Source of the DNA: Candidatus Obscuribacterales bacterium
GTDB taxonomy: Bacteria > Cyanobacteriota > Vampirovibrionia > Obscuribacterales > Obscuribacteraceae
Direction: 5' to 3'
NCBI GenBank assembly: GCA_965228855.1
Contig: CBDDIJ010000003.1
Location: 3,200,001-3,264,000 of the forward strand
Length of the DNA: 64,000 bases
Below the pieces are notes generated by a model. That model was given only the letters and a program-made list of their open reading frames with translations, was not told where the DNA came from and did no database searches. Numbering within the stretch: the first letter of the stretch is position 1; every line of letters starts with the position of its first letter. Of the stretch, positions 1 through 64,000 are shown piece after piece. The position numbers and the translations under genes are program-made.

Positions 1-1297
1 CCAGATCGATAATCGGTTGATAAACAGTTCTGAAATTACTTATATCGAGAAGGCTGTTAACAATCTCATCGCTGCCGGGCGGCATCTCAGCTTCACCACC
101 ACCCTCTCGGGCCAGAGAAACTTTGTTCTTGCCCGTGACCTTACTGCGACGCAGAGCGCCACGGGTCAATGACAAAACCTCTTGCACATTGGCGACCTTA
201 TGGGGCAGCATCGCTACGCCTATACTGACTGTGACTTGCACAACTTCCTGAAGATTGTGCATCGGATTGTCTGAAACAGCCATGCGAATACGCTCAGCCA
301 CACGCAATCCGTAGGCGAGCTGGGTGTCCGGCAAAAGCACGAGAAACTCGTCGCGGTTATCGACACGAGCCACATGATCGGAAGGACGAAGTGTTGCCAG
401 AATTCTGCGGGCAACGTCTTTCAAAACGATGTCACCAGCAGCGATACCAAGTTTGTCGTTAATCTGGGTAAAATTGTCGCAGTTAACACTGACGGCAATC
501 ATATGACCACCGGCACGAGTAATCTTGTTCTCCTCGATAGCCAGTGCTTTTTCGAGTCCTCGAAGATTGTTGACCTCGGTCAACATATCGGTTCTCGAGA
601 GACGATCGAGCTGTTCTTTAGTCAAAGTGAGTTCATTGGTGAGTTGTTCGATCTTCTCAGCATCGCTGGCTTCCGAGCGCCTACCACCCAGCGCTAGCAT
701 AGTCACTGCGCCGGTTCCTACAAGAACGACAATCACAACAATCCATGGATACGGTCCAATCATGCGGTTGTATTCGCCAGCCTTGTTGCGCACAGCCTCG
801 AACTCGTCTTCTTCCATTCGCGCGATCTGTCGCACGATTTCGCGCAACTCGCGATTCTCACCGCTCTTCTGAATAAGCTGTTCAGCCGGTCCCTTTCCTT
901 GTGCCTTACGAACATCTGCAGATTGTTTCAATTCATCCAGCAAAAAAGTGACGCGCGCTGAGAGATTCCGAGTCTTCTCGCCGAACATGAGATCGCTCTG
1001 GCGCATGCTGTTTAGCATCGACAAATGATGCTTGATGCTCTTCGACGCCTCGTTGAACGAATCGAGGGAACGATCGTCGCCGGTCAGAATGAACGAATGA
1101 TGGCTGAACTCCGCATCGCGCAATCCTTCTTGCGCCAACTGCAATTCCTGGAAGAATGCGACCCGCTGCTCAAGCCAGATCTCAAGACTGCGTCCCAGCG
1201 GAAAAATCGACGGTACCCACGAGACGCACGCAATCCCGACCACAACGAACGCAGCCAGGAGAGCTAATATGGACTTGGTATTTAAGCGAGAGGCCAT
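1..1297 (-). CDS. Membrane-anchored GGDEF(degenerate)-EAL domain protein, 3' end outside window
   Basis: Not in the ORF track because it runs off the edge. Manual translation from ATG 1297: MASRLNTKSILALLAAFVVVGIA (TM) ... RPSDHVARVDNRDEFLVLLP (RxxD I-site, GGDEF replaced by NRDEF) ... VTVSIGVA ... YQPIIDL (start of EAL domain). Confidence 0.8.
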   Translation of the reverse strand, partial: MASRLNTKSILALLAAFVVVGIACVSWVPSIFPLGRSLEIWLEQRVAFFQELQLAQEGLRDAEFSHHSFILTGDDRSLDSFNEASKSIKHHLSMLNSMRQSDLMFGEKTRNLSARVTFLLDELKQSADVRKAQGKGPAEQLIQKSGENRELREIVRQIARMEEDEFEAVRNKAGEYNRMIGPYPWIVVIVVLVGTGAVTMLALGGRRSEASDAEKIEQLTNELTLTKEQLDRLSRTDMLTEVNNLRGLEKALAIEENKITRAGGHMIAVSVNCDNFTQINDKLGIAAGDIVLKDVARRILATLRPSDHVARVDNRDEFLVLLPDTQLAYGLRVAERIRMAVSDNPMHNLQEVVQVTVSIGVAMLPHKVANVQEVLSLTRGALRRSKVTGKNKVSLAREGGGEAEMPPGSDEIVNSLLDISNFRTVYQPIIDL

Positions 1298-1447
1298 GAA
1301 ACCGCCGCCGAAGAGAGCCTATCTATAATTACACTCTATTAGTCTTAATCAAACATATTTGACTTATAAGACCATCAAGAGCGCTTGCCGAACACAAAAC
1401 GTGCGCCAGTCTGTCGTTATCAGACACAATTTTCTGCTAATTGAACG

Positions 1448-1550
1448 TTCTGCGGAGCCTGGAATTCTGCGGAGATGAGAATACTGCAGAACCTGGAAGT
1501 ACGCAAACAATGGGACTTCTGCGGAACCTGGAATTCTGCAGAGCTTTAGA
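1448..1550. repeat. Degenerate 17-bp tandem repeat, ~6 units (TTCTGCGGARCCTGGAA)
   Basis: Units at 1448, 1465, 1482, (1499), 1517, 1534; intergenic. Confidence 0.7.
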
Positions 1551-1599
1551 GTCTTGAAACTGAGCAATCAGCAACGCCCACTACATGCTGACGGCGTTT

Positions 1600-3126
1600 C
1601 TAGCGCAGAATCAAGAGAACCACGAACAGCGCAATTACCGCCAATCCGATAGACACGTAATATAAGCCGGGATTCGAGCGGCGAAACTGCTGCGCGATAT
1701 CAATCAGTCGATTCGAGAATTGCTCGAACTCGCTGATCAAGTCAGCAATCTGAATGCCTGCTTTGCTGTTCGCGTGTTTCTGAACGGAAGCGTTTTTTTC
1801 GAGCTGAATCTTGCGCAATCCCTGAGCAGTCGTTCGCGGACGAGCAGGTTTGTGAGAACCCGAAGAAGTTATCCGCAAGAGATTCTGACTAGACGTCGTG
1901 CACAAGCGTTCGAGTTCTGAAGACGTTGAGTCTTTGCCATCGGCCGAGGATTTATTTTCGACCGGAGAACCAACTCGTTCATTCGAGGACGACGAGGTTG
2001 TGCCTCGAGATTGAGCGGCACGGGATATGTCCGTGACGTTGATGTCTTTTACGGTGGCGCGACTACTGGTAGTTTTCTTAGCCGCGCGTAGCGAAGCTTC
2101 AGAAGCTTCGATAGGATCGACATATTCCCAAATCGTGTTTAAATAATTTCGTGCATCCTGTGCGGTTTGAAACCGATCGCGCTGATCGCGCTCCAGAAGC
2201 TTAGCAACGAAAAGCTCAACTATTGTCGGAACGTCCGTCAACGCATTGAAATCGCGCGCGCTCTTCGTCTTCAAAATTGTTTCGCGCAAAGGGGGCGCCT
2301 TTTGATTCAGGCGATTCACCAGCGTCTCCATCGGCGAGTCACCCAGCAGAGGAGGCTGACCAGCGATCATTTCATACATCATGCATCCGAGCGAATAAAG
2401 GTCGCTTCGACAATCGACTTTCAACCCGGTTGCCTGCTCAGGACTCATGTATGCGGGACTTCCAAGTGCAGAACCAACCGCTGAAAGCGCGACCTGATCG
2501 TCACGATCGAGCAGCTTCGCAAGTCCAAAATCCAGAAGCTTTACGAGTCGCGGCTCACTCTCTTCTTCGAGCACCATGATATTGCTTGGCTTCAAATCGC
2601 GGTGCAAAATATTTTTCTTCTGGGCGTGAGCCAGGGCCGCTAGAATCTGCTCGACGATATCGAGAGTATCTCGCAGTGACAGCTGTCCACGCTCTTCAAT
2701 GTACTGATCCAGTGTTCTGCCCTGGAGATAATCCATCACCATATACGGTGCGGACTCGACATGCACCCCAAAGTCATATACGGTGATAACGTTTGGATGG
2801 TTGAGACTGCTTGCCGCTCTGGCTTCGCGCTGAAAGCGCATAATCAAGGTCGGATCAGCTTGAGTGGTATGAAGGACCTTTATAGCAACGACCTTGTCGA
2901 GAATCAGATGGCGAGCGCGATAGATGATTCCCATCGCACCGCTTCCTATTACGTCCAGAAGCTCGTATTTATCAGCGAAGTCTTGACCGTAGCGAAATCC
3001 TGTTTGCGAATCCAGCGCTGGTATTTCAACTGAAGAGCTAGAGTATTTAGCATCCTCGATTGGGTGCGCGTTAAATTCCCCGGAACCGGCCATATTCAAT
3101 GTACCATCGATAGAGGGAAAGGCCAC
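1600..3126 (-). CDS. Hanks-type Ser/Thr protein kinase with C-terminal TM anchor
   Basis: GSGAMG, VAIKVL, HRDLKPSN, DFG, GSPAYMSPEQ; hydrophobic C-terminus. Confidence 0.95.
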   Translation of the reverse strand: MAFPSIDGTLNMAGSGEFNAHPIEDAKYSSSSVEIPALDSQTGFRYGQDFADKYELLDVIGSGAMGIIYRARHLILDKVVAIKVLHTTQADPTLIMRFQREARAASSLNHPNVITVYDFGVHVESAPYMVMDYLQGRTLDQYIEERGQLSLRDTLDIVEQILAALAHAQKKNILHRDLKPSNIMVLEEESEPRLVKLLDFGLAKLLDRDDQVALSAVGSALGSPAYMSPEQATGLKVDCRSDLYSLGCMMYEMIAGQPPLLGDSPMETLVNRLNQKAPPLRETILKTKSARDFNALTDVPTIVELFVAKLLERDQRDRFQTAQDARNYLNTIWEYVDPIEASEASLRAAKKTTSSRATVKDINVTDISRAAQSRGTTSSSSNERVGSPVENKSSADGKDSTSSELERLCTTSSQNLLRITSSGSHKPARPRTTAQGLRKIQLEKNASVQKHANSKAGIQIADLISEFEQFSNRLIDIAQQFRRSNPGLYYVSIGLAVIALFVVLLILR

Positions 3127-3251
3127 TGATTGCTCTTTCTAGCGCCGACCAACTTCGAGAAATTTAGCGCGGCTTTTAGTAAAGGAAAGGACGACAAGTC
3201 CTAGTAGACAATACCATATATGATGCCTTTAATAAATGCAAGTTATCAGTC

Positions 3252-3281
3252 AAAGGGCGCCGAAAAACTCGGCGCCCTTTT
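3252..3281. terminator. Rho-independent terminator downstream of glutamine synthetase
   Basis: AAAGGGCGCCG-loop-CGGCGCCCTTT hairpin, ~30 bp past the stop of 3310..5592. Confidence 0.75.
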
Positions 3282-3309
3282 GGCATTGCATATGGTGGCG
3301 GTTAGAGCT

Positions 3310-5592
3310 CTAGTAGATATAGAGCATTTCGCGGAACTTGGGCAGCGGCCAGATCGAATCATCGACCAATACCTCGAGTTCGTCAGCAGCATCACGCACG
3401 GCTTGCATTGCTGGAATGACTTCGTCCTGGTAGAACTTTGCCATCACGTAGCTTTCAGAGTCGCCGTGGCCATGACCACCGTTGCCGTTGCCGGCGTTGT
3501 TCATCGGTTGTTCCAGACGCTCCAGAGCCAACAGCAATTCGCTGATTTTCTCAGTGAGGTCGCGAAGCATATTCTCTTCTACAGTCAGGTTGATACCACC
3601 GAGAGCGGATTTTGTTTGAACTATAGTCGATGCAACTCGGCTCTGATATTCCAGCGCCGCCGGGAGAATCATCGTACGAGCGATGCTCTTGGTCAGCAAC
3701 CATTCGATGTTGACGGTTTTGCAGAATTGAGCGACGAAGACGTTATAGCGTCCAACCAACTCATCTTCCGAGAGCACACCGTATTTGACCAGCAATTCCT
3801 TAGCGTCGTCTTTGACGATCTCCGGAAGTGCTTCGACCGTGTTATGCAAGTTCGGCAAGCCACGACGAGCCGCTTCATCATGCCATTCGGCGGAGTAGTT
3901 GTCTCCGTTGAACAGAATGCGCTGGTTTTCTTTCAGCGTTTCACGAACCAGTTTTTCGGCAGCAGCGTTAATTTCCATGCCGCCTTTGACTAGATCTTCG
4001 AGTTCGTCGGTCATATAGTCGATCGACTCGGCGACCATGGTGTTCAGCAGGGTATTAGGGAAGGCAATTGATTGGCTCGAACCCAGAGCGCGGAATTCGA
4101 ATTTGTTTCCGGTGAAAGCGAATGGCGAGGTTCTGTTTCTATCGCTATCGTCACGCGGTAGATCCGGCAGTGTGGAAACACCAAATTTCAGATTGACCTT
4201 TCCATGGGCGCTCTTCATCTCCTTCTGTCCAGCGATCAGCGCATCCACGACAGCGGTGAGTTGATCACCCAGGTAGATGCTCATGATGGCTGGAGGTGCT
4301 TCGTTTGCACCGAGACGATGGTCATTGCCTGCATGGGCGATGCCGGCACGCAACAGACCTGCGTGCTTGTTAACGGCGCGGCAGACCGCGGTCAACAGTA
4401 CGAGGAACTGTGTGTTTTCCAGCGGAGTAGAACCTGGCTCGAGAAGATTGTTACCTTCATCGTCGGCCATGGACCAGTTGTTATGTTTGCCACTTCCATT
4501 GACACCACTGAAAGGCTTCTCGTGGAACAGGCAACGAAGTCCGTGCTTCTGAGCGGTCTTTCTGAACACTTCCATCAGAAGCAAATTGTGATCGCAAGCG
4601 ATGTTGCTTTGTTCGAATACTGGGGCAACTTCGAACTGAGCAGGTGCAACTTCGTTGTGACGAGTCTTGACCGGCACTCCGAGCTTATAGAGCTCGCTCT
4701 CCGCGTCCATCATAAACGCCAGAACGCGCTCCTTGATAGACCCCCAGTAGTGGTCTTCCATCTCCTGACCTTTCGGTGGACGAGCGCCGAACAGCGCCCG
4801 ACCGCAGTTGATGATATCGGGACGGGCAAGGTAGAACGCTTCATCAATCAAGAAATATTCTTGCTCCGGACCGACAGTGCTGATGATGCGCTTGACCGTT
4901 TTGTTTCCGAGCATGTGCAACAAACGCACCGCTGATCTATTCAGTGCATCGAGCGAGCGCAGTAACGGTGTTTTCTTATCGAGCGCATGTCCGCTGTACG
5001 AGCAGAAAACAGTAGGAATACAAAGAGTCTTTCCATTCGTGCTCTCCATGAGGAAAGCAGGACTTGTCGGATCCCAACCGGTATATCCGCGCGCTTCGAA
5101 TGTCGATCTGATACCACCGGACGGGAAGCTTGATGCGTCAGGTTCGCCTTGAATCAAGAGCTTTCCGGAGAATTCGAGAATCGCGCCGCCTTCGTGACCG
5201 CCGGAGACCAGGAAGGAATCGTGCTTCTCGGCGGTGGCTTCACTCATCGGATGGAACCAGTGCGTGAAGTGCGTCGCGCCTCGTGCCAGCGCCCAATCCT
5301 TCATAGCGTTAGCAACGATGTCAGCCATCGCCGGGTCTAGCTGCTCGCCATGATCGAGGCAACGAACGAGAGCTTTGTAAACGTTTTTAGGAAGCAACGT
5401 GCGCATAACGTGACGGTTGAACACGTTGACGCCGAAGATTTCCGATACAGGCGTAACCGTGTAATCAACACCGCTTCTGACCGGCTCCCGATTGCGCACC
5501 GCCTGTAGTGCCTCTTGCCGTGCCGAAGCTTGACCTTGCCCGCGACTTCTCATCGACGCTAATTTCCCTTGTGAGTCTACTCTTACTGTCAT
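3310..5592 (-). CDS. glnN: Glutamine synthetase type III
   Basis: 760 aa; THFTHWFHP, EPDASSFPSGG, EQEYF, HNEVAPAQFE, HEKPFSGVNGSGKH, RLGANEAPP, DRNRTSPFAFTGNKFEFR. Confidence 0.95.
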   Translation of the reverse strand: MTVRVDSQGKLASMRSRGQGQASARQEALQAVRNREPVRSGVDYTVTPVSEIFGVNVFNRHVMRTLLPKNVYKALVRCLDHGEQLDPAMADIVANAMKDWALARGATHFTHWFHPMSEATAEKHDSFLVSGGHEGGAILEFSGKLLIQGEPDASSFPSGGIRSTFEARGYTGWDPTSPAFLMESTNGKTLCIPTVFCSYSGHALDKKTPLLRSLDALNRSAVRLLHMLGNKTVKRIISTVGPEQEYFLIDEAFYLARPDIINCGRALFGARPPKGQEMEDHYWGSIKERVLAFMMDAESELYKLGVPVKTRHNEVAPAQFEVAPVFEQSNIACDHNLLLMEVFRKTAQKHGLRCLFHEKPFSGVNGSGKHNNWSMADDEGNNLLEPGSTPLENTQFLVLLTAVCRAVNKHAGLLRAGIAHAGNDHRLGANEAPPAIMSIYLGDQLTAVVDALIAGQKEMKSAHGKVNLKFGVSTLPDLPRDDSDRNRTSPFAFTGNKFEFRALGSSQSIAFPNTLLNTMVAESIDYMTDELEDLVKGGMEINAAAEKLVRETLKENQRILFNGDNYSAEWHDEAARRGLPNLHNTVEALPEIVKDDAKELLVKYGVLSEDELVGRYNVFVAQFCKTVNIEWLLTKSIARTMILPAALEYQSRVASTIVQTKSALGGINLTVEENMLRDLTEKISELLLALERLEQPMNNAGNGNGGHGHGDSESYVMAKFYQDEVIPAMQAVRDAADELEVLVDDSIWPLPKFREMLYIY

Positions 5593-5689
5593 ATATGGTC
5601 TTTCCTCTCGCTTTGCGGCACTACAAACGTTCCGTATTCAGTTTTGCGTACTATATAAAACCAATTTCGGTTTAAAACAAACCGCGCCT

Positions 5690-6136
5690 TTAAATTCCAA
5701 TCGCCTTCAGAATCACTCGCTTTTTCCGCTGTCCATCGAACTCTGCATAGAAAATCTGTTCCCACGGTCCCAGGTCTAGTTTGCCTTCAGTGACGGGGAC
5801 CATAACCTGATGATTGATTAAGATGCGCTTCAGATGAGCATCTCCATTATCTTCGCCGGTGTTGTGATGGTGGTAATCAGGATTTACAGGAGCAAGTTTT
5901 TCAAGCCATTCGTCTATATCTTTGATTAGTCCGTTTTCCCAATCATTGATATAAACACCTGCAGTGATGTGCATTGCGGATACAAGAATGAAACCTTCCT
6001 TGATACCACTCTCGTCAAGAAAGTCTTTCACATCGTCAGTGAGACGGATGTATTCGCGCCTCTTCTTGGTATCGAACACGAGATACTTTGTGTGTGATTT
6101 CATGCCTTCAGCGACGGCCACGACTGTACCTCCCAA
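5690..6136 (-). CDS. yjbQ: YjbQ/UPF0047 family protein
   Basis: [29 protein letters not shown]; true start probably the later Met (MKSHTK). Confidence 0.9.
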
Positions 6137-6401
6137 CGTTCAAACACTAACGCCCGAGCAAAACGCAATTCGCGACAGAAGTCGTTAAAGCGAACCCGTA
6201 TATCCAGTAGCGCTACATCCGGCTACCAAGCCGGTTGCGGCTATTCTAATAGATTGGACTCGATGTTCCATTAACTGTCAACGATTCTCGCTTGGCAGCT
6301 TTACACAACCGGAAACCGGGCGTAGAAAGGCTCTTCGGAAGCTTGTCAACGCCACATTCGACAAATGTTTCGAGATGTCTATATCAAGATTGTGTAAAGC
6401 A

Positions 6402-7592
6402 TCAGCGAATGGCGCCGGTTTTCAGCCAGTTGAGGGAGGTGAAGTCGATGTTCTGTCCTCGTATACTCGGCAGCACAGGCAGCTCCGCAATTTGCTCCCA
6501 GGGCTTGGTGATGTTGATGCTGCGCAGCGAGTTTTGCGCGGCCTGATAGTCGACGAATTTCGGAACGGCCGGCTGCCAACTCTGCAAACGAGGAAGCCAG
6601 ACCGACTCCAGCGTAAACGCTGTCTGCCGCTCGGTATCAAGCACAAGCGTTTGCAGTTTCGGTGAAAAAGTTTCTGCTGTTCCAGCTTTTACAGCGGCGT
6701 TAAACTCACGCGCTTGACCGACGAAATAGGCACGCTGACTGCCTCTTGAAACGATACCTAGATCTTGAGTTGCGACCAGATCAAACTGCCCGGGGCGAGT
6801 TCCAATCGGACTCTCAGGGCCGTGCGTGTGAAACAAGATACGTCCTGGTTTGTCGCTGAACCCAGGATCAATAGACTCCGCTTTTCCGACGATAGGCTTG
6901 CTGATTTTCATGCGCAAAAGATCGACGGATCGCCCGGTTTCTACGCCTTGCCACGGGTGTTTCGAAGCTAGCATTTCGCCGAGATCGAGAGCGTTAACTT
7001 TTCCATCGGCGTGCAAAATACCTGAGGGCAACTGCATTTTGCCTGGACCGCGAAACGCCCATTGCTCAGCAACAAACTCCTTCGAAGCGGCAGTGGCATT
7101 TTTGACGGACTGAGGAGTATTTCGCTCAATCATATTTCCGATGGCTTTGTATGAATTCGGCATGCCGACCGCTTTTACAGCGAGTGACCCGCCGAGCAGC
7201 ATCCCGGGCGTTGCCTCGATCATCGTTGCGCCTTCGCGCGCCAAGCTCTTCGAATAGCGGTCTACAAGCTGATTTCTTTGAAGATCTGTGTTTGCGTCCG
7301 CCGCCTGCCCCACAAAGTCGATCGCATGTCCGCCGTAACGGACCGCCTCATAGCCAGCCACTCCAGCCACGAGTAATCCACCAACCTTCGGCGCTTTAGA
7401 AAGCAACGCGGTCATTCCGAAACCCGCGGCTGTAGAAACTCCGAAGGTCGTTCCCAGTTTACTTGAGTTCTGCATGTCGTCGCTGAGTTGGTTGTAGAGC
7501 GCCGTCGGCGTCGCGGCGATCACGTCACGCGTGGCCTTGAGCACGTTCTCAGTGCTGGACTGCTCGTCTCTAAACCCAAACTCGGAACCCAA
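6402..7592 (-). CDS. Hypothetical protein with hydrophobic segments and a possible JAB/MPN-like HxH motif
   Basis: 396-aa ORF; VETG...FHTHGPESPIGTRPGQFD. Confidence 0.65.
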   Translation of the reverse strand: MGSEFGFRDEQSSTENVLKATRDVIAATPTALYNQLSDDMQNSSKLGTTFGVSTAAGFGMTALLSKAPKVGGLLVAGVAGYEAVRYGGHAIDFVGQAADANTDLQRNQLVDRYSKSLAREGATMIEATPGMLLGGSLAVKAVGMPNSYKAIGNMIERNTPQSVKNATAASKEFVAEQWAFRGPGKMQLPSGILHADGKVNALDLGEMLASKHPWQGVETGRSVDLLRMKISKPIVGKAESIDPGFSDKPGRILFHTHGPESPIGTRPGQFDLVATQDLGIVSRGSQRAYFVGQAREFNAAVKAGTAETFSPKLQTLVLDTERQTAFTLESVWLPRLQSWQPAVPKFVDYQAAQNSLRSINITKPWEQIAELPVLPSIRGQNIDFTSLNWLKTGAIR

Positions 7593-7709
7593 AGTAACGT
7601 CAATGCCTATGTGCAGTGTCTGACAGGCATAATAGATAAACGAGTAGCTTATGTCATTGGGGAAAGTACGAATGCGCGCGAAGTCAAGCTAGCAGGCGCT
7701 TTCCGGCAC

Positions 7710-9101
7710 TTAATCTGGCGATTTTACAGCTGGGTCTGCTTCGACTTCAGCTTTTCCGGCGCCATCCAGCAATGCAAGCGCAGTTTTTGCGTCGCTGTTG
7801 CTGGGCTCCTTCTTCAGGGCGGTCACGTAAGCAATCCTGGCCTCAGCTTTGTCGCCTTTCTTTTCCAACAGCTGACCGAGCTGATACCACAACGATGAGT
7901 ACTGAGGACTGTTCTTCAGAGCGGCGCGAAACTCGGTTTCGGCTTTAGCCAGATCGCCCTTGGATTGCGCCAACCATCCGAGATCAACATGGAGCGCCGT
8001 CGAATCGGGATCGACTTTTACAGCCTTGGACATCTCCGCCATCGCTTCGTCCTTCTTGCCGTTTTTATCGAGCAAGTAGGCAAAGTCCGCATGCGCAAAG
8101 GCGTCGCTTGGATCGATCGAGAACGTCGATTGATAGTATTCTTCCGCGCGTTTGAAGTCGCCCTTGCTGGCGTAAGCGAACGCAAGCGACCTGTGAATCG
8201 CCACATCGTTCGGCAAATAGGTTCGCGACCATAGCAATTCGGAAATTGCTTCATTCCAATCTGACTTTTGCGCCTGCTCGACTCCGCGCTTGTAATGCGC
8301 TTGGGCGGCTTCGATGCGCAGGTCGCGCTGTTGTTGTTCACTCAGCGGAATCGGCTCGCACAAACCGAGGACCATCAGAAACTCGGCGAATGCGCGCATA
8401 GGTTTCCCGCGCATGAATGCAACTAAACAGTAGTCGCGGTGCGCAATCTTAAGATTCGGCATGTACATAATCGCCGAACGCAATTCCAATTCGGCGAGTT
8501 CCATATTATTGATTTTGGAATAGTATTTCGAAGCATCAAAGTGCTGAACCGCCTGGTGCTGCTGCATCAACGCAATCTGCTGTTTACTCTGATTGGCAAA
8601 ATACTCTTCGTCCTGAACAGCCGAGTCGAGCGGAGTCACCAGACTCGCCTGCTTGGCTGTAACACTACTTGCGGTGCCATTGTCTACACTGCTTGTCGTT
8701 TCGGATGCCTCGTCTGCCGTATCAGGTTTTCCACCAGCGGAAGCATTACCCTTGGTGGTATCTTTACCAGCATTTGTAGTGGCGGATTCGGTGGCAGTTT
8801 GCGTGGCAGCTTTGGTGGCAGATTTAGTGGCAGCTCTGGTGAGAGTTTGCGTGGTACTCGTGGTAGCAGAGCTGGTGGCAGGAGCGGTGGCCGTTTGCGG
8901 GTCCTTTGTGTTTGCAGAACTGGTGGCAGTTTGCTTGGCATTCGTGGTGTCAGAACTGATGGCAGCATCGGTAGCAGTTCCAGGTGCGGCGAGCGCGCTC
9001 AAGTTTGCCGAAGTCACGCTGCAAGTCAGCGCGACTGCAACAGCACCCGCTAAACGTTTTTGAAAAGACCCTGGTAAAAACATACGAAAACCGCCTGGCA
9101 A
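7710..9101 (-). CDS. Secreted TPR protein with Thr/Ala-rich linker
   Basis: Signal-like N-terminus, low-complexity T/A region, multiple TPR-like repeats. Confidence 0.85.
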   Translation of the reverse strand: MPGGFRMFLPGSFQKRLAGAVAVALTCSVTSANLSALAAPGTATDAAISSDTTNAKQTATSSANTKDPQTATAPATSSATTSTTQTLTRAATKSATKAATQTATESATTNAGKDTTKGNASAGGKPDTADEASETTSSVDNGTASSVTAKQASLVTPLDSAVQDEEYFANQSKQQIALMQQHQAVQHFDASKYYSKINNMELAELELRSAIMYMPNLKIAHRDYCLVAFMRGKPMRAFAEFLMVLGLCEPIPLSEQQQRDLRIEAAQAHYKRGVEQAQKSDWNEAISELLWSRTYLPNDVAIHRSLAFAYASKGDFKRAEEYYQSTFSIDPSDAFAHADFAYLLDKNGKKDEAMAEMSKAVKVDPDSTALHVDLGWLAQSKGDLAKAETEFRAALKNSPQYSSLWYQLGQLLEKKGDKAEARIAYVTALKKEPSNSDAKTALALLDGAGKAEVEADPAVKSPD

Positions 9102-9518
9102 AACGAACGAGACTACATGCTTTCAATCGGCAGCTCTTATTATGACACCATTGCCGCGCGAACCTACAGATCGTATTTCCTGTCGCATCTTTAGTGTTTT
9201 CCCCAGCGACGCCGCCAGCCGGAGCGTCTTCTGGTCACTTGCCGCATCGGGTCGGTATGGTCCGGTCTGGCAATATCGATTTTGGTGGTCCAAATCGTGC
9301 CTACTTATCTGGATTCCTGCAGAAACCCTACCCCGCTCAGTAGGCATTAGCGGTGAACAAACGGTCGGAACCGATTGGATGTTGTCGAAGACGCCGCGTT
9401 GAAAATGATGTTCCCGGGCCGTTCTGACGCCGACAAGGTTTCAGCTTGCCTTAAGATTCCAGCCTGAATCATTAGTTGGAAACCGCCGCCAGACGCGAGG
9501 AAACCGCCAGCCGCGATG

Positions 9519-10370
9519 CTAAACAGAAACCATAGATATGCTGTGCCGATCTGCAAAGGCAGCCATCTCCTGCTCTTCAACCACAAGAACTTCATTTGCG
9601 GCAACCGCAAGAACGCCGCCGGGCTTCGACGAAACCATCGCTTCCAGCGTGTTCATGCCAACTGTCGGCGTATCGAAGCGAGGGTCTTTTCCTTTTTTAG
9701 GAACCTTACAAACGACCACAGGTCCACCGGCAAGCTGCACACCGCGCCTGATTGCAGCGTCCGTACCCTCGATAGCTTCAATCGCCAGAATCATTCTGTC
9801 CTTCACGACGACAGTCTGACCGATGTGAATCCTGGCCAGCTCGCGGGCAATGTTAATGCCATATTCGATATCGACGTACTCATCGGCTGTCGGTTGGCGT
9901 TTAGACAAAACTCCAACATCCGGGAATATGTGTTTCAAAAACTCAGATTGGGTCAAAACCTTGACACCATGCCGCTCCGCCAGGTCACCAGCCAACGACT
10001 GAATTGCATCATCCGAAAAATCCGTCAGCTTGCTGAGTTCGCGAACAGCCGTCCAGTCAAGCTTGAACGCCGATTTAAGCAACTCGGACTTGTGCATCTT
10101 TCCGATGAAAACAATTTCTTCGAGCCCTTCTTTCTTGATGAGCTCCATGTTTCGCCCCAACTGACCGGGTGCAATCTCGATAACTTTGACGCAGTGCGGA
10201 CCGACGCGAGCAGGCGCTTCCTCAGCCATAGTGAAGGCGGTGACATCGTATCCCTTGTTCTTCGCACTCTGCGCCAGAATGCCGGGTAGCTTTCCTCCAC
10301 CCGCCAGAAGACCCAGTCTTTTGCGGGTTTTCACAGCTTCACGTTGTTCGTTCATGACCGAATTCGTCAT
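9519..10370 (-). CDS. lpxI: UDP-2,3-diacylglucosamine diphosphatase LpxI family
   Basis: LGLLAGGGKLP, IGQTVVV, AIEAIEGTD, RFDTPTVG. Confidence 0.9.
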   Translation of the reverse strand: MTNSVMNEQREAVKTRKRLGLLAGGGKLPGILAQSAKNKGYDVTAFTMAEEAPARVGPHCVKVIEIAPGQLGRNMELIKKEGLEEIVFIGKMHKSELLKSAFKLDWTAVRELSKLTDFSDDAIQSLAGDLAERHGVKVLTQSEFLKHIFPDVGVLSKRQPTADEYVDIEYGINIARELARIHIGQTVVVKDRMILAIEAIEGTDAAIRRGVQLAGGPVVVCKVPKKGKDPRFDTPTVGMNTLEAMVSSKPGGVLAVAANEVLVVEEQEMAAFADRHSISMVSV

Positions 10371-10625
10371 CTCGCCTGTCTCTCGGATTTACCGCACGCA
10401 AGTCTAGCATGACCTTGGCAGCCTGACCCGTGTGGGCGTTTAAGACAGCGGCGGCGGAAACAATAAGTTGCTAAGACAGTCATTTTTATCACGCAGACGA
10501 AATGAAAAAACGCGCAGATTTAATGGAAAATGCTCCAAAACCCTGAACCTTTCACGCGTTTCCTTGACATCAACAAACTAATCACATTAAACTGAACTAA
10601 AGGTCGGTTTATCTCTTGGAAAATC

Positions 10626-11225
10626 ATGGCGAAATTTACACTTAATAAAAACCGAAACACCCCGCTCTGCTTATCGTTAGCAGCAGTCGGTTTAGTTACT
10701 GGTGCGGTCCTGATGACAATACAACCGGCATCAGCTCAGGGGTTGAAACACTTTTACATGGCTCGTCAGCAAGTGCAAATCACTGACGATGCGCCGCTAG
10801 TCAATGATCAGCGCACGTTTCCACAGGGTGGGCAGCCAGGACAGGGCATGGGGGCGCTCCCGGCGCGCCCAATGGCACTCCCACGTGCCGGTTTTCAAAG
10901 CTACTCCAGCCAGATGCAGAGCGGTCCAACCACCAGCCTGCCTCAGGTCGTCAACGGCGTGCCGCCCAAAGATCCGGGTCCACTGCCTGTGAAGAAGGGC
11001 AAAAGCGCCAAAACCGGACAGCTGAAGGTGAAGGCGGACAGCAAGAAGCCGGTCAGCACTGCGGCGACGAAACCGCCTGTGACGGCAGCGAAGGCATATT
11101 CGCCCTATAAAGGATACAATCCGGGCGCGGCGGCTCAAGCTCCGCAGCAAACCGCCGGCGCGTCGAACATGCAATCGAAGACCAAAGTGCGCGGCAGCGT
11201 GCTGCACTGGGCGCGAGGACATTGA
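10626..11225 (+). CDS. Hypothetical secreted Pro/Gln/Lys-rich protein
   Basis: 199-aa ORF with signal peptide ending ASA. Confidence 0.7.
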   Translation: MAKFTLNKNRNTPLCLSLAAVGLVTGAVLMTIQPASAQGLKHFYMARQQVQITDDAPLVNDQRTFPQGGQPGQGMGALPARPMALPRAGFQSYSSQMQSGPTTSLPQVVNGVPPKDPGPLPVKKGKSAKTGQLKVKADSKKPVSTAATKPPVTAAKAYSPYKGYNPGAAAQAPQQTAGASNMQSKTKVRGSVLHWARGH

Positions 11226-11333
11226 CAAGGCATCGTTGATTATCACGATGTTTCAAAGTCTTTGCACTCACCGAAAGACAGCTTGCTGACTGTGGTAAGA
11301 TTCTAGAGCAATGGGACAGCACGTCCCCCATAT

Positions 11334-11407
11334 CTGCCCGTAGCCCAGTTGGATAGAGCGCATGGCTACGAACCATGAGGTCGGAAGTTCGAGTCTTCCC
11401 GGGCAGG
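11334..11407 (+). tRNA. tRNA-Arg(ACG), CCA not encoded; integration target
   Basis: Cloverleaf: CTGCCCG/CGGGCAG acceptor stem, D arm, CATGG-CTACGAA-CCATG anticodon arm, GGAAG-TTCGAGT-CTTCC T arm. Confidence 0.97.
11366..11407 (+). repeat. attL (3' half of tRNA-Arg)
   Basis: CTACGAACCATGAGGTCGGAAGTTCGAGTCTTCCCGGGCAGG; 38/42 identical to 30161-30202. Confidence 0.93.
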
Positions 11408-11523
11408 CTCTTTTTAGACAATTGAGTGTATCGCAAGTTAGCAACGAGTTAGCAGCACGTGAAAGCAACATCGTTGTGTGTCACCACGGGCGATATCACC
11501 GACACTGGGAGCAGATTCATTGA

Positions 11524-12549
11524 ATGTTAGAAGAAGGCATTGGGCGAACGACAGAGATTGATGCGCACGGTCATGTTACGCCAAGACACACGCTCGAAAA
11601 GATGGCGTCTGCCGTAAACGCTCCTGAAGGTGCGCAGGTCAATCTAATCAATCATGATTGGAGCATACCGCCAATCGGTAAGGTTATCAGGGCTGCGGTA
11701 CGGCCTCTGGACGACGGCTCCGAAGATTTCGCATTGCACCTTACCTTTGAGCGGTTTGAGGGACGCAATACGATTCAACTTCCAAGTGGAACGTCACTTG
11801 TTGTTCAAGGAAGCGAGAATGATGTTCGTCCATTTAGTTTTACGCAGCGGGACTATCAGCAAAATCTTGTAAGCCTGGTACTGGAGGCAAGAAACTTTCC
11901 CACAGTGCAAGAGTTGAAGTCTTTTAAGCAGGAGATTGACACCTCACCAATTTCTTGCCAGCTCGTCATTCAGCATGAGAAAGATCTACTAGTAACACCA
12001 AGTCTGCTGTTCCTACTCGGATACGGTTTCTTGGGCTGGTATGGGCTAAAAGTCAGCTCGAAGGTTGTAGACAAAATCGCCGATAAGCACGCAGAAAAAA
12101 TAATTGAAAACACCAATCAACTTATTCAGTTGTCGAAGCAGGCGGTAATCAGTTTCAAAAAACATCGAGGTGAGGCGGCAAGTACGCCCATGTTCCGGCA
12201 CCAGATTCAAGGTGACCCGATTGTAGAATTGGTCTACAGAGGAGAAGATGAACATTGGGCAAAATTAGGATTCTCGCAAGAAGCGCTTGAAGCAGCATTT
12301 GATCAAGCTCGCGAACTCAAGGAGCATGCTAACGCTGCCTACGTTCAATTTGTGTTTGACGATAAATGCCTGTGGAAGTTAAATTGGGCCGCTACAGACA
12401 AGGGTGAGATCGTCGCTAGCGAATACGCCCTCTCCATGAGAGACAGTTTGCTTCGAGAGATTGAAGAAGAGTGTAGATCTGAAGGAAGGACTGTGGGTCT
12501 ATCACCAGCCTACGTACCAACGGAAATAGAACTGCGTGAGAAATCTTAG
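11524..12549 (+). CDS. Hypothetical membrane protein with prohead-protease-like N- and C-terminal motifs
   Basis: N-terminal TTEIDAHG...LINHDWSIPPIGKV, central hydrophobic helix LLFLLGYGFLGWYGL, C-terminal EGRTVGLSPAY. Confidence 0.6.
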   Translation: MLEEGIGRTTEIDAHGHVTPRHTLEKMASAVNAPEGAQVNLINHDWSIPPIGKVIRAAVRPLDDGSEDFALHLTFERFEGRNTIQLPSGTSLVVQGSENDVRPFSFTQRDYQQNLVSLVLEARNFPTVQELKSFKQEIDTSPISCQLVIQHEKDLLVTPSLLFLLGYGFLGWYGLKVSSKVVDKIADKHAEKIIENTNQLIQLSKQAVISFKKHRGEAASTPMFRHQIQGDPIVELVYRGEDEHWAKLGFSQEALEAAFDQARELKEHANAAYVQFVFDDKCLWKLNWAATDKGEIVASEYALSMRDSLLREIEEECRSEGRTVGLSPAYVPTEIELREKS

Positions 12550-12717
12550 CGCTCCTCGCCAGGGTTTCTAGAAAACATACTTTTCCATTTAGCAAGCCCG
12601 ATGCCATCACGGGTGATACCGATTTCGAGACAGGCAGACCTATCGATATCACAAGAGCTTAAGACCTCCTTCCCTGTGCGCTATAATAGGCGCGCTAGTT
12701 CACAAGTGGTTGTTGAA

Positions 12718-13122
12718 ATGAATCATTGGTTGCTTTGTCTTCCGCGCGCAGACATGGAACACTGTATCAAGATCGGTACTTTCGGTCTCAATAGGAAATA
12801 CATGTTAGGACAAGTCCGCGTTGATGACGACATTGCGTGCTGTGCCGGAAAAGGCGAATGGATGATAGTCGGCATTGGCAAAGCGTCTAGCGAGTATTTT
12901 ATAGATGATCGGAAAAAGTTTCTGGGCAACGGCCTGTTCCCCGACCGATTCGAATTTAGAGCGAAGCAACTAGCAAGCTCTAACGAGGTTTCCTTAATTG
13001 AAATTCTTGACAAGCTTTCCTTTGTTAGTAACATCGCACACTGGTCTGTGTACTTCAGGAACGGTATCGTCAAGATCTCCGATCATGACTGGGATCTGAT
13101 AGCGTCATTGGTCCGGAAGTGA
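12718..13122 (+). CDS. EVE (PUA-like) domain protein
   Basis: MNHWLL...CIKIGTFG...MIVGIGKASSEYFID...FPDRFEF...LSFV...W...FRNGIVKISDHDWDLI pattern; ATG 12718 preferred over 12601. Confidence 0.8.
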   Translation: MNHWLLCLPRADMEHCIKIGTFGLNRKYMLGQVRVDDDIACCAGKGEWMIVGIGKASSEYFIDDRKKFLGNGLFPDRFEFRAKQLASSNEVSLIEILDKLSFVSNIAHWSVYFRNGIVKISDHDWDLIASLVRK

Positions 13123-13361
13123 CATCTCAATATCGATTGTCCGATATTGATTTCTTCGTCCGAGAATATGTTGCAAACGCGTTGATAATAAATCACGCCA
13201 CCATAAGTGGTGTTATTTTGTTTGAAAAATAGATCGTACAAAGAGAGGTTTCCATCGGCATCTTCGGGGATGGATGGTTTTCCGATGCGAGAGTACAAGG
13301 TATCCATTTGGATTGAGTTGTTGTATACACATTATTCGGGAACAAAGCACAGTGACAACAA

Positions 13362-16300
13362 ATGAGGCGCGCGACAGTGAGTCCGCCTAAGAAAAAGAAT
13401 CCCAAGAAACCATCCAATAAAAATGCTGAAAGCTCGAAACAGCGCGGAACATCTTCTGCTGCACGAAGGGGCCTTGTTGCCGAGACTGGAATTAAGTACC
13501 CTCCCATAGCGATCGAAATATCTAGCCTCAGTTCGTCTGCCAAGAAGAAGTTTGCCAAGTCACTCGAAAAATACCTGGACAATCTGGAGCGGCTTGTTAG
13601 TGAGAGTAGTCGCTCACATCGTTTCGCGATGTTCTTTCAAGAGATCTTCGGAGTTGAAACTGAGCTAATCGCAAAGTACACGACTGGAATAGAGAAGAGC
13701 CTTCGAGTAAAAAACGATGATCAAATATTGAGAGGTCGTGCAGACAATCTATTCGGCAACTTAATCATTGAGTTTGAATCCAAGATACCAGACAAGCTGA
13801 ATGAAGCAATAGAGCAGCTAAGAAGATACGTAGCGATTATTTGGTCCACCGAGCAGTTGAATGAGAGAACACCTTTTCTTGCGCTCGCCACTGATGGTGC
13901 TCGATTCTATATGTACTCCGCGACGGCTGATCAAACCAAGGCGTTTTTGAGTCCAGATGACGTTGAGCTTACCGAAGTAGACTACGTAGATTGGACTTCG
14001 CTCAATGCCGATGATGTATGGATGTGGGTTGACCGCTACTTCTGGCGAGAAGAGCCGATGATCCCGCAGACCAACACAATAGTTCGCGACTTCGGGATCG
14101 GAAGCCATGCGTTCAAAACCATCACGAATGTTTTGATGAGCCGATGGCAAAGCTGCAAATCAAAAAGCTCTTTTGATGTCGTTTATGATAGTTGGGAGAA
14201 GTATCTTAGGATCGTGTATGGCGAAACGGTCGGAGCCGATGAGCTGTTTATAAGGCATACATACCTAGCCACTTTTGCAAAGCTGCTCTCGTGGGTTCAT
14301 ATCAGCGAGAGCACGCACTCCCCTTCACTTGAAGAAATAAATGAAGTAATTAGTGGCGACTACTTCAAGAAACAAGGAATCGAAAATTTCATTGAGGAGG
14401 ATTTCTTCTCCTGGATCGTTAGAAGTGAAGCCTTATCTGACGGTATTAAGATCTGCAAGTGGTTGCTCAGCATTCTTCGAAAGTACGACTTGAGTCGACT
14501 CTCAGAGGATGTTCTCAAGTCGCTTTACCAAGAACTTGTCGATCCGCAAGCAAGGCGCTACCTCGGTGAATTCTACACACCAGATTGGCTGGCTGACAAA
14601 ATCGTATCTGGAGCATTGCAAAAGAAGCCGGAAGCAACAGTTTTGGATCCGACGTGCGGCTCTGGGTCCTTCCTCTATCTGGCGGTGAGACGCAAACGAG
14701 AACTTTTGGGAGAATCACAAGATACACTCGCCCATGTATTTTCGAGCGTTTGCGGAATTGATATCCACCCACTGGCAGTAATCATTGCGAAAACAAACTT
14801 CATTTTGGCGCTTGGCGGTCTCCTCGCTAAAAGAAAACAATCGGTCACTATTCCTGTCTATTTGAGCGACTCAATTCGCCTTCCAGAGAAGGGGCAGATG
14901 TCCGTTTTCTTGCAAGTCCCCGGATTCAAAGTCACCTTAGAGGGAACCGAAGTCTTCTTGCCAGAAGAGTTCGTTGAGGACTACAACCTTTACGATCAGA
15001 CAATCGAACTGGCGCGAGAGTATGCCAGGCAGCACGAGAAAAAGCCCATTGACGTAACCTCGTTCAAAAGTTTTCTCGAAGTTTCAAAATACCCAAAACT
15101 AAGTGATGACCAACTTGTCCGATCCGCGTTTGAAATTGCGAAGGTACTCAAAGACTTCATCGACAACGAGCGAGACTCAATTTGGTCGTATGTACTCAAA
15201 AACATCTACAAGCCGCTCTTCCTGAAAAACAAATTCGACTACATTCTAGGAAATCCACCATGGCTACCCTATCGGCTTATGGAGAGCCAGTATCAAAAAT
15301 CCCTCAAAGAGCAAATCGTCAGGCAGTACAAACTATACTGCGGCAAGGCAGAGATGATGACCGCTATGGAAGTCGCAACCCTGTTTTTGCTACGTGCAGC
15401 AGATCTCTATCTTAAGAAGGGCGGCGAGATTACTTTTGTTCTCCCCCGCTCAATTTTCTCTGCCGAACAACACGATAGCTTACGGAGGAAATCCTTCAAG
15501 CTCTTCGAGAACACAGATCAAACCGTTGATTGGTGCGAAATTTGGGATTTGAAAGACGTCAAACCAATTTTCAGATTTCCCTGCTGTGTGCTTCGTGCAG
15601 AGAAAATCGATTCCGATCCAAACCGCAAGCACACGCCGACACCAACACTCACATTCAGCGGGCGACTTCCAAACCGAAATTTGAAACTCTCTGATGCACA
15701 AATTCACTTGAGCCACCGAAGCGAACAATTGCAAACGCAATTGATCGGAAAACGCTCTTTCTGGGACACCAATACCACCACCGTTACAAATTTAGGGCGA
15801 AGCGCGTATTTTGACAAATTCGCAGAGGGAGCGACTATCGTTCCTCGGTGCTGCTGGTTTGTGACCATTGGCGCCACCAAGCTTGGTATCAATTTGAAGT
15901 GTCCAGCAATAGCGAGTGAGCCCCATGCGATGGCGACTGCAAAGGACGCATACAAAGGTGTTAGTATCAAGGGCACCGTAGAGAATCAGTTCCTGTACGG
16001 CACGATGACTGGTTCGGAAGTTATTCCTTTCGGCTCAACAGGAATGAGAGTCGTGCTCCTACCCCTACTACGAAAGAATGGAATTAGTAAGATTTTTGAA
16101 AGTGCTGATGCCAGATCATCAGGATTTCTCCACTTATCAAAATGGTTGCTTCAGGTTGAGAAAGTCTGGAGCGAACGACGTGGTGCAAAGGCCGGGAAGA
16201 TGACCATTTACAAGCGCATAAACCACAACAATGGTTTAACGCGTCAAAAGACAGACGCTCAATATAGAGTGGTATACAACGGCGCCGGTAAAAACATTTC

Positions 16301-16739
16301 TTGTGCAGTCATTGAAAAACAGAAGGACATGAGTACAAACATCAATGGCCAAGACATATCGTTGTCGGGGTTCATCGCGGACTGCAAACTAATTTATTTT
16401 GAAACGGATAATGCAAACGAAGCGTTCTACCTGGCAGCATTTTTAAACTCGTCAGAGGTCAACAAGCTGATTAAGCCGATTCAAAGCCATGGGGAACACA
16501 ATCCGCGAGACATTCACAAAAAGCCGTTTGAATTGCCAATACCAAAATTCGATCCCAAAGATCAAACCCACATTCGTCTTGCCAAGCTGTCGCGAGCAGC
16601 CACCGACAAGATTCGAAAGTGGTCCAAGTCAACGAATCTGTCAACGCAATCAATAGCGAAAACTCGTGCCCAGGCTAGGAGTCTAATTACTTCGGAACTC
16701 GAAGAGATCGACAGTATTGTGAAACCACTACTAAGCTGA
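13362..16739 (+). CDS. Type IIG-like fused restriction endonuclease / N6-adenine methyltransferase / TRD
   Basis: 1125 aa; N-terminal GRADNL...IIEFE...QL..Y...ATDG nuclease region; GEFYTP, DPTCGSGSF (motif I), GNPPW (motif IV); C-terminal TRD-like region (YLAAFLNS...LPIPKFD). Confidence 0.9.
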   Translation: MRRATVSPPKKKNPKKPSNKNAESSKQRGTSSAARRGLVAETGIKYPPIAIEISSLSSSAKKKFAKSLEKYLDNLERLVSESSRSHRFAMFFQEIFGVETELIAKYTTGIEKSLRVKNDDQILRGRADNLFGNLIIEFESKIPDKLNEAIEQLRRYVAIIWSTEQLNERTPFLALATDGARFYMYSATADQTKAFLSPDDVELTEVDYVDWTSLNADDVWMWVDRYFWREEPMIPQTNTIVRDFGIGSHAFKTITNVLMSRWQSCKSKSSFDVVYDSWEKYLRIVYGETVGADELFIRHTYLATFAKLLSWVHISESTHSPSLEEINEVISGDYFKKQGIENFIEEDFFSWIVRSEALSDGIKICKWLLSILRKYDLSRLSEDVLKSLYQELVDPQARRYLGEFYTPDWLADKIVSGALQKKPEATVLDPTCGSGSFLYLAVRRKRELLGESQDTLAHVFSSVCGIDIHPLAVIIAKTNFILALGGLLAKRKQSVTIPVYLSDSIRLPEKGQMSVFLQVPGFKVTLEGTEVFLPEEFVEDYNLYDQTIELAREYARQHEKKPIDVTSFKSFLEVSKYPKLSDDQLVRSAFEIAKVLKDFIDNERDSIWSYVLKNIYKPLFLKNKFDYILGNPPWLPYRLMESQYQKSLKEQIVRQYKLYCGKAEMMTAMEVATLFLLRAADLYLKKGGEITFVLPRSIFSAEQHDSLRRKSFKLFENTDQTVDWCEIWDLKDVKPIFRFPCCVLRAEKIDSDPNRKHTPTPTLTFSGRLPNRNLKLSDAQIHLSHRSEQLQTQLIGKRSFWDTNTTTVTNLGRSAYFDKFAEGATIVPRCCWFVTIGATKLGINLKCPAIASEPHAMATAKDAYKGVSIKGTVENQFLYGTMTGSEVIPFGSTGMRVVLLPLLRKNGISKIFESADARSSGFLHLSKWLLQVEKVWSERRGAKAGKMTIYKRINHNNGLTRQKTDAQYRVVYNGAGKNISCAVIEKQKDMSTNINGQDISLSGFIADCKLIYFETDNANEAFYLAAFLNSSEVNKLIKPIQSHGEHNPRDIHKKPFELPIPKFDPKDQTHIRLAKLSRAATDKIRKWSKSTNLSTQSIAKTRAQARSLITSELEEIDSIVKPLLS

Positions 16740-16798
16740 ATCACCAAGGGCATCCTGCCAGTTCCGCGAAAAATTATCGAAGAATGCGCACCGCGCAA

Positions 16799-18052
16799 TC
16801 ATTTAACCTGACCGTGATCAAATACAGGCAATGGCTGACCCATGTACACGCTCAGATCCATTATGATCTCGCTCACGCCCGGTGGTAGTTTGTCATACTT
16901 GTCGCGTGTCAAATCGCCAAGAATCATTTTGTCGCTGATGCTTGAACCGCTTGATTGAATCAATTCAGCCTCGCTAGCTTTTCCAGTTCGGTCGATTTGG
17001 AACCGAACCTTGAAAGTCTCTCGATTCTTCGTCGCAAGTCCACCGAATCGAATATTTCGATGCATCGTCTTACTGAGCCACTGGCTCAAATCTGTCTTGA
17101 TGAGCCCGGGTCTGTCAGGCTGAAATAGAGCCCCTTCCCGTAATGGCGAATTGAGACCTGGTCTCAGTCCCACCAGCTCAATCACTCCGTCAGACGGATT
17201 GTAGGACGAATCCTGAAACGCCATGTCACACTTCACAAGGTATGAAAGCTCTGACGCACAAATGCGCTTCATCGCTTCCTCTCCGACTGAGGCCGCCGTT
17301 TTGTCTTTGCCATGGCGCATCATCTGAATGTTGAACAGGGCATCGTCTGTATCAAGACTGAATCGGCAACCAAGCAGCAAGCAACCCAATGACCGCTCTT
17401 TATCTCCTTCCTTGGCCAATAGAAAACCGAGTTCATGCCATAGCCGCGACCACCGCGGATCAAGCTGTACGGCTTCAATGAAATGCGCGCGAGCAGCAGA
17501 GAACTGTTCCAAGGCAACCTCAGTTTCAGCAAGATAGCCGAGCGGATAAGACCATTTCGGATACATCGCATGGGCCATCTGAAAACCCGCAGCGGCTTCG
17601 TTCAACAACAACTCCCTCCGGGCCCCGGAACTCTTCTGTCCGGTTGCGAGAGTGTTGATTGATTTCGCATACATGCGAGAAGTGTCCAGATCAATCCGGC
17701 TTTGCGGTCTCCTAATGAACGCGGCTTCAATTGCGTCATCAGTTTGCTTTTGACGTTCCACATCGTTGAACAATGAACTCCCGTTCCATAACAGCGAAGC
17801 ACGAATGATACGATCCACCGCTGGCGGCACATTGCTTTTCCTCAATATGATTGGTTCGTGAGGTTTGGGAGGCGGATATAATGGAGACGTCTCGTTTGCT
17901 GCTGCGGCATTTGCAGGGAAGGATATGGCTATAAGACAAGCGACAATTTGCTGAACAATTTTAGTGCCAGGTCCGTTCATTCTGCGCATTTCCAGTATTC
18001 CCTGTAAATAGTGATTCTTGAAATTCTTCATGTGCGATAGGTTGCACTGCAC
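16799..18052 (-). CDS. Secreted TPR protein with C-terminal TonB-C-like domain
   Basis: TPR-like helices; VRFQIDRTG...SSGSSISD motif; start uncertain. Confidence 0.7.
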   Translation of the reverse strand: MQCNLSHMKNFKNHYLQGILEMRRMNGPGTKIVQQIVACLIAISFPANAAAANETSPLYPPPKPHEPIILRKSNVPPAVDRIIRASLLWNGSSLFNDVERQKQTDDAIEAAFIRRPQSRIDLDTSRMYAKSINTLATGQKSSGARRELLLNEAAAGFQMAHAMYPKWSYPLGYLAETEVALEQFSAARAHFIEAVQLDPRWSRLWHELGFLLAKEGDKERSLGCLLLGCRFSLDTDDALFNIQMMRHGKDKTAASVGEEAMKRICASELSYLVKCDMAFQDSSYNPSDGVIELVGLRPGLNSPLREGALFQPDRPGLIKTDLSQWLSKTMHRNIRFGGLATKNRETFKVRFQIDRTGKASEAELIQSSGSSISDKMILGDLTRDKYDKLPPGVSEIIMDLSVYMGQPLPVFDHGQVK

Positions 18053-18205
18053 TTCGAACTTCCCTTGCTCTCCGAAAATGGGATACAGACGCCATCAACA
18101 TTTCCAAAATTTTGTTCCCGTCGAGAATTCCTCTCTCACATTTCGGCAATGGCGGGCACCATATTTGATATCACCTTGCTCACGATGAAAGGTAAATATC
18201 CCTTG

Positions 18206-18712
18206 CTACTTAGTTCGGCGCCTATTCCCCAGAGCCTGACTTTGTCTCACTTCTCGCAACATTGCCAGGTCGCTCTCGTCGGGCTCCAAAATACAGATCT
18301 CAACATTCCACATATTGATCGCGGCGTGCTTGACCCAAACTTTCATCCCCTTTTCCGCAGCAAGCAAAATAACTAAAGTCGCATCGTGCCATGCTTCCGA
18401 ATGATGCTTCAGCGTTACCAACTTCAGAATGTCGCACGCGATCTTGTTTGGTTGAGCACCACGTAGACCATCAATCCCAGCATAGACCTCCACAAGAATC
18501 TTGGGGTCATGCGAGATTCCATCGACCTCCACGCGAACCTTATCAACATCGCTGATCAGAATAGACTGCGTGCGGAAGCCTTTGCCATTGCGTTCAAAGC
18601 AAACGCCCCTCAACTGCTCGAACCTATCGAGAAGCCTTTCGGCAATTATGCCTTGAAGAGAGGAGTCGCTAAGATCGGGCATCGCATCACACAATAGCAA
18701 CTGCACGGACAC
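18206..18712 (-). CDS. Putative PD-(D/E)xK-fold nuclease
   Basis: E...VEVDG...LVEVYA...KIACDILKL resembles a restriction-endonuclease-like core. Confidence 0.6.
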   Translation of the reverse strand: MSVQLLLCDAMPDLSDSSLQGIIAERLLDRFEQLRGVCFERNGKGFRTQSILISDVDKVRVEVDGISHDPKILVEVYAGIDGLRGAQPNKIACDILKLVTLKHHSEAWHDATLVILLAAEKGMKVWVKHAAINMWNVEICILEPDESDLAMLREVRQSQALGNRRRTK

Positions 18713-18747
18713 GCAAAACGTTCCATGGAGATGTTCGGATTATACGA

Positions 18748-18823
18748 AAGTAATTACTTCCGGACTGATTGGCATCCATATACCACGCCGCCGGAAGTTA
18801 TTACTTCTGGAAAGTTATAACTT
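18748..18823. promoter_or_regulatory. Three palindromic operator-like boxes AAGTWATWACTT
   Basis: AAGTAATTACTT 18748-18759, AAGTTATTACTT 18795-18806, AAGTTATAACTT 18812-18823, between divergent nuclease and XRE genes. Confidence 0.7.
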
Positions 18824-18842
18824 CCAGATATTTAATGTCTAG

Positions 18843-19067
18843 GTGCCTAAACCTCAAGACCCCGTTAATACCTTTGGTCAGATTCTTCGTCAGCTCCGAG
18901 AAGAAAATGACTGGACGCAAGAAGACTTAGCAGCTGAGCTAAGCGTTGACCGCGCCTACGTTTCGCAACTGGAGAGAGGTCTTCAAAATCCGAGTTTGCG
19001 GGTAATGGTAAAAATCGCAAAGGTGCTTTCGGTGGATATAACGTTCGCAGGCATCGCGCTGAAGTAG
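18843..19067 (+). CDS. XRE-family HTH regulator (R-M controller-like)
   Basis: FGQILRQLR...WTQEDLA...YVSQLERG..NPSL. Confidence 0.9.
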   Translation: MPKPQDPVNTFGQILRQLREENDWTQEDLAAELSVDRAYVSQLERGLQNPSLRVMVKIAKVLSVDITFAGIALK

Positions 19068-19084
19068 CTTTGCGAAGACTATTC

Positions 19085-19912
19085 TCAAAACACGTTTTTG
19101 TCGCGAAGCTTGCCGGTGCTGTGATTGCACATTAGGTCCAGAGTGCCCGTTTGCCCGTCCCTGTTCCTGGCGATGATCAGTTCAACTTCCCCTCTCACAA
19201 GACTTTCAGGGTTGTAGAACTCATCTGAATAGATAAATCCGACAACATTTGCCACGCCCGCTTCTCGCAGATCGAGCAGTCTTGGTCGTTTGTCATTGCG
19301 TTCTTCCAGATCGCTCGCTACATGACAGGCGGCCACCACAGCGACATTGAGTTCAACGGCAACACTCTTAAGTTCTTCCAGATGCAATGAAACAGACTTT
19401 TCACCATCGGACATATGCGCGACAGGATCGACGAACACCAGCTTCACTTCGGTTCCTTCTTGAATTAGTTTCTTACACTCCTCGGAGATTGCGCTGGCGC
19501 CAATGAATGTAGAGTCATGAACATGAATCGGTGAGTTGCCGAGTTCCGAAAATGCAGTGTCCAATTTGAACCAGTCCGTGTCGTAGAGATAGCCTGTCCG
19601 AATTCGATTTGAGTCGACTTCCGCGAGGGTTCCCGCCATTCGCTGCACAATTTGCTCACGCGATACATCCAAGGAAAACCAAGCGATTGGGATTCTCTGG
19701 CCGACTCCGATGTTCAGCGCGAAATTCAAGCACAGTCTCGTCGTGCCCACACCAGGTCTGGCTGCTACGATCAGCAGCTCGCCTGCCTGCAATCCACCTG
19801 TGAGGCAGTCATAGTCAACAAAACCAGTAGAGAGCCCGGTCAGGCTCTTGCATTCAAAACGCCGTCGAATTTGAGCATACGAACTGGTAACTATGTCTTT
19901 CGAATGCAACAT
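19085..19912 (-). CDS. DnaB helicase C-terminal-domain homologue with degenerate catalytic motifs
   Basis: TGF..D..TGGLQAGELLIVAARPGVGTT, FSLDV, ERNDKRPRLLDLRE, ELIIARNRDGQTG; no N-terminal domain. Confidence 0.85.
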   Translation of the reverse strand: MLHSKDIVTSSYAQIRRRFECKSLTGLSTGFVDYDCLTGGLQAGELLIVAARPGVGTTRLCLNFALNIGVGQRIPIAWFSLDVSREQIVQRMAGTLAEVDSNRIRTGYLYDTDWFKLDTAFSELGNSPIHVHDSTFIGASAISEECKKLIQEGTEVKLVFVDPVAHMSDGEKSVSLHLEELKSVAVELNVAVVAACHVASDLEERNDKRPRLLDLREAGVANVVGFIYSDEFYNPESLVRGEVELIIARNRDGQTGTLDLMCNHSTGKLRDKNVF

Positions 19913-20069
19913 ATCGTTCCCCTATATACCGATCATTTCGACAGCGGTCACCACATATGGTGCTTCTTCGGAATAATGCGCAAACGAAAAGCATAACAGA
20001 CGTGGTCTGGCGAGCACAATTACTCCTGATCGCTATTGACCATAACACTCCTGCAAATAGCAAATCGGT

Positions 20070-20699
20070 TCATGTAGACGATGCATATCCGTCCGAATTC
20101 GATTGAAATACTTCTTCCAGAATTTCATCTTCTGGGGCAGTCGACACGTTCGGCATCGCAGCAAAGAATTTCTCTGCACGAGCAATGACTTCGTCGATTG
20201 ACTTAGCTCTGAATATTTCGGTATGCAGTTGTTCAATGCCAACCGTAACGCTGTCTATTGCTGCGCGCTCCCACGTTCTGCGGCAGGGCCAAGTTCTGAT
20301 CGACATTGCGAACGGCGCTGAACATCGATGTTTTCTCAATCGCCCTTCCATGTCAGTAGTGAATCCCACTTTGATACGACCGGGGTCGTGCTCCGGTTCG
20401 AGCTGGACGATGTAAAAACATCCAACATCCGCAATCACATAGTCGAATTCGCTGCTGGCTTCTGTTCCAGTTCTGGTCCTGCTCACTACCTCTGAGCGCA
20501 CGGCCAGCGCTTCTTCTCTGGTAATCGTTGCCACAAGTTGGTTGCGCTTATCGGCATCGCGCCGTTTAATTGGTGTAATCCCGAGCCGCTTCGCGATTTT
20601 GAACAATGTCTGCTTATGGCACTGCATCTCATCCGCGAGATCCGGTAAGGCAATTCTATCTGCCAACTCTGAAACGATTGTCGGCTGTTCATCGCCCAT
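20070..20699 (-). CDS. HTH plus GIY-YIG (T5orf172-like) nuclease-domain protein
   Basis: GCFYIVQ...RIKVGFTTDMEGRL...WE...HTEIF; N-terminal HTH-like segment. Confidence 0.75.
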   Translation of the reverse strand: MGDEQPTIVSELADRIALPDLADEMQCHKQTLFKIAKRLGITPIKRRDADKRNQLVATITREEALAVRSEVVSRTRTGTEASSEFDYVIADVGCFYIVQLEPEHDPGRIKVGFTTDMEGRLRKHRCSAPFAMSIRTWPCRRTWERAAIDSVTVGIEQLHTEIFRAKSIDEVIARAEKFFAAMPNVSTAPEDEILEEVFQSNSDGYASST

Positions 20700-20738
20700 C
20701 AGTAGACACCTCGCAAAAACGTTTAAATCATACCAAAT

Positions 20739-22247
20739 TTGTCATGTGGCAATCGGGACAATGCCGCACAGAGTAAGATGCTCAGATACTCGGAAAATAG
20801 TTCATCAAAACGAACACGTGCAATATCAGCCCAGGAGAAATATCACATGCATGGCAAGTTCAGCAGTCATAAGTTCGAACAACTTATCAATAAAGGAAAT
20901 CGAACAGGCAAGAAAGGCAATCACAAGGCAGCCCAAAAGTACTATCTGGAGGCCTTGCAGGAGACCGAAAAGAGCGGCACCGATCAAAAATCGAAGACGA
21001 TCGCGAACTTCAAACTTGGCGCCAGCGAGTATCGAAGAGGTAACCACGAAGCTGCAATCCCGTATCTGCTTGAAACCTACAAAGCCATTAATGAAGACTA
21101 TTTCGATGAAAAATCCAAGTTGCTCGTTCTGTCGGGTCTCGGTGCCTTCTACAATGCCAACGGCGAACTGCAACGTGCTGAAGAATTTCTGAATCAAGCC
21201 ATCAATATCGAACGTTCTCTTCGAAAGCAAGGCACACCTTATCTCGCCACAAATCTGGGGCTGCTGGGAAGCATCTACAGCTCCACGAGCCGCGTTTCAG
21301 ATGCAATACCGTTAATCGAAGAAGCCCTGTTGCTTATGCCGGAGCAGAGTCCATTCGAGCGCAGCACGCTAGAGCGACTCCTCGAAAAAATCTTGGAGGA
21401 GCAGGGGAATACCGAAAAGCTTTCGGCATTGAAGACTGCCAGAAACGAAAAACTACTCGAACGGGTCATGAAACCGCGCGCTATCAAGCGCGAGCCTTAT
21501 GACGTACCGAGGCATTGGCCTTGGGATAACGTCACGGAGTATCTCGATTACGTCTTTAGAAACACAGCTGCAACGGCGGGAAATGAGCCTGAGACCTTCC
21601 TTCAGTTTAGAAAAATCGATGCACAGTTCAGGGTTTTGGAAGAAAACTTACGAGCGTATTTGGCTACCAAGCTTGCAAGCCAGCGAAGTGAAGGCAAGAA
21701 GTTTTCACAACTTGTCGTTGACAATGAAGATTGGCTGGAAATCTTCTTCCTCATGCGAGCGCACTCCTCATGGCTCTCTGCCGTCGGTCTCTGCGCTGCC
21801 GGCCAAGTTCAGGAGGCTCACATGGTCTTGCGCGGCAGTGTCGAAAATGCCCTTTACGCATATCGGGTATTCAGGAGTCCGAAAGTTAAGAAGTACTGGT
21901 TTCGTCGAGACGATCCAGACCAAGAGGTGAGAGAAAAGGCGAAACGTTGTTTCTCCATCAAAGAAATTTCCACGCAGATGGAAGCAACTGATCCGTTTCT
22001 CAATGAGCGGTCTGCAGCATTGTATGAAACGTTGATTCAAGAGGGTGGACATCCGAACGTGCAGACATTTTGGAGATCTGCCATGCAAGAAAACGAACGG
22101 GGACAGTTGAGACTATCGGTCAGCTATCTTGATCCTGAGTCAGCGCCTCTACAAACGGTCATTGAGTCAGGAGAATTTTGTTTGTGGGTCTTTCAGATTG
22201 TCTTTCCGGAATACTCCGCTTATAAGGCGCCAAGTTCAGCTTCCTGA
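20739..22247 (+). CDS. TPR repeats fused to a HEPN-like (DUF5677-like) C-terminal domain
   Basis: N-terminal TPRs (LGAFY...AEEFLNQAI; LGSIY); C-terminal LRGSVENA...LYETLIQEGGHPN; probable start near 20849 (MHGKF). Confidence 0.65.
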   Translation: MSCGNRDNAAQSKMLRYSENSSSKRTRAISAQEKYHMHGKFSSHKFEQLINKGNRTGKKGNHKAAQKYYLEALQETEKSGTDQKSKTIANFKLGASEYRRGNHEAAIPYLLETYKAINEDYFDEKSKLLVLSGLGAFYNANGELQRAEEFLNQAINIERSLRKQGTPYLATNLGLLGSIYSSTSRVSDAIPLIEEALLLMPEQSPFERSTLERLLEKILEEQGNTEKLSALKTARNEKLLERVMKPRAIKREPYDVPRHWPWDNVTEYLDYVFRNTAATAGNEPETFLQFRKIDAQFRVLEENLRAYLATKLASQRSEGKKFSQLVVDNEDWLEIFFLMRAHSSWLSAVGLCAAGQVQEAHMVLRGSVENALYAYRVFRSPKVKKYWFRRDDPDQEVREKAKRCFSIKEISTQMEATDPFLNERSAALYETLIQEGGHPNVQTFWRSAMQENERGQLRLSVSYLDPESAPLQTVIESGEFCLWVFQIVFPEYSAYKAPSSAS

Positions 22248-22297
22248 CTTCATTGCCGCCGTTCAAATGACGGCGCCATTAGCGGTGGTCTCATAGG

Positions 22298-23740
22298 TTA
22301 GTCGTCAAAATCATCAATGCAACCACCTCTGATGTACTGATAGTCTTTGAATGTTGAACGAGTGGTAGTTCGCTTCCAGACAAGCTCTTCACCAAGACCA
22401 AGGTGAACAAGCAGAAGCCCATTGAGAAGGGCACCAAGCGCGATGTTGGCACCAGCAATTTTCGTTGGTGACAATTTCTTTGCCCGCAACTTATCGGTGA
22501 AGTGCGTGTAATAGTTTCTCGTGTTCACAATTTCTCGCACCATGTCCCAATCGCCGACGAAGGACTCCTTGGTATCGGCCGGAAGCGAGTTCAGGAGATC
22601 GCTGAGCATGTCCCGCTGAGACAATTGATTTCCGTGTTCGATATTCGCCTTCAGCTTACCTTCGAACGAAGATTCGAGACCTTCAGGAATCAACTCCAGC
22701 AATTTTTTCAATAGAACGTCGTACTCTTCTTGCTGCATGTACACCTTTGTCCGAGTTGCACGATGAAACGCCTCCAGTGCCTGACACCACATCACAAAAT
22801 TTATCTCTGTGTGGAGCGCTGGATAACTCAGGAGGCTCGCAAAGAGAAATACTACGGACTGAAGACCTTCTGAACTGTCGTACCAATTTTTAACTGAGTT
22901 CTGAAATTGATTGGGATTCAACTCTGAAAGCCGTAGAAGCAGCCCATCTTTCTTGCGTCGTTTCCCCCATTCCTTTTCAATCGAAAAGTAGAGTGGCAAT
23001 AATTCTCCGGTCGGTGATGAAATTTGCGCCCGCAGCGGAGAGCAAGGGACACCATGAACCATTTCGAGGTAGTTTCCAAACATGGAAGCGAGGCGCAAAA
23101 GTTCCTGGATGACCATCGGTTTTCTCGCTTTGATTTCTACCCAAACTTCCTTGTTGACAGTAAGCTTTGAGCGCTCATTGCTCACGGTTCGCACGAACAG
23201 AAGATTTATTGCATAACCGCCCATATCAACGGACTGAAGAATCTCTTCCGAGGGCTCTGTTTTGTTCTCCTTCTGCTTTTCTTCGGGCAAAGCCGATTCC
23301 AATAGGTCTGAATACAGAAATCGCAAGGAGGAAGCTTCGAAGTTGTCCGCTTCAATGTGCGCGCCGATCACAACTCTTCTTGCATAAAACCGACTGTGAT
23401 TATAACCAGGGAATGTCATATTAGCCGAAGTCAGATCCGCGCCAATGATGGAGAAGGGTAAGCCAAGAGCAGAAATTCCGTGCAGGACGGCAGCCTGTTC
23501 AGCGATGCGTCGTCCTTCTCCGTTGGTGAATTCAGTCTGACCCTTTCGGGAACTCCACAGCCAATCTTGTAGCGATAATGACAACTGCGCCTTGGAGCCT
23601 TCCACCTTCAAAACGCCAGGAGCCTGATTCTCCATATCGCCTGGAAGCCACCAGTAGCCTTCAAATTCAAAGTCGTCAAACAACGTATACTTGACTGCGC
23701 CTAGTTCCGCTGCAACACGTTGACTTAGATTTGCCGTCAT
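22298..23740 (-). CDS. apeA: ApeA-like HEPN anti-phage protein
   Basis: N-terminal FEGYWWLP....PGVL, QALEAFHR, and HEPN RxxxxH motif RNYYTH. Confidence 0.82.
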   Translation of the reverse strand: MTANLSQRVAAELGAVKYTLFDDFEFEGYWWLPGDMENQAPGVLKVEGSKAQLSLSLQDWLWSSRKGQTEFTNGEGRRIAEQAAVLHGISALGLPFSIIGADLTSANMTFPGYNHSRFYARRVVIGAHIEADNFEASSLRFLYSDLLESALPEEKQKENKTEPSEEILQSVDMGGYAINLLFVRTVSNERSKLTVNKEVWVEIKARKPMVIQELLRLASMFGNYLEMVHGVPCSPLRAQISSPTGELLPLYFSIEKEWGKRRKKDGLLLRLSELNPNQFQNSVKNWYDSSEGLQSVVFLFASLLSYPALHTEINFVMWCQALEAFHRATRTKVYMQQEEYDVLLKKLLELIPEGLESSFEGKLKANIEHGNQLSQRDMLSDLLNSLPADTKESFVGDWDMVREIVNTRNYYTHFTDKLRAKKLSPTKIAGANIALGALLNGLLLVHLGLGEELVWKRTTTRSTFKDYQYIRGGCIDDFDD

Positions 23741-23892
23741 GGAAAGATCCTCCAGATGCCCAGGCGGATCATACTACCGGCTGTTCACAAATTCTGAAAG
23801 AACCATGACTGAAGTCCGTGCAATTTCATTCAAGGCGCTTGTGAACCAATGACCACCTAGCATTGAGATGTTCCGCTGTTCACATGAACGAT

Positions 23893-24303
23893 TCAGTCAC
23901 GTGGCGAAACGCTGCTTGACTTCGAAAGAGAGTTAGTAGCCATCTGGACTAGAAGTTTCTCTGCAAATCTTCTCAATTCACGGTCGCTTTCTTTGGTGCC
24001 CTCATCGCAGCTTTCCGGAGTATTCTCAACTCTAGGGTGACCTGTTAGTCGATCAAGAATTTCCAACTTCAGCCTCTGCAGTTTGCAGGCGGAGTTGATC
24101 AGATTCGCATAAGCAATCGAGGCATTGTAGGCAGAGATCTTCTTTTCTTTCAATTCAGTCAAGACAGTGTCAAATACGAAGGTCTCAATCTCCTCAATCC
24201 TGGATTGAGCACGACCAACACGCGCCATTGTGTCGGTAAGTTCGTTAGACAGAGCCTTGTAGAGCCGTATGACATCAGGGTTTGTAGCGGTAGTTCCTTT
24301 CAC
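23893..24303 (-). CDS. Hypothetical helical protein downstream of the replication module
   Basis: 136-aa ORF with GGAGG RBS-like sequence upstream on the minus strand. Confidence 0.65.
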   Translation of the reverse strand: MKGTTATNPDVIRLYKALSNELTDTMARVGRAQSRIEEIETFVFDTVLTELKEKKISAYNASIAYANLINSACKLQRLKLEILDRLTGHPRVENTPESCDEGTKESDRELRRFAEKLLVQMATNSLSKSSSVSPRD

Positions 24304-24365
24304 TTGGTTTTCCTCCGTGTACTACGATTAAAGCACGCGGGAAATGAAGAAGTTCTCCATTCCAT

Positions 24366-24408
24366 TCCCCTCCCCTCCCCTCCCCTCCCCTCCCCTCCCC
24401 TCCCCTCC
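24366..24408. repeat. (TCCCC)8 microsatellite; (GGGGA)8 on the minus strand
   Basis: Eight perfect pentamer units plus TCC. Confidence 0.95.
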
Positions 24409-24427
24409 TTTGCCACCATATTTGGTG

Positions 24428-25375
24428 TCATATAAAAAACGCACGAATCAGATCTCTTACTGTATGGACGTTGTTCGGTCCGCCATACACGCAACAAAAC
24501 TTCGAACCGTCAAGAGTTATTCGCAAGTTGTCTTTAGACCGATCATGTCCCTCCATCGCACAAAGAGGACATTGAGCAACCCAGCCGTTTCCAACTCTAC
24601 GTCGATCTGAGACGACATCCAATACATTAAAGCGCTTCGAAGAAAACCTCCTCTTCAAAATCGGACGGACTAATTTGCTGCGATCTCGTTGCTTATCCAA
24701 ATGACGCAAATACGAAGCAAGCCGCATTACGTGCTTGGCACTGTTCAGTTGCTGTTGTGTGAACCATAGCAATTGACTGTCAACATCTATAGCATTGCAA
24801 TTCTCGAACAAGCTCCTTCTATCACCGGCATCTGGCTTTCGGTGTATTCCCAGCGGAACGCGGAGGCAGGAACCGACTTTGTCCACACTGGATTGTTTGG
24901 GGAAGAACTCAAGCGCATCCGGTGGCAGTCCAGCATGCGCCATGACTTCGTCATTGAACCTCCTCAAGTCCGTTGCAGGCAGCGTTTGATCAAAGAATAG
25001 CCATAGATGCCCCTCCCTACCTTCTCTGCGCGCGTCAACAAGGCCGTGCAAACCTAAGCCGCTAACAACCTGTTCGATTTTGGCAAGCCTACCATCATCA
25101 TGGTCGCTGTCCCAGGCACACCATCTACAGTGCCCATTTTTATCCAGGGATGGGAGAGCGACAGTAATGCTTCCCTCAAAGTGTTTCCGGAATAATTCCA
25201 TGGTTACCGGTTCTTCTACAAACCTATAGCCAAAGAGAGCTTTGAACCTCCACTGCTGAAGATAACCATGGTTGCTATTCACCAGTTGGGAAGCGAACGA
25301 TTGAATCAAATCATTCTTCATATGCGATTCTCCTATCTCTTTAGTTAACGGCTTGGTCTCAGCTTGGTTGTGCAA
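24428..25375 (-). CDS. Archaeo-eukaryotic primase (AEP) family protein with C-terminal Zn-finger-like region
   Basis: WCAWDSD (DxD), GHLWLFF, LRVPLG; C-terminal CPLC...H...D..L...FCC; probable start 25321. Confidence 0.8.
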   Translation of the reverse strand: MHNQAETKPLTKEIGESHMKNDLIQSFASQLVNSNHGYLQQWRFKALFGYRFVEEPVTMELFRKHFEGSITVALPSLDKNGHCRWCAWDSDHDDGRLAKIEQVVSGLGLHGLVDARREGREGHLWLFFDQTLPATDLRRFNDEVMAHAGLPPDALEFFPKQSSVDKVGSCLRVPLGIHRKPDAGDRRSLFENCNAIDVDSQLLWFTQQQLNSAKHVMRLASYLRHLDKQRDRSKLVRPILKRRFSSKRFNVLDVVSDRRRVGNGWVAQCPLCAMEGHDRSKDNLRITLDGSKFCCVYGGPNNVHTVRDLIRAFFI

Positions 25376-25640
25376 ATCCTGCGCAATAACATGTACTGCA
25401 CGGGTCGAGATGTCTCCGGACGCGTGCTCAATTCAGATGTGCAATCACTCGCCGAGGAGCTCTCCTTTTCCGAATGCTCATTGATCAGCGGCGACCAAAA
25501 GCGCACGTGCCAGTTCCAATAACAATTGCAAGTGAGATTGAAACACGCGCTGTTCGGTCGCTTTACCTATGCAAGTGGTTCACTGCATAAGATTTGCACG
25601 GTTGCATAGTCCCCAGATACGAGAGCACCCAGGAGCCTCG

Positions 25641-27383
25641 TTAGTCCTTCGCCCCATTACTGTCCGATGTATCATTTCCTCTCGTCCGCAGCTTGCGCGG
25701 CAAGAATCCACGCACTTTTTTGGAATTCTCAATCGCTCTTTTGGCTGCCAATTGAGTAAAGTTTTCACAGCCAATGGCGGCTTGCTCGGCGACCATCTCT
25801 TTTTGAGCTTGTGAGAATTTTGGACCCGATTTGAAGCGCTGCTCGCCGCCAGGATCGACACTGGCAACCTCGATGAGACCAAGCTCCCGCCATGCCGCTA
25901 CATAGCTGTCCACGGTTCTCTTACTCTTTACAAGAAGTTGGCGCATTTCAAGCCGACTGAGAGTCTTTTTCTTGTAACCAAATCCTTGTTTCGCCGCATC
26001 CAGATCATCGTCATCAAGAATCTCGATGATTTTGTAAAATGCGTTTTCATGAGCTTGTCCGCTTGCTTGGTAGACGCTCGGGACACAACATTCGAAAACA
26101 TCAACCACCTCATTGTAATCCTCAATTGTTGCAACCAACACCTTCCGTTCTTCTATGATGTTGACCTCTCGATTGTGCTGGTTCAGAAGAGCGTGACTTG
26201 CGATTAATACCTTCAAGAGATCTACTCGACGGCAATCGTCTTCATGGAGACTTTCGCGATCGCCCTCCTCATGAATTTGCCTTAGGAATGACATTTCAAT
26301 ATCATTCAGCGCATCTGAGTTGCTACTATCTAAAGATTGAAGTCTCGAAAAGAAACAGTTCCATCCTTTCCAAATTTCCCGGCATCGCTCTACCGAAACC
26401 TGCTCGGCCGCGCCCAGCTTGATGGCCATTACCTTTACTAGAGACTCCATGTTGTGAGTGATCTCGATCCAGAAGCTTCGATTTCTCCACTGTTCATCCC
26501 ACTTTAACGGATGCGTAACTGTCGTCGCGACGTGGTGTACTGGGCCTTTCAAAACATACTGAACTGAACGCCGGCCCTTGCCAGTGACCTCCTCGCTTGA
26601 CTTGTGTATGTAGACACCTTTGGTCGTAAGCTGCCATATGATCTGTAGCATCTTGAAGGGTTGGACGACGGCTGGCGGATTCAGTTCGTCATGGACAACA
26701 ATCTTGTTTGCAAGCCCTTCTCCATCAGTCCCACCAGCGAACACAAGACCCAACTCGCTGCAAGAAGATTGTCTTTCGATAACGCCGCTGTCACCGCCAG
26801 TGGTGCAATCTAAAAATCGAAGGATCTGCTCGACATATGCACTCTTTCCAGCAGAACTCGAACCATAGACCATGGTCTGTGTCCCCATCAGAGTGCCAGT
26901 TTTCTGCCATGCCACCAAGTTGAGTTTTTGGAAGCCGATTACGAGCAGCGCCATCTTTGTAAGCAATGCGGATGCCCAATAACCGGTAAGATTGAAGTCT
27001 TGATGAAACCGCGAGGAGATTCTCCCTTCGGCTTCAAGTTCTTGAGCAAACGCATTTTCCATCTCAGTAAACTGAACACCCTCCCGCTGTGCCTGGTCAT
27101 CGGAAACCCTCGTGTAAATCCGTCTCAGTTTGCAATAAGACTTGTCGATCTCTGTGATCAGCTTTCCCGTTTCTTTGCTCCAGTGCGAGAAATGAGCTTT
27201 AACCTGATCGTCGCTTTGACCCGCGACGATCATCTCGACAATTTGGTGCTCCAAATCTGCTTCCGAAAGCGTTGACGATTCTACGCACTCCGGTTCTGTT
27301 TCAACTGCTTCACCAGCGATCATTTTCTTTGCATCCTCAAGTGTCAAATCCGGTTTGCTTGAGTCTGACTCATTCGTTTCCAT
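25641..27383 (-). CDS. P-loop ATPase/helicase-like replication protein
   Basis: Walker A GSSSAGKS, Walker B VVHDE; lies between Xis-like and primase genes. Confidence 0.7.
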   Translation of the reverse strand: METNESDSSKPDLTLEDAKKMIAGEAVETEPECVESSTLSEADLEHQIVEMIVAGQSDDQVKAHFSHWSKETGKLITEIDKSYCKLRRIYTRVSDDQAQREGVQFTEMENAFAQELEAEGRISSRFHQDFNLTGYWASALLTKMALLVIGFQKLNLVAWQKTGTLMGTQTMVYGSSSAGKSAYVEQILRFLDCTTGGDSGVIERQSSCSELGLVFAGGTDGEGLANKIVVHDELNPPAVVQPFKMLQIIWQLTTKGVYIHKSSEEVTGKGRRSVQYVLKGPVHHVATTVTHPLKWDEQWRNRSFWIEITHNMESLVKVMAIKLGAAEQVSVERCREIWKGWNCFFSRLQSLDSSNSDALNDIEMSFLRQIHEEGDRESLHEDDCRRVDLLKVLIASHALLNQHNREVNIIEERKVLVATIEDYNEVVDVFECCVPSVYQASGQAHENAFYKIIEILDDDDLDAAKQGFGYKKKTLSRLEMRQLLVKSKRTVDSYVAAWRELGLIEVASVDPGGEQRFKSGPKFSQAQKEMVAEQAAIGCENFTQLAAKRAIENSKKVRGFLPRKLRTRGNDTSDSNGAKD

Positions 27384-27415
27384 GCCTGTTTCCCCTTCTT
27401 ATTCGTAAGGTAAGC

Positions 27416-27667
27416 CTAGTCCTGCGATGTTGAAGTCTTGATTTGTTGCTCGACCCAGTCTTCCAGGTCCGCTCTTTGGTACCGCACGATCCTGCGAGAC
27501 AGTCTGCAAAAACGCGGTCCATTGCCCCTCATCCGACTAACCTCAAGAAACCGTACGCTGACACCAAGAAGCTTTGCCGCTTCTGCAGTTGAAAGTAGCA
27601 ACGAGTCAGCACCAGTGTCACAACCGAGATCCACGGGACTGCTGCCTTTCTCCTTCGAATCATCCAT
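27416..27667 (-). CDS. AlpA/HTH_17-type excisionase / DNA-binding protein
   Basis: LLSTAEAAKLLGVS...GNGPRF.RL..RIVRY...DLEDW; ATG 27667 with GGAGG RBS. Confidence 0.88.
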   Translation of the reverse strand: MDDSKEKGSSPVDLGCDTGADSLLLSTAEAAKLLGVSVRFLEVSRMRGNGPRFCRLSRRIVRYQRADLEDWVEQQIKTSTSQD

Positions 27668-27792
27668 ATCTGTCCTCCTCTCCGGCTTCACCAAGAGCCG
27701 ACAGGAAAGACTCTGACATTCGAAACCGGCCTTACCAATGGTGCGGCCGGAGTCCATAAGTTCTGTAACGCTCAGCGCCGAAGCTGTGCAGG

Positions 27793-28500
27793 CTAAATTT
27801 TTCCTTCCTCTTTCAACCTTCGAATGACACGCCTGACAGAGTCTATATCTTTGTATAAGGGCCTAATTCGCTTGAGAATTACTGCTGCCAGCCTATGCTG
27901 GCTCGTCTGAGGTGCCAACACCCGATAGAGTCGAAGAACCTCCGCCTCACGCGTTTCTGCGTTGGCCCTGTTTGTAGTTTGCGCTTTTTTACTATTAGCT
28001 CGGTTCTTTTCACATATTGTTCTCCCGAGAGGAGCGAGTCTCGCGTCCTCCCGGCGAAGTATCAGTTGATAATCCGAATAGAGATGGAGCAATTGAAAAT
28101 GAAACTCGTCACCCTCGCCGCCAAGAGATTCTGCAATCAACGAACGATAGTACAGATCGAAGAAACTCTGCATGTCTTCTTCAGAAATGCACCGAATCTT
28201 CGAATCCAACAACTGCTGTGCCGACCTTTGCATGCGGCACGCTTCCATCATAGCGGTGGCATACGTTCGAATTTCCATAATCATCTCAAGCTTACTCTTT
28301 GCTGTCCATGGACCGTGCTGAACTAGTTCCTCGAATTCAGGGTCATCAACTATGTCAAAGTCGAAGGGTCTAGGCATCCCTTTTGCGATTTCCCTGAGGC
28401 GTCTGTTTTGAATGCTACATAAGCCTTCGAGACGCGCATCGAAAGCTTCTGTCCACCATGGCGGTCTATTGCCTTGACGTTGCTCGTTCAAGCCGTCCAT
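27793..28500 (-). CDS. Hypothetical protein, possible C-terminal HTH
   Basis: 235-aa ORF; basic helical C-terminus. Confidence 0.65.
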   Translation of the reverse strand: MDGLNEQRQGNRPPWWTEAFDARLEGLCSIQNRRLREIAKGMPRPFDFDIVDDPEFEELVQHGPWTAKSKLEMIMEIRTYATAMMEACRMQRSAQQLLDSKIRCISEEDMQSFFDLYYRSLIAESLGGEGDEFHFQLLHLYSDYQLILRREDARLAPLGRTICEKNRANSKKAQTTNRANAETREAEVLRLYRVLAPQTSQHRLAAVILKRIRPLYKDIDSVRRVIRRLKEEGKI

Positions 28501-28629
28501 TCTTTTCTCCCAATTGTTGCAGCAGCGCGAGACGGGAATATCGCCTCCGATAAATCAAGTCGTGAAAGTCTATCAGCATTTCCTGACGAATCGATGCTGT
28601 TTCCATTTCTATTTCGAAAGTTTAAAAAC

Positions 28630-28682
28630 GGTAGGAGCAAGGTAGCAACGCCTTCCTACCGCATTCCTACCGCATTCCTACC
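28630..28682. repeat. 11-bp-phased GGTAG(G/C)A boxes (two direct, three inverted)
   Basis: GGTAGGA 28630, GGTAGCA 28641; TTCCTACCGCA x2 plus TTCCTACC at 28653-28682. Confidence 0.75.
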
Positions 28683-28719
28683 ATTCACTACTGCCGCCAG
28701 TGTAGCACCGTCTCTAGTA

Positions 28720-29928
28720 TCATCCCGATTTGCTTCGAGGCAGAACAATGTCGGAATTTGAGTCCGTCATCAGTCCCGGAGCGTGTTCACCCGCTATTCG
28801 CATAAGCTTTTGACCATGCTGCTCAAGGGCCTCCCTGACGTTGTCCTGACCAAATCGAGCGTATATCGCCGTCGTCGATGGATTTTTGTGATTCAAGATT
28901 TTTCCTATGAGATGCAAGCTGTTTCCCGACTGCGCCAGCCAGGAACCGAGTGTGCGGCGCAAGTCATGCAAACGAACATCTTCCACGCCAGCCGATTTCC
29001 TGATTCGATTCCAAATCTTCTGTATATTGACCAGGTGATGCCCGCGTTTTTCCCCTGGCAACAGGTAAGGATTGTTTTCTTCCTTAGGTAAGGTGAGGAG
29101 TATTGCTAGTGCTGGCGCACTAATCGGAACATAATGAATGGTTCCGCTCTTGGTGTCGGGCAGTCTCAGTTCTTGCCTCTCCCAATCAACGTCCTCCCAT
29201 TTTGCTCGAAGCAATTCATCCCGTCGAACGCCAAGCAGAAGGTATAACCATATTGCGGTCTTGCCGAAAAAGTTAGTTTCCTGAGTGATTGCGGCGGCGA
29301 GCCGAGGCAACTCATCCTGTTTGACCCACCGGTCTCGCTTAATTTCTTTATATGGCTTTATACCTCTGGAAGGGTTCGAATGTTCGTCAGGAAGAAAGCC
29401 CCAAGTCTTAGCTAATTCGAACATTTTCGATATCTGTTCAACGAGACGATTTGCGGCATAAGGATGGTCTCGTCCAATCGAAAAGTGGAGGTGCGCCACA
29501 TCGGCCCTAGTGATTGCTCCCAGGCGACAGGTTCCAAAGGCAGGAACGAGATACTTTTCAATGCGTCGCTGGTCCTCTCGCCAAGTTTTCTTGTGCTGTT
29601 TCGCGTATCTCTCCAAATAGATTGCGCCGAACTCCCTGAAGGTAATGGTTTTTCCTTCCGTGCTTTCGAACGGGTCTTTGCGATCAATTAGCGAAGCAAG
29701 ATGTTTTCTTGCCCGATCTTTCGCTTGATCAAGAGTTAAAACACCGTATTTGCCTATCACTTTAATGTGCTGACGCCCTTGATGCCTATAAGACAGCACA
29801 AACGATTTCTTTCCTGTCGGATAGACCCGCACGCCAAAGCCAGGCAAAGCGCGATCCCAATGAATTAGTTGAGATCCCTTGTCTTTAGAGTATTCTAATT
29901 TGTCGATAATACTTTTAGTCAGAGTCAT
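28720..29928 (-). CDS. int: Tyrosine recombinase/integrase with N-terminal arm-binding domain
   Basis: WD..LPGFGVRV...G.KSF arm-binding domain; GVRRDE, TK, HDLRRT, LNH...TAIY catalytic residues. Confidence 0.96.
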   Translation of the reverse strand: MTLTKSIIDKLEYSKDKGSQLIHWDRALPGFGVRVYPTGKKSFVLSYRHQGRQHIKVIGKYGVLTLDQAKDRARKHLASLIDRKDPFESTEGKTITFREFGAIYLERYAKQHKKTWREDQRRIEKYLVPAFGTCRLGAITRADVAHLHFSIGRDHPYAANRLVEQISKMFELAKTWGFLPDEHSNPSRGIKPYKEIKRDRWVKQDELPRLAAAITQETNFFGKTAIWLYLLLGVRRDELLRAKWEDVDWERQELRLPDTKSGTIHYVPISAPALAILLTLPKEENNPYLLPGEKRGHHLVNIQKIWNRIRKSAGVEDVRLHDLRRTLGSWLAQSGNSLHLIGKILNHKNPSTTAIYARFGQDNVREALEQHGQKLMRIAGEHAPGLMTDSNSDIVLPRSKSG

Positions 29929-30000
29929 ATGATCAAATCCACGAAACCGTTATGAATTCTCGCTCTCGAAGAGTCCTTTCAATTAAAACATTCCGCGGAG

Positions 30001-30135
30001 AGTTAGCACAAGGTTAGCAGCTCAGCTGATAGATCATGTACCTCACATGATAGAACCTGATATTTACAATTCGCCACAGTCGGCTTGTGGAGCAGTTTTG
30101 CGATAGCTCGTGATAGAAGGTGATACGCTGTGATA
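30001..30135. promoter_or_regulatory. attR arm region: GTTAGCA pair and 10-bp-phased TGATA boxes
   Basis: AGTTAGCA 30001 and GGTTAGCA 30012 match the AGTTAGCA pair at 11436/11447; (T/C)GATA at 30027, 30048, 30058, 30101, 30111, 30121, 30131. Confidence 0.7.
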
Positions 30136-30160
30136 CTGAAAGATTTAGCCGAAATCAGCC

Positions 30161-30202
30161 CTACGAACCATGAGGTCGTACGTTCGAGTCGTACCGGGCA
30201 GG
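30161..30202 (+). repeat. attR (displaced tRNA-Arg 3' half)
   Basis: CTACGAACCATGAGGTCGTACGTTCGAGTCGTACCGGGCAGG; the 5' half of the tRNA is absent. Confidence 0.93.
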
Positions 30203-30218
30203 TCCATAAAAATCAGAT

Positions 30219-30259
30219 TGACAGCTACTCTTAACGGGAGGGCTGTCATTTTTGTTTTT
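30219..30259 (+). terminator. Rho-independent terminator, probably the original tRNA terminator
   Basis: TGACAGC...GCTGTCA hairpin followed by TTTTTGTTTTT, just after attR. Confidence 0.75.
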
Positions 30260-30617
30260 GCCTTCGAAGATGGAAGGAGAATTTCAATTCAGCTTCTTGC
30301 GCGATTTGGGTAATCTTCTTCCGAAAATGGATCGGCAGGATGCGAGAAACATGAAGTGGTTAAATGACAAGGGACAGAAGGAAGCATTGAATCCGAATTG
30401 GTTGAAAGAAAAGGGCATTCCTGCCGATTGCCTGAGAGACTGGCAAGACATCGCTGATCATGTTCTTTCAGATGCTTACGCGCATGTCTCGGAACTTAAA
30501 ACAACAGCATTTCTGAGTAACTTTCATATAGAAAACTTTCCTGATTCGGCAGAGTTCGTAAAACGAAGTAAGCCGGAGTGGAAAAAAATGATCAATGCAC
30601 TGGAGGATACTAAATGA
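30252..30617 (+). CDS. Hypothetical protein, possibly a fragment
   Basis: ORF overlaps the next gene by ATGA; start uncertain. Confidence 0.45.
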   Translation: MFLPSKMEGEFQFSFLRDLGNLLPKMDRQDARNMKWLNDKGQKEALNPNWLKEKGIPADCLRDWQDIADHVLSDAYAHVSELKTTAFLSNFHIENFPDSAEFVKRSKPEWKKMINALEDTK

Positions 30618-31102
30618 GCGAGCTCTTTCTCACAGAGGATGACTTTCCTGATCACAAAGTGTTCAAGAAGACTGAAGTCGGACTTATGATGAGCCTGTTC
30701 GACTTCAAGTCGAGAGGCGCTCGCTGTCGAGGTCTTGTCTCTTACATGTTCGATAAAGAAGGACAAATTCAGGGACTCGAGGAGTTAATTTCCCAGTTCG
30801 GTGACATTCATCAAGTTGAGGCGTTCATGCATGATGAACGGCAACAATTGAGCAGGATTGGCGAGTTTGTTTCACTTAATGTTCAGTTTGATGATGCTAT
30901 TTGTGTGATAACACATGAGTACATTCCTGAAGAAGGGAAGGATAATCTTCTGCACGTGTGGTGCACCATTCGTGATCAAATGTTTGTCGTGCGACTAATG
31001 ATTTTTGTCAGGACCGTTGGTGATGAGTTGCAGTTGTCGGTAATCAGAGATTGTATCGAAAAGGCGTTGAAGAGAGTTCAGCATCTGAAGGTTGTTGTGT
31101 GA
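30614..31102 (+). CDS. Hypothetical acidic protein
   Basis: 162 aa; GGAGG RBS, coupled to the upstream ORF. Confidence 0.65.
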   Translation: MSELFLTEDDFPDHKVFKKTEVGLMMSLFDFKSRGARCRGLVSYMFDKEGQIQGLEELISQFGDIHQVEAFMHDERQQLSRIGEFVSLNVQFDDAICVITHEYIPEEGKDNLLHVWCTIRDQMFVVRLMIFVRTVGDELQLSVIRDCIEKALKRVQHLKVVV

Positions 31103-31586
31103 GTTCCTGAAAGCGTTTGTACCTGCACCTCGGTGAGGATATGCTCTCTTTCGGTGCGGGTCGGATTGCTTTGCCCTTATCAGCGTTCTGGTCGTTTGCT
31201 ATTTAGTTTTGGCTTAACGCACCATATGCGCTACCAAGTTGATTCAACAGTTTTTCTTCCCTTGCCTGCTAAAACTCTATGCTCTTTTTCCTAGCTTGCT
31301 CCAGTGCAACGACGTTGTCTTCCTTTTTATCTGGCTTCTCAAATCACTTCCATGCCTTGCAATGATCGATGGCGTACCCATGAAGATACTCTTTGAAGAG
31401 ATCTGTATAATGAAAATGTTCTTTCTTTCCAATTGCGGAAGTTGCCTGTTTGAAAACCCGGCTTCCCCATTATTCATCAGGGTTTAAGTTGAGTCTGGGT
31501 CTAAGTGGGGGTAGCGTTGTAGTGGAAGCCGGATTGTCTTCGACTGAAAGAAAACAAGAATGGCTAAGCAAGCAAGCTGAGAACTA

Positions 31587-31707
31587 ATGAGTTCATACAA
31601 AAACTGTTTTTTGCGGCACGCTTTTGTCCGACTCCTAGCGGCACATTGCTCATCATCGTGCTTGGTTTAGCACAGATACCACCTACGGTACCAGAAACAG
31701 CGCTCCA
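31587..31707 (+). pseudogene. Truncated 5' copy of the TonB-C gene at 43364
   Basis: ATGAGTTCATACAAAAACTGTTTTTTGCGGCACGCTTTTGTCC is identical to the start of 43364; similarity ends at the stop of the convergent 31708 gene. Confidence 0.8.
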
Positions 31708-32085
31708 TCAAGTGCTCTGCTCCTCGCCAGCCCGTGGTTTCTGGTCAGGCTTTTCTTCCAAGACTGTGACCCATTGCCCATCGATCATTTTCTGTTGCCG
31801 ATGATAGGTGTCGCCTGGTTTGCTCAAACCATACAGCTGCTTTGCTTTCTCATAGTCTTTCTCATCGGGCGAAACGACGAACCCGCCAGTTCCATGGCTG
31901 CCATCTGTGTCAGACATCGAAGTGTGAACACCGATAACTCCATCGTCCTGCATGTGCGCCCAGTCCCATTTCGTACCGAATGCGGACTTCATATTGGCTT
32001 CAAATGTTTCTTTGTCATACGGCGGCTCTTCCTCAAGGTACCGCAGGAAGTCCGCTTTTCTTTTTTCTAGTTCTTCTTTGTTCAT
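31708..32085 (-). CDS. Small acidic protein, putative immunity partner
   Basis: ATG directly follows the TAA of 32086..34134. Confidence 0.65.
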   Translation of the reverse strand: MNKEELEKRKADFLRYLEEEPPYDKETFEANMKSAFGTKWDWAHMQDDGVIGVHTSMSDTDGSHGTGGFVVSPDEKDYEKAKQLYGLSKPGDTYHRQQKMIDGQWVTVLEEKPDQKPRAGEEQST

Positions 32086-34134
32086 TTACAGTAGCCTCGT
32101 TCTTGCATATTGCAAGCAGTTTGGAAACCATCGTTTCATCGTCTGAGAATATGGGTTATTGGACTCTAAGCACGTCGCATGCGCGTACATGTCGGCAAAC
32201 ACTTCATCGCGTGCTTCAAGAACGGTTTTATGGCTTGGAGACAGTTTAAGTGTTTCAAGAACATCCGCCGGAATGCTTTTGATGTCGTGCTTAAAAGCTG
32301 CCCGGAATTTTGGCGTTTCAGATATAGGATCTCCGAACGGATGAGCCTTGAAGTTATGCGCATGCCCAAATTCATGCCGGAAAGCAAACTCAAGATCGTA
32401 GTTATGAACGAAACTCCCAAGCTTTGGAACCTCCTCAGCAACGTAGATTGTATTTTCGGAAGCATCATAGCAAGCAGCCAAATCCTGCCTCGTTGGAAAC
32501 CGATCAGCCATACGCCTGATCGGCTTTATCGCTACATTATGCTCGGCAAGAAAATTTCTCTCCCCCTCGGAAAGCCGGTCGACTACTAGTTTAAGCTGGG
32601 CCATAAATCGTTCAGAGGCTACGAAATTCTCAGGAGTGGCCCCCCTCTCCTGCCTACCCTCTGGCGGTCTTCCTTTGGTATCACCAAGATCATCGGCCTT
32701 TGACATGAGGTAGTTATCACGCCCTTTTCGCGGAGTTGGAATCCTCTGACCATCCGGTGTTACCGCCGTAGGCTGTGGCGTTATTTCATCTAGCAATCCA
32801 GAAATGAATTTGCCAACTTTCTTCTTCGACTTACCACCAAGCTCATTGGCTGCCGCTCCAAGCTCCTCCAGGACACCGGTTATCTTCTCGCTTTTTGCTA
32901 ATTTCGCTATTCCAAAACCCGCAGCTAGACCACCTAGAAACTCGGTTGATAGTTTCGCTGCCAACCTTGACTGCTCCGCTGGAGTCATTGCATTCCAGCG
33001 CTGGTCTATCTGTTCGCCTAGCCAGGAAATGTCTTTGAACGGTTTGGAATAGTCTCCGGTTGCTCCAATGTCGCCCAGATAAGCCTCTGATACTTGCCAT
33101 AGTCGCACGCCGCCAACAAGTGTCTTCCCTATCGCCTCTCCTGCTTTGCCTGCCTTCTCAATGGCGGTGGGGTCATTCAGCATTACTTCTTGGCTAAATT
33201 GCCATATTTCTCCGAGCGTCTTTGCTGCTTCTTCGGCGCCCTTAGCCAGACTTACAGCACCATCCCCTACGCCAGCAATTGTGCCCACCATTATTTGAAA
33301 CTGCTGGCGACTCATCTCTTGCTGATAGGCAAGGATTCCTGCTCCTATTACTTGCGCTTGCTTGTCGATTGGTAAAGCTGCAATCCGCTCAATGCTGCTG
33401 GTTTCTTCCTGTTCTGTATCAATGTTCTCAGCTGCATTTACTTTCAAGAGCCACCCGTCAGCCGTCTTCTCAGCCGTGTTTGGCGGAAGTCCGGCTACCA
33501 TTTCCGGTGTTATCGCCGGATGTGTCCCGCCTTGAAACTGCTCGTATCGAGCGCGCATTTCAGGTGATTGCTCGGCTGCCAGCTTGCGCGAAAGAGCGGT
33601 CCATTTCTCCTGTTCGGCGCCTTTAGGGAGCTGATCGGCATACTTCCTCAGGTTTGCCACAGGCTCCATGGCTGGATTATGGCTAGCCTCAATAGCCATC
33701 ATTGTTGCTGACTGGGAAATCTCCTCGTGTTTTGCTTGTTGCTCAGCCCTTATTTTTGTTTCTGCTTCGGGCGTCATGGCAGGTATCATGCGGGTAGGGT
33801 GAGAATCTAGGCTGATGTTCCTTTTAATGTCCTTTTCCCGCGTCGTGCTCGTCTTGTCGATTGTTTCTTCTTTGCCGGTTTGTGGGTTAATGGCAATCAG
33901 CAGTTCCATGCTGCGCTTATCCGGGCTGTCCACGAATCCGTCTTTGTAGGCAAGCTCGGTCATGCCCTTTGTTATGATTGGATTTTGCCCCAGAGCGTCG
34001 TCCATTTGCTCTTTGGAGGCATTGCGAACGGTAGAGGCATCAGGCGGCTTCTCCAGGCGGTCGTTTGCCTTCTGCCCGCCCTCTTTTACGTGCTCGGATG
34101 GTTTCACTTTGTCTGACACGCCCAAAGGCCTCAA
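32086..34134 (-). CDS. Polymorphic-toxin-like protein with C-terminal anthrax-LF-like Zn metallopeptidase
   Basis: HEFGH, IS...F..AF..D, EVFAD, WFPN; Gly/Ala-rich hydrophobic middle region. Confidence 0.72.
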   Translation of the reverse strand: MRPLGVSDKVKPSEHVKEGGQKANDRLEKPPDASTVRNASKEQMDDALGQNPIITKGMTELAYKDGFVDSPDKRSMELLIAINPQTGKEETIDKTSTTREKDIKRNISLDSHPTRMIPAMTPEAETKIRAEQQAKHEEISQSATMMAIEASHNPAMEPVANLRKYADQLPKGAEQEKWTALSRKLAAEQSPEMRARYEQFQGGTHPAITPEMVAGLPPNTAEKTADGWLLKVNAAENIDTEQEETSSIERIAALPIDKQAQVIGAGILAYQQEMSRQQFQIMVGTIAGVGDGAVSLAKGAEEAAKTLGEIWQFSQEVMLNDPTAIEKAGKAGEAIGKTLVGGVRLWQVSEAYLGDIGATGDYSKPFKDISWLGEQIDQRWNAMTPAEQSRLAAKLSTEFLGGLAAGFGIAKLAKSEKITGVLEELGAAANELGGKSKKKVGKFISGLLDEITPQPTAVTPDGQRIPTPRKGRDNYLMSKADDLGDTKGRPPEGRQERGATPENFVASERFMAQLKLVVDRLSEGERNFLAEHNVAIKPIRRMADRFPTRQDLAACYDASENTIYVAEEVPKLGSFVHNYDLEFAFRHEFGHAHNFKAHPFGDPISETPKFRAAFKHDIKSIPADVLETLKLSPSHKTVLEARDEVFADMYAHATCLESNNPYSQTMKRWFPNCLQYARTRLL

Positions 34135-34287
34135 ACGGACGTCACGTTACCAGTATAAACGCTAGAAAACACCAAACGCCGTTACATGCGCCGCATTACA
34201 TTGGCTACCAATAACCAAGGCTCCGAACCCTCTGCTACCTAGATTGTTTTTTCTGTGGGATCAGAACAAGCTGTTCGGTGTTCCGAA

Positions 34288-34644
34288 TTAGGAAATATGT
34301 CTGAAATCCTTCGTCTCAATCTCAACACGCCCATCTCGATAACGATTGAGAGTACAAACCCTACACGGTGCAAGATCTGGAAATTGTTCTTTTATCTTGC
34401 CTAGAATTTCCTGATAATCAGGATTGTCGGTGTTGTACTCACGCTGGTACTGCCCGTTTACGCAGTTGACGATCGTTTGGTCAGAACGCATGCTCATCGT
34501 TTCCCAATAAATCGGATGTTCCTTGGGTTTTGAGTCCCGATATTCCAGTACAACTTCACCGCGAAAAGCCTTCGCAACGTGCGATTCGTCGTTGGGTCCG
34601 AAGAGTTCGTCAGGATTCAATTTCTTCTCGTCGTCAGTGTTCAA
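34288..34644 (-). CDS. Small acidic protein, putative orphan immunity
   Basis: 118 aa; start overlaps the stop of the upstream toxin-tip fragment. Confidence 0.6.
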   Translation of the reverse strand: MNTDDEKKLNPDELFGPNDESHVAKAFRGEVVLEYRDSKPKEHPIYWETMSMRSDQTIVNCVNGQYQREYNTDNPDYQEILGKIKEQFPDLAPCRVCTLNRYRDGRVEIETKDFRHIS

Positions 34645-34946
34645 TGTTGATTCTCCAGACCAAGTAACTTGCTCACGTTTGGATGAGTTCTTATAATCAA
34701 GTCCTCTAGATGCGGAAACGGCGATCCTCCCATTTTGATCGCCATGATTTGAGCGAAGACCTCCGAGGGGGACATGTCTGAGTCGATAAGCTTAAGCTCC
34801 GTCAACATTTGAATTTCGCCTATCTTCAGTTTGTTTGAAAACAGCAACTCCTCTTGCCATTCCTTATCGGCTTTCATTAACTCCATGAAAATGTTGCTGT
34901 CCGAATACCTTTTGCCGTCATAGCCAATCAGTACTTCTGCCGAGCG
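34641..34946 (-). pseudogene. Orphan C-terminal fragment of a second LF-like metallopeptidase
   Basis: YSDSNIFMELMKAD...SEVFAQ...THPN parallels ISETPKFRAAFKHD...DEVFAD...WFPN; HExxH missing; in-frame stop at 34947-34949. Confidence 0.65.
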
Positions 34947-34952
34947 TTATCT

Positions 34953-35248
34953 TCAGCTATGTACCGGTAAAAAGTCTTCCAGCGCTTCGTAGGCAAAGGT
35001 GATGCGATTCACTTCTTATTTTTTCTCTCTAAGATCTCGCGTCTTGTTGCGTCAAGGCGGGCCTACACTTCTTCAAGTGTATGAACTCTTCCTTCAGCCA
35101 CCGATTTCTCTGCATCGCCTATAGCCCGACGCAACCACTGTAACTTTAATTCCTCAACCACGCAGTCCTGCTCCTCTGGAGTGAGCTGACTGACCAGGGC
35201 CAAAACTTGGTCCAGGGTAGCCTTTTCATCAGGTTTTTGTTGAGCCAT
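34953..35248 (-). pseudogene. Degraded ParD/ParE(RelE)-like toxin-antitoxin pair
   Basis: Antitoxin-like LRRAIGDAEKSVAEGRVHTLEEV*ARLDATRREILERKNKK* has an internal TAG; its TGA overlaps the GTG (35012) of MNRITFAYEALEDF, truncated after ~20 codons. Confidence 0.6.
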
Positions 35249-35658
35249 GAATTATTTACCTCAACGACAATTATAGCCTGCCCAATTCAAAAAACGGCTC
35301 AAGTGTCAAAACTCCTGCTCTTTAGCCATCTTCTCCAGTGGTACCACTGACTCACTTTGCCACTAACTTTTGACCACGTTGGAAAGAAAGGTGAGACTCG
35401 TCCTTTCAACACCATATATGGTGCTTTCTCAAACCTAACCAATGTGCTCGCCAATCACTAGTCGACTGAAGAGCTGTATCAGGTTTTCGATCTGTCTGCC
35501 ACCATTCCTGGTGCTGTTCCAAACCCAATAAAGGTTACTCAAGATACACCGACATCATAACTTCAAGCGCCGCATATCGATCATCCGGTCAAGACAATAC
35601 GTTTTACGATTCCCCAATAATGTATGATAAATTCGATGGACCATGCGGAGAAGCGGCA

Positions 35659-36773
35659 GTGAGAGCCTGGCAAAAGATTACTGGAATTGCCGTAGGTGCC
35701 ATTGTAGGGACTCTCCTTGTGAGAAAAGCCTCAGGGTTGGCCGTAAAGTATCTTGAGAAAGAAATCGCCTCACAGAAGAAACGTACCGCTGAATCATTTG
35801 CCAGAGTTGCACCAACTATATTCTTTACTCAGGGATTTGACCTGGAGGAGGACAAGGTTCTTCATACCGAGCAAATGCTTATCGAAGCTCCAAAGAACAT
35901 GAGGGCGCGCTGCCTTCTGCTCGGATTTTATAGTAGAGCGGGTCGCGGCACGAGTGAGAGGAAAAAGTTCCAAGAGCACGCACTTTGGGTAATTGAAAAC
36001 TATCCACACACATCAATGGCTAGAGAATGCAACCTGCATCCGTGGAACGATACTGATGAGGTCTATCAAAAAGGAAACAAATCTGGCTTAACCACTGCGA
36101 AACTCGTAAAACCAACGGTCCCATTCTGATGAATGCCGCACGTTATCTACTGTTGGAAGACAGATCGATTGCTGAAGGGCTACTACTCCGGGGTAAACGA
36201 CTGGAACCCAACAATGCCGAATGGTCGGACATGCTAGCCCACCTATATGAATTGGGAGTCGATGAGATTGATGAGTCTCAATGCGCAACTCTGGCGATTG
36301 CTGAGAGAAAACGTGTTTATCAACTCGCCAAGAAAGACTATAAACTGTTCGATCCCAAAACGCTAAAGCCTTTGCCAGAACTTGCCTTCGAGGCTGAACA
36401 GCTTGACGACGCGCGCAAGGATTCTAGAATGTTGCTCCTTACGTCTCCGCTTTGTCTCACGAAGAGTGCTATTAGTGAATGCAAGCACGAAGCACATACA
36501 ATCTTAGGTAGAGTCGCGCTGAAAAATGGCGACATTAAACAAGCAAAAATTCATTTGGCGAAATCAGCAAGCGTTTCTGGTTCTGCAGTGCTCAGCTCGT
36601 TCGGACCAAACATGGAGCTTGCGCAGGAATTGTTAGATCGAAAAGAAATCGAGTCTGTGCTTCACTATTTGGAGCGTTGTGAACTGTTCTGGTCTAGTGG
36701 AAAGGACAGAATAACCAAGTGGCGTTCAGAAATCGAAGCCGGCGGCACTCCGAAAGACTGGAAACGTTATTGA
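35659..36773 (+). pseudogene. Frameshifted paralogue of 40497..41615
   Basis: Two ORFs align end to end with the 372-aa protein; one missing A at ~36075 (GGAAACAA for GGA AAA CAA) would restore KGKQIWLNHC. Confidence 0.85.
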
Positions 36774-36823
36774 CAGATATGGCACCAAGTCATTTCCGAC
36801 CGGTTTCTCGCGGCCCACTCACT

Positions 36824-37555
36824 TTATCTTGATTGCTGTTTCTCTTTTACCAGGTCGTAGTATTGCGCCTTGGCTGCCGGTTTCCTGTTGTACGGAGGCC
36901 ATTTCGTGCCTGAAGCAAAGTCATATTCAAAAATAGTTGTGGAGCCTGTTCCGACACTGCCTGAAGCGGCAAATAGCACAGACATAAGAGCGCCGCCCGG
37001 TTGGTGGTTTGAGAGACCAGGCAAGTCTGTAGGCGGCGTATGGACATCAACCCGCCCGAGGTTGTCCGGTTGTCCGTCCTTGTTAATGTCGATGAATGAT
37101 ACTCGTAGGTAGGGTCTGTTGTTGTCCGGCTCGGATTTGCTCAAGCTAAGCTGACTAGCCTTATGGAGAAGGTCTCGCCCCTGCTCCGGTGGCATACGGA
37201 AGGCGAGATTCATTAGTGCCCTTGTAGCTATTTCATTGCCGGAGTGATCTTGCGGCCTTAGAAGTTCCGCAAATTTTTCAGCTTTCGTTGCCGGGTAGGA
37301 ATCTGGAAGAGCTGATTTTAGAAGGACGGTCCCATGCCATCCGGCTGTTTCAACTGTAGTGCCCTTAGAGGAAAACGAGGATTTGATGTCAATCTTGTTT
37401 TTTGACTCGTTCTTCTCCATATCGTTAACCAGCGCTCTGAAATCTTTGGGACTGAGGTCCATGTAAGCTTCTGCTAGAGTGGTTCTTGCGCGCTGCGTGT
37501 CGTTCTGCGCAATTTCGCTTGAAATTTGCGCAGCATGAGATTGTACGTCCGCCAT
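36824..37555 (-). CDS. Hypothetical protein
   Basis: 243-aa ORF with GGGAG RBS. Confidence 0.65.
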   Translation of the reverse strand: MADVQSHAAQISSEIAQNDTQRARTTLAEAYMDLSPKDFRALVNDMEKNESKNKIDIKSSFSSKGTTVETAGWHGTVLLKSALPDSYPATKAEKFAELLRPQDHSGNEIATRALMNLAFRMPPEQGRDLLHKASQLSLSKSEPDNNRPYLRVSFIDINKDGQPDNLGRVDVHTPPTDLPGLSNHQPGGALMSVLFAASGSVGTGSTTIFEYDFASGTKWPPYNRKPAAKAQYYDLVKEKQQSR

Positions 37556-38594
37556 AAACCAACTCCCCCGGTAAAACCGCCATATGTAAAGGCAATCAAA
37601 ATGATTGCTCAGTGAATTCTCACTGTAATTAATAAGTGTGACGATCGTGTACCCTGCCGCCTACCAATGTTTGGCGCTATCGATTGAGGCACTGAAATTG
37701 CAATTGCGCAGTTCACCACAGACGGTGTCGTAACCGTTTCAAATTAATGACGTGAATATGGCGAGCTCAGGCTCAGTGTTTTTCGAGAATCGAACCGCAA
37801 AACATGAATCGGCGGAGGCATATTCTCCCTCATTTGCCTATTTAGTCTGTCGGACGCCTGATGGCGGACAATTTAAATGAACTCGCCAATTTAACTTGGC
37901 CGTGATCACCGCACTGTGATCCAAGCATCATGGTCTAGCAATGTTGTCGTCGTCTTTCTAGATTCCGCCACCGTCAGATGACCTTGCGAAATCGCTGGCG
38001 TTGTCCGGATAATTCCGGCTGAAACTGATCGTTCCATCAGTTCAAAGTATAAAATGACATTTGAACAAGACATATAAAGTCTTAAAAGAACATCGCGGTA
38101 TTGTTGAGTTTGGAACCTAATTTTGCTTGACTCGTGTGCTCGGAATTTTCGGGGCGAAGTACACCACGCCGAGCGGCATGAGCTCCGGGGACTATTCGCC
38201 GTCGTCATCCATCGAAATTAAAATACGGAGGTCAAGCACACGCATGGAGTGAGTACGTACCGGCTGCGGCTTATTGTCAGTCTCTTCGCGCCTTCCGAAA
38301 AATCCTCGCCGAATTTCCAGCGTCGGGGCTCAGCTCGTCCATCGCGGCATCAGCAAAGCGAAGGTCACGATATAATTGAGTGGTTGTCGACCAGGTAACT
38401 GAGGAAACGAAGGGCGAATGTATTGCACTTAAACCTGACCGCCACTTATCTCTGTTCCGTCCCGAGCATAGATAGCAAAAGTTTTTTTGCCGGAAGACCG
38501 TGATGGCGGACTATATTGAAAGCACCCGTCTTCTGATGCCAGTGACCACCCGAATTCCGTATAACGCACGCTCTCTCAAGCAGAGGCACGCTTT

Positions 38595-40379
38595 GTGAGA
38601 TCTGAGATCACGATTATTGCAGTTTGGTCAATCGCGCTACTTTCATTGTTATCGCGTTGTCCGGCTGTACAAGCCGAAAACAATTTCCCTAAAGTTCAAT
38701 CTGGCGAATTGTTCATGGAAGAGGTCGTTTCCACGCCGGAAAGTGAGCGGAAGTCCTGGGAAATTTTGTATGCTGCCTATAGCTGTGTCTACCATCATCA
38801 ATATGCACTTGCCGAGCGGTGGCTCTTGTATGGGCAAGTAAAAGCAGGTGATGAGTTATTGAGAGCGCGCGAAGACCCTACATATCTTGCCAAAGCACTA
38901 AACAGCATCGCTAGCAGTCGTAAGCAAGCTGCGGTGTCGGAATCGTCGTGCGAACTGCTAGTGCTGCGTTCCCTAATACAAAACAGGCTTGGTGACCGAA
39001 AAGAAGCTCTCGAAATGATGAAGAGGGCGGTGCTGAATAATCCAAACCACCCTGCTGTTCAGAAATTGAACATCAAAATCAAGACGATGGAGCTCGAACT
39101 ATCCGATAGTCCATGGATAGTGCCACCAGATGTGGTGCAAACAGGAGGTAAGAAAAATCAGCTTTCGAAGTGGAGGATGGACAAGTTTCCGCTCAAAGTG
39201 TTCGTTCCAACAGACACGGCGATGTTGAAGGTGGCCGGATACAGGACCGGTGATGGCCAGTTGTTGCGCTCGGCTTTTGAAACATGGCAAAGGCAAAGTG
39301 GTGGCAAGATGCGATTCGTATTTGAGCCTGTGGAAACGAAAGCTGACATCCTCTGTACATGGGTGAGCGATCAAAAGGTTCTCGAGATTGCTGATGCAGT
39401 GGGGGTTTGCTCAAGGCAGGCAAATCAAAACAACTACCTCACTCAAGCGCGAATCAAGATTCTCACTTTTACTGTCAATGGACCTGTTTCGCCAAGTCTT
39501 GGCAATGAATTTCGCAAGAAGTTCCTCCAGGAGGTCTGCCTCCACGAGATTGGTCACAGTCTAGGATTGAATCATAGTTCGAACGAAAAAGACATTATGT
39601 GGCCTGTCGCGCACTGGCAACCCGTAATTGCTTTAACGAATGGTGATGTCGCGGCAATGGCTTCTCTTTATTTGTCAAATGTTCATGATGACATCAGCGC
39701 TGTTCTTGATGCCGTTCAAAGCGGCAACTACAAAGCAGCGATTGCACCGCTCAATAAAGCCGTCTCGATGAATTCAAAAGACAGTCAAACCCGCGATACG
39801 ATCTGCTTTTGTTTGGTGACAACGGCTAGAGCTTCGATGCGCCGAAACGATTACAGTACGGCAATAGACCTGCTCACCAAGGCAAAGGCCCTTGCATCTG
39901 CAAGTGAATCTACAAACACAAAACAACTGGTCTTGAAGAATCTTGAGTATGCTTATTTGCAGTCTGGCAACTTGAAAGGTGCTGAGGACCTCGAACAGCA
40001 AAATCCCCAGCTGAAGACAGACAACCAAAACAGCGCCTCGTTCCTAGATCAATATGGGCTCAAGACAGAATCGATACCGTATTACGAAAGGGCTCTTGCA
40101 GCCGCTCCTGATGATATAGCCATTCGTGAAAAATTCTGCTTTCTGCTTGTGACGCTGGCGAAAGACGAGATAAGCGCAAACAATGAGACGAACGCAATTA
40201 CGCTTTTGACGCGGGCAAAAAGCATGCTCTCAAGCAAAACTTCCAGTCAAACTATACGCAAGGTGTTTGACACATTGCGGTATGCATATCAAAGAACCGA
40301 ACAGTACGATCAGCTTGATGACAGTTCGCGAGAGATGAATGCGTTGCTCCGACAACAAGAGTCGAGTAAATCGGAATAA
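38595..40379 (+). CDS. Matrixin (M10-like) metalloprotease with TPR repeats, secreted
   Basis: HEIGHSLGLNH, Met-turn DIMWP, signal peptide, TPR helices. Confidence 0.88.
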   Translation: MRSEITIIAVWSIALLSLLSRCPAVQAENNFPKVQSGELFMEEVVSTPESERKSWEILYAAYSCVYHHQYALAERWLLYGQVKAGDELLRAREDPTYLAKALNSIASSRKQAAVSESSCELLVLRSLIQNRLGDRKEALEMMKRAVLNNPNHPAVQKLNIKIKTMELELSDSPWIVPPDVVQTGGKKNQLSKWRMDKFPLKVFVPTDTAMLKVAGYRTGDGQLLRSAFETWQRQSGGKMRFVFEPVETKADILCTWVSDQKVLEIADAVGVCSRQANQNNYLTQARIKILTFTVNGPVSPSLGNEFRKKFLQEVCLHEIGHSLGLNHSSNEKDIMWPVAHWQPVIALTNGDVAAMASLYLSNVHDDISAVLDAVQSGNYKAAIAPLNKAVSMNSKDSQTRDTICFCLVTTARASMRRNDYSTAIDLLTKAKALASASESTNTKQLVLKNLEYAYLQSGNLKGAEDLEQQNPQLKTDNQNSASFLDQYGLKTESIPYYERALAAAPDDIAIREKFCFLLVTLAKDEISANNETNAITLLTRAKSMLSSKTSSQTIRKVFDTLRYAYQRTEQYDQLDDSSREMNALLRQQESSKSE

Positions 40380-40496
40380 GCTCGAACTTTCTGTCGAGCG
40401 TTATCTTCAGCTATCACACCTACTCGGAGATTCGCCTCGACTCTCCCGTCGCAAACTTACTGTAAGATAAAATCGGAGAGGCTATGGAGCTGACTT

Positions 40497-41615
40497 TTGA
40501 AAGCCTGGCTAAAAATTACTGGAATAGTTGTAGGCGCCGGTCTTGGCACCCTCCTGCTGAAGAAAGGCGCAGGTCTGGCAGTAAAGTATCTAGAGCGAAA
40601 GATCGAACTCCAAAAGAGACTAAACGCAGAGAAACTAGCAGAGTTGGCTCCCTCGCTCACAATCGTCAACGGAAGGAATCTGACTGCGGATAAGGTTCTG
40701 GAAAACGAGAAGATAATCGAAGAGAACCCGGAGAATCTCAAGGCGCGTTGCCTCTTGCTTGGATTCTATGGACGACACAAGCAAAACACAATTGAGAAAG
40801 ATAAATACCAAGAGCATGCACTTTGGGTTATAGAACATTGTCCAGAAAGCCCAGTGGCAAGAGAGTGCGAACTCAATCCTTTATTTTTCGACACCGATGA
40901 AGCCTATGAGAAGGGAAAGCAACTTTGGCTTCGGCACTGTGATGACCCCAGTGCCAATCCTAGGATTTTGAACAACGCTGCTAGATATTTTCTTTCGAGT
41001 GATCGTTCGATTGCCAAAACTTTATTGCTCCGCGGTAAGTCACTTCAACCTGAGAATGCCGAATGGTCCGATCGGTTGGCTCACTTGTATGATCTTGGTC
41101 TTGACGGGTTCAATGAGACAGAATGCGCGATGATAGCTTTCACCGAAAAGCAGAGGGCGTACCAGCTCAGACGGTCTGCGATCCCTTTCTTCAGGATTGA
41201 GCCGCCGACAGATCTGCCTACGCTCGCTCTTAAAGCCGGGCGGATCAAGGATGCTATTAGATATTCGAAATTGCTTCTTCGCGCAGTACCACGACTTCGA
41301 CGTGACGCAGGGTTAGCCAGCGAATGCACACACGAAGCCCATACAGTCTTGGGTCGAATTGCGCTTATAAAAGGCGATGTTCGACTAGCGAAGTCGCATC
41401 TACAACATTCGTCTAACATCGATTGGTCTCCAGTGTTGAACTCATTTGGACCGAACTTGGACCTTGCAAAAGAACTACTAGAAAGGAAAGAAATCGAGTC
41501 GGTACTTCGTTACCTGGATCGCTGCGAAGAGTTCTTGAAAAACGAAGAAAAGATTCCGAAGTGGCGATCAGAAATCACCGCAGGAATCATTCCGTTCGAC
41601 TGGCGAGGTGACTAA
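40497..41615 (+). CDS. TPR-like helical repeat protein with N-terminal membrane anchor
   Basis: 372 aa; intact paralogue of 35659..36773. Confidence 0.75.
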   Translation: MKAWLKITGIVVGAGLGTLLLKKGAGLAVKYLERKIELQKRLNAEKLAELAPSLTIVNGRNLTADKVLENEKIIEENPENLKARCLLLGFYGRHKQNTIEKDKYQEHALWVIEHCPESPVARECELNPLFFDTDEAYEKGKQLWLRHCDDPSANPRILNNAARYFLSSDRSIAKTLLLRGKSLQPENAEWSDRLAHLYDLGLDGFNETECAMIAFTEKQRAYQLRRSAIPFFRIEPPTDLPTLALKAGRIKDAIRYSKLLLRAVPRLRRDAGLASECTHEAHTVLGRIALIKGDVRLAKSHLQHSSNIDWSPVLNSFGPNLDLAKELLERKEIESVLRYLDRCEEFLKNEEKIPKWRSEITAGIIPFDWRGD

Positions 41616-41835
41616 ACGATTCGTCAGATGACCTTGCGAAATCGCTGGCGTTGTCCGGATAATTCCAACTGAAACTAATTTGCCTCATTACTCTTCAGTT
41701 GTCCTTGATGGCGGACTCGATCTGACACCCGGTATACTCCAACTTATGAAGGTACGGAAACGTTTGGCGGAGAATTTTGCGCGTGGCTGACGAATCTTTG
41801 ACCAGAATTTAATTCCCGTGTCCTATGCTTTCTAA

Positions 41836-43224
41836 ATGAACTCATCGAACGAAAACTCTTTTGCCATTCTGCTGATACCTTTTGTTAGCAGTCTATTCCT
41901 TTGTGGCAGTGCTCATGCTGATGTTCTTAAACTCGAGTACAAGATTGAAAAAACAATAGAAACGGAAGCGAATCACGGAAAAAAATCCACTGCCTTAACC
42001 TCAAAACACGATTCATCAAATCAAACATTTCTGCTTGATTCCAATGCATTTGCAATCTCAAAGAACGAAGACGAGATGCAATTCCAATTCGCAGACAGGC
42101 GTATTCGTTTTCTAGACCATAAAACGCGCACGTATCGCGATGTGTCCATATATCCGATACTAGTCAATCGCTTCGCCGCGATGCAACGCACTTACTTAAT
42201 CAGAAAAGAATTGACTGATCTCAAACAGGAATTTCAGTCAAACATCGATTCCTTTACGATGTCTTGCATAACAGGCCTGCCATTTCCAAAGGAGGAGAAC
42301 GTTGAACTTTCAAGCACCGAGAAAGACAAGACGGTTACGTTCAGACATAACGGTCGAGTAGTCACCACGGTCACATTCTCTGATACACCGATCGCAGATG
42401 CGTTTTGCATCAGTTACGGAAAAGCGCTCTTGTATGAGCTGGAACTCCACCCTCTGGTCAGAAAACAAATCCTCGAGCGAAAAGTGGTAATCAAGAGATT
42501 GTCATACGATGTGGAACTTCGAACTGCTGAAGACTTCAAGTCCCGTGAGAAGAGGAGCACAACAGTACAGTTGATCGGCACCGCTAATGATACTGGAAAA
42601 GTTCTAATACCTGACGGATACAAAAAAGCCTTCTCCGCAGATTCTCCACTCCACAAGCTTCAGGAGACAGTATTCCTGCCAGACCATCCAATCGAGTTGC
42701 CGTCGCAAGACAAGGTTGTTTCGGACGCACAGGAGTTGATCAAGAAGAAAGAAACTCTGGACGCATTTTTATGCTTGCTGGAGTTTGGAATTGAATCCAA
42801 TAATGCAACAGAACCTGTGAGAAGGATGATCAAAAAGTTGTCCCAAAACGAATCTCCTATCAGCAAGATGGGGAAGTTGCACGAAGCTAGGACCAATCAA
42901 GAAATCGCGGAAGCGCTCGAAGAATTCGATCAAATTAAGAAACAGGCACCACTCAAAGGTTACTTAATTGAGGTCTTCAAAGGTAATGTTGCTAGTCAAA
43001 GCGACATGAAAGCCGATGAGATGTTTCTGAATGCACTAAATCAGAATCCATTACTTACTGGAACCTATGTTGATCTCGCGGCATATTACAATTCACGAAA
43101 GCGTTTCGTCCTGGCTTGGGATTGCTACGATCTGGCGAGGCAAATTTGCCCGGACCACCCCACTCTAAATAGAGTTAGGTTTCTGGAGAAGAGTCTAGCG
43201 GACAGTTATCCGGAGTATTTTTGA
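41836..43224 (+). CDS. Secreted hypothetical protein with C-terminal TPR
   Basis: Signal peptide ending AHA; ALNQNP...YVDLAAYY TPR-like segment. Confidence 0.75.
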   Translation: MNSSNENSFAILLIPFVSSLFLCGSAHADVLKLEYKIEKTIETEANHGKKSTALTSKHDSSNQTFLLDSNAFAISKNEDEMQFQFADRRIRFLDHKTRTYRDVSIYPILVNRFAAMQRTYLIRKELTDLKQEFQSNIDSFTMSCITGLPFPKEENVELSSTEKDKTVTFRHNGRVVTTVTFSDTPIADAFCISYGKALLYELELHPLVRKQILERKVVIKRLSYDVELRTAEDFKSREKRSTTVQLIGTANDTGKVLIPDGYKKAFSADSPLHKLQETVFLPDHPIELPSQDKVVSDAQELIKKKETLDAFLCLLEFGIESNNATEPVRRMIKKLSQNESPISKMGKLHEARTNQEIAEALEEFDQIKKQAPLKGYLIEVFKGNVASQSDMKADEMFLNALNQNPLLTGTYVDLAAYYNSRKRFVLAWDCYDLARQICPDHPTLNRVRFLEKSLADSYPEYF

Positions 43225-43363
43225 GTTGGACCCTAGATTTGCTTGACTCGTGTGCTCAGAGTTTCAATCTACAGTAATTACCCTATTCAGAACTTCCGCA
43301 AATTTGAGCTATGCTCTGGTGACAGGCTGGCTAAGATGTCTTTCGATTACCACGCGGGACTAA

Positions 43364-44170
43364 ATGAGTTCATACAAAAACTGTTTTTTGCGGCACGCTT
43401 TTGTCCTACTCATAGCGGCGTCATCATGCCTGGCTTACGCGCAGATACCACCTGCGGTAGCAGAAACGGCGCTCCAACCACGAGCTGCCCAAACTAATGA
43501 ATCGCACATTGTATTTACCTATACTCCGAAGGATTGCTGTTCCTGTCAGATTACACCTGATATATGCGGTGGAGGCTTCTACACGCGTAACACTGAGAAC
43601 CGAATAATGCGTTGCTGGTTCCCGCCGTCGGTTAGGTCCTCTCATCCTGTAAAGGTCCGATTTAGAATTCATAGGAATGGCAGATTGAGCAAATTACGGC
43701 TTTGTAAGTCTGCGACTTCTGAAGAGAATGCGGCTGCGTTGGACGCGGTCAAATCCGCGGCTCCGTTCTTTAAACTTCCCGAAGAAGCGCCCAAGTTTGT
43801 TGATATAGAGTTTGCTTTTTCTAAACCTCCAATGAATGGACGGCAAGACGGAAGCCATGGGAAGCCTGAGCTGTTTACCATCGCACCGTATTTGCTAATC
43901 CTTCAAGACAAGATAGGTGACTCGTGGACAAAGCCTTCTTCCGGATTGGTCACTCTGAAATTTTTGGTTCACGAGGATGGTGCACTTACCGACAGCCAGA
44001 TTATCGAATCCAGCGATACACCCCATGCCGAAAAGCTTGCACTTGCTGCAGTGGAAAAAGCATCGCCCTTGGATTTGCCGCCAGGCTTACCAGACAACTT
44101 GTGGGTGCAAGTAACATTTGATCCTGATATCGGAATGGCAACGATTAGTGAGGTGTTTGTACAACGCTGA
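43364..44170 (+). CDS. Protein with two TonB C-terminal-like domains
   Basis: W.PP...VRFRIHRNG...AALDAV..AAPF..LP pattern occurs twice. Confidence 0.8.
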   Translation: MSSYKNCFLRHAFVLLIAASSCLAYAQIPPAVAETALQPRAAQTNESHIVFTYTPKDCCSCQITPDICGGGFYTRNTENRIMRCWFPPSVRSSHPVKVRFRIHRNGRLSKLRLCKSATSEENAAALDAVKSAAPFFKLPEEAPKFVDIEFAFSKPPMNGRQDGSHGKPELFTIAPYLLILQDKIGDSWTKPSSGLVTLKFLVHEDGALTDSQIIESSDTPHAEKLALAAVEKASPLDLPPGLPDNLWVQVTFDPDIGMATISEVFVQR

Positions 44171-44435
44171 CGTTAACATTCAGAACTCGACGCTCGCTCG
44201 TCTTCCATAAAGTCTTTAGCGTCCTCAGTTCTACCGAATTGTGCAAGTATCTGATTGAATGACCAGACCTCATCTCTTCAGGTGTAAAAATGTGAACCAA
44301 ACCGAGGCATCGGCCACTCCTGCACTTAACATCGAACAAGCACGATACGGTTTAAATGTAGCCTCTCCTCCACCAATCAAATAATTAACTGTTTGCAGCG
44401 TCAGTCTTTCATCCACCCGGGCGACTATATTAGTC

Positions 44436-45872
44436 GTGCCGCACGACAGCAGTGGAACATTCTTGAGCACATCACTCTCTGACAAACAACAAAAACTGGT
44501 CGCTGGCGAGATTCGCAAGTGGATGGACGCAGGCATCGTCAACGGTTTCACGGGCGAAATGCTACTCGCTCGTTATCCCGGAAACCCGAATAAAGCAAGC
44601 GTCAGCGAGATACTAACGCTGATCGGCTCGGTATTAGTCGGTTTAGGAACGATTCTATTTATTGCAGCAAATTGGAGTGCAATCACAATTGGTGTCAAGC
44701 TAATCATCATTATTTCGGCGATAACCCTGACGCATATTGGCGGGTGGAAGCTTCGATTCGAGCCCGGCAAACACCCGCGACTCGGCGCCGGTCTACTGGT
44801 GCTTGGTTCTCTGTTCTACGGAGCTGCCATCTGGCTTATCGCTCAGATATTCAACATCGAAGGCAACTTCGCGGATGGCGTGTTGCTTTGGGCGATTGGA
44901 ACCAGCGCTGTCGCGCTGGCGACTGGAATTATGCCACTCGGCTGTATGTCTGTTATTCTGCTGCACTGGTGGTGCGTAACCTCGAGAGAATTGTGGGAGT
45001 TCAACAGACCTCGCTCTGACCTCGGGTTGCTGCCAAATCTTCTTGCTATCTCGATCTTCGCAGTGTTCATGTCAGTGCGTATGCAGAGTCGAGCAATGGC
45101 TTGGGTGTCGCTGGTGGCGGGTACGATTACAATTTTGACCGAGATGTATTACGCAGGACAGACGCTGCTCCTCCTGTGGGGTCTTCTGGTCTCAGCCGGT
45201 TATCTCTGGACCAGAGAACGTGTGCAGCGGCTGACGATGCCTTTCCTCATCACCGGCGCCGTGTCTATCTTGATGGGGTTGCTTTTTACGACTTTCGGCT
45301 ACGTGAATTATCGTCAGTATCCAATCAATCAGATAGAAGTGATGCTGGCTGCTACACTTGCCGCACTGGGAGTGGTGGCATGGAAGTTTCCAAAATATAG
45401 ATTAGAAGCTGCCTCTTGTATCATTTTCGGCATCGCGACTTGCTTGCTACACGGGACCCAAGAAGGCTCATCGAGACTCGCTTCCAACGTTTTGCTGTTG
45501 CTCGCGATTGCTGGATTCGCGTACGTGGGAATGACGCGACTGCGCTCTGCTGCGATAGTCAACATCGCAATCGTGTTTTTCGTCTTCGACGTCATTGCAC
45601 GCTACTTCGATATGTTTTATTCGACAATGAACCGCTCTATGTTCTTCGTAGGCGGCGGCGTGCTGCTAATGCTGGCGGGAACATTAGCAGAACACGGTCG
45701 ACGCAAACTCGTTGAGAACATTGACGTGAACAACTTCAATTCGAGGCCGACGCCCAACTCATCTAACGATGCGGAAGTGTACATCGACGCGGGTGAATGC
45801 GAAGAGAGTGAACCACAAGCACGTGAACAGCAGGAGGAAATTAATTGGACGGAGGACAGCGATGACAACTGA
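44436..45872 (+). CDS. DUF2157-family membrane protein
   Basis: LVGLGTILFIAANW, IWLIAQIFNI; many TM helices; adjacent to a GDYXXLXY gene. Confidence 0.82.
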   Translation: MPHDSSGTFLSTSLSDKQQKLVAGEIRKWMDAGIVNGFTGEMLLARYPGNPNKASVSEILTLIGSVLVGLGTILFIAANWSAITIGVKLIIIISAITLTHIGGWKLRFEPGKHPRLGAGLLVLGSLFYGAAIWLIAQIFNIEGNFADGVLLWAIGTSAVALATGIMPLGCMSVILLHWWCVTSRELWEFNRPRSDLGLLPNLLAISIFAVFMSVRMQSRAMAWVSLVAGTITILTEMYYAGQTLLLLWGLLVSAGYLWTRERVQRLTMPFLITGAVSILMGLLFTTFGYVNYRQYPINQIEVMLAATLAALGVVAWKFPKYRLEAASCIIFGIATCLLHGTQEGSSRLASNVLLLLAIAGFAYVGMTRLRSAAIVNIAIVFFVFDVIARYFDMFYSTMNRSMFFVGGGVLLMLAGTLAEHGRRKLVENIDVNNFNSRPTPNSSNDAEVYIDAGECEESEPQAREQQEEINWTEDSDDN

Positions 45873-46404
45873 TCAAAAACGAATCGCGTTTATTGCCTCG
45901 GTCATTCTGCAATTCGTGATTCTGACAATCATCGCAATGCCACGCGCCTTCACGCTCAGAGACGGACGCGTCATCACGATCCAGACAGAGCCCTGGGATC
46001 CATGGGATATGTTTCGCGGCGACTACGTGCAACTGCGCTTCGGTTTCACTCAAATAGACGCACGACTGTGCACCGAAATTCTCCAGCGAAACGATACCGC
46101 TTTCGTACTGCTCAAAAGAGATACCGCGAACGATATGAATTGGATACCAAAATCAATCTCAAAAAAAACTCCTACTTGCGCGGCCGATGAAATCACGCTG
46201 AGCGCGCGTGTCGAGTACACTTCAACGGAAACAGTAAACCTGAGCTACGGCATAGAACGAGTGTTCATCCCGGAAGGCACAGGGAAGGAAGTCAAACCGA
46301 CCGACAAAATGGAACTCGATGTCGCTGTCGACAGAGACGGTCACGCAGTCAGCAAAGAGCTTCGATGGAAAAACAGGAAACTATTTGAATGGCGGTGGTT
46401 TTAG
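45862..46404 (+). CDS. GDYXXLXY-domain protein
   Basis: DPWDMFRGDYVQLRF, YGIERVFIPEG; ATG 45862 overlaps the upstream gene. Confidence 0.88.
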   Translation: MTTDQKRIAFIASVILQFVILTIIAMPRAFTLRDGRVITIQTEPWDPWDMFRGDYVQLRFGFTQIDARLCTEILQRNDTAFVLLKRDTANDMNWIPKSISKKTPTCAADEITLSARVEYTSTETVNLSYGIERVFIPEGTGKEVKPTDKMELDVAVDRDGHAVSKELRWKNRKLFEWRWF

Positions 46405-46508
46405 GCGTCGTTTTACAATCGCGACTCAAGCACACGATAGTGCGCCTTTGAATATTCCTGGGCAAAACCGGGCATAATCGAAGTTGGAGAGTTTATCGGG
46501 GTCCATTT

Positions 46509-47567
46509 ATGGGCGATGTCGTTAAAGATTCTAGCGAGAAGGCGACCGAAGCTTCCGCGGTGAAAGCGCCGGAGGCGCCGACTGATCTCCGGGGAACTCA
46601 TCATTCTTCATGGTTTCCGTCTGGCGAGCCCGAGAAGAGCAAGCAAGATTCTGCTAATTTAGCCAATAAAGGCACGATTCCGGAGTTGTCGATTGAGCAG
46701 TCGGAGAGCACCAACACCGCTCATAGCTTCCGAGGCTGGATCGCCGACTCTCTAGCGTCGCCGGAAGACAAAAAGGTATTCCAAGATTACAACAAATTAG
46801 CTGCCGAACTTGGAAGTGCGCCTCTTACCGACACGCAAAAATTGCAAATTGAGAATCTGCCGCCCGATCAGAAGGAAATGTACCGGGGCACTCTAAACGA
46901 CCTTATAAACCTCAAAAATGGCAAAATCAGTCCAGCCGACTACATGATGAATACGCTCTCTCGCGCTGCAGATTTGGCTGAAGCGAATGGTCGATCTCCA
47001 GACAGTTGGAACTATTTGAAACCAAGCCAGGGTGAACTTTTCAAAAACTATATCGGTTTGACCATGTCTGAAAAACCGCTCGGAATCGCCAGAGACACCG
47101 GGCGCGAACTTGTTGGTGGCGGGCCTAATATCGCCGGCTCGGCCCTTGAGACCATGTATCAATCGATAATTGGGAAAAATCATTCTGCTGGCGAAGGTTT
47201 TAACACCAACATTACCGATACCACTGATCCAAATAATTCGATCACTCACCACTTCCGTGAGTTTTTGCTTGTCGGTTATAACCGTGGAAAGTATGTGGCT
47301 GACAAAGCTGCGGCGTACATTGACAGCCCTGCTGAGAATCCCGGCGACGTGCGCGATGGTTACTTCGCAGGAATGCTTGGCGCGGCGCTCAGCTCAGGTG
47401 ATATCTCTCCCAGACAAGCCGCCGATTTGACGAAATGGGCGTACACCAAACATGGTGGCACACAGCCACCATGGGGTGCAGAAAATATTGCCGGGAAATT
47501 CTTGGATCCGGACAAACACTACAACATCAAAGACTGGTTAAAAGCTTATCGCGAGCGCCAGGATTGA
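46509..47567 (+). CDS. Hypothetical protein
   Basis: 352-aa ORF. Confidence 0.7.
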   Translation: MGDVVKDSSEKATEASAVKAPEAPTDLRGTHHSSWFPSGEPEKSKQDSANLANKGTIPELSIEQSESTNTAHSFRGWIADSLASPEDKKVFQDYNKLAAELGSAPLTDTQKLQIENLPPDQKEMYRGTLNDLINLKNGKISPADYMMNTLSRAADLAEANGRSPDSWNYLKPSQGELFKNYIGLTMSEKPLGIARDTGRELVGGGPNIAGSALETMYQSIIGKNHSAGEGFNTNITDTTDPNNSITHHFREFLLVGYNRGKYVADKAAAYIDSPAENPGDVRDGYFAGMLGAALSSGDISPRQAADLTKWAYTKHGGTQPPWGAENIAGKFLDPDKHYNIKDWLKAYRERQD

Positions 47568-48292
47568 GACTCACTGCGTCCGGCGAAGATTTTTACCAAA
47601 CACAATCCTGCGATAAATCCGCCCAGGTGAGCCGCATATGCAACGCCGGCGCCATCGGGTGAGCCGCCAAGAATACCTGAACTTTCTGCCGCTTGGAAAA
47701 CGATCCAGAGACCGAGACAAACATATGCTGGAACGTCCATAATTTGACGCAAAAATAAAACAGTAACCTGTCTATGCGGAAACAATAAAATGTATCCGCC
47801 AAGCACTCCGGAAATAGCTCCTGATGCGCCTAGAGACGGAATCAGTGCATTAGTGCCTGATGCTCCGGTACAAACCACGTGTGATAATCCGGCGATCGTT
47901 CCGCAAATAAGATAGAAGAGTAAGTACTTCAAGTGTCCCATTCGATCTTCGAGATTGTCTCCGAAGATCCAGAGATAGAGCATGTTTCCAGAGATATGTG
48001 CAAAACCTCCATGCATAAACATCGAGGTGAATAACGTTAGATAAACAGACACCGGTGTCTGTCCGAGTTGGAGAGTGGTGGTATTTCCATTGCCGTCAGA
48101 AATCGGAACGGATCCAATTACATCCTGACCGGTCAAGATTTCTCGAGGAACCGTCGAAAACGAATTGGTAAAAGCTTCGTTGGCTCCGAGTCCCTGAAAG
48201 ACAACAAATACAAAGACATTTGCCGCAATGATTATGTAATTTACCCATGGCTCGGACTTGCTGTCGGAATTGTCATCTCGCAGTGGCAACAT
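47546..48292 (-). CDS. Rhomboid intramembrane serine protease
   Basis: HGGFAHISGNM, GASGAISG, AAHLGG. Confidence 0.93.
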   Translation of the reverse strand: MLPLRDDNSDSKSEPWVNYIIIAANVFVFVVFQGLGANEAFTNSFSTVPREILTGQDVIGSVPISDGNGNTTTLQLGQTPVSVYLTLFTSMFMHGGFAHISGNMLYLWIFGDNLEDRMGHLKYLLFYLICGTIAGLSHVVCTGASGTNALIPSLGASGAISGVLGGYILLFPHRQVTVLFLRQIMDVPAYVCLGLWIVFQAAESSGILGGSPDGAGVAYAAHLGGFIAGLCLVKIFAGRSESQSWRSR

Positions 48293-48383
48293 TTTTTTGA
48301 CCAGTCCTTATTTGTCGACAGCTTATTTTATCAAGTGGGTGGGAAAGACTACCATCGTTTAGTCCAGGAGATGTGACTATTGC

Positions 48384-50630
48384 TCAAGGTGCAGGCGTTC
48401 TATATACTTTTTTGAGCAACTTATCGAGTTCTTGATTTGCATTCTTTTCCATGTCCTCAAGATTCCTCCAGGTCTTTGGATTATGCCAAACTTTTAAACA
48501 GCTCGGCTCCATCATACAATCTCGAAGTTGGGGGTCCTTCAAGCAGGCTAGGATGAGCGGGTCTTTGATGTCATCAAAACTTGTTTTGGTATTGAAGCAA
48601 TCCTTCCGCATAAAGAATTTTCGAAATTTCGGATCATGCATGTCTTTGAGATACCTTTTGAGGACTTGAGGCAGCAGCTTTTCCCTCTCACTTGCGAGTT
48701 CCGCCTTATGGTACGCAGAAGTTTTGACAAAGCATGTTGGTTTCTCTTTGGCAATTTTCGCAAGGTCTTGATCGGAAACATTCGGACAGCCTGCCGCCGA
48801 CAAAATAGTCAGCGTTGGAATTTTGATAATTTTTTCGATGCCGTCAATCGTCAAACCTGGGCATTCATCAACGCTCAATTCCTTTAAGCTAGGCAACTTA
48901 CAAAGCGCATCCAAACCACTGTCCGTCACACGAGTCTTTCCGATGCTCAGTGATTCGAGATTTCGCAATCGCGACAAATGCTTGATACCATCGTCTGTTA
49001 TTAACGTTGAAGAAAGCTTTAGCGCTCGAAGTTGTGTAAGCTTACCTACAACTGAAGCGCATTCAGCATCTCCTATAACTGTGTTGCTGAGGTCGAGGTC
49101 ATTCAGCATTTTTATCTTTAGCAAATGGGACAAATGCTTACCAGTTGCCCTACTGCCGGCCAGGCTCAGCTGCGTCTGCGTTGAGCCAGCGAATTGCGCC
49201 ACCACGTGCATGTCGTCATCTTCAAAGTCCGGTTGGGCTTCGAGCCGGCCATTTGCGGCAAACATTCTGGAGGACAGGACAGGAATAGCTTCATTAGCGC
49301 GGTCATACAGTCGAGTCTTACTGGGAAGTGATTGCTCGCTGAGGCGTCCTTCGAGAGCGTTCCAGAAAACCATTGTCGCTGCACAGACAACAAAGACGGC
49401 AAGAATTCCTAACAATGCAGGCACCAGGATCGATGGTCCACGTATCTCCTCAGGAATCGACGTCGGTTCAGCAGACTGTGCATCCGCGGCTATCGACAAC
49501 AGATCAAGGCGGACCTCGCGCATCGACGAATAACGATCATCAGGATTCTTCTCCATGCATTTCGAAATTACGGATTGAAACTGTTCTGGAATTTCGCTTG
49601 AAACAAGGTCAGACAAAAGAGGTGGTTCATCATGAGCATGCATCGACAAAAGCTCTAGAGCGGTTCCACCTGCGAATGGTGCGACACCTGTGAGCGTTTC
49701 GAAAAGCACGCATCCCAGAGAATAGATTTCGGAGCGAGCATCGAATTCACGTCCAAGAGCCTGATCCGGTGCCATATACGATGGAGTTCCCACGATCGTC
49801 ACGTGCTGATCTTCAGAGCCTACGGATTGAATTTCTGCAACGCCAAAATCAAAAAGTTTGACCGTCGATTGATCTCCAGTGGTGATCATCAAAATATTCG
49901 ACGGCTTTAAATCACGATGGAACACTCCTCGACTGTGACAGTACTCCAACGCCGCACATAGACTGGCGAACATAAATGCGGCTGTTTTCCAATCCAACGG
50001 TCCCTCGTCTTGAAGATGAGCATCTAGACTCCTTCCGTCGCTGTACTCTAGCACCATATATGGTGACCCACCAGTAGTGGCACCGAAGTCTAAAATTTGA
50101 ACAATATTGGGATGGTCCAATTTGCTGAGAACCCTTGCCTCATTTTGGAACAACACCAGCTGCTCGCGAGTCTGGACGTGCAAAGTTTTTACCGTCACTC
50201 GTTTTCTGAGTAATCGATCTCGACAGAGATAAACAGTTCCAGCAGAACCGCGACCCACAACTCTCAGAGGACTGTAGCGGTCGAGTGGGAACCTGTTTGG
50301 ATCGACGTCTAGTTCGCTCTCCTCTACCGCGTTGTTTACATCAACAGCGGCGACGACAGACTGAGAATCATTGAACTCAGGTTTCTTAAACCCCTGCGGA
50401 ATATCGCAAGAGCAAAGATCGTAGCGAAAAATGAATTGCGTAAACGAACCAAGCCGACCTTCCCGAATTCGCTTTCCGCATTTGATGCAAAAGTCTACAG
50501 TTTGCTGCTTCTCATCAACCGGTCGTTGTAATTGACATGCGCAGGTCGAGAGCCACTGAGTCATCCGCCCCGATCCCGTCGACCTGACCGGTAGATGACA
50601 GTTTGGGCACGTAGCGGATTGATCGTTCAT
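48384..50630 (-). CDS. Ser/Thr kinase with Cys-rich N-terminus, TM helix and leucine-rich repeats
   Basis: HRDLKPSN, DFG, GTPSYMAPDQ; LxxLxLxxTxITD repeats. Confidence 0.92.
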   Translation of the reverse strand: MNDQSATCPNCHLPVRSTGSGRMTQWLSTCACQLQRPVDEKQQTVDFCIKCGKRIREGRLGSFTQFIFRYDLCSCDIPQGFKKPEFNDSQSVVAAVDVNNAVEESELDVDPNRFPLDRYSPLRVVGRGSAGTVYLCRDRLLRKRVTVKTLHVQTREQLVLFQNEARVLSKLDHPNIVQILDFGATTGGSPYMVLEYSDGRSLDAHLQDEGPLDWKTAAFMFASLCAALEYCHSRGVFHRDLKPSNILMITTGDQSTVKLFDFGVAEIQSVGSEDQHVTIVGTPSYMAPDQALGREFDARSEIYSLGCVLFETLTGVAPFAGGTALELLSMHAHDEPPLLSDLVSSEIPEQFQSVISKCMEKNPDDRYSSMREVRLDLLSIAADAQSAEPTSIPEEIRGPSILVPALLGILAVFVVCAATMVFWNALEGRLSEQSLPSKTRLYDRANEAIPVLSSRMFAANGRLEAQPDFEDDDMHVVAQFAGSTQTQLSLAGSRATGKHLSHLLKIKMLNDLDLSNTVIGDAECASVVGKLTQLRALKLSSTLITDDGIKHLSRLRNLESLSIGKTRVTDSGLDALCKLPSLKELSVDECPGLTIDGIEKIIKIPTLTILSAAGCPNVSDQDLAKIAKEKPTCFVKTSAYHKAELASEREKLLPQVLKRYLKDMHDPKFRKFFMRKDCFNTKTSFDDIKDPLILACLKDPQLRDCMMEPSCLKVWHNPKTWRNLEDMEKNANQELDKLLKKVYRTPAP

Positions 50631-50699
50631 TCAGTTCGCAAACCACTGTTGCCTTTGGGTTGATTCGTTATCGAGGCTGAGTGCGCCGATTAATTCAAA

Positions 50700-51188
50700 C
50701 TATTTCACTCTAAGCAACTCCACCTCGAAGACAAGCGTTGCATTGGGAGGGATTGAATTGCCGGCGCCTGTTTGACCGTAACCCAATTGGGGTGGGATCG
50801 TCAGGCGGCGTTTTCCGCCAATGTTCATGCCCTTAACACCTTCATCCCAGCCTTTTATGACCTGTCCGGTACCAAGGACGAATTCAAACGGCTCACCTCG
50901 ATCGAGAGAGCTGTCGAATTTTTTGCCGTCCGTGAGCCAGCCGGTATAGTGAACGACCACGGTCTGCCCCGCACGCGGCCGCGGTCCCTTGCCTTTGCTC
51001 AGATCGCGGAATTTCAATCCAGTACTCGAAGTGTAAAATCCTTCGGCGTCTGGACCCAGGGGATATACCTGCTGCGTCGTGTTTTTGGTTCCTTGCTTGA
51101 GTGGCCAAGCTGAAACGGATGAGTTCGTCGTCATGAGTGAACAAACGACAAGACCGGCTGAAAGAAAAACAAAATACAATAGTTTCAT
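50700..51188 (-). CDS. FKBP-type peptidyl-prolyl isomerase
   Basis: [37 protein letters not shown]. Confidence 0.95.
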
Positions 51189-51276
51189 GTTGCTCGACTC
51201 GCTCCAGGTTCAACTGGTGACATTATACTTGCTGTCGCGAAAAAGGCTTTCTTATCCTCGATTTTGATGAGCTAGA

Positions 51277-52119
51277 ATGAGAGAGCCATCTATCGATTTA
51301 GAGAGAGTGCCAATGCAACCGGAAGCGCAAAACAATCCTGACCTTCTAGCAAATCAGGCTATGCGCTTGCTCGACACATTCGAAGCGGAGCTTGAGCAGG
51401 GCAATACAGCATCATGGACGCCGGTTTTAGAACGTTTGGAAACAATATTTGCCAAGTATGGCAGTACTTTCATAGGCGGCCGACGTCAAAGTCCGATTGA
51501 ACTTCCGACTGAATCAATTGACGACACCTATGAAGAGCTTCAGTCAAAGCTCTTCTTCGTCAGGCAGGCGCTCGCTCGAGGGATCGCTTCAGAAAAACAC
51601 TTAGAACAGCAGCTTGCGAAAAACAAGGAGCACGTTGCGACCTGGCGCGACCGCGAATCAACTGCGGTTGCTAAAGAAAACTCCGAACTAACACTAACTG
51701 CTCAGCACCGTCATAAAGAATACGCCAAGGCTGGTGCAAAGCTTGAAGAACATCTTGAGGAGCAAAGGAAGTCCAATCTTGCGGTGCGTGCGCGCCTAAC
51801 TGAATTCGAGAATTTTGTGCAAAGCGCATACACTAAAAAACTGATCCTGGCCAGTCGACATGCAGCAGCAGAAGCCAGCATGAACGTTATCGAAGCCATG
51901 AAAGATCTAGATTCAAGCGATATCTTGTCGGCTTTGGACGATTACGAGAAGCTTGTGGAGGACTGTGAACTGGAGGTTGCAAGTTCTCTGCCTGATTTGC
52001 AAACCAAGAGTGTTGTACCAAATTCCTCCTGGACCAAGCTTGCAAGGATTTTGGAACGTAACATATCGATCATGCAAAAATTGCAGGAGACTATTCAAAA
52101 TCAGAATCCTGAAAAATAG
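51277..52119 (+). CDS. PspA/IM30-like coiled-coil protein
   Basis: LEQQL.KN......W..R...AV....ELA-like coiled-coil pattern. Confidence 0.6.
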   Translation: MREPSIDLERVPMQPEAQNNPDLLANQAMRLLDTFEAELEQGNTASWTPVLERLETIFAKYGSTFIGGRRQSPIELPTESIDDTYEELQSKLFFVRQALARGIASEKHLEQQLAKNKEHVATWRDRESTAVAKENSELTLTAQHRHKEYAKAGAKLEEHLEEQRKSNLAVRARLTEFENFVQSAYTKKLILASRHAAAEASMNVIEAMKDLDSSDILSALDDYEKLVEDCELEVASSLPDLQTKSVVPNSSWTKLARILERNISIMQKLQETIQNQNPEK

Positions 52120-52283
52120 CGTTCTTACTCCCAAAAGTTTTTAACACCTTGGGACGAAGCTAAACAATGCTGACGAATCCATCTATTGCCACCATATTTG
52201 GTGCGCTATCAATCCCCGGTCCACGCAGTAGATAAAGATAGAGGCCACATTGTTGATACCGCCCATGATGCATTAGCTTCAAG

Positions 52284-53723
52284 ATGCGCAATTTCTGCCT
52301 TAAGCAGACCTGCTTGCACTATTGGGATAGATTATGCATTATTACAGCTAGTGCCTTACAACTGGTGCCCGGTGGCAAGATATGTAAGGTTGGCCCACAA
52401 GCTGGCGGTTTTGCTTATTCACTTCGAACGCTAGCTTACTCTCACTTCGTGCTCGACGCCCTGATCCCGCGCTCGACGCCGTGGAGCCCCATGGAAGAAA
52501 CCTTTGAAATTTGTGACCTTTCGGGAGTTGTCCGTGTGTCGGTGCCCGTCATCCGTTCCCTCTTCGCCTGGGGTCTTGTGCTTAGCCTGAGCGCCAGCAC
52601 CCCGCCAGCCGCTTTTGCCGCTGATACCCCGACCGAAGCCGGCGAAGCCCCGATGCTGCGAAGCACCATCATCCAGACCGAGTGCCCCCCTCCTCAAACC
52701 CCGACCGTCAACACGGGGGATGTGCGAGTGGTGGCACAAGACACGACGCTGGAGATGTACCTCACAACCGAGATTGACTCCGGCGAGACCGCGGAAGGCG
52801 ATGAGTTCTTCGGCAAAATCAGCAAGGACGTGCTCGTGGACGACCGGGTGGTGATACCCAAGGGCACGCTGGTGCACGGGGTGCTGAGCGCACTGGAAGG
52901 ACCGAAGCGCGCGGGCCGCAATGGCTATATCAACACTCGCTTGGATTATTTGATCACGCCCGACGGGCGTAAAGTCCCAATCGAAGGCAACAGCACGACG
53001 CGGGATTCAAAACGAAAGGCCGCAGCCAAGGTCGTCGGGCGCGCGGCAGGCTATACCGCAATTGGTGGCGTAGTGGGCACAGTGATGGCACTGCAATTTG
53101 GCGGTCTGGATGCGGCGGTGGCCAGCCACGGAACCACCCTGGCGGGTGGAGCGGCCGCTGGTGGGGCTGCCGGTCTGACACTCGCCATGCTGATGAAGGG
53201 TAAAAGCGTGATGCTCCAGCCGGGCGCTGAAATGCACGTAAAACTCAGCGAGCCGCTAAAACTGCCCACAATGACCATGCCCGATGAGACGGCAGAAGAT
53301 TTCAGCATCCCTGGTCTGGATGTGAAAGTGACGGGCATGCACATTGACCGCCGCCCGACCGGCGGAGTAGGCGAAATTGCGCTGGCGCTGGACATTGTGA
53401 ATGAAACCGAAAATACTTTCTCCACGTTTGAAATTGGCCTGGAAGACGAGCGGGGCACCGTGTTCTTCCCCTCTCCCCTTGGCGATATGGGCTTGCCGTC
53501 CAGCCAGATCAAGCCCGGCGGTCACCTCAATAGCAACATCACCTTCAGCGTGGACAACGTCAAAAGCCGCTACAAGCTAGTGTTTTTCAAGCCGTATTCT
53601 CGTGAACCACTGGCAGAATTCGCCCTGACCGATGCCATGCTTGCGAGCGGCAAAGCGAGCCCCAAAGGCAAGCACGTGGCCACCAAAGCGCGCAATCCAG
53701 ACTCAGCGGCCCATGAACAGTGA
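52284..53723 (+). CDS. Secreted protein with TrbI/VirB10-like beta domain and glycine zipper
   Basis: VVIPKGTLVHG, GAAAGGAAG; GC-rich; true start probably near 52491 or later. Confidence 0.65.
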   Translation: MRNFCLKQTCLHYWDRLCIITASALQLVPGGKICKVGPQAGGFAYSLRTLAYSHFVLDALIPRSTPWSPMEETFEICDLSGVVRVSVPVIRSLFAWGLVLSLSASTPPAAFAADTPTEAGEAPMLRSTIIQTECPPPQTPTVNTGDVRVVAQDTTLEMYLTTEIDSGETAEGDEFFGKISKDVLVDDRVVIPKGTLVHGVLSALEGPKRAGRNGYINTRLDYLITPDGRKVPIEGNSTTRDSKRKAAAKVVGRAAGYTAIGGVVGTVMALQFGGLDAAVASHGTTLAGGAAAGGAAGLTLAMLMKGKSVMLQPGAEMHVKLSEPLKLPTMTMPDETAEDFSIPGLDVKVTGMHIDRRPTGGVGEIALALDIVNETENTFSTFEIGLEDERGTVFFPSPLGDMGLPSSQIKPGGHLNSNITFSVDNVKSRYKLVFFKPYSREPLAEFALTDAMLASGKASPKGKHVATKARNPDSAAHEQ

Positions 53724-53743
53724 GTTTGATTGGTCGATTTGAA

Positions 53744-54031
53744 CTATCTAGCTTCTGCACCGCATACGGTGCAACTGATCTGAAACAGTTTAGGCACGTG
53801 CATGTGCGAAATCGTCTCTTTAGCTTTCACACAGCTGCAGGATGCAACGCGCTTGGTGATGCGTCTGACGCGCTTTGAGTTCTTCTTCCAATCGATAAAT
53901 GCTGCGGTTATCAGGGAAAAACAGAGAATCCCTAAACCAGGAAGTTTGTAGTCATGGGGCGCAAATACCAGAGCTATGATCGATACGAAGAGAATTTCGT
54001 TACCGAGGTTGAATTTATTTTTGAACGCCAT
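53744..54031 (-). CDS. Small membrane protein with Cys motifs
   Basis: Two hydrophobic segments; CSC and CTVC; GGAGG RBS. Confidence 0.55.
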   Translation of the reverse strand: MAFKNKFNLGNEILFVSIIALVFAPHDYKLPGLGILCFSLITAAFIDWKKNSKRVRRITKRVASCSCVKAKETISHMHVPKLFQISCTVCGAEAR

Positions 54032-54382
54032 CTGTCGTCCTCCAGTGTTGGTGGGGGGCGGTTACCTTGTTCGAGTTGCAAGAGAGACGCCCAAGCGCCC
54101 TTGCTTTCCCGACAATTTATTTGCGACATGTCAAGTATGACGGTAAATCATTTAAATGGCAAGGAGTCTAAGCATTTACAGGTTCTAATCTAACGGACTA
54201 GTGAGCTGGCACAGAAACATTCGGTTTCGCGCAAAAATGGGCTTCTCCGGACAATTTGCTGAGAACTAAAGTCCAATCACTTTACAAAACTATTTTTCGA
54301 CCACGTCAGGAAGCGGACGAACACTTCACCGTCACAACCGTGTTGTAAGCTGAAAATCATTGTCACAGGTAACAAACAATGG

Positions 54383-55537
54383 ATGATGAAACTGTTTAAA
54401 ACACTGTCACTGTGTTCCAGCGCCCTACTGCTCTTACTGTTCACATCAGGCTGTCATGAATCGCTTGACAGCGAAGCAGCAGCTCATGTTGCACACCAAT
54501 TCAAGATTGGCAAAGACCCACAGAATGCTGAAGAAGCATCGCATACGACTTACGAAGTCAGTAAGCCCTTAGTCAAAGACCTGACGCTCAACGATGAATA
54601 TGTTTGCCAGATTAGAGCCATACAGCATATTGAAATTCGTTCTTTAGAGAAGGGGTACCTGCAAAATGTGCTCGTAGACGAAGGCGAAACTGTTCGTCAG
54701 GGACAACTGCTTTTTCAGATAAAGCCCAGTGTCTACGAAGCCGATGTCCAAAAATCGCAAGCAGAGGTTGAGCTCTTGCAAATTGAGCTTGAGAACAACC
54801 AGGCACTTGTCGACAAAGATATTATTTCGTCCACTGAAGCCGCCATGTCTGCCGCCAAGCTTGCGAAAGTCAAAGCGGAACTAGAGCTAGCCAAAACGCA
54901 CTTAGGTTTTACTGAAATTCGAGCCCCGTTCGACGGGCTGATAGGTCGCTTTGGTGACATAAGGCTAGGCAGCCTGCTGGAAGAAAACCAACTATTGACG
55001 ACCTTAAGCGATACCCATCGACTCTGGGTGTACTTCAATGTGCCCGAATCTCAGTACCTGGAGTACATGAAGAACAAGCGACTTTCTCAGAGCGTCCAGC
55101 TGGAACTCGCCAACAAGGAAATCTATCCTGAACCCGGAACTATAGAAGTCATTCAGTCAGACTTTAACAGTACCTCGGGTAATATTGCTTTTCGAGCGAG
55201 CTTTAACAACCCACACGCCCTGTTGCGTTACGGGCAAACAGGCAAGATACTATGGCCCAGGAAGGTCAATCAGGCAGTCATTGTGCCTCAGAAATCAACG
55301 TTTGAAGTCTTAGATAAACGCTTTCTTCTTGTCGTCGACAAAAACGGGTTGATTCACGAACGTGAGATCAAGGTGGCCCGCGAGGAGCCCAACGTTTATG
55401 TCGTCGCTTCCGGTATAAGACCTGACGAGATGTTCCTGCTTGAGCGACAGAACAAACTAGATAAAGGCGACAAAATCAGCTACAAGCTGATTGATCCCAA
55501 AACTGTGATTGAGAATTTGAAACTGTATGCAGAGTAG
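54383..55537 (+). CDS. RND efflux periplasmic adaptor subunit (lipoprotein)
   Basis: Lipobox TSGC, IRAPFDGLIG. Confidence 0.93.
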   Translation: MMKLFKTLSLCSSALLLLLFTSGCHESLDSEAAAHVAHQFKIGKDPQNAEEASHTTYEVSKPLVKDLTLNDEYVCQIRAIQHIEIRSLEKGYLQNVLVDEGETVRQGQLLFQIKPSVYEADVQKSQAEVELLQIELENNQALVDKDIISSTEAAMSAAKLAKVKAELELAKTHLGFTEIRAPFDGLIGRFGDIRLGSLLEENQLLTTLSDTHRLWVYFNVPESQYLEYMKNKRLSQSVQLELANKEIYPEPGTIEVIQSDFNSTSGNIAFRASFNNPHALLRYGQTGKILWPRKVNQAVIVPQKSTFEVLDKRFLLVVDKNGLIHEREIKVAREEPNVYVVASGIRPDEMFLLERQNKLDKGDKISYKLIDPKTVIENLKLYAE

Positions 55538-55554
55538 GTTAGGTTCGGCCAGCT

Positions 55555-58500
55555 ATGTTTCGTAACATCCTTAAACGGCCGGTACTCGGAATTGTTATCT
55601 CGATTTTGATCGTTTTCCTCGGCTGCCTGTCCATTGTGCAGCTTCCTATTTCGCAGTTCCCCCAGATCGCGCCTACCGTCGTCAACCTCTTTATTGCCTA
55701 CCCCGGCGCCAGTGCCAATGTGCTTACCGAGTCGACGCTGATACCACTGGAAGCGGCGATTAACGGGGTTCCTGGCATGCGCTACATGTCCTCTGATGCA
55801 ACCAGTGCCGGTGAGGCTACTGTCCGTTTGGTATTTGAACCAGGTACAGACCCCAACCAGGCGGTGGTTAGCGTCAAAACCCGGGTTGACCAGGTGATGA
55901 ACACATTACCTGACCTCGTTCAGCGAGAGGGCGTCATCATTAGACCCCTACAGCCCTCCATGCTGATGTATGTGGATCTGTATTCTGACTCAAAGTCCTT
56001 TGATCAGAAGTATCTGTTTAATTACGCCTACACCAAGCTGATACCGGAAATTCAACGGATTCCCGGGGTTGCCAACGCGAGCTTATTGGGCAGCAGAACC
56101 TATGCCATGCGGCTGTGGCTTAAGCCTGATCGCATGCGAGCCTACAATATCTCTTCGGAAGACGTGGTTCAGGCCGTTAAAGGCCAAAGTCTTATCGCCC
56201 GCCCCGGCCGGCTTGGCATCAGCTCGGGGAAAAATGCCCAGGCTACTGAATATGTGCTCAACTATGTCGGCCGCTATACCGAGCCTGAGCAATACGAAAA
56301 CATCATTATCAAAAGCTCCGGCTTTGGTGAAATGGTCAAGCTTAAGGACATTGCCTACGTGGAATTGGGCAGTGAGTTTTATGATATTTACCTGAATCTG
56401 GATGGAAAGTCCTCTGCGTCTTTCGTGCTGAAACAGACGGCCGACAGCAATGGCAGGGAAGTCATCAAAAAGGTCAAAGAGAAAATCAGCGAACTCTCCA
56501 AGGCATTTCCAGACGGTATACACGTCCAGTACAGCTACGATGTCTCCAAGTTTTTAGACGCCTCGATTGAGCAAGTCATCGACACGATCCGAGATGCGTT
56601 TATTCTGGTCACTTTGGTCGTCTTTCTGTTTCTGGGAGACTGGCGTTCCACCGTCATTCCGGTCATTGCCGTACCGATTTCACTAGTAGGGGCATTTTTG
56701 GTGCTCCCGGTGTTTGGTATGTCCATTAACCTGATTACCTTATTTGCTCTGGTACTAGCCGTCGGTATCGTGGTGGATGATGCCATTGTGGTGATTGAAG
56801 CGGTCCACGGCAATATGGAGAAAGACCCGTCGCTATCGCCTTATGCGGCGACGCAAAAAGCCATGGGCGAACTGGGAAGCGCTATTCTGGCCATCACTGC
56901 GGTTATGATTTCCGTGTTTGTGCCAATAGCCTTCATTCCCGGTCCGGTGGGCGTATTTTACCGGCAGTTTTCCGTCACGATGGTTAGCGGCATTTTGGTA
57001 TCGGCTTTGGTGGCGTTAACGCTAACACCTGTTTTATGCGCCATGTTTCTCAAAAACCATGCCGGTCACAAACCCTCTCGCCTCAACGTATTTCAATGGT
57101 TTATCGGCCGATTCAATGCCGCTTTCGAAGTACTGACTCGCTGCTACATGTGGCTGCTAAATCGTTTCGTTACCCAAAGAGTAATATGCCTGGGGATCAT
57201 CCTGGCATTCGCTTACGGCATTGTTTATATGAGCGGACAGGTTTCCTCCGGCTTTGTCCCGAATGAAGACCAGGGCACCATCTACGCTATCGTTCAAACA
57301 CCACCGGGATCTTCGCTGGAGTACACCAACAAGGTGATGGGCCAGCTGCAAAAAAGAACCGAAAAGATTGACGGGGTCGAATCGGTGACGTCGATGGCTG
57401 GATACGAAATCATGACAGAAGGCAGAGGCTCCAACGCTGGAACCTGTCTTATCAACCTGAAAAACTGGGAAGAACGCAAACAAAACGTCCATGAAATTAT
57501 TGAGGAATTAGAGCACAACACTGGTGGGTTGCCAGGCACGATTGAATTTTTTGAACCGCCGGCGATTCCTGGCTTTGGCTCCTCCGGTGGCTTTTCACTT
57601 CGATTACTGGATAAAACCGGAGATCTCCGCTACCAGGAGCTGCAGAAAGCCACTCAAGAATTCATGACAAACCTGAGAAAGCGCAAAGAGATTTCAGGGC
57701 TGTTTACCTTCTACAATGCCTCATACCCGCAATATGAAATCGTCATCGATAACCAGGCGGCCATGCAGAAAGGGGTTTCTATAGACACGGCTATGAAAAA
57801 CCTTGATGTCATGTTCAGCGGCTCCTACGAGCAAGGTTTTATTAAATTCGGCCGGTTCTTCAAGGTGTTCACCCAGGCAGCTCCTGAATATCGAAGAAAC
57901 CTGGAGGATTTGGAAACCCAGTTCGTGAAAAATGAGGATGGGGACATGGTCCCCTACTCGTCGTTTATGACCCTTAAAAAATCAAAAGGGGCCAATGAAA
58001 TTACACGTTATAACATGTACAACTCCGCCGCCATCCGTGGATTTCCGGCGAAAGGGTACACGTCTGGCGACGCCATTAATGCTATCCGCGAAGTGGCTAA
58101 AGATACCTTGTCTAGAGAATACGACATTGCCTGGGAAGACCTGGCCTACGACGAAGCGAAGCGAGGTAATGAGTTTGTTATTATCTCTTGCATCGTAGTG
58201 CTTTTCGTCTATCTAGTACTGGCAGCCCAATACGAGAGTTTTGTACTACCGTTGGCAGTTCTCTTTTCCTTGCCCGTCGGTATTTTTGGCTCATTCACAA
58301 TGCTCCAAGTGATGGGTTTGGCTAACGATGTGTATGCACAAATCGCTATTATTACCCTGCTTGGACTGTTGGGTAAAAATGCTGTGCTAATCGTCGAGTT
58401 TGCCGTTCAGAAAAGGAATGAAGGCTTATCGTTGCGAAACGCTGCCCTTGAGGGCGCCAGGATGCGGTTTAGACCTATCCTGATGACGTCCTTTGCCTTC

Positions 58501-59676
58501 GTCGCTGGGCTTATCCCCCTTGTGGTGTCGCATGGCGCCGGGGCGGTAGGGAATCGCACCCTGGGTTCATCGGCCCTGGGTGGGATGGTTGCGGGCACCG
58601 TAATTGGCGTGTTGGTTATTCCGGGGCTCTACTTTCTTTTCGCCACGCTGGTTGATGGCAAAAGTCTGCTGAAAGATCAAGACCATAGCAGTATCACGGA
58701 CGCCATTTTGAGGAGGAAAGAACACTTATCGCAAACAGGAAAACTTATTAAACTACTGCTTGAAAAAACGAAGCCCTTCATAGTTCACGACACCCCGCCT
58801 GCAGTTGCAGCCGATGCTAAACCTTCAATTGCAGATGATGCCAAACCAACAGTTGCAGCAGATGCGAAGCCTCCGGTCGCAACCGATGCGAAACCTACAG
58901 TTGCAGCCGATCCGAAACCTACAGCTGCAACCGAAGCGAAACCTACAGCTGCAACCGAAGCGAAACCTTCAGTTGCAGCCGATCCGAAGCCTCCGGTCGC
59001 AGCCGATGCAAAGCCTCCAGTTCCAGCCGATCATCCGAAACCTCCAGTTTCAGCTGATGCGAAGCCTCCAGTTCCAGCCGATCCGAAACCTCCAGTTCCA
59101 GCCGATCCGAAACCTCCAGCTCCAACCGAAGCGAAACCTCCAGCTCCAACCGCTCCGAAACCTCCAGTTCCAGTTGATGCGAAGCCTCCAGTTCCAGCCG
59201 ATCCGAAACCTCCAGTTTCAGCTGATGCGAAGCCTCAAGTTCCAGCGGATCCGAAACCTCCAGCTCCAACCGAAGCGAAACCTCAAGTTCCAGCGGATCC
59301 GAAACCTCCAGTTTCAGCTGATGCGAAGCCTTCAGTTCCAGCCGCTCCGAAACCTCAAGTTCCAGCGGATCCGAAACCTCCAGTTTCAGCTGATGCGAAG
59401 CCTTCAGTTCCAGCCGATCCGAAACCTCCTGTTCCAGCCGACGCGAAGCCTCCAGTTCCAGCCGCTCCGAAACCTGCAGTTTCAACCGAAGCGAAACCTC
59501 CAGTTGCAACAGAAGCGAAGCCTCCAGTTGCAGCCGATCCGAAACCTCCTGTTCCAGCCGACGCGAAACCGCCACTCGCAACAGAAGCGAAGCCTGCAGT
59601 TGCAGCCGATCCGAAACCTCAAGTGCCAGCCGACGCGAAGCCTCCACTCGCAGCTGATGAAAAGCCTAAGAAGTAG
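55555..59676 (+). CDS. RND efflux permease (HAE1/AcrB family) with long Pro/Ala repeat tail
   Basis: GIVVDDAIVVIE, GKNAVLIVEF, RFRPILMTS; ~290-aa C-terminal repeat. Confidence 0.95.
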   Translation: MFRNILKRPVLGIVISILIVFLGCLSIVQLPISQFPQIAPTVVNLFIAYPGASANVLTESTLIPLEAAINGVPGMRYMSSDATSAGEATVRLVFEPGTDPNQAVVSVKTRVDQVMNTLPDLVQREGVIIRPLQPSMLMYVDLYSDSKSFDQKYLFNYAYTKLIPEIQRIPGVANASLLGSRTYAMRLWLKPDRMRAYNISSEDVVQAVKGQSLIARPGRLGISSGKNAQATEYVLNYVGRYTEPEQYENIIIKSSGFGEMVKLKDIAYVELGSEFYDIYLNLDGKSSASFVLKQTADSNGREVIKKVKEKISELSKAFPDGIHVQYSYDVSKFLDASIEQVIDTIRDAFILVTLVVFLFLGDWRSTVIPVIAVPISLVGAFLVLPVFGMSINLITLFALVLAVGIVVDDAIVVIEAVHGNMEKDPSLSPYAATQKAMGELGSAILAITAVMISVFVPIAFIPGPVGVFYRQFSVTMVSGILVSALVALTLTPVLCAMFLKNHAGHKPSRLNVFQWFIGRFNAAFEVLTRCYMWLLNRFVTQRVICLGIILAFAYGIVYMSGQVSSGFVPNEDQGTIYAIVQTPPGSSLEYTNKVMGQLQKRTEKIDGVESVTSMAGYEIMTEGRGSNAGTCLINLKNWEERKQNVHEIIEELEHNTGGLPGTIEFFEPPAIPGFGSSGGFSLRLLDKTGDLRYQELQKATQEFMTNLRKRKEISGLFTFYNASYPQYEIVIDNQAAMQKGVSIDTAMKNLDVMFSGSYEQGFIKFGRFFKVFTQAAPEYRRNLEDLETQFVKNEDGDMVPYSSFMTLKKSKGANEITRYNMYNSAAIRGFPAKGYTSGDAINAIREVAKDTLSREYDIAWEDLAYDEAKRGNEFVIISCIVVLFVYLVLAAQYESFVLPLAVLFSLPVGIFGSFTMLQVMGLANDVYAQIAIITLLGLLGKNAVLIVEFAVQKRNEGLSLRNAALEGARMRFRPILMTSFAFVAGLIPLVVSHGAGAVGNRTLGSSALGGMVAGTVIGVLVIPGLYFLFATLVDGKSLLKDQDHSSITDAILRRKEHLSQTGKLIKLLLEKTKPFIVHDTPPAVAADAKPSIADDAKPTVAADAKPPVATDAKPTVAADPKPTAATEAKPTAATEAKPSVAADPKPPVAADAKPPVPADHPKPPVSADAKPPVPADPKPPVPADPKPPAPTEAKPPAPTAPKPPVPVDAKPPVPADPKPPVSADAKPQVPADPKPPAPTEAKPQVPADPKPPVSADAKPSVPAAPKPQVPADPKPPVSADAKPSVPADPKPPVPADAKPPVPAAPKPAVSTEAKPPVATEAKPPVAADPKPPVPADAKPPLATEAKPAVAADPKPQVPADAKPPLAADEKPKK
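58813..59670 (+). repeat. 24-bp coding tandem repeat, ~35 units of (D/E)(A/P)KPxVxA
   Basis: Counted from the translation; one unit has a 3-bp insertion (DHPKPP). Confidence 0.95.
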
Positions 59677-59686
59677 TCAGTCAACC

Positions 59687-61216
59687 ATGAGCGGAATGAA
59701 CAGAATTAAACTCGTTAGCCTTCTAACACTCATAGCTTTTATGGGAGTCCTACAGGCGCCTGCTTTTGCAAAAAAATCGTTCTTTCATCCGCTTGAGCTA
59801 TTTGAAAAAAAGCCGACATTCAACGTCCCAACAAAGTATGACACTCAGTCATCTCAGGACACTACGCAGTCACCAGACACTCAGAAATCACCGGACACTC
59901 CGCAGCTTCGGGGTGCTATCGCTGTTGATAGCGCGGCTTTCATTAGCTGGCGGCAGTTTTTTTCCGATCCTGCTCTTGTCGCCCTGATTGAAACAGCCCT
60001 GGCAAATAACCAAGAATTCAATATTACGCTTCAGGATATTCAAATTGCTGGCAACGAAGTGAGAGAAAGGCAGTCTGAGTATTGGCCTAAAGTTGGCGTG
60101 GGGCTTGGCGGAAGCTACATCAGACCATCCGAAAACACCCCGGAAGGCGTGTTGGACACAATTGTCGAGAGAGACTTTTACAGATACCCGGATTTCAATC
60201 TGAATCTGGGTCCTGCCCTGAGCTGGGAAGTGGATATCTGGAGAAGATTCAGGAATGCCAAAGAGGCAGCCAGAATGCGAATGATCGCACAGTACGAGGT
60301 CCGAAATTTTCTCATTTCCAGGCTCGTTACTGAAATAGCCCGCAACTACTATGAATTGATGGCTCTGGATACGTCGCTGAAGATACTGGATGCAAACATT
60401 ACCATCCAGGAAGCGGCGTTTCTAAAAATGAAGGCCTTGAAGCAATATGCCAAAGCAAACCAGTTAGCGGTCAATCGGTTTGAAGCGCAGTTAAACAAGA
60501 CTAGAAGCCAGCGGGCTGCAACCAGTCAGAGAGTTGTTGAAAAAGAGAATCGTCTGAAGTTCCTCACCGGTAGATATGATGAAGGGCCAATCGTCCGAAA
60601 CTCAGAGGAGTTTATGACGTTGCCGGTGAATGAATTGCAAACGGGTGTGCCTTCTCAACTTTTGGAAAACAGAGCCGATATTCGCCAGGCTGAAGCGGCA
60701 ATCAAGGCGGCAAAGCTCAATTTAAAAAGCGTCAAAGCTCAGCTATATCCAAACCTCACGATTCGGGCAGGTGTGGGCTTTTCGGGGTTTAGCCCCGCAC
60801 TGCTGTTTAAAACACCACAGTCGTTGTTCTATAACGCGATTGGTGACTTTATGCTTCCATTGATCAACAGAAGAGCCATCCTTGCACGAATTCAAACAGC
60901 CGATGCCCTGCAAACTCAAGCGGTTTTGACCTATGAGCAAACTCTGCTAAAAGCCTACACCGACGTACTTGTTCAGGAGTCAAACATAAGAAAAATGCAG
61001 CAGGCTTTTGATACCAAAAAGCGAGAGGTTGTCTTGCTTGAGGAATCTATCAGTACTGCGAATATGCTGTTTAAGTACGCCAAGGCAACTTACATCGAAG
61101 TGTTGCTTGTCCAGGAAGAGAAACTGAATGCCGAAAGAGAACTGGTTGAAGTGAAGATGAACCTGGTCGGGTCCAGAGTTGATCTCTATCGAGCACTAGG
61201 GGGCGGCTGGCGATAA
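59687..61216 (+). CDS. TolC/OprM-family outer membrane efflux protein
   Basis: Signal peptide, WRQFFSDP.L..LIETAL.NN, SWEVDIW, LYRALGGGW; start 59687 or 59696. Confidence 0.92.
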   Translation: MSGMNRIKLVSLLTLIAFMGVLQAPAFAKKSFFHPLELFEKKPTFNVPTKYDTQSSQDTTQSPDTQKSPDTPQLRGAIAVDSAAFISWRQFFSDPALVALIETALANNQEFNITLQDIQIAGNEVRERQSEYWPKVGVGLGGSYIRPSENTPEGVLDTIVERDFYRYPDFNLNLGPALSWEVDIWRRFRNAKEAARMRMIAQYEVRNFLISRLVTEIARNYYELMALDTSLKILDANITIQEAAFLKMKALKQYAKANQLAVNRFEAQLNKTRSQRAATSQRVVEKENRLKFLTGRYDEGPIVRNSEEFMTLPVNELQTGVPSQLLENRADIRQAEAAIKAAKLNLKSVKAQLYPNLTIRAGVGFSGFSPALLFKTPQSLFYNAIGDFMLPLINRRAILARIQTADALQTQAVLTYEQTLLKAYTDVLVQESNIRKMQQAFDTKKREVVLLEESISTANMLFKYAKATYIEVLLVQEEKLNAERELVEVKMNLVGSRVDLYRALGGGWR

Positions 61217-61315
61217 AAGAGCCTTCGATAAAGTCCACCTACTCAGTGAACTAATCAAACTTTGGGGTCGCTCTCGCCGCTGCAAAAACACTAAGACTGC
61301 TGACGACTAGCGTCC

Positions 61316-61744
61316 TTAAAGCTTCAGCAAGTTGCCGATTTCTTTCTCAACACTCGAAATCTCGGAATCGAAGCTATCAATCTGCTTTTGAATTTGCTTT
61401 TGAATTTTCTTCTCAACGAGCAGGCTGTCGCTCACGTTCGCTTTAGGCTGGACAACTTGCGTCATGTCGCGCTGATCGCGCGCGTAGATGTACTGGCTGT
61501 AAGGATTGACAGGCTGCTTAACGACAGCTTCACTTCCATCCGGAGTAACGGCTTGAACATACGTCATGCCAATCGCCGAAGGGACCAGTGTTGGTATGTA
61601 AGGTGGGGGCGGGGGAACGAGATAATTCTTTGCAGTGTGGGAACTTTTTCGCGAAGTCTTCGCCTCGGCAGACTCAGTACTCAGGGCGAAAGAACCGCTG
61701 AAGACGACGGCGAGGGACATTAGTGCTGCAACATTTCTGGTCAT
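61316..61744 (-). CDS. Secreted hypothetical protein
   Basis: Signal peptide ending AEA; poly-Pro motif. Confidence 0.7.
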   Translation of the reverse strand: MTRNVAALMSLAVVFSGSFALSTESAEAKTSRKSSHTAKNYLVPPPPPYIPTLVPSAIGMTYVQAVTPDGSEAVVKQPVNPYSQYIYARDQRDMTQVVQPKANVSDSLLVEKKIQKQIQKQIDSFDSEISSVEKEIGNLLKL

Positions 61745-62305
61745 TTGAAGGTCCCCTGAAGTCGAGGCTTTGGTGATCGCCAGCCTAACTTAATCTTACC
61801 ACTGCTCACCATTTATTCAATACCTGAGGGCTATTTCGTGAGCCATTTTGAAGAGCACGTATGATGGCGCGGATCGGATGTACAGAGGTTCTTGCCGTTG
61901 CTTCCGGGATCTTTTTGCCGACAAAATCGCAGCTCCGTCTGACCAAGCTCAGGAGTCCCGATGCACCGCCGGCGACACCGTTTCAGATCTAGCAAAAACT
62001 TGGCTCTATGGGCGTGGAGAGTATGCCTCGCTTGATTGACGAGACAGTTAGCAAACGAATCAAACTAGAAAACCTTACCACCGTATATGGTGCACTATTG
62101 CCAGACGGAACTATTCCAGCATTCAGCCAGAAGACCGAAACACGCATGTTGCGTCATTACATATTAGGACTGAACCATCTGGAAGCCACGCACGTTAAAA
62201 GGGTAGGCGAGGGTGCCCGACAGCTTCAACTAGAGAAGCGCACCCGATTTAAACGTTCAAACTTCGGTTAAGGGGAGAATTACGCTTCTTAGAATTGAGC
62301 CTAAC

Positions 62306-63829
62306 TTGTATGCTCATAGTATGAAGTATCAGGCGATTATGCTAACTCTGGTTGTTTTGCTGGCACTAGGCTGCTTTGTCCCGGATAAGCCTGCGCGCAT
62401 AAACAGCAGGACTGTCAGCCAAAGTTCAGCACACTGTTTAATTTCGAAGGGCGCGAAGTTACTGCCAGGAATCGTTACGTCAAGCCGATTCAATGCTCGA
62501 GAAATAGACGATCAACTTCAAGTAACAGACGCCTTTAACAGATCAATTGGATTAACCAATGAGACTCTCCGTTGCTTACAGCAAGGTAATAAGTTAATCG
62601 ATCTGAATGACGCTAAAGGCGCCATAGCATTCTTTGATCGTGCGATAAAGCAAAATCCAAAATATGCGTCGGCGTATACCAATCGAGGAATCGCGTTCTC
62701 CCAGCTCGGTGACAATTCGCGCGCAGCGATTGACCTCAAAAAAGCGATCGAGCTAAATCCAAAGGTTGCTTGGGCATACAACAATTTAGGCACTGTGAAG
62801 CACGAGAGCAACGATCTCAAGGGAGCTATCGACTGCTACACGCTAGCAATAGAATTGTCTCCAGACAGCAGAATTTTGGAAAATCGTGGATCCGCCAGGC
62901 AGCTTCTCGGAGACACTCGAGGCTCTTTAGAAGATTACAATCAGTCAATTAGTCTAAATCCGACATACGGTCGCGCATACGGCAGTCGAGCCTCTCTTCT
63001 GAAGGAGTTAGGACATGAACAGGGGGCGCTAAGAGACTATTCCGAGGCAATTTTTCTAGATCCTACAGATCATTGGGCACTTGAGTGTCGGGGAAATATT
63101 CTATCCCAACAAGGCAAATGTCACGAAGCCTTGGCCGACTACAGTAAAGCTATCAGACTTCAGGAAGCAGAAAATTTGAAATTCGGTGCAAATTATTCCA
63201 ATGATCGCATCATTCGTAAAACTAGTCTGGCGGGCACTTATTGCAATCGGGGGGCTGCCTGGAAAGAAATTGGCGATCGGAAGAATGCGATTCGAGATTT
63301 TGAAAAGGCTATCCAAATTGATCCGAAGTTCGTGTGGTCCTACTATCAATTGGGAACTGCGCGCTCGGACAAGCGGCGCGCAATAGATGATTTTACCCAA
63401 GCTATTGCTGTAGATTCGACATTTAGACCGGCGTTTCAAGAGCGCGGATTCGAGCGTCTTTCGCTCGGGGACAAGAACGGTGCGGTAGAAGATTTTAGCC
63501 AAGCGATCAAGCTAGACCCGAGCTATGGTATCAACTATCTAATGCGTGGATTTATCAATTCAGAAGTCGGAGATGTCGAGGGTGCTATATCTGATTTCGG
63601 TCAGGCCATCCGACTCGACTCGAGAATCCGCTGTGATGCTTATTGTGATCGTGGATGCCTGCGGGCAAAAACTGGCGACAACATGGGCGCATTTGAAGAT
63701 TTTAGAAACGCAATTCAAATTGATTTGCACAAAGCACTCGGTCATCTTCCTCAGCTCGGAAAAGACATCTTTGACAGAATAGCGAATTCAATCGCAGGCG
63801 ACGTCGGAGATGCGCTCGCAAGATTGTAG
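62306..63829 (+). CDS. TPR repeat protein
   Basis: More than ten AY.NRG...GA..D...AI.L.P repeats; probable start 62321. Confidence 0.92.
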   Translation: MYAHSMKYQAIMLTLVVLLALGCFVPDKPARINSRTVSQSSAHCLISKGAKLLPGIVTSSRFNAREIDDQLQVTDAFNRSIGLTNETLRCLQQGNKLIDLNDAKGAIAFFDRAIKQNPKYASAYTNRGIAFSQLGDNSRAAIDLKKAIELNPKVAWAYNNLGTVKHESNDLKGAIDCYTLAIELSPDSRILENRGSARQLLGDTRGSLEDYNQSISLNPTYGRAYGSRASLLKELGHEQGALRDYSEAIFLDPTDHWALECRGNILSQQGKCHEALADYSKAIRLQEAENLKFGANYSNDRIIRKTSLAGTYCNRGAAWKEIGDRKNAIRDFEKAIQIDPKFVWSYYQLGTARSDKRRAIDDFTQAIAVDSTFRPAFQERGFERLSLGDKNGAVEDFSQAIKLDPSYGINYLMRGFINSEVGDVEGAISDFGQAIRLDSRIRCDAYCDRGCLRAKTGDNMGAFEDFRNAIQIDLHKALGHLPQLGKDIFDRIANSIAGDVGDALARL

Positions 63830-64000
63830 ACAAGTTTTGAAATCGTTGGCTGTGAACTCCTGAAGACAAATCGATTAGAATGTATCGAATTCGATTGCCG
63901 TACAAGACTTTCAGGAGCCTCGTAGATGCCCAGACCAGTTTCGATTGTATTGATATTAGTCTTTTTGCTCGTTGCAAATTTCAGTACGCTCGCACTCCCG

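Follow-up and report, generated by a model that had tools for sequence, protein, structure and literature searches.

The 341-amino-acid protein encoded at 11524-12549 (+ strand) of the window (the whole stretch of 64,000 nucleotides that was analysed) belongs to an unnamed family in which the histidine-bearing half of a prohead-protease fold, an ancestry supported by sequence comparisons and predicted structure, precedes an insert of about 240 residues modelled as a soluble alpha/beta fold and, in some members, a C-terminal segment predicted to contribute the serine strand. The architecture has no precedent in any library searched, which would still hold should the mechanism proposed here prove wrong: none of the models in Pfam, NCBIfam, PHROG and PADLOC corresponds to the family, and no account of the family or its architecture was found in the literature, where large defence screens could list a member in their supplements. 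The first-pass annotation, made from the sequence of the window alone, had called the gene a candidate for an undescribed system. The family probably has a role in anti-phage defence. By membership tests it is outside both the prohead proteases and the Bell effectors, and in its working it most likely resembles a protease-triggered membrane effector.

Gene and genomic element

The gene, confirmed as real, is the first after a tRNA-Arg(ACG) gene, starting 116 bases downstream of it, within an 18.8-kb insertion flanked by a 42-nt repeat. Because the right copy of the repeat matches the 3' end of the tRNA and almost every base downstream of it in a same-genus genome (G302), it represents the host end displaced by the insertion. 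Several att copies are present in each of the same-genus genomes (L033-L041), and so the tRNA gene is a hot spot for tandem islands. The two att copies of the window differ by paired changes in the T-stem of the tRNA. The integrase, HTH_17 protein and AEP primase of the element are encoded at its far end, and its cargo includes EVE, type IIG restriction-modification (RM) and ApeA-HEPN genes. In line with the remark of the first-pass annotation that there is no capsid or portal gene here, no portal, terminase or capsid family was matched among the element ORFs scanned. The host genome has no match to PF04586. The features of the gene and element are listed here by window coordinates and strand.

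11334-11408 (+): tRNA-Arg(ACG), the integration site
11366-11407 (+): left att copy, 42 nt
11524-12549 (+): 341-aa gene, predicted split prohead-protease fold around an alpha/beta insert (structural model, family alignment and searches)
11524-11757 (+): residues 1-78, His half of a prohead-protease/assemblin barrel, with the His44 codon at 11653-11655
11839-12483 (+): residues 106-320, the alpha/beta insert, to which no solved structure clearly corresponds (tautomerase-like topology, highest Z 5.2)
11977-11985 (+): residues 152-154, beta-hairpin loop and candidate cleavage site, K-D in the query
11986-12165 (+): residues 155-214, hydrophobic strand and amphipathic helices, the lowest-confidence part of the insert model, with a weak likeness to Bell-like N-terminal helices
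12421-12522 (+): residues 300-333, a helix and the G-x-S strand that align with the catalytic Ser strand in proteases of solved structure, with the Ser327 codon at 12502-12504
12718-13122 (+): neighbouring EVE-domain gene of 134 aa, probably starting at 12718 and preceded by a promoter-like site (12659-12687)
13362-16739 (+): type IIG RM fusion (E 4e-90)
22298-23740 (-): ApeA-like HEPN protein
24428-29928 (-): element backbone of AEP-TOTE primase, 580-aa ORF, HTH_17 protein and tyrosine integrase
30161-30202 (+): right att copy

Prohead-protease ancestry of the histidine half

The sequence motifs on which the first-pass annotation had based a prohead-protease ancestry are present in the query at the positions claimed (D13-A-H-G; N43-H44-D45 followed by P50-I-G52; and, near the C-terminus, G325-L-S327-P-A-Y), and they occur above chance across 127 near-full-length members of the family (126 members of 285-390 aa from the best 150 of 175 clusters, plus the query). 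The only invariant residue of this alignment is His44 (127/127), in the position of the catalytic His in the H-D...P-x-G hallmark of prohead proteases; Gly52 and Pro50 are each conserved in 122 members, and Asp13 and Asp45 each in 97. Profile searches gave no S78 or PHROG protease match for the query itself. Among its relatives, four of the 127 match the XkdF protease model (PF14550, Peptidase_S78_2) weakly (best 5.5e-4), one matches the phrog_80 head maturation protease (1.4e-5) and one matches Peptidase_S78.

The AlphaFold model of the query (pLDDT 91.9, pTM 0.90) is consistent with these matches, with fold scores that are all middling (Z below 6, and no Foldseek E of 0.001 or less). Of 48,161 solved chains, the prohead protease T4 gp21 (5jbl) is at the top, tied with tautomerases (Z 5.6, rmsd 3.8, 103 residues aligned), only part of the barrel being matched; the assemblins of VZV and HCMV are also among the matches. 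In BFVD, Foldseek matched prohead proteases and XkdF over 78-125 columns (probability up to 1.0, E > 0.001), and many of the 50 viral matches listed are prohead proteases or XkdF proteins, every one with E > 0.001. Sequence and predicted structure thus agree in supporting the derivation of the His half from a prohead protease.

The query shares with T4 gp21, the HK97-type Peptidase_S78 proteases, Peptidase_S78_2 (XkdF) and phrog_80 the N-terminal strands, the D-x-x-G and H-D...P-x-G motifs and a G-x-S strand. It differs from all of these in having approximately 240 residues ahead of the Ser strand and nothing after it, in belonging to a family that has lost the Ser strand in 99 of 127 members, and in that neither head operons nor phage records yielded a member of the family. 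No alternative nucleophile is evident: Ser97 (80/127) and Thr10 (91/127) are not enriched in the members without the Ser strand.

The C-terminal serine strand

The C-terminal segment of the query model aligns to the catalytic Ser strand of solved proteases. The catalytic serines of gp21 and HCMV assemblin are presumably at positions 140 and 132, and the alignment with gp21 places residues 1-340 of the model on residues 38-151 of the chain. Pseudorabies virus assemblin aligns at chain residues 4-119 with residues 1-337 of the model (Z 5.3, rmsd 4.5, 96 aligned); with no gap at the end of this alignment, Ser327 would fall on Ser109, with His128 and the Arg136/137 loop beyond the match. According to PMC4498786, the triad of this assemblin is His43, Ser109 and His128, with an oxyanion loop at 133-142 containing Arg136/137. 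The same barrel half is recognizable in the herpesvirus assemblins 4v07, 1vzv and 8j3s, and the matches to 4v07 and 8j3s stop just past the Ser strand, so that in these two the query has no counterpart of strand beta6 (with His128) or of the Arg-Arg oxyanion loop. Two other alignments (4v08 and 1vzv, with rmsd 5.9 and 8.6) extend to later chain residues. The query ends 14 residues past Ser327; since nothing follows the Ser strand, the third catalytic residue has no place there, and neither this residue nor the oxyanion loop was found after the strand. The model (pLDDT 81 for residues 321-330, and below 50 from 334 onwards) supports a split fold in which the GLS segment folds back onto the His half, which would bring His44 and Ser327 together.

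A C-terminal G-x-S tail, a pattern that was written after the tails had been seen, is present in 28 of the 127 members, compared with 2.2 +/- 1.5 in 1000 shuffles (maximum 8), mostly 17-27 residues past a fixed anchor. Tails were found in at least five separate clades of a tree built without them, including all six members of the query clade and all three of its sister clade, and 99 of the 127 members have no Ser strand. The simplest reading of this unrooted tree is that the tail is ancestral and was lost repeatedly. One member (P0070) has the tail GELTGMSIGF, a type of motif typical of HK97-type proteases. The first-pass annotation had proposed that the His and Ser halves are separated by an insert, and had named as checks the packing of the C-terminal strand into the barrel and the conservation of the Ser in homologues: the separation and the alignment of the strand are borne out in the query, and Ser conservation in its clade; the third triad residue is unmatched, and conservation of the Ser does not extend to the family.

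The L046 member has no Ser tail. A search beyond the stop codons at 24 loci for a hidden Ser strand gave three matches outside the gene, none of them convincing. At L049 (967-1725, - strand), a distant 252-aa protein has the His half (hhalign 96%), directly followed, in the usual protease order, by GMSVAF and then by a hydrophobic segment. The L049 gene, possibly of a sister family, adjoins a RecD-like helicase gene.

The insert and its hydrophobic segment

Modelled alone, residues 106-320 form a confidently predicted domain (pLDDT 90.4) with no solved match above Z 5.2. A constitutive membrane domain between the two halves, as the first-pass annotation had it, is not supported: the models show the insert as a soluble domain of alpha/beta type, in which a single segment is hydrophobic, and that marginally. 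This segment, LLFLLGYGFLGWYGL (residues 161-175), overlaps a modelled beta-strand (residues 160-165) that is followed by helices, and residues 166-185 are the least confident stretch of the insert after its cut N-terminus. The best 19-residue Kyte-Doolittle mean is 1.51 in the query, the family median is 1.46 and 16 of the 127 members reach 1.8; a strongly hydrophobic 19-residue helix of the kind expected in an integral membrane protein was not found. Tautomerases (the MIF family) have a beta-alpha-beta fold with a catalytic Pro1; the tautomerase matches (Z 5.0-5.8, identity 5-13%) have no conserved Pro opening the matched strand. As identities of the insert, tautomerase, MUS81-EME1 and COMMD were all considered and none was accepted, every match being weak, and two weak matches to pilin-like leaders were judged to be due to chance.

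Just ahead of the hydrophobic segment, a hairpin loop has K or R followed by S, A or G at 153-154 in 111 of the 127 members, and then the family motif P-D-P-E. The query clade has drifted at this candidate cleavage loop (K-D-L-L-V-T-P). HK97-type proteases cut after Lys, with a habit of cutting between K and S; no literature support for this habit was found.

Residues 155-214 weakly resemble Bell-type killer helices. The family profile weakly found small cyanobacterial ORFs that start with MEP, one of which (L052) is upstream of an NB-ARC gene with which it has a terminal motif in common. Bell effectors as described in bioRxiv 2020.01.06.895854 and 2024.11.07.622273 have a layout that matches this arrangement, and the name Bell for the MEP ORFs is our own assignment, by analogy of layout. 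A profile built from 25 MEP-type ORFs scored at least 10 bits with 22 of the 127 members, none of the 127 reversed sequences, none of 635 locally shuffled sequences and 3 of 2115 host ORFs, a comparison that is partly circular because the seed ORFs came through the family's own profile. Between the family and the Bell-like profile, hhalign gave 76% (E 2e-5) over residues 173-240, the P-D-P-E motif being outside the match, and the query scored only 10.3 bits. What links residues 173-240 to Bell/HeLo/MLKL-type effectors (e.g. Bab/Agp) is this weak profile resemblance to cyanobacterial ORFs upstream of NB-ARC genes; unlike the N-terminal helix of an all-helical Bell/HeLo bundle, the query segment is internal to an alpha/beta domain and partly beta-strand. 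No NLR partner (NB-ARC or NACHT) was found among 134 neighbours of 24 family loci, and no amyloid motif was seen.

Distribution of the family

A full HMMER scan assigned 175 clusters to the family at E <= 0.001, mostly of 300-340 aa. Single-sequence searches with the query found no relatives in Pfam, PHROGs, PADLOC, PDB sequences, plasmids, phages or 300 genomes of the phylum, and a word search of 5.8 billion proteins was also blank; with the alignment, the word search returned two proteins. In the ESM Atlas, the matches were clusters without a name, of 306-334 aa (0.94-0.96), and residues 1-110 gave no match to any named protein. No NCBIfam family was matched except for SEC-C tails in two members, and no PADLOC 2.0 model matches more than one of the 127 members at E <= 0.01, or the query at all. 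One close relative is labelled Ca. Obscuribacterales, and the loci fetched are from Bacillota, Bacteroidota and cyanobacteria; named members occur in cultured non-pathogens, with examples in Emticicia (WP_015026263.1), Paenibacillus and Exiguobacterium. The spread is patchy: none of seven same-genus genomes and one of 80 relatives possess a member, and further genome samples by phylum contained three in 400, one (divergent) in 400, and no true members in 400, respectively. In 50,697 phage records, neither of two queries gave a match. The member P0105 (612 aa) is fused to a PNP_UDP_1 domain, and the two in rows 49 and 74 of the alignment have SEC-C tails. Five of the 28 copies fetched (L020, L024, L025, L026 and L028) are present in split or fragmentary form, as accessory genes that are costly would be expected to be.

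Genomic neighbourhoods of family members

The scan of neighbourhoods took in 24 of the 28 loci fetched, leaving aside two near-duplicates and two short loci, and covered 134 of the 150 ORFs lying within 4.5 kb; the 24 represent the Ser-less core of the family, the query clade being known from the window and one short contig. PADLOC models matched neighbours at E <= 1e-10 in 16 of these loci, and in 13 after removal of cross-matches to ABC ATPases, histidine kinases, MerR, trypsin and generic methyltransferases, a filter that was set after the matches had been seen. Fifteen 10-kb control regions, taken from ordinary chromosome rather than other mobile cargo, gave five raw and two filtered matches, both of the latter to kinase models. 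The defence-island setting proposed by the first-pass annotation is therefore seen among the relatives (13/24 loci against 2/15 control regions). The neighbours include Gabija, Dazbog, type I and type IIG RM, Tiamat, AbiE, PD-T7-4, GmrSD and several PDC candidates; Gabija, Dazbog, PD-T7-4, SIR2 and RM genes directly adjoin family members in several phyla, the L011 member is inside a type I RM operon, and the only plasmid copy (WP_015026263.1) is between RloB and Kiwa genes. Integrases or serine recombinases are present within 4.5 kb in seven of the 24 loci, and at L006 an integrase is accompanied by a D5-like primase. Eleven of the 24 loci have no defence neighbour, and the members at L014 and L045 are among metabolic genes. 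In the unrelated loci L002 and L046, a DUF5677 gene is directly downstream of the family member.

No partner family is common to the 24 loci, and none of their 134 neighbours matches EVE, which speaks against the partnership with the adjacent EVE gene that the first-pass annotation had suggested. The other outcome that it had foreseen, homologues mainly in phage head operons, was not encountered: no portal, terminase or capsid match appeared among the 134 neighbours, and the two queries matched none of the 50,697 phage records.

Proposed mode of action and alternatives

Capsid sensing and membrane killing, which the first-pass annotation had suggested, are inferences. In the model, the soluble insert is predicted to hold the hydrophobic segment as a strand. 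Late in infection, a phage prohead protease, or a strand from it, would dock on the half-barrel; docking in trans would account for a His that is always retained next to a Ser strand that the protein can do without. The chain would then be cut at the K/R-S/A/G loop (152-154), and the new N-terminus (x-P-D-P-E-hydrophobic in the family) may refold as a Bell/HeLo-like helix that damages the membrane, by which the infection would be aborted. Granted a role in defence, phage head maturation has a somewhat better than even chance of being the trigger, and granted this trigger also, a cut and a membrane helix are likely. The complete chain, from a stand-alone half-protease engaged by the phage maturation machinery to the release of a membrane-damaging helix, is the most economical reading, possible but advanced tentatively. 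The family as a whole cannot consist of enzymes that are complete in cis, because 99 of the 127 members have no Ser strand and all lack what follows it.

Two known kinds of immunity provide precedents for parts of this chain. According to PMC12991175, CBASS is set off when a phage prohead protease cuts the CD-NTase in an exposed loop, and a cut of this kind by the phage maturation protease is the trigger proposed here; the CBASS sensor described there is a nucleotidyltransferase in an operon, whereas the query is a single gene with a protease-derived half. In bioRxiv 2024.11.07.622273, a Bell-type helix is described as a requirement for abortive infection. The query family may conceivably be a one-gene immune trap, a half-protease that, once completed or cut by the machinery of the invader, unmasks a hidden Bell/MLKL-type helix, and by analogy it could, with equal caution, be likened to a gasdermin with a built-in viral protease sensor. 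The Ser strand ahead of the insert (L049), after it (query clade) or lost (most members) might form a natural series from enzyme to sensor, a suggestion about as tentative. A phage depends on head maturation and can hardly alter it, and it is only recently that prohead proteases have been shown to be immunity triggers, in CBASS. If true, the proposed chain would represent a new class of sensor built from the prohead-protease fold, an enzyme of virion assembly recruited into defence, and proteolytic unmasking would become a further route by which Bell/HeLo-type killing is reached.

The incomplete protease fold, the marginal hydrophobicity and the company of integrase, HTH_17 and primase genes in the window element (and of an integrase and a D5-like primase at L006) would also suit a dominant-negative decoy, in which the half-protease binds or enters the prohead or protease and blocks maturation with no membrane killing, in the manner of satellite-style interference. 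Such a decoy is unlikely, as it leaves the conserved 240-residue insert and the Bell-like segment unexplained, and many copies are in plain defence clusters, that of L011 being inside a type I RM operon. A sensor triggered by binding with no cleavage, in which the half-barrel recognizes a peptide of the capsid, scaffold or portal, upon which the insert reshapes and oligomerises on the membrane, is quite unlikely: the lack of a Ser strand in 99 of the 127 members, the low confidence of residues 166-185 in the insert model and the activation of Bell-type effectors by assembly (bioRxiv 2024.11.07.622273) are in its favour, but chemistry is the simpler explanation for an invariant His at the catalytic position and for the conservation of the basic-small loop.

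The version of the first-pass annotation, a complete self-processing protease (His44 with Ser327) wrapped around a membrane domain and acting with EVE, is very unlikely. Although the Ser strand is present in all six members of the query clade and aligned to the catalytic strand, and the L049 protein passes directly from its His half to a GMS strand and then to a hydrophobic segment, there is no third triad residue or oxyanion loop past the Ser, and a phage protease cut before the third catalytic residue is expected to be inactive according to PMC7411985; in addition, the insert is modelled as soluble and EVE is absent from the 134 neighbours. It is also not likely that the family is non-defence cargo of mobile elements, found near defence genes only since both ride on islands. 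Integrases or serine recombinases near seven of the 24 loci, members among metabolic genes at L014 and L045 and the lack of any fitting PADLOC model are compatible with such cargo; set against them are the phage-derived fold, the PNP_UDP_1 fusion, the Gabija, Dazbog, PD-T7-4, SIR2 and RM genes that directly adjoin members in several phyla, and a distribution so patchy that none of seven same-genus genomes possesses a member.

Other features of the element and genome

Between the type IIG RM and ApeA genes, the element encodes a 168-aa ORF without family matches (18206-18712, -), a stand-alone DnaB C-terminal domain (19085-19912, -), a T5orf172-like gene (20070-20699, -) and a 502-aa TPR protein with an unassigned C-terminal domain (20739-22247, +), which is convergent with the ApeA gene and is a candidate sensor-effector. 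A run of CCCCT pentamer repeats (24355-24414) is just downstream of the primase gene. A long repeat at 58640-59650 of the window encodes the proline-rich repeats that end a transporter-like ORF and also the QP-x-R repeats that open the overlapping next ORF, which could be an oddity of assembly or reading frame. Elsewhere in the genome there are a dense array of 21 tRNA calls (G000:C3:724518-727973) and a smaller cluster of five (1529761-1530653).
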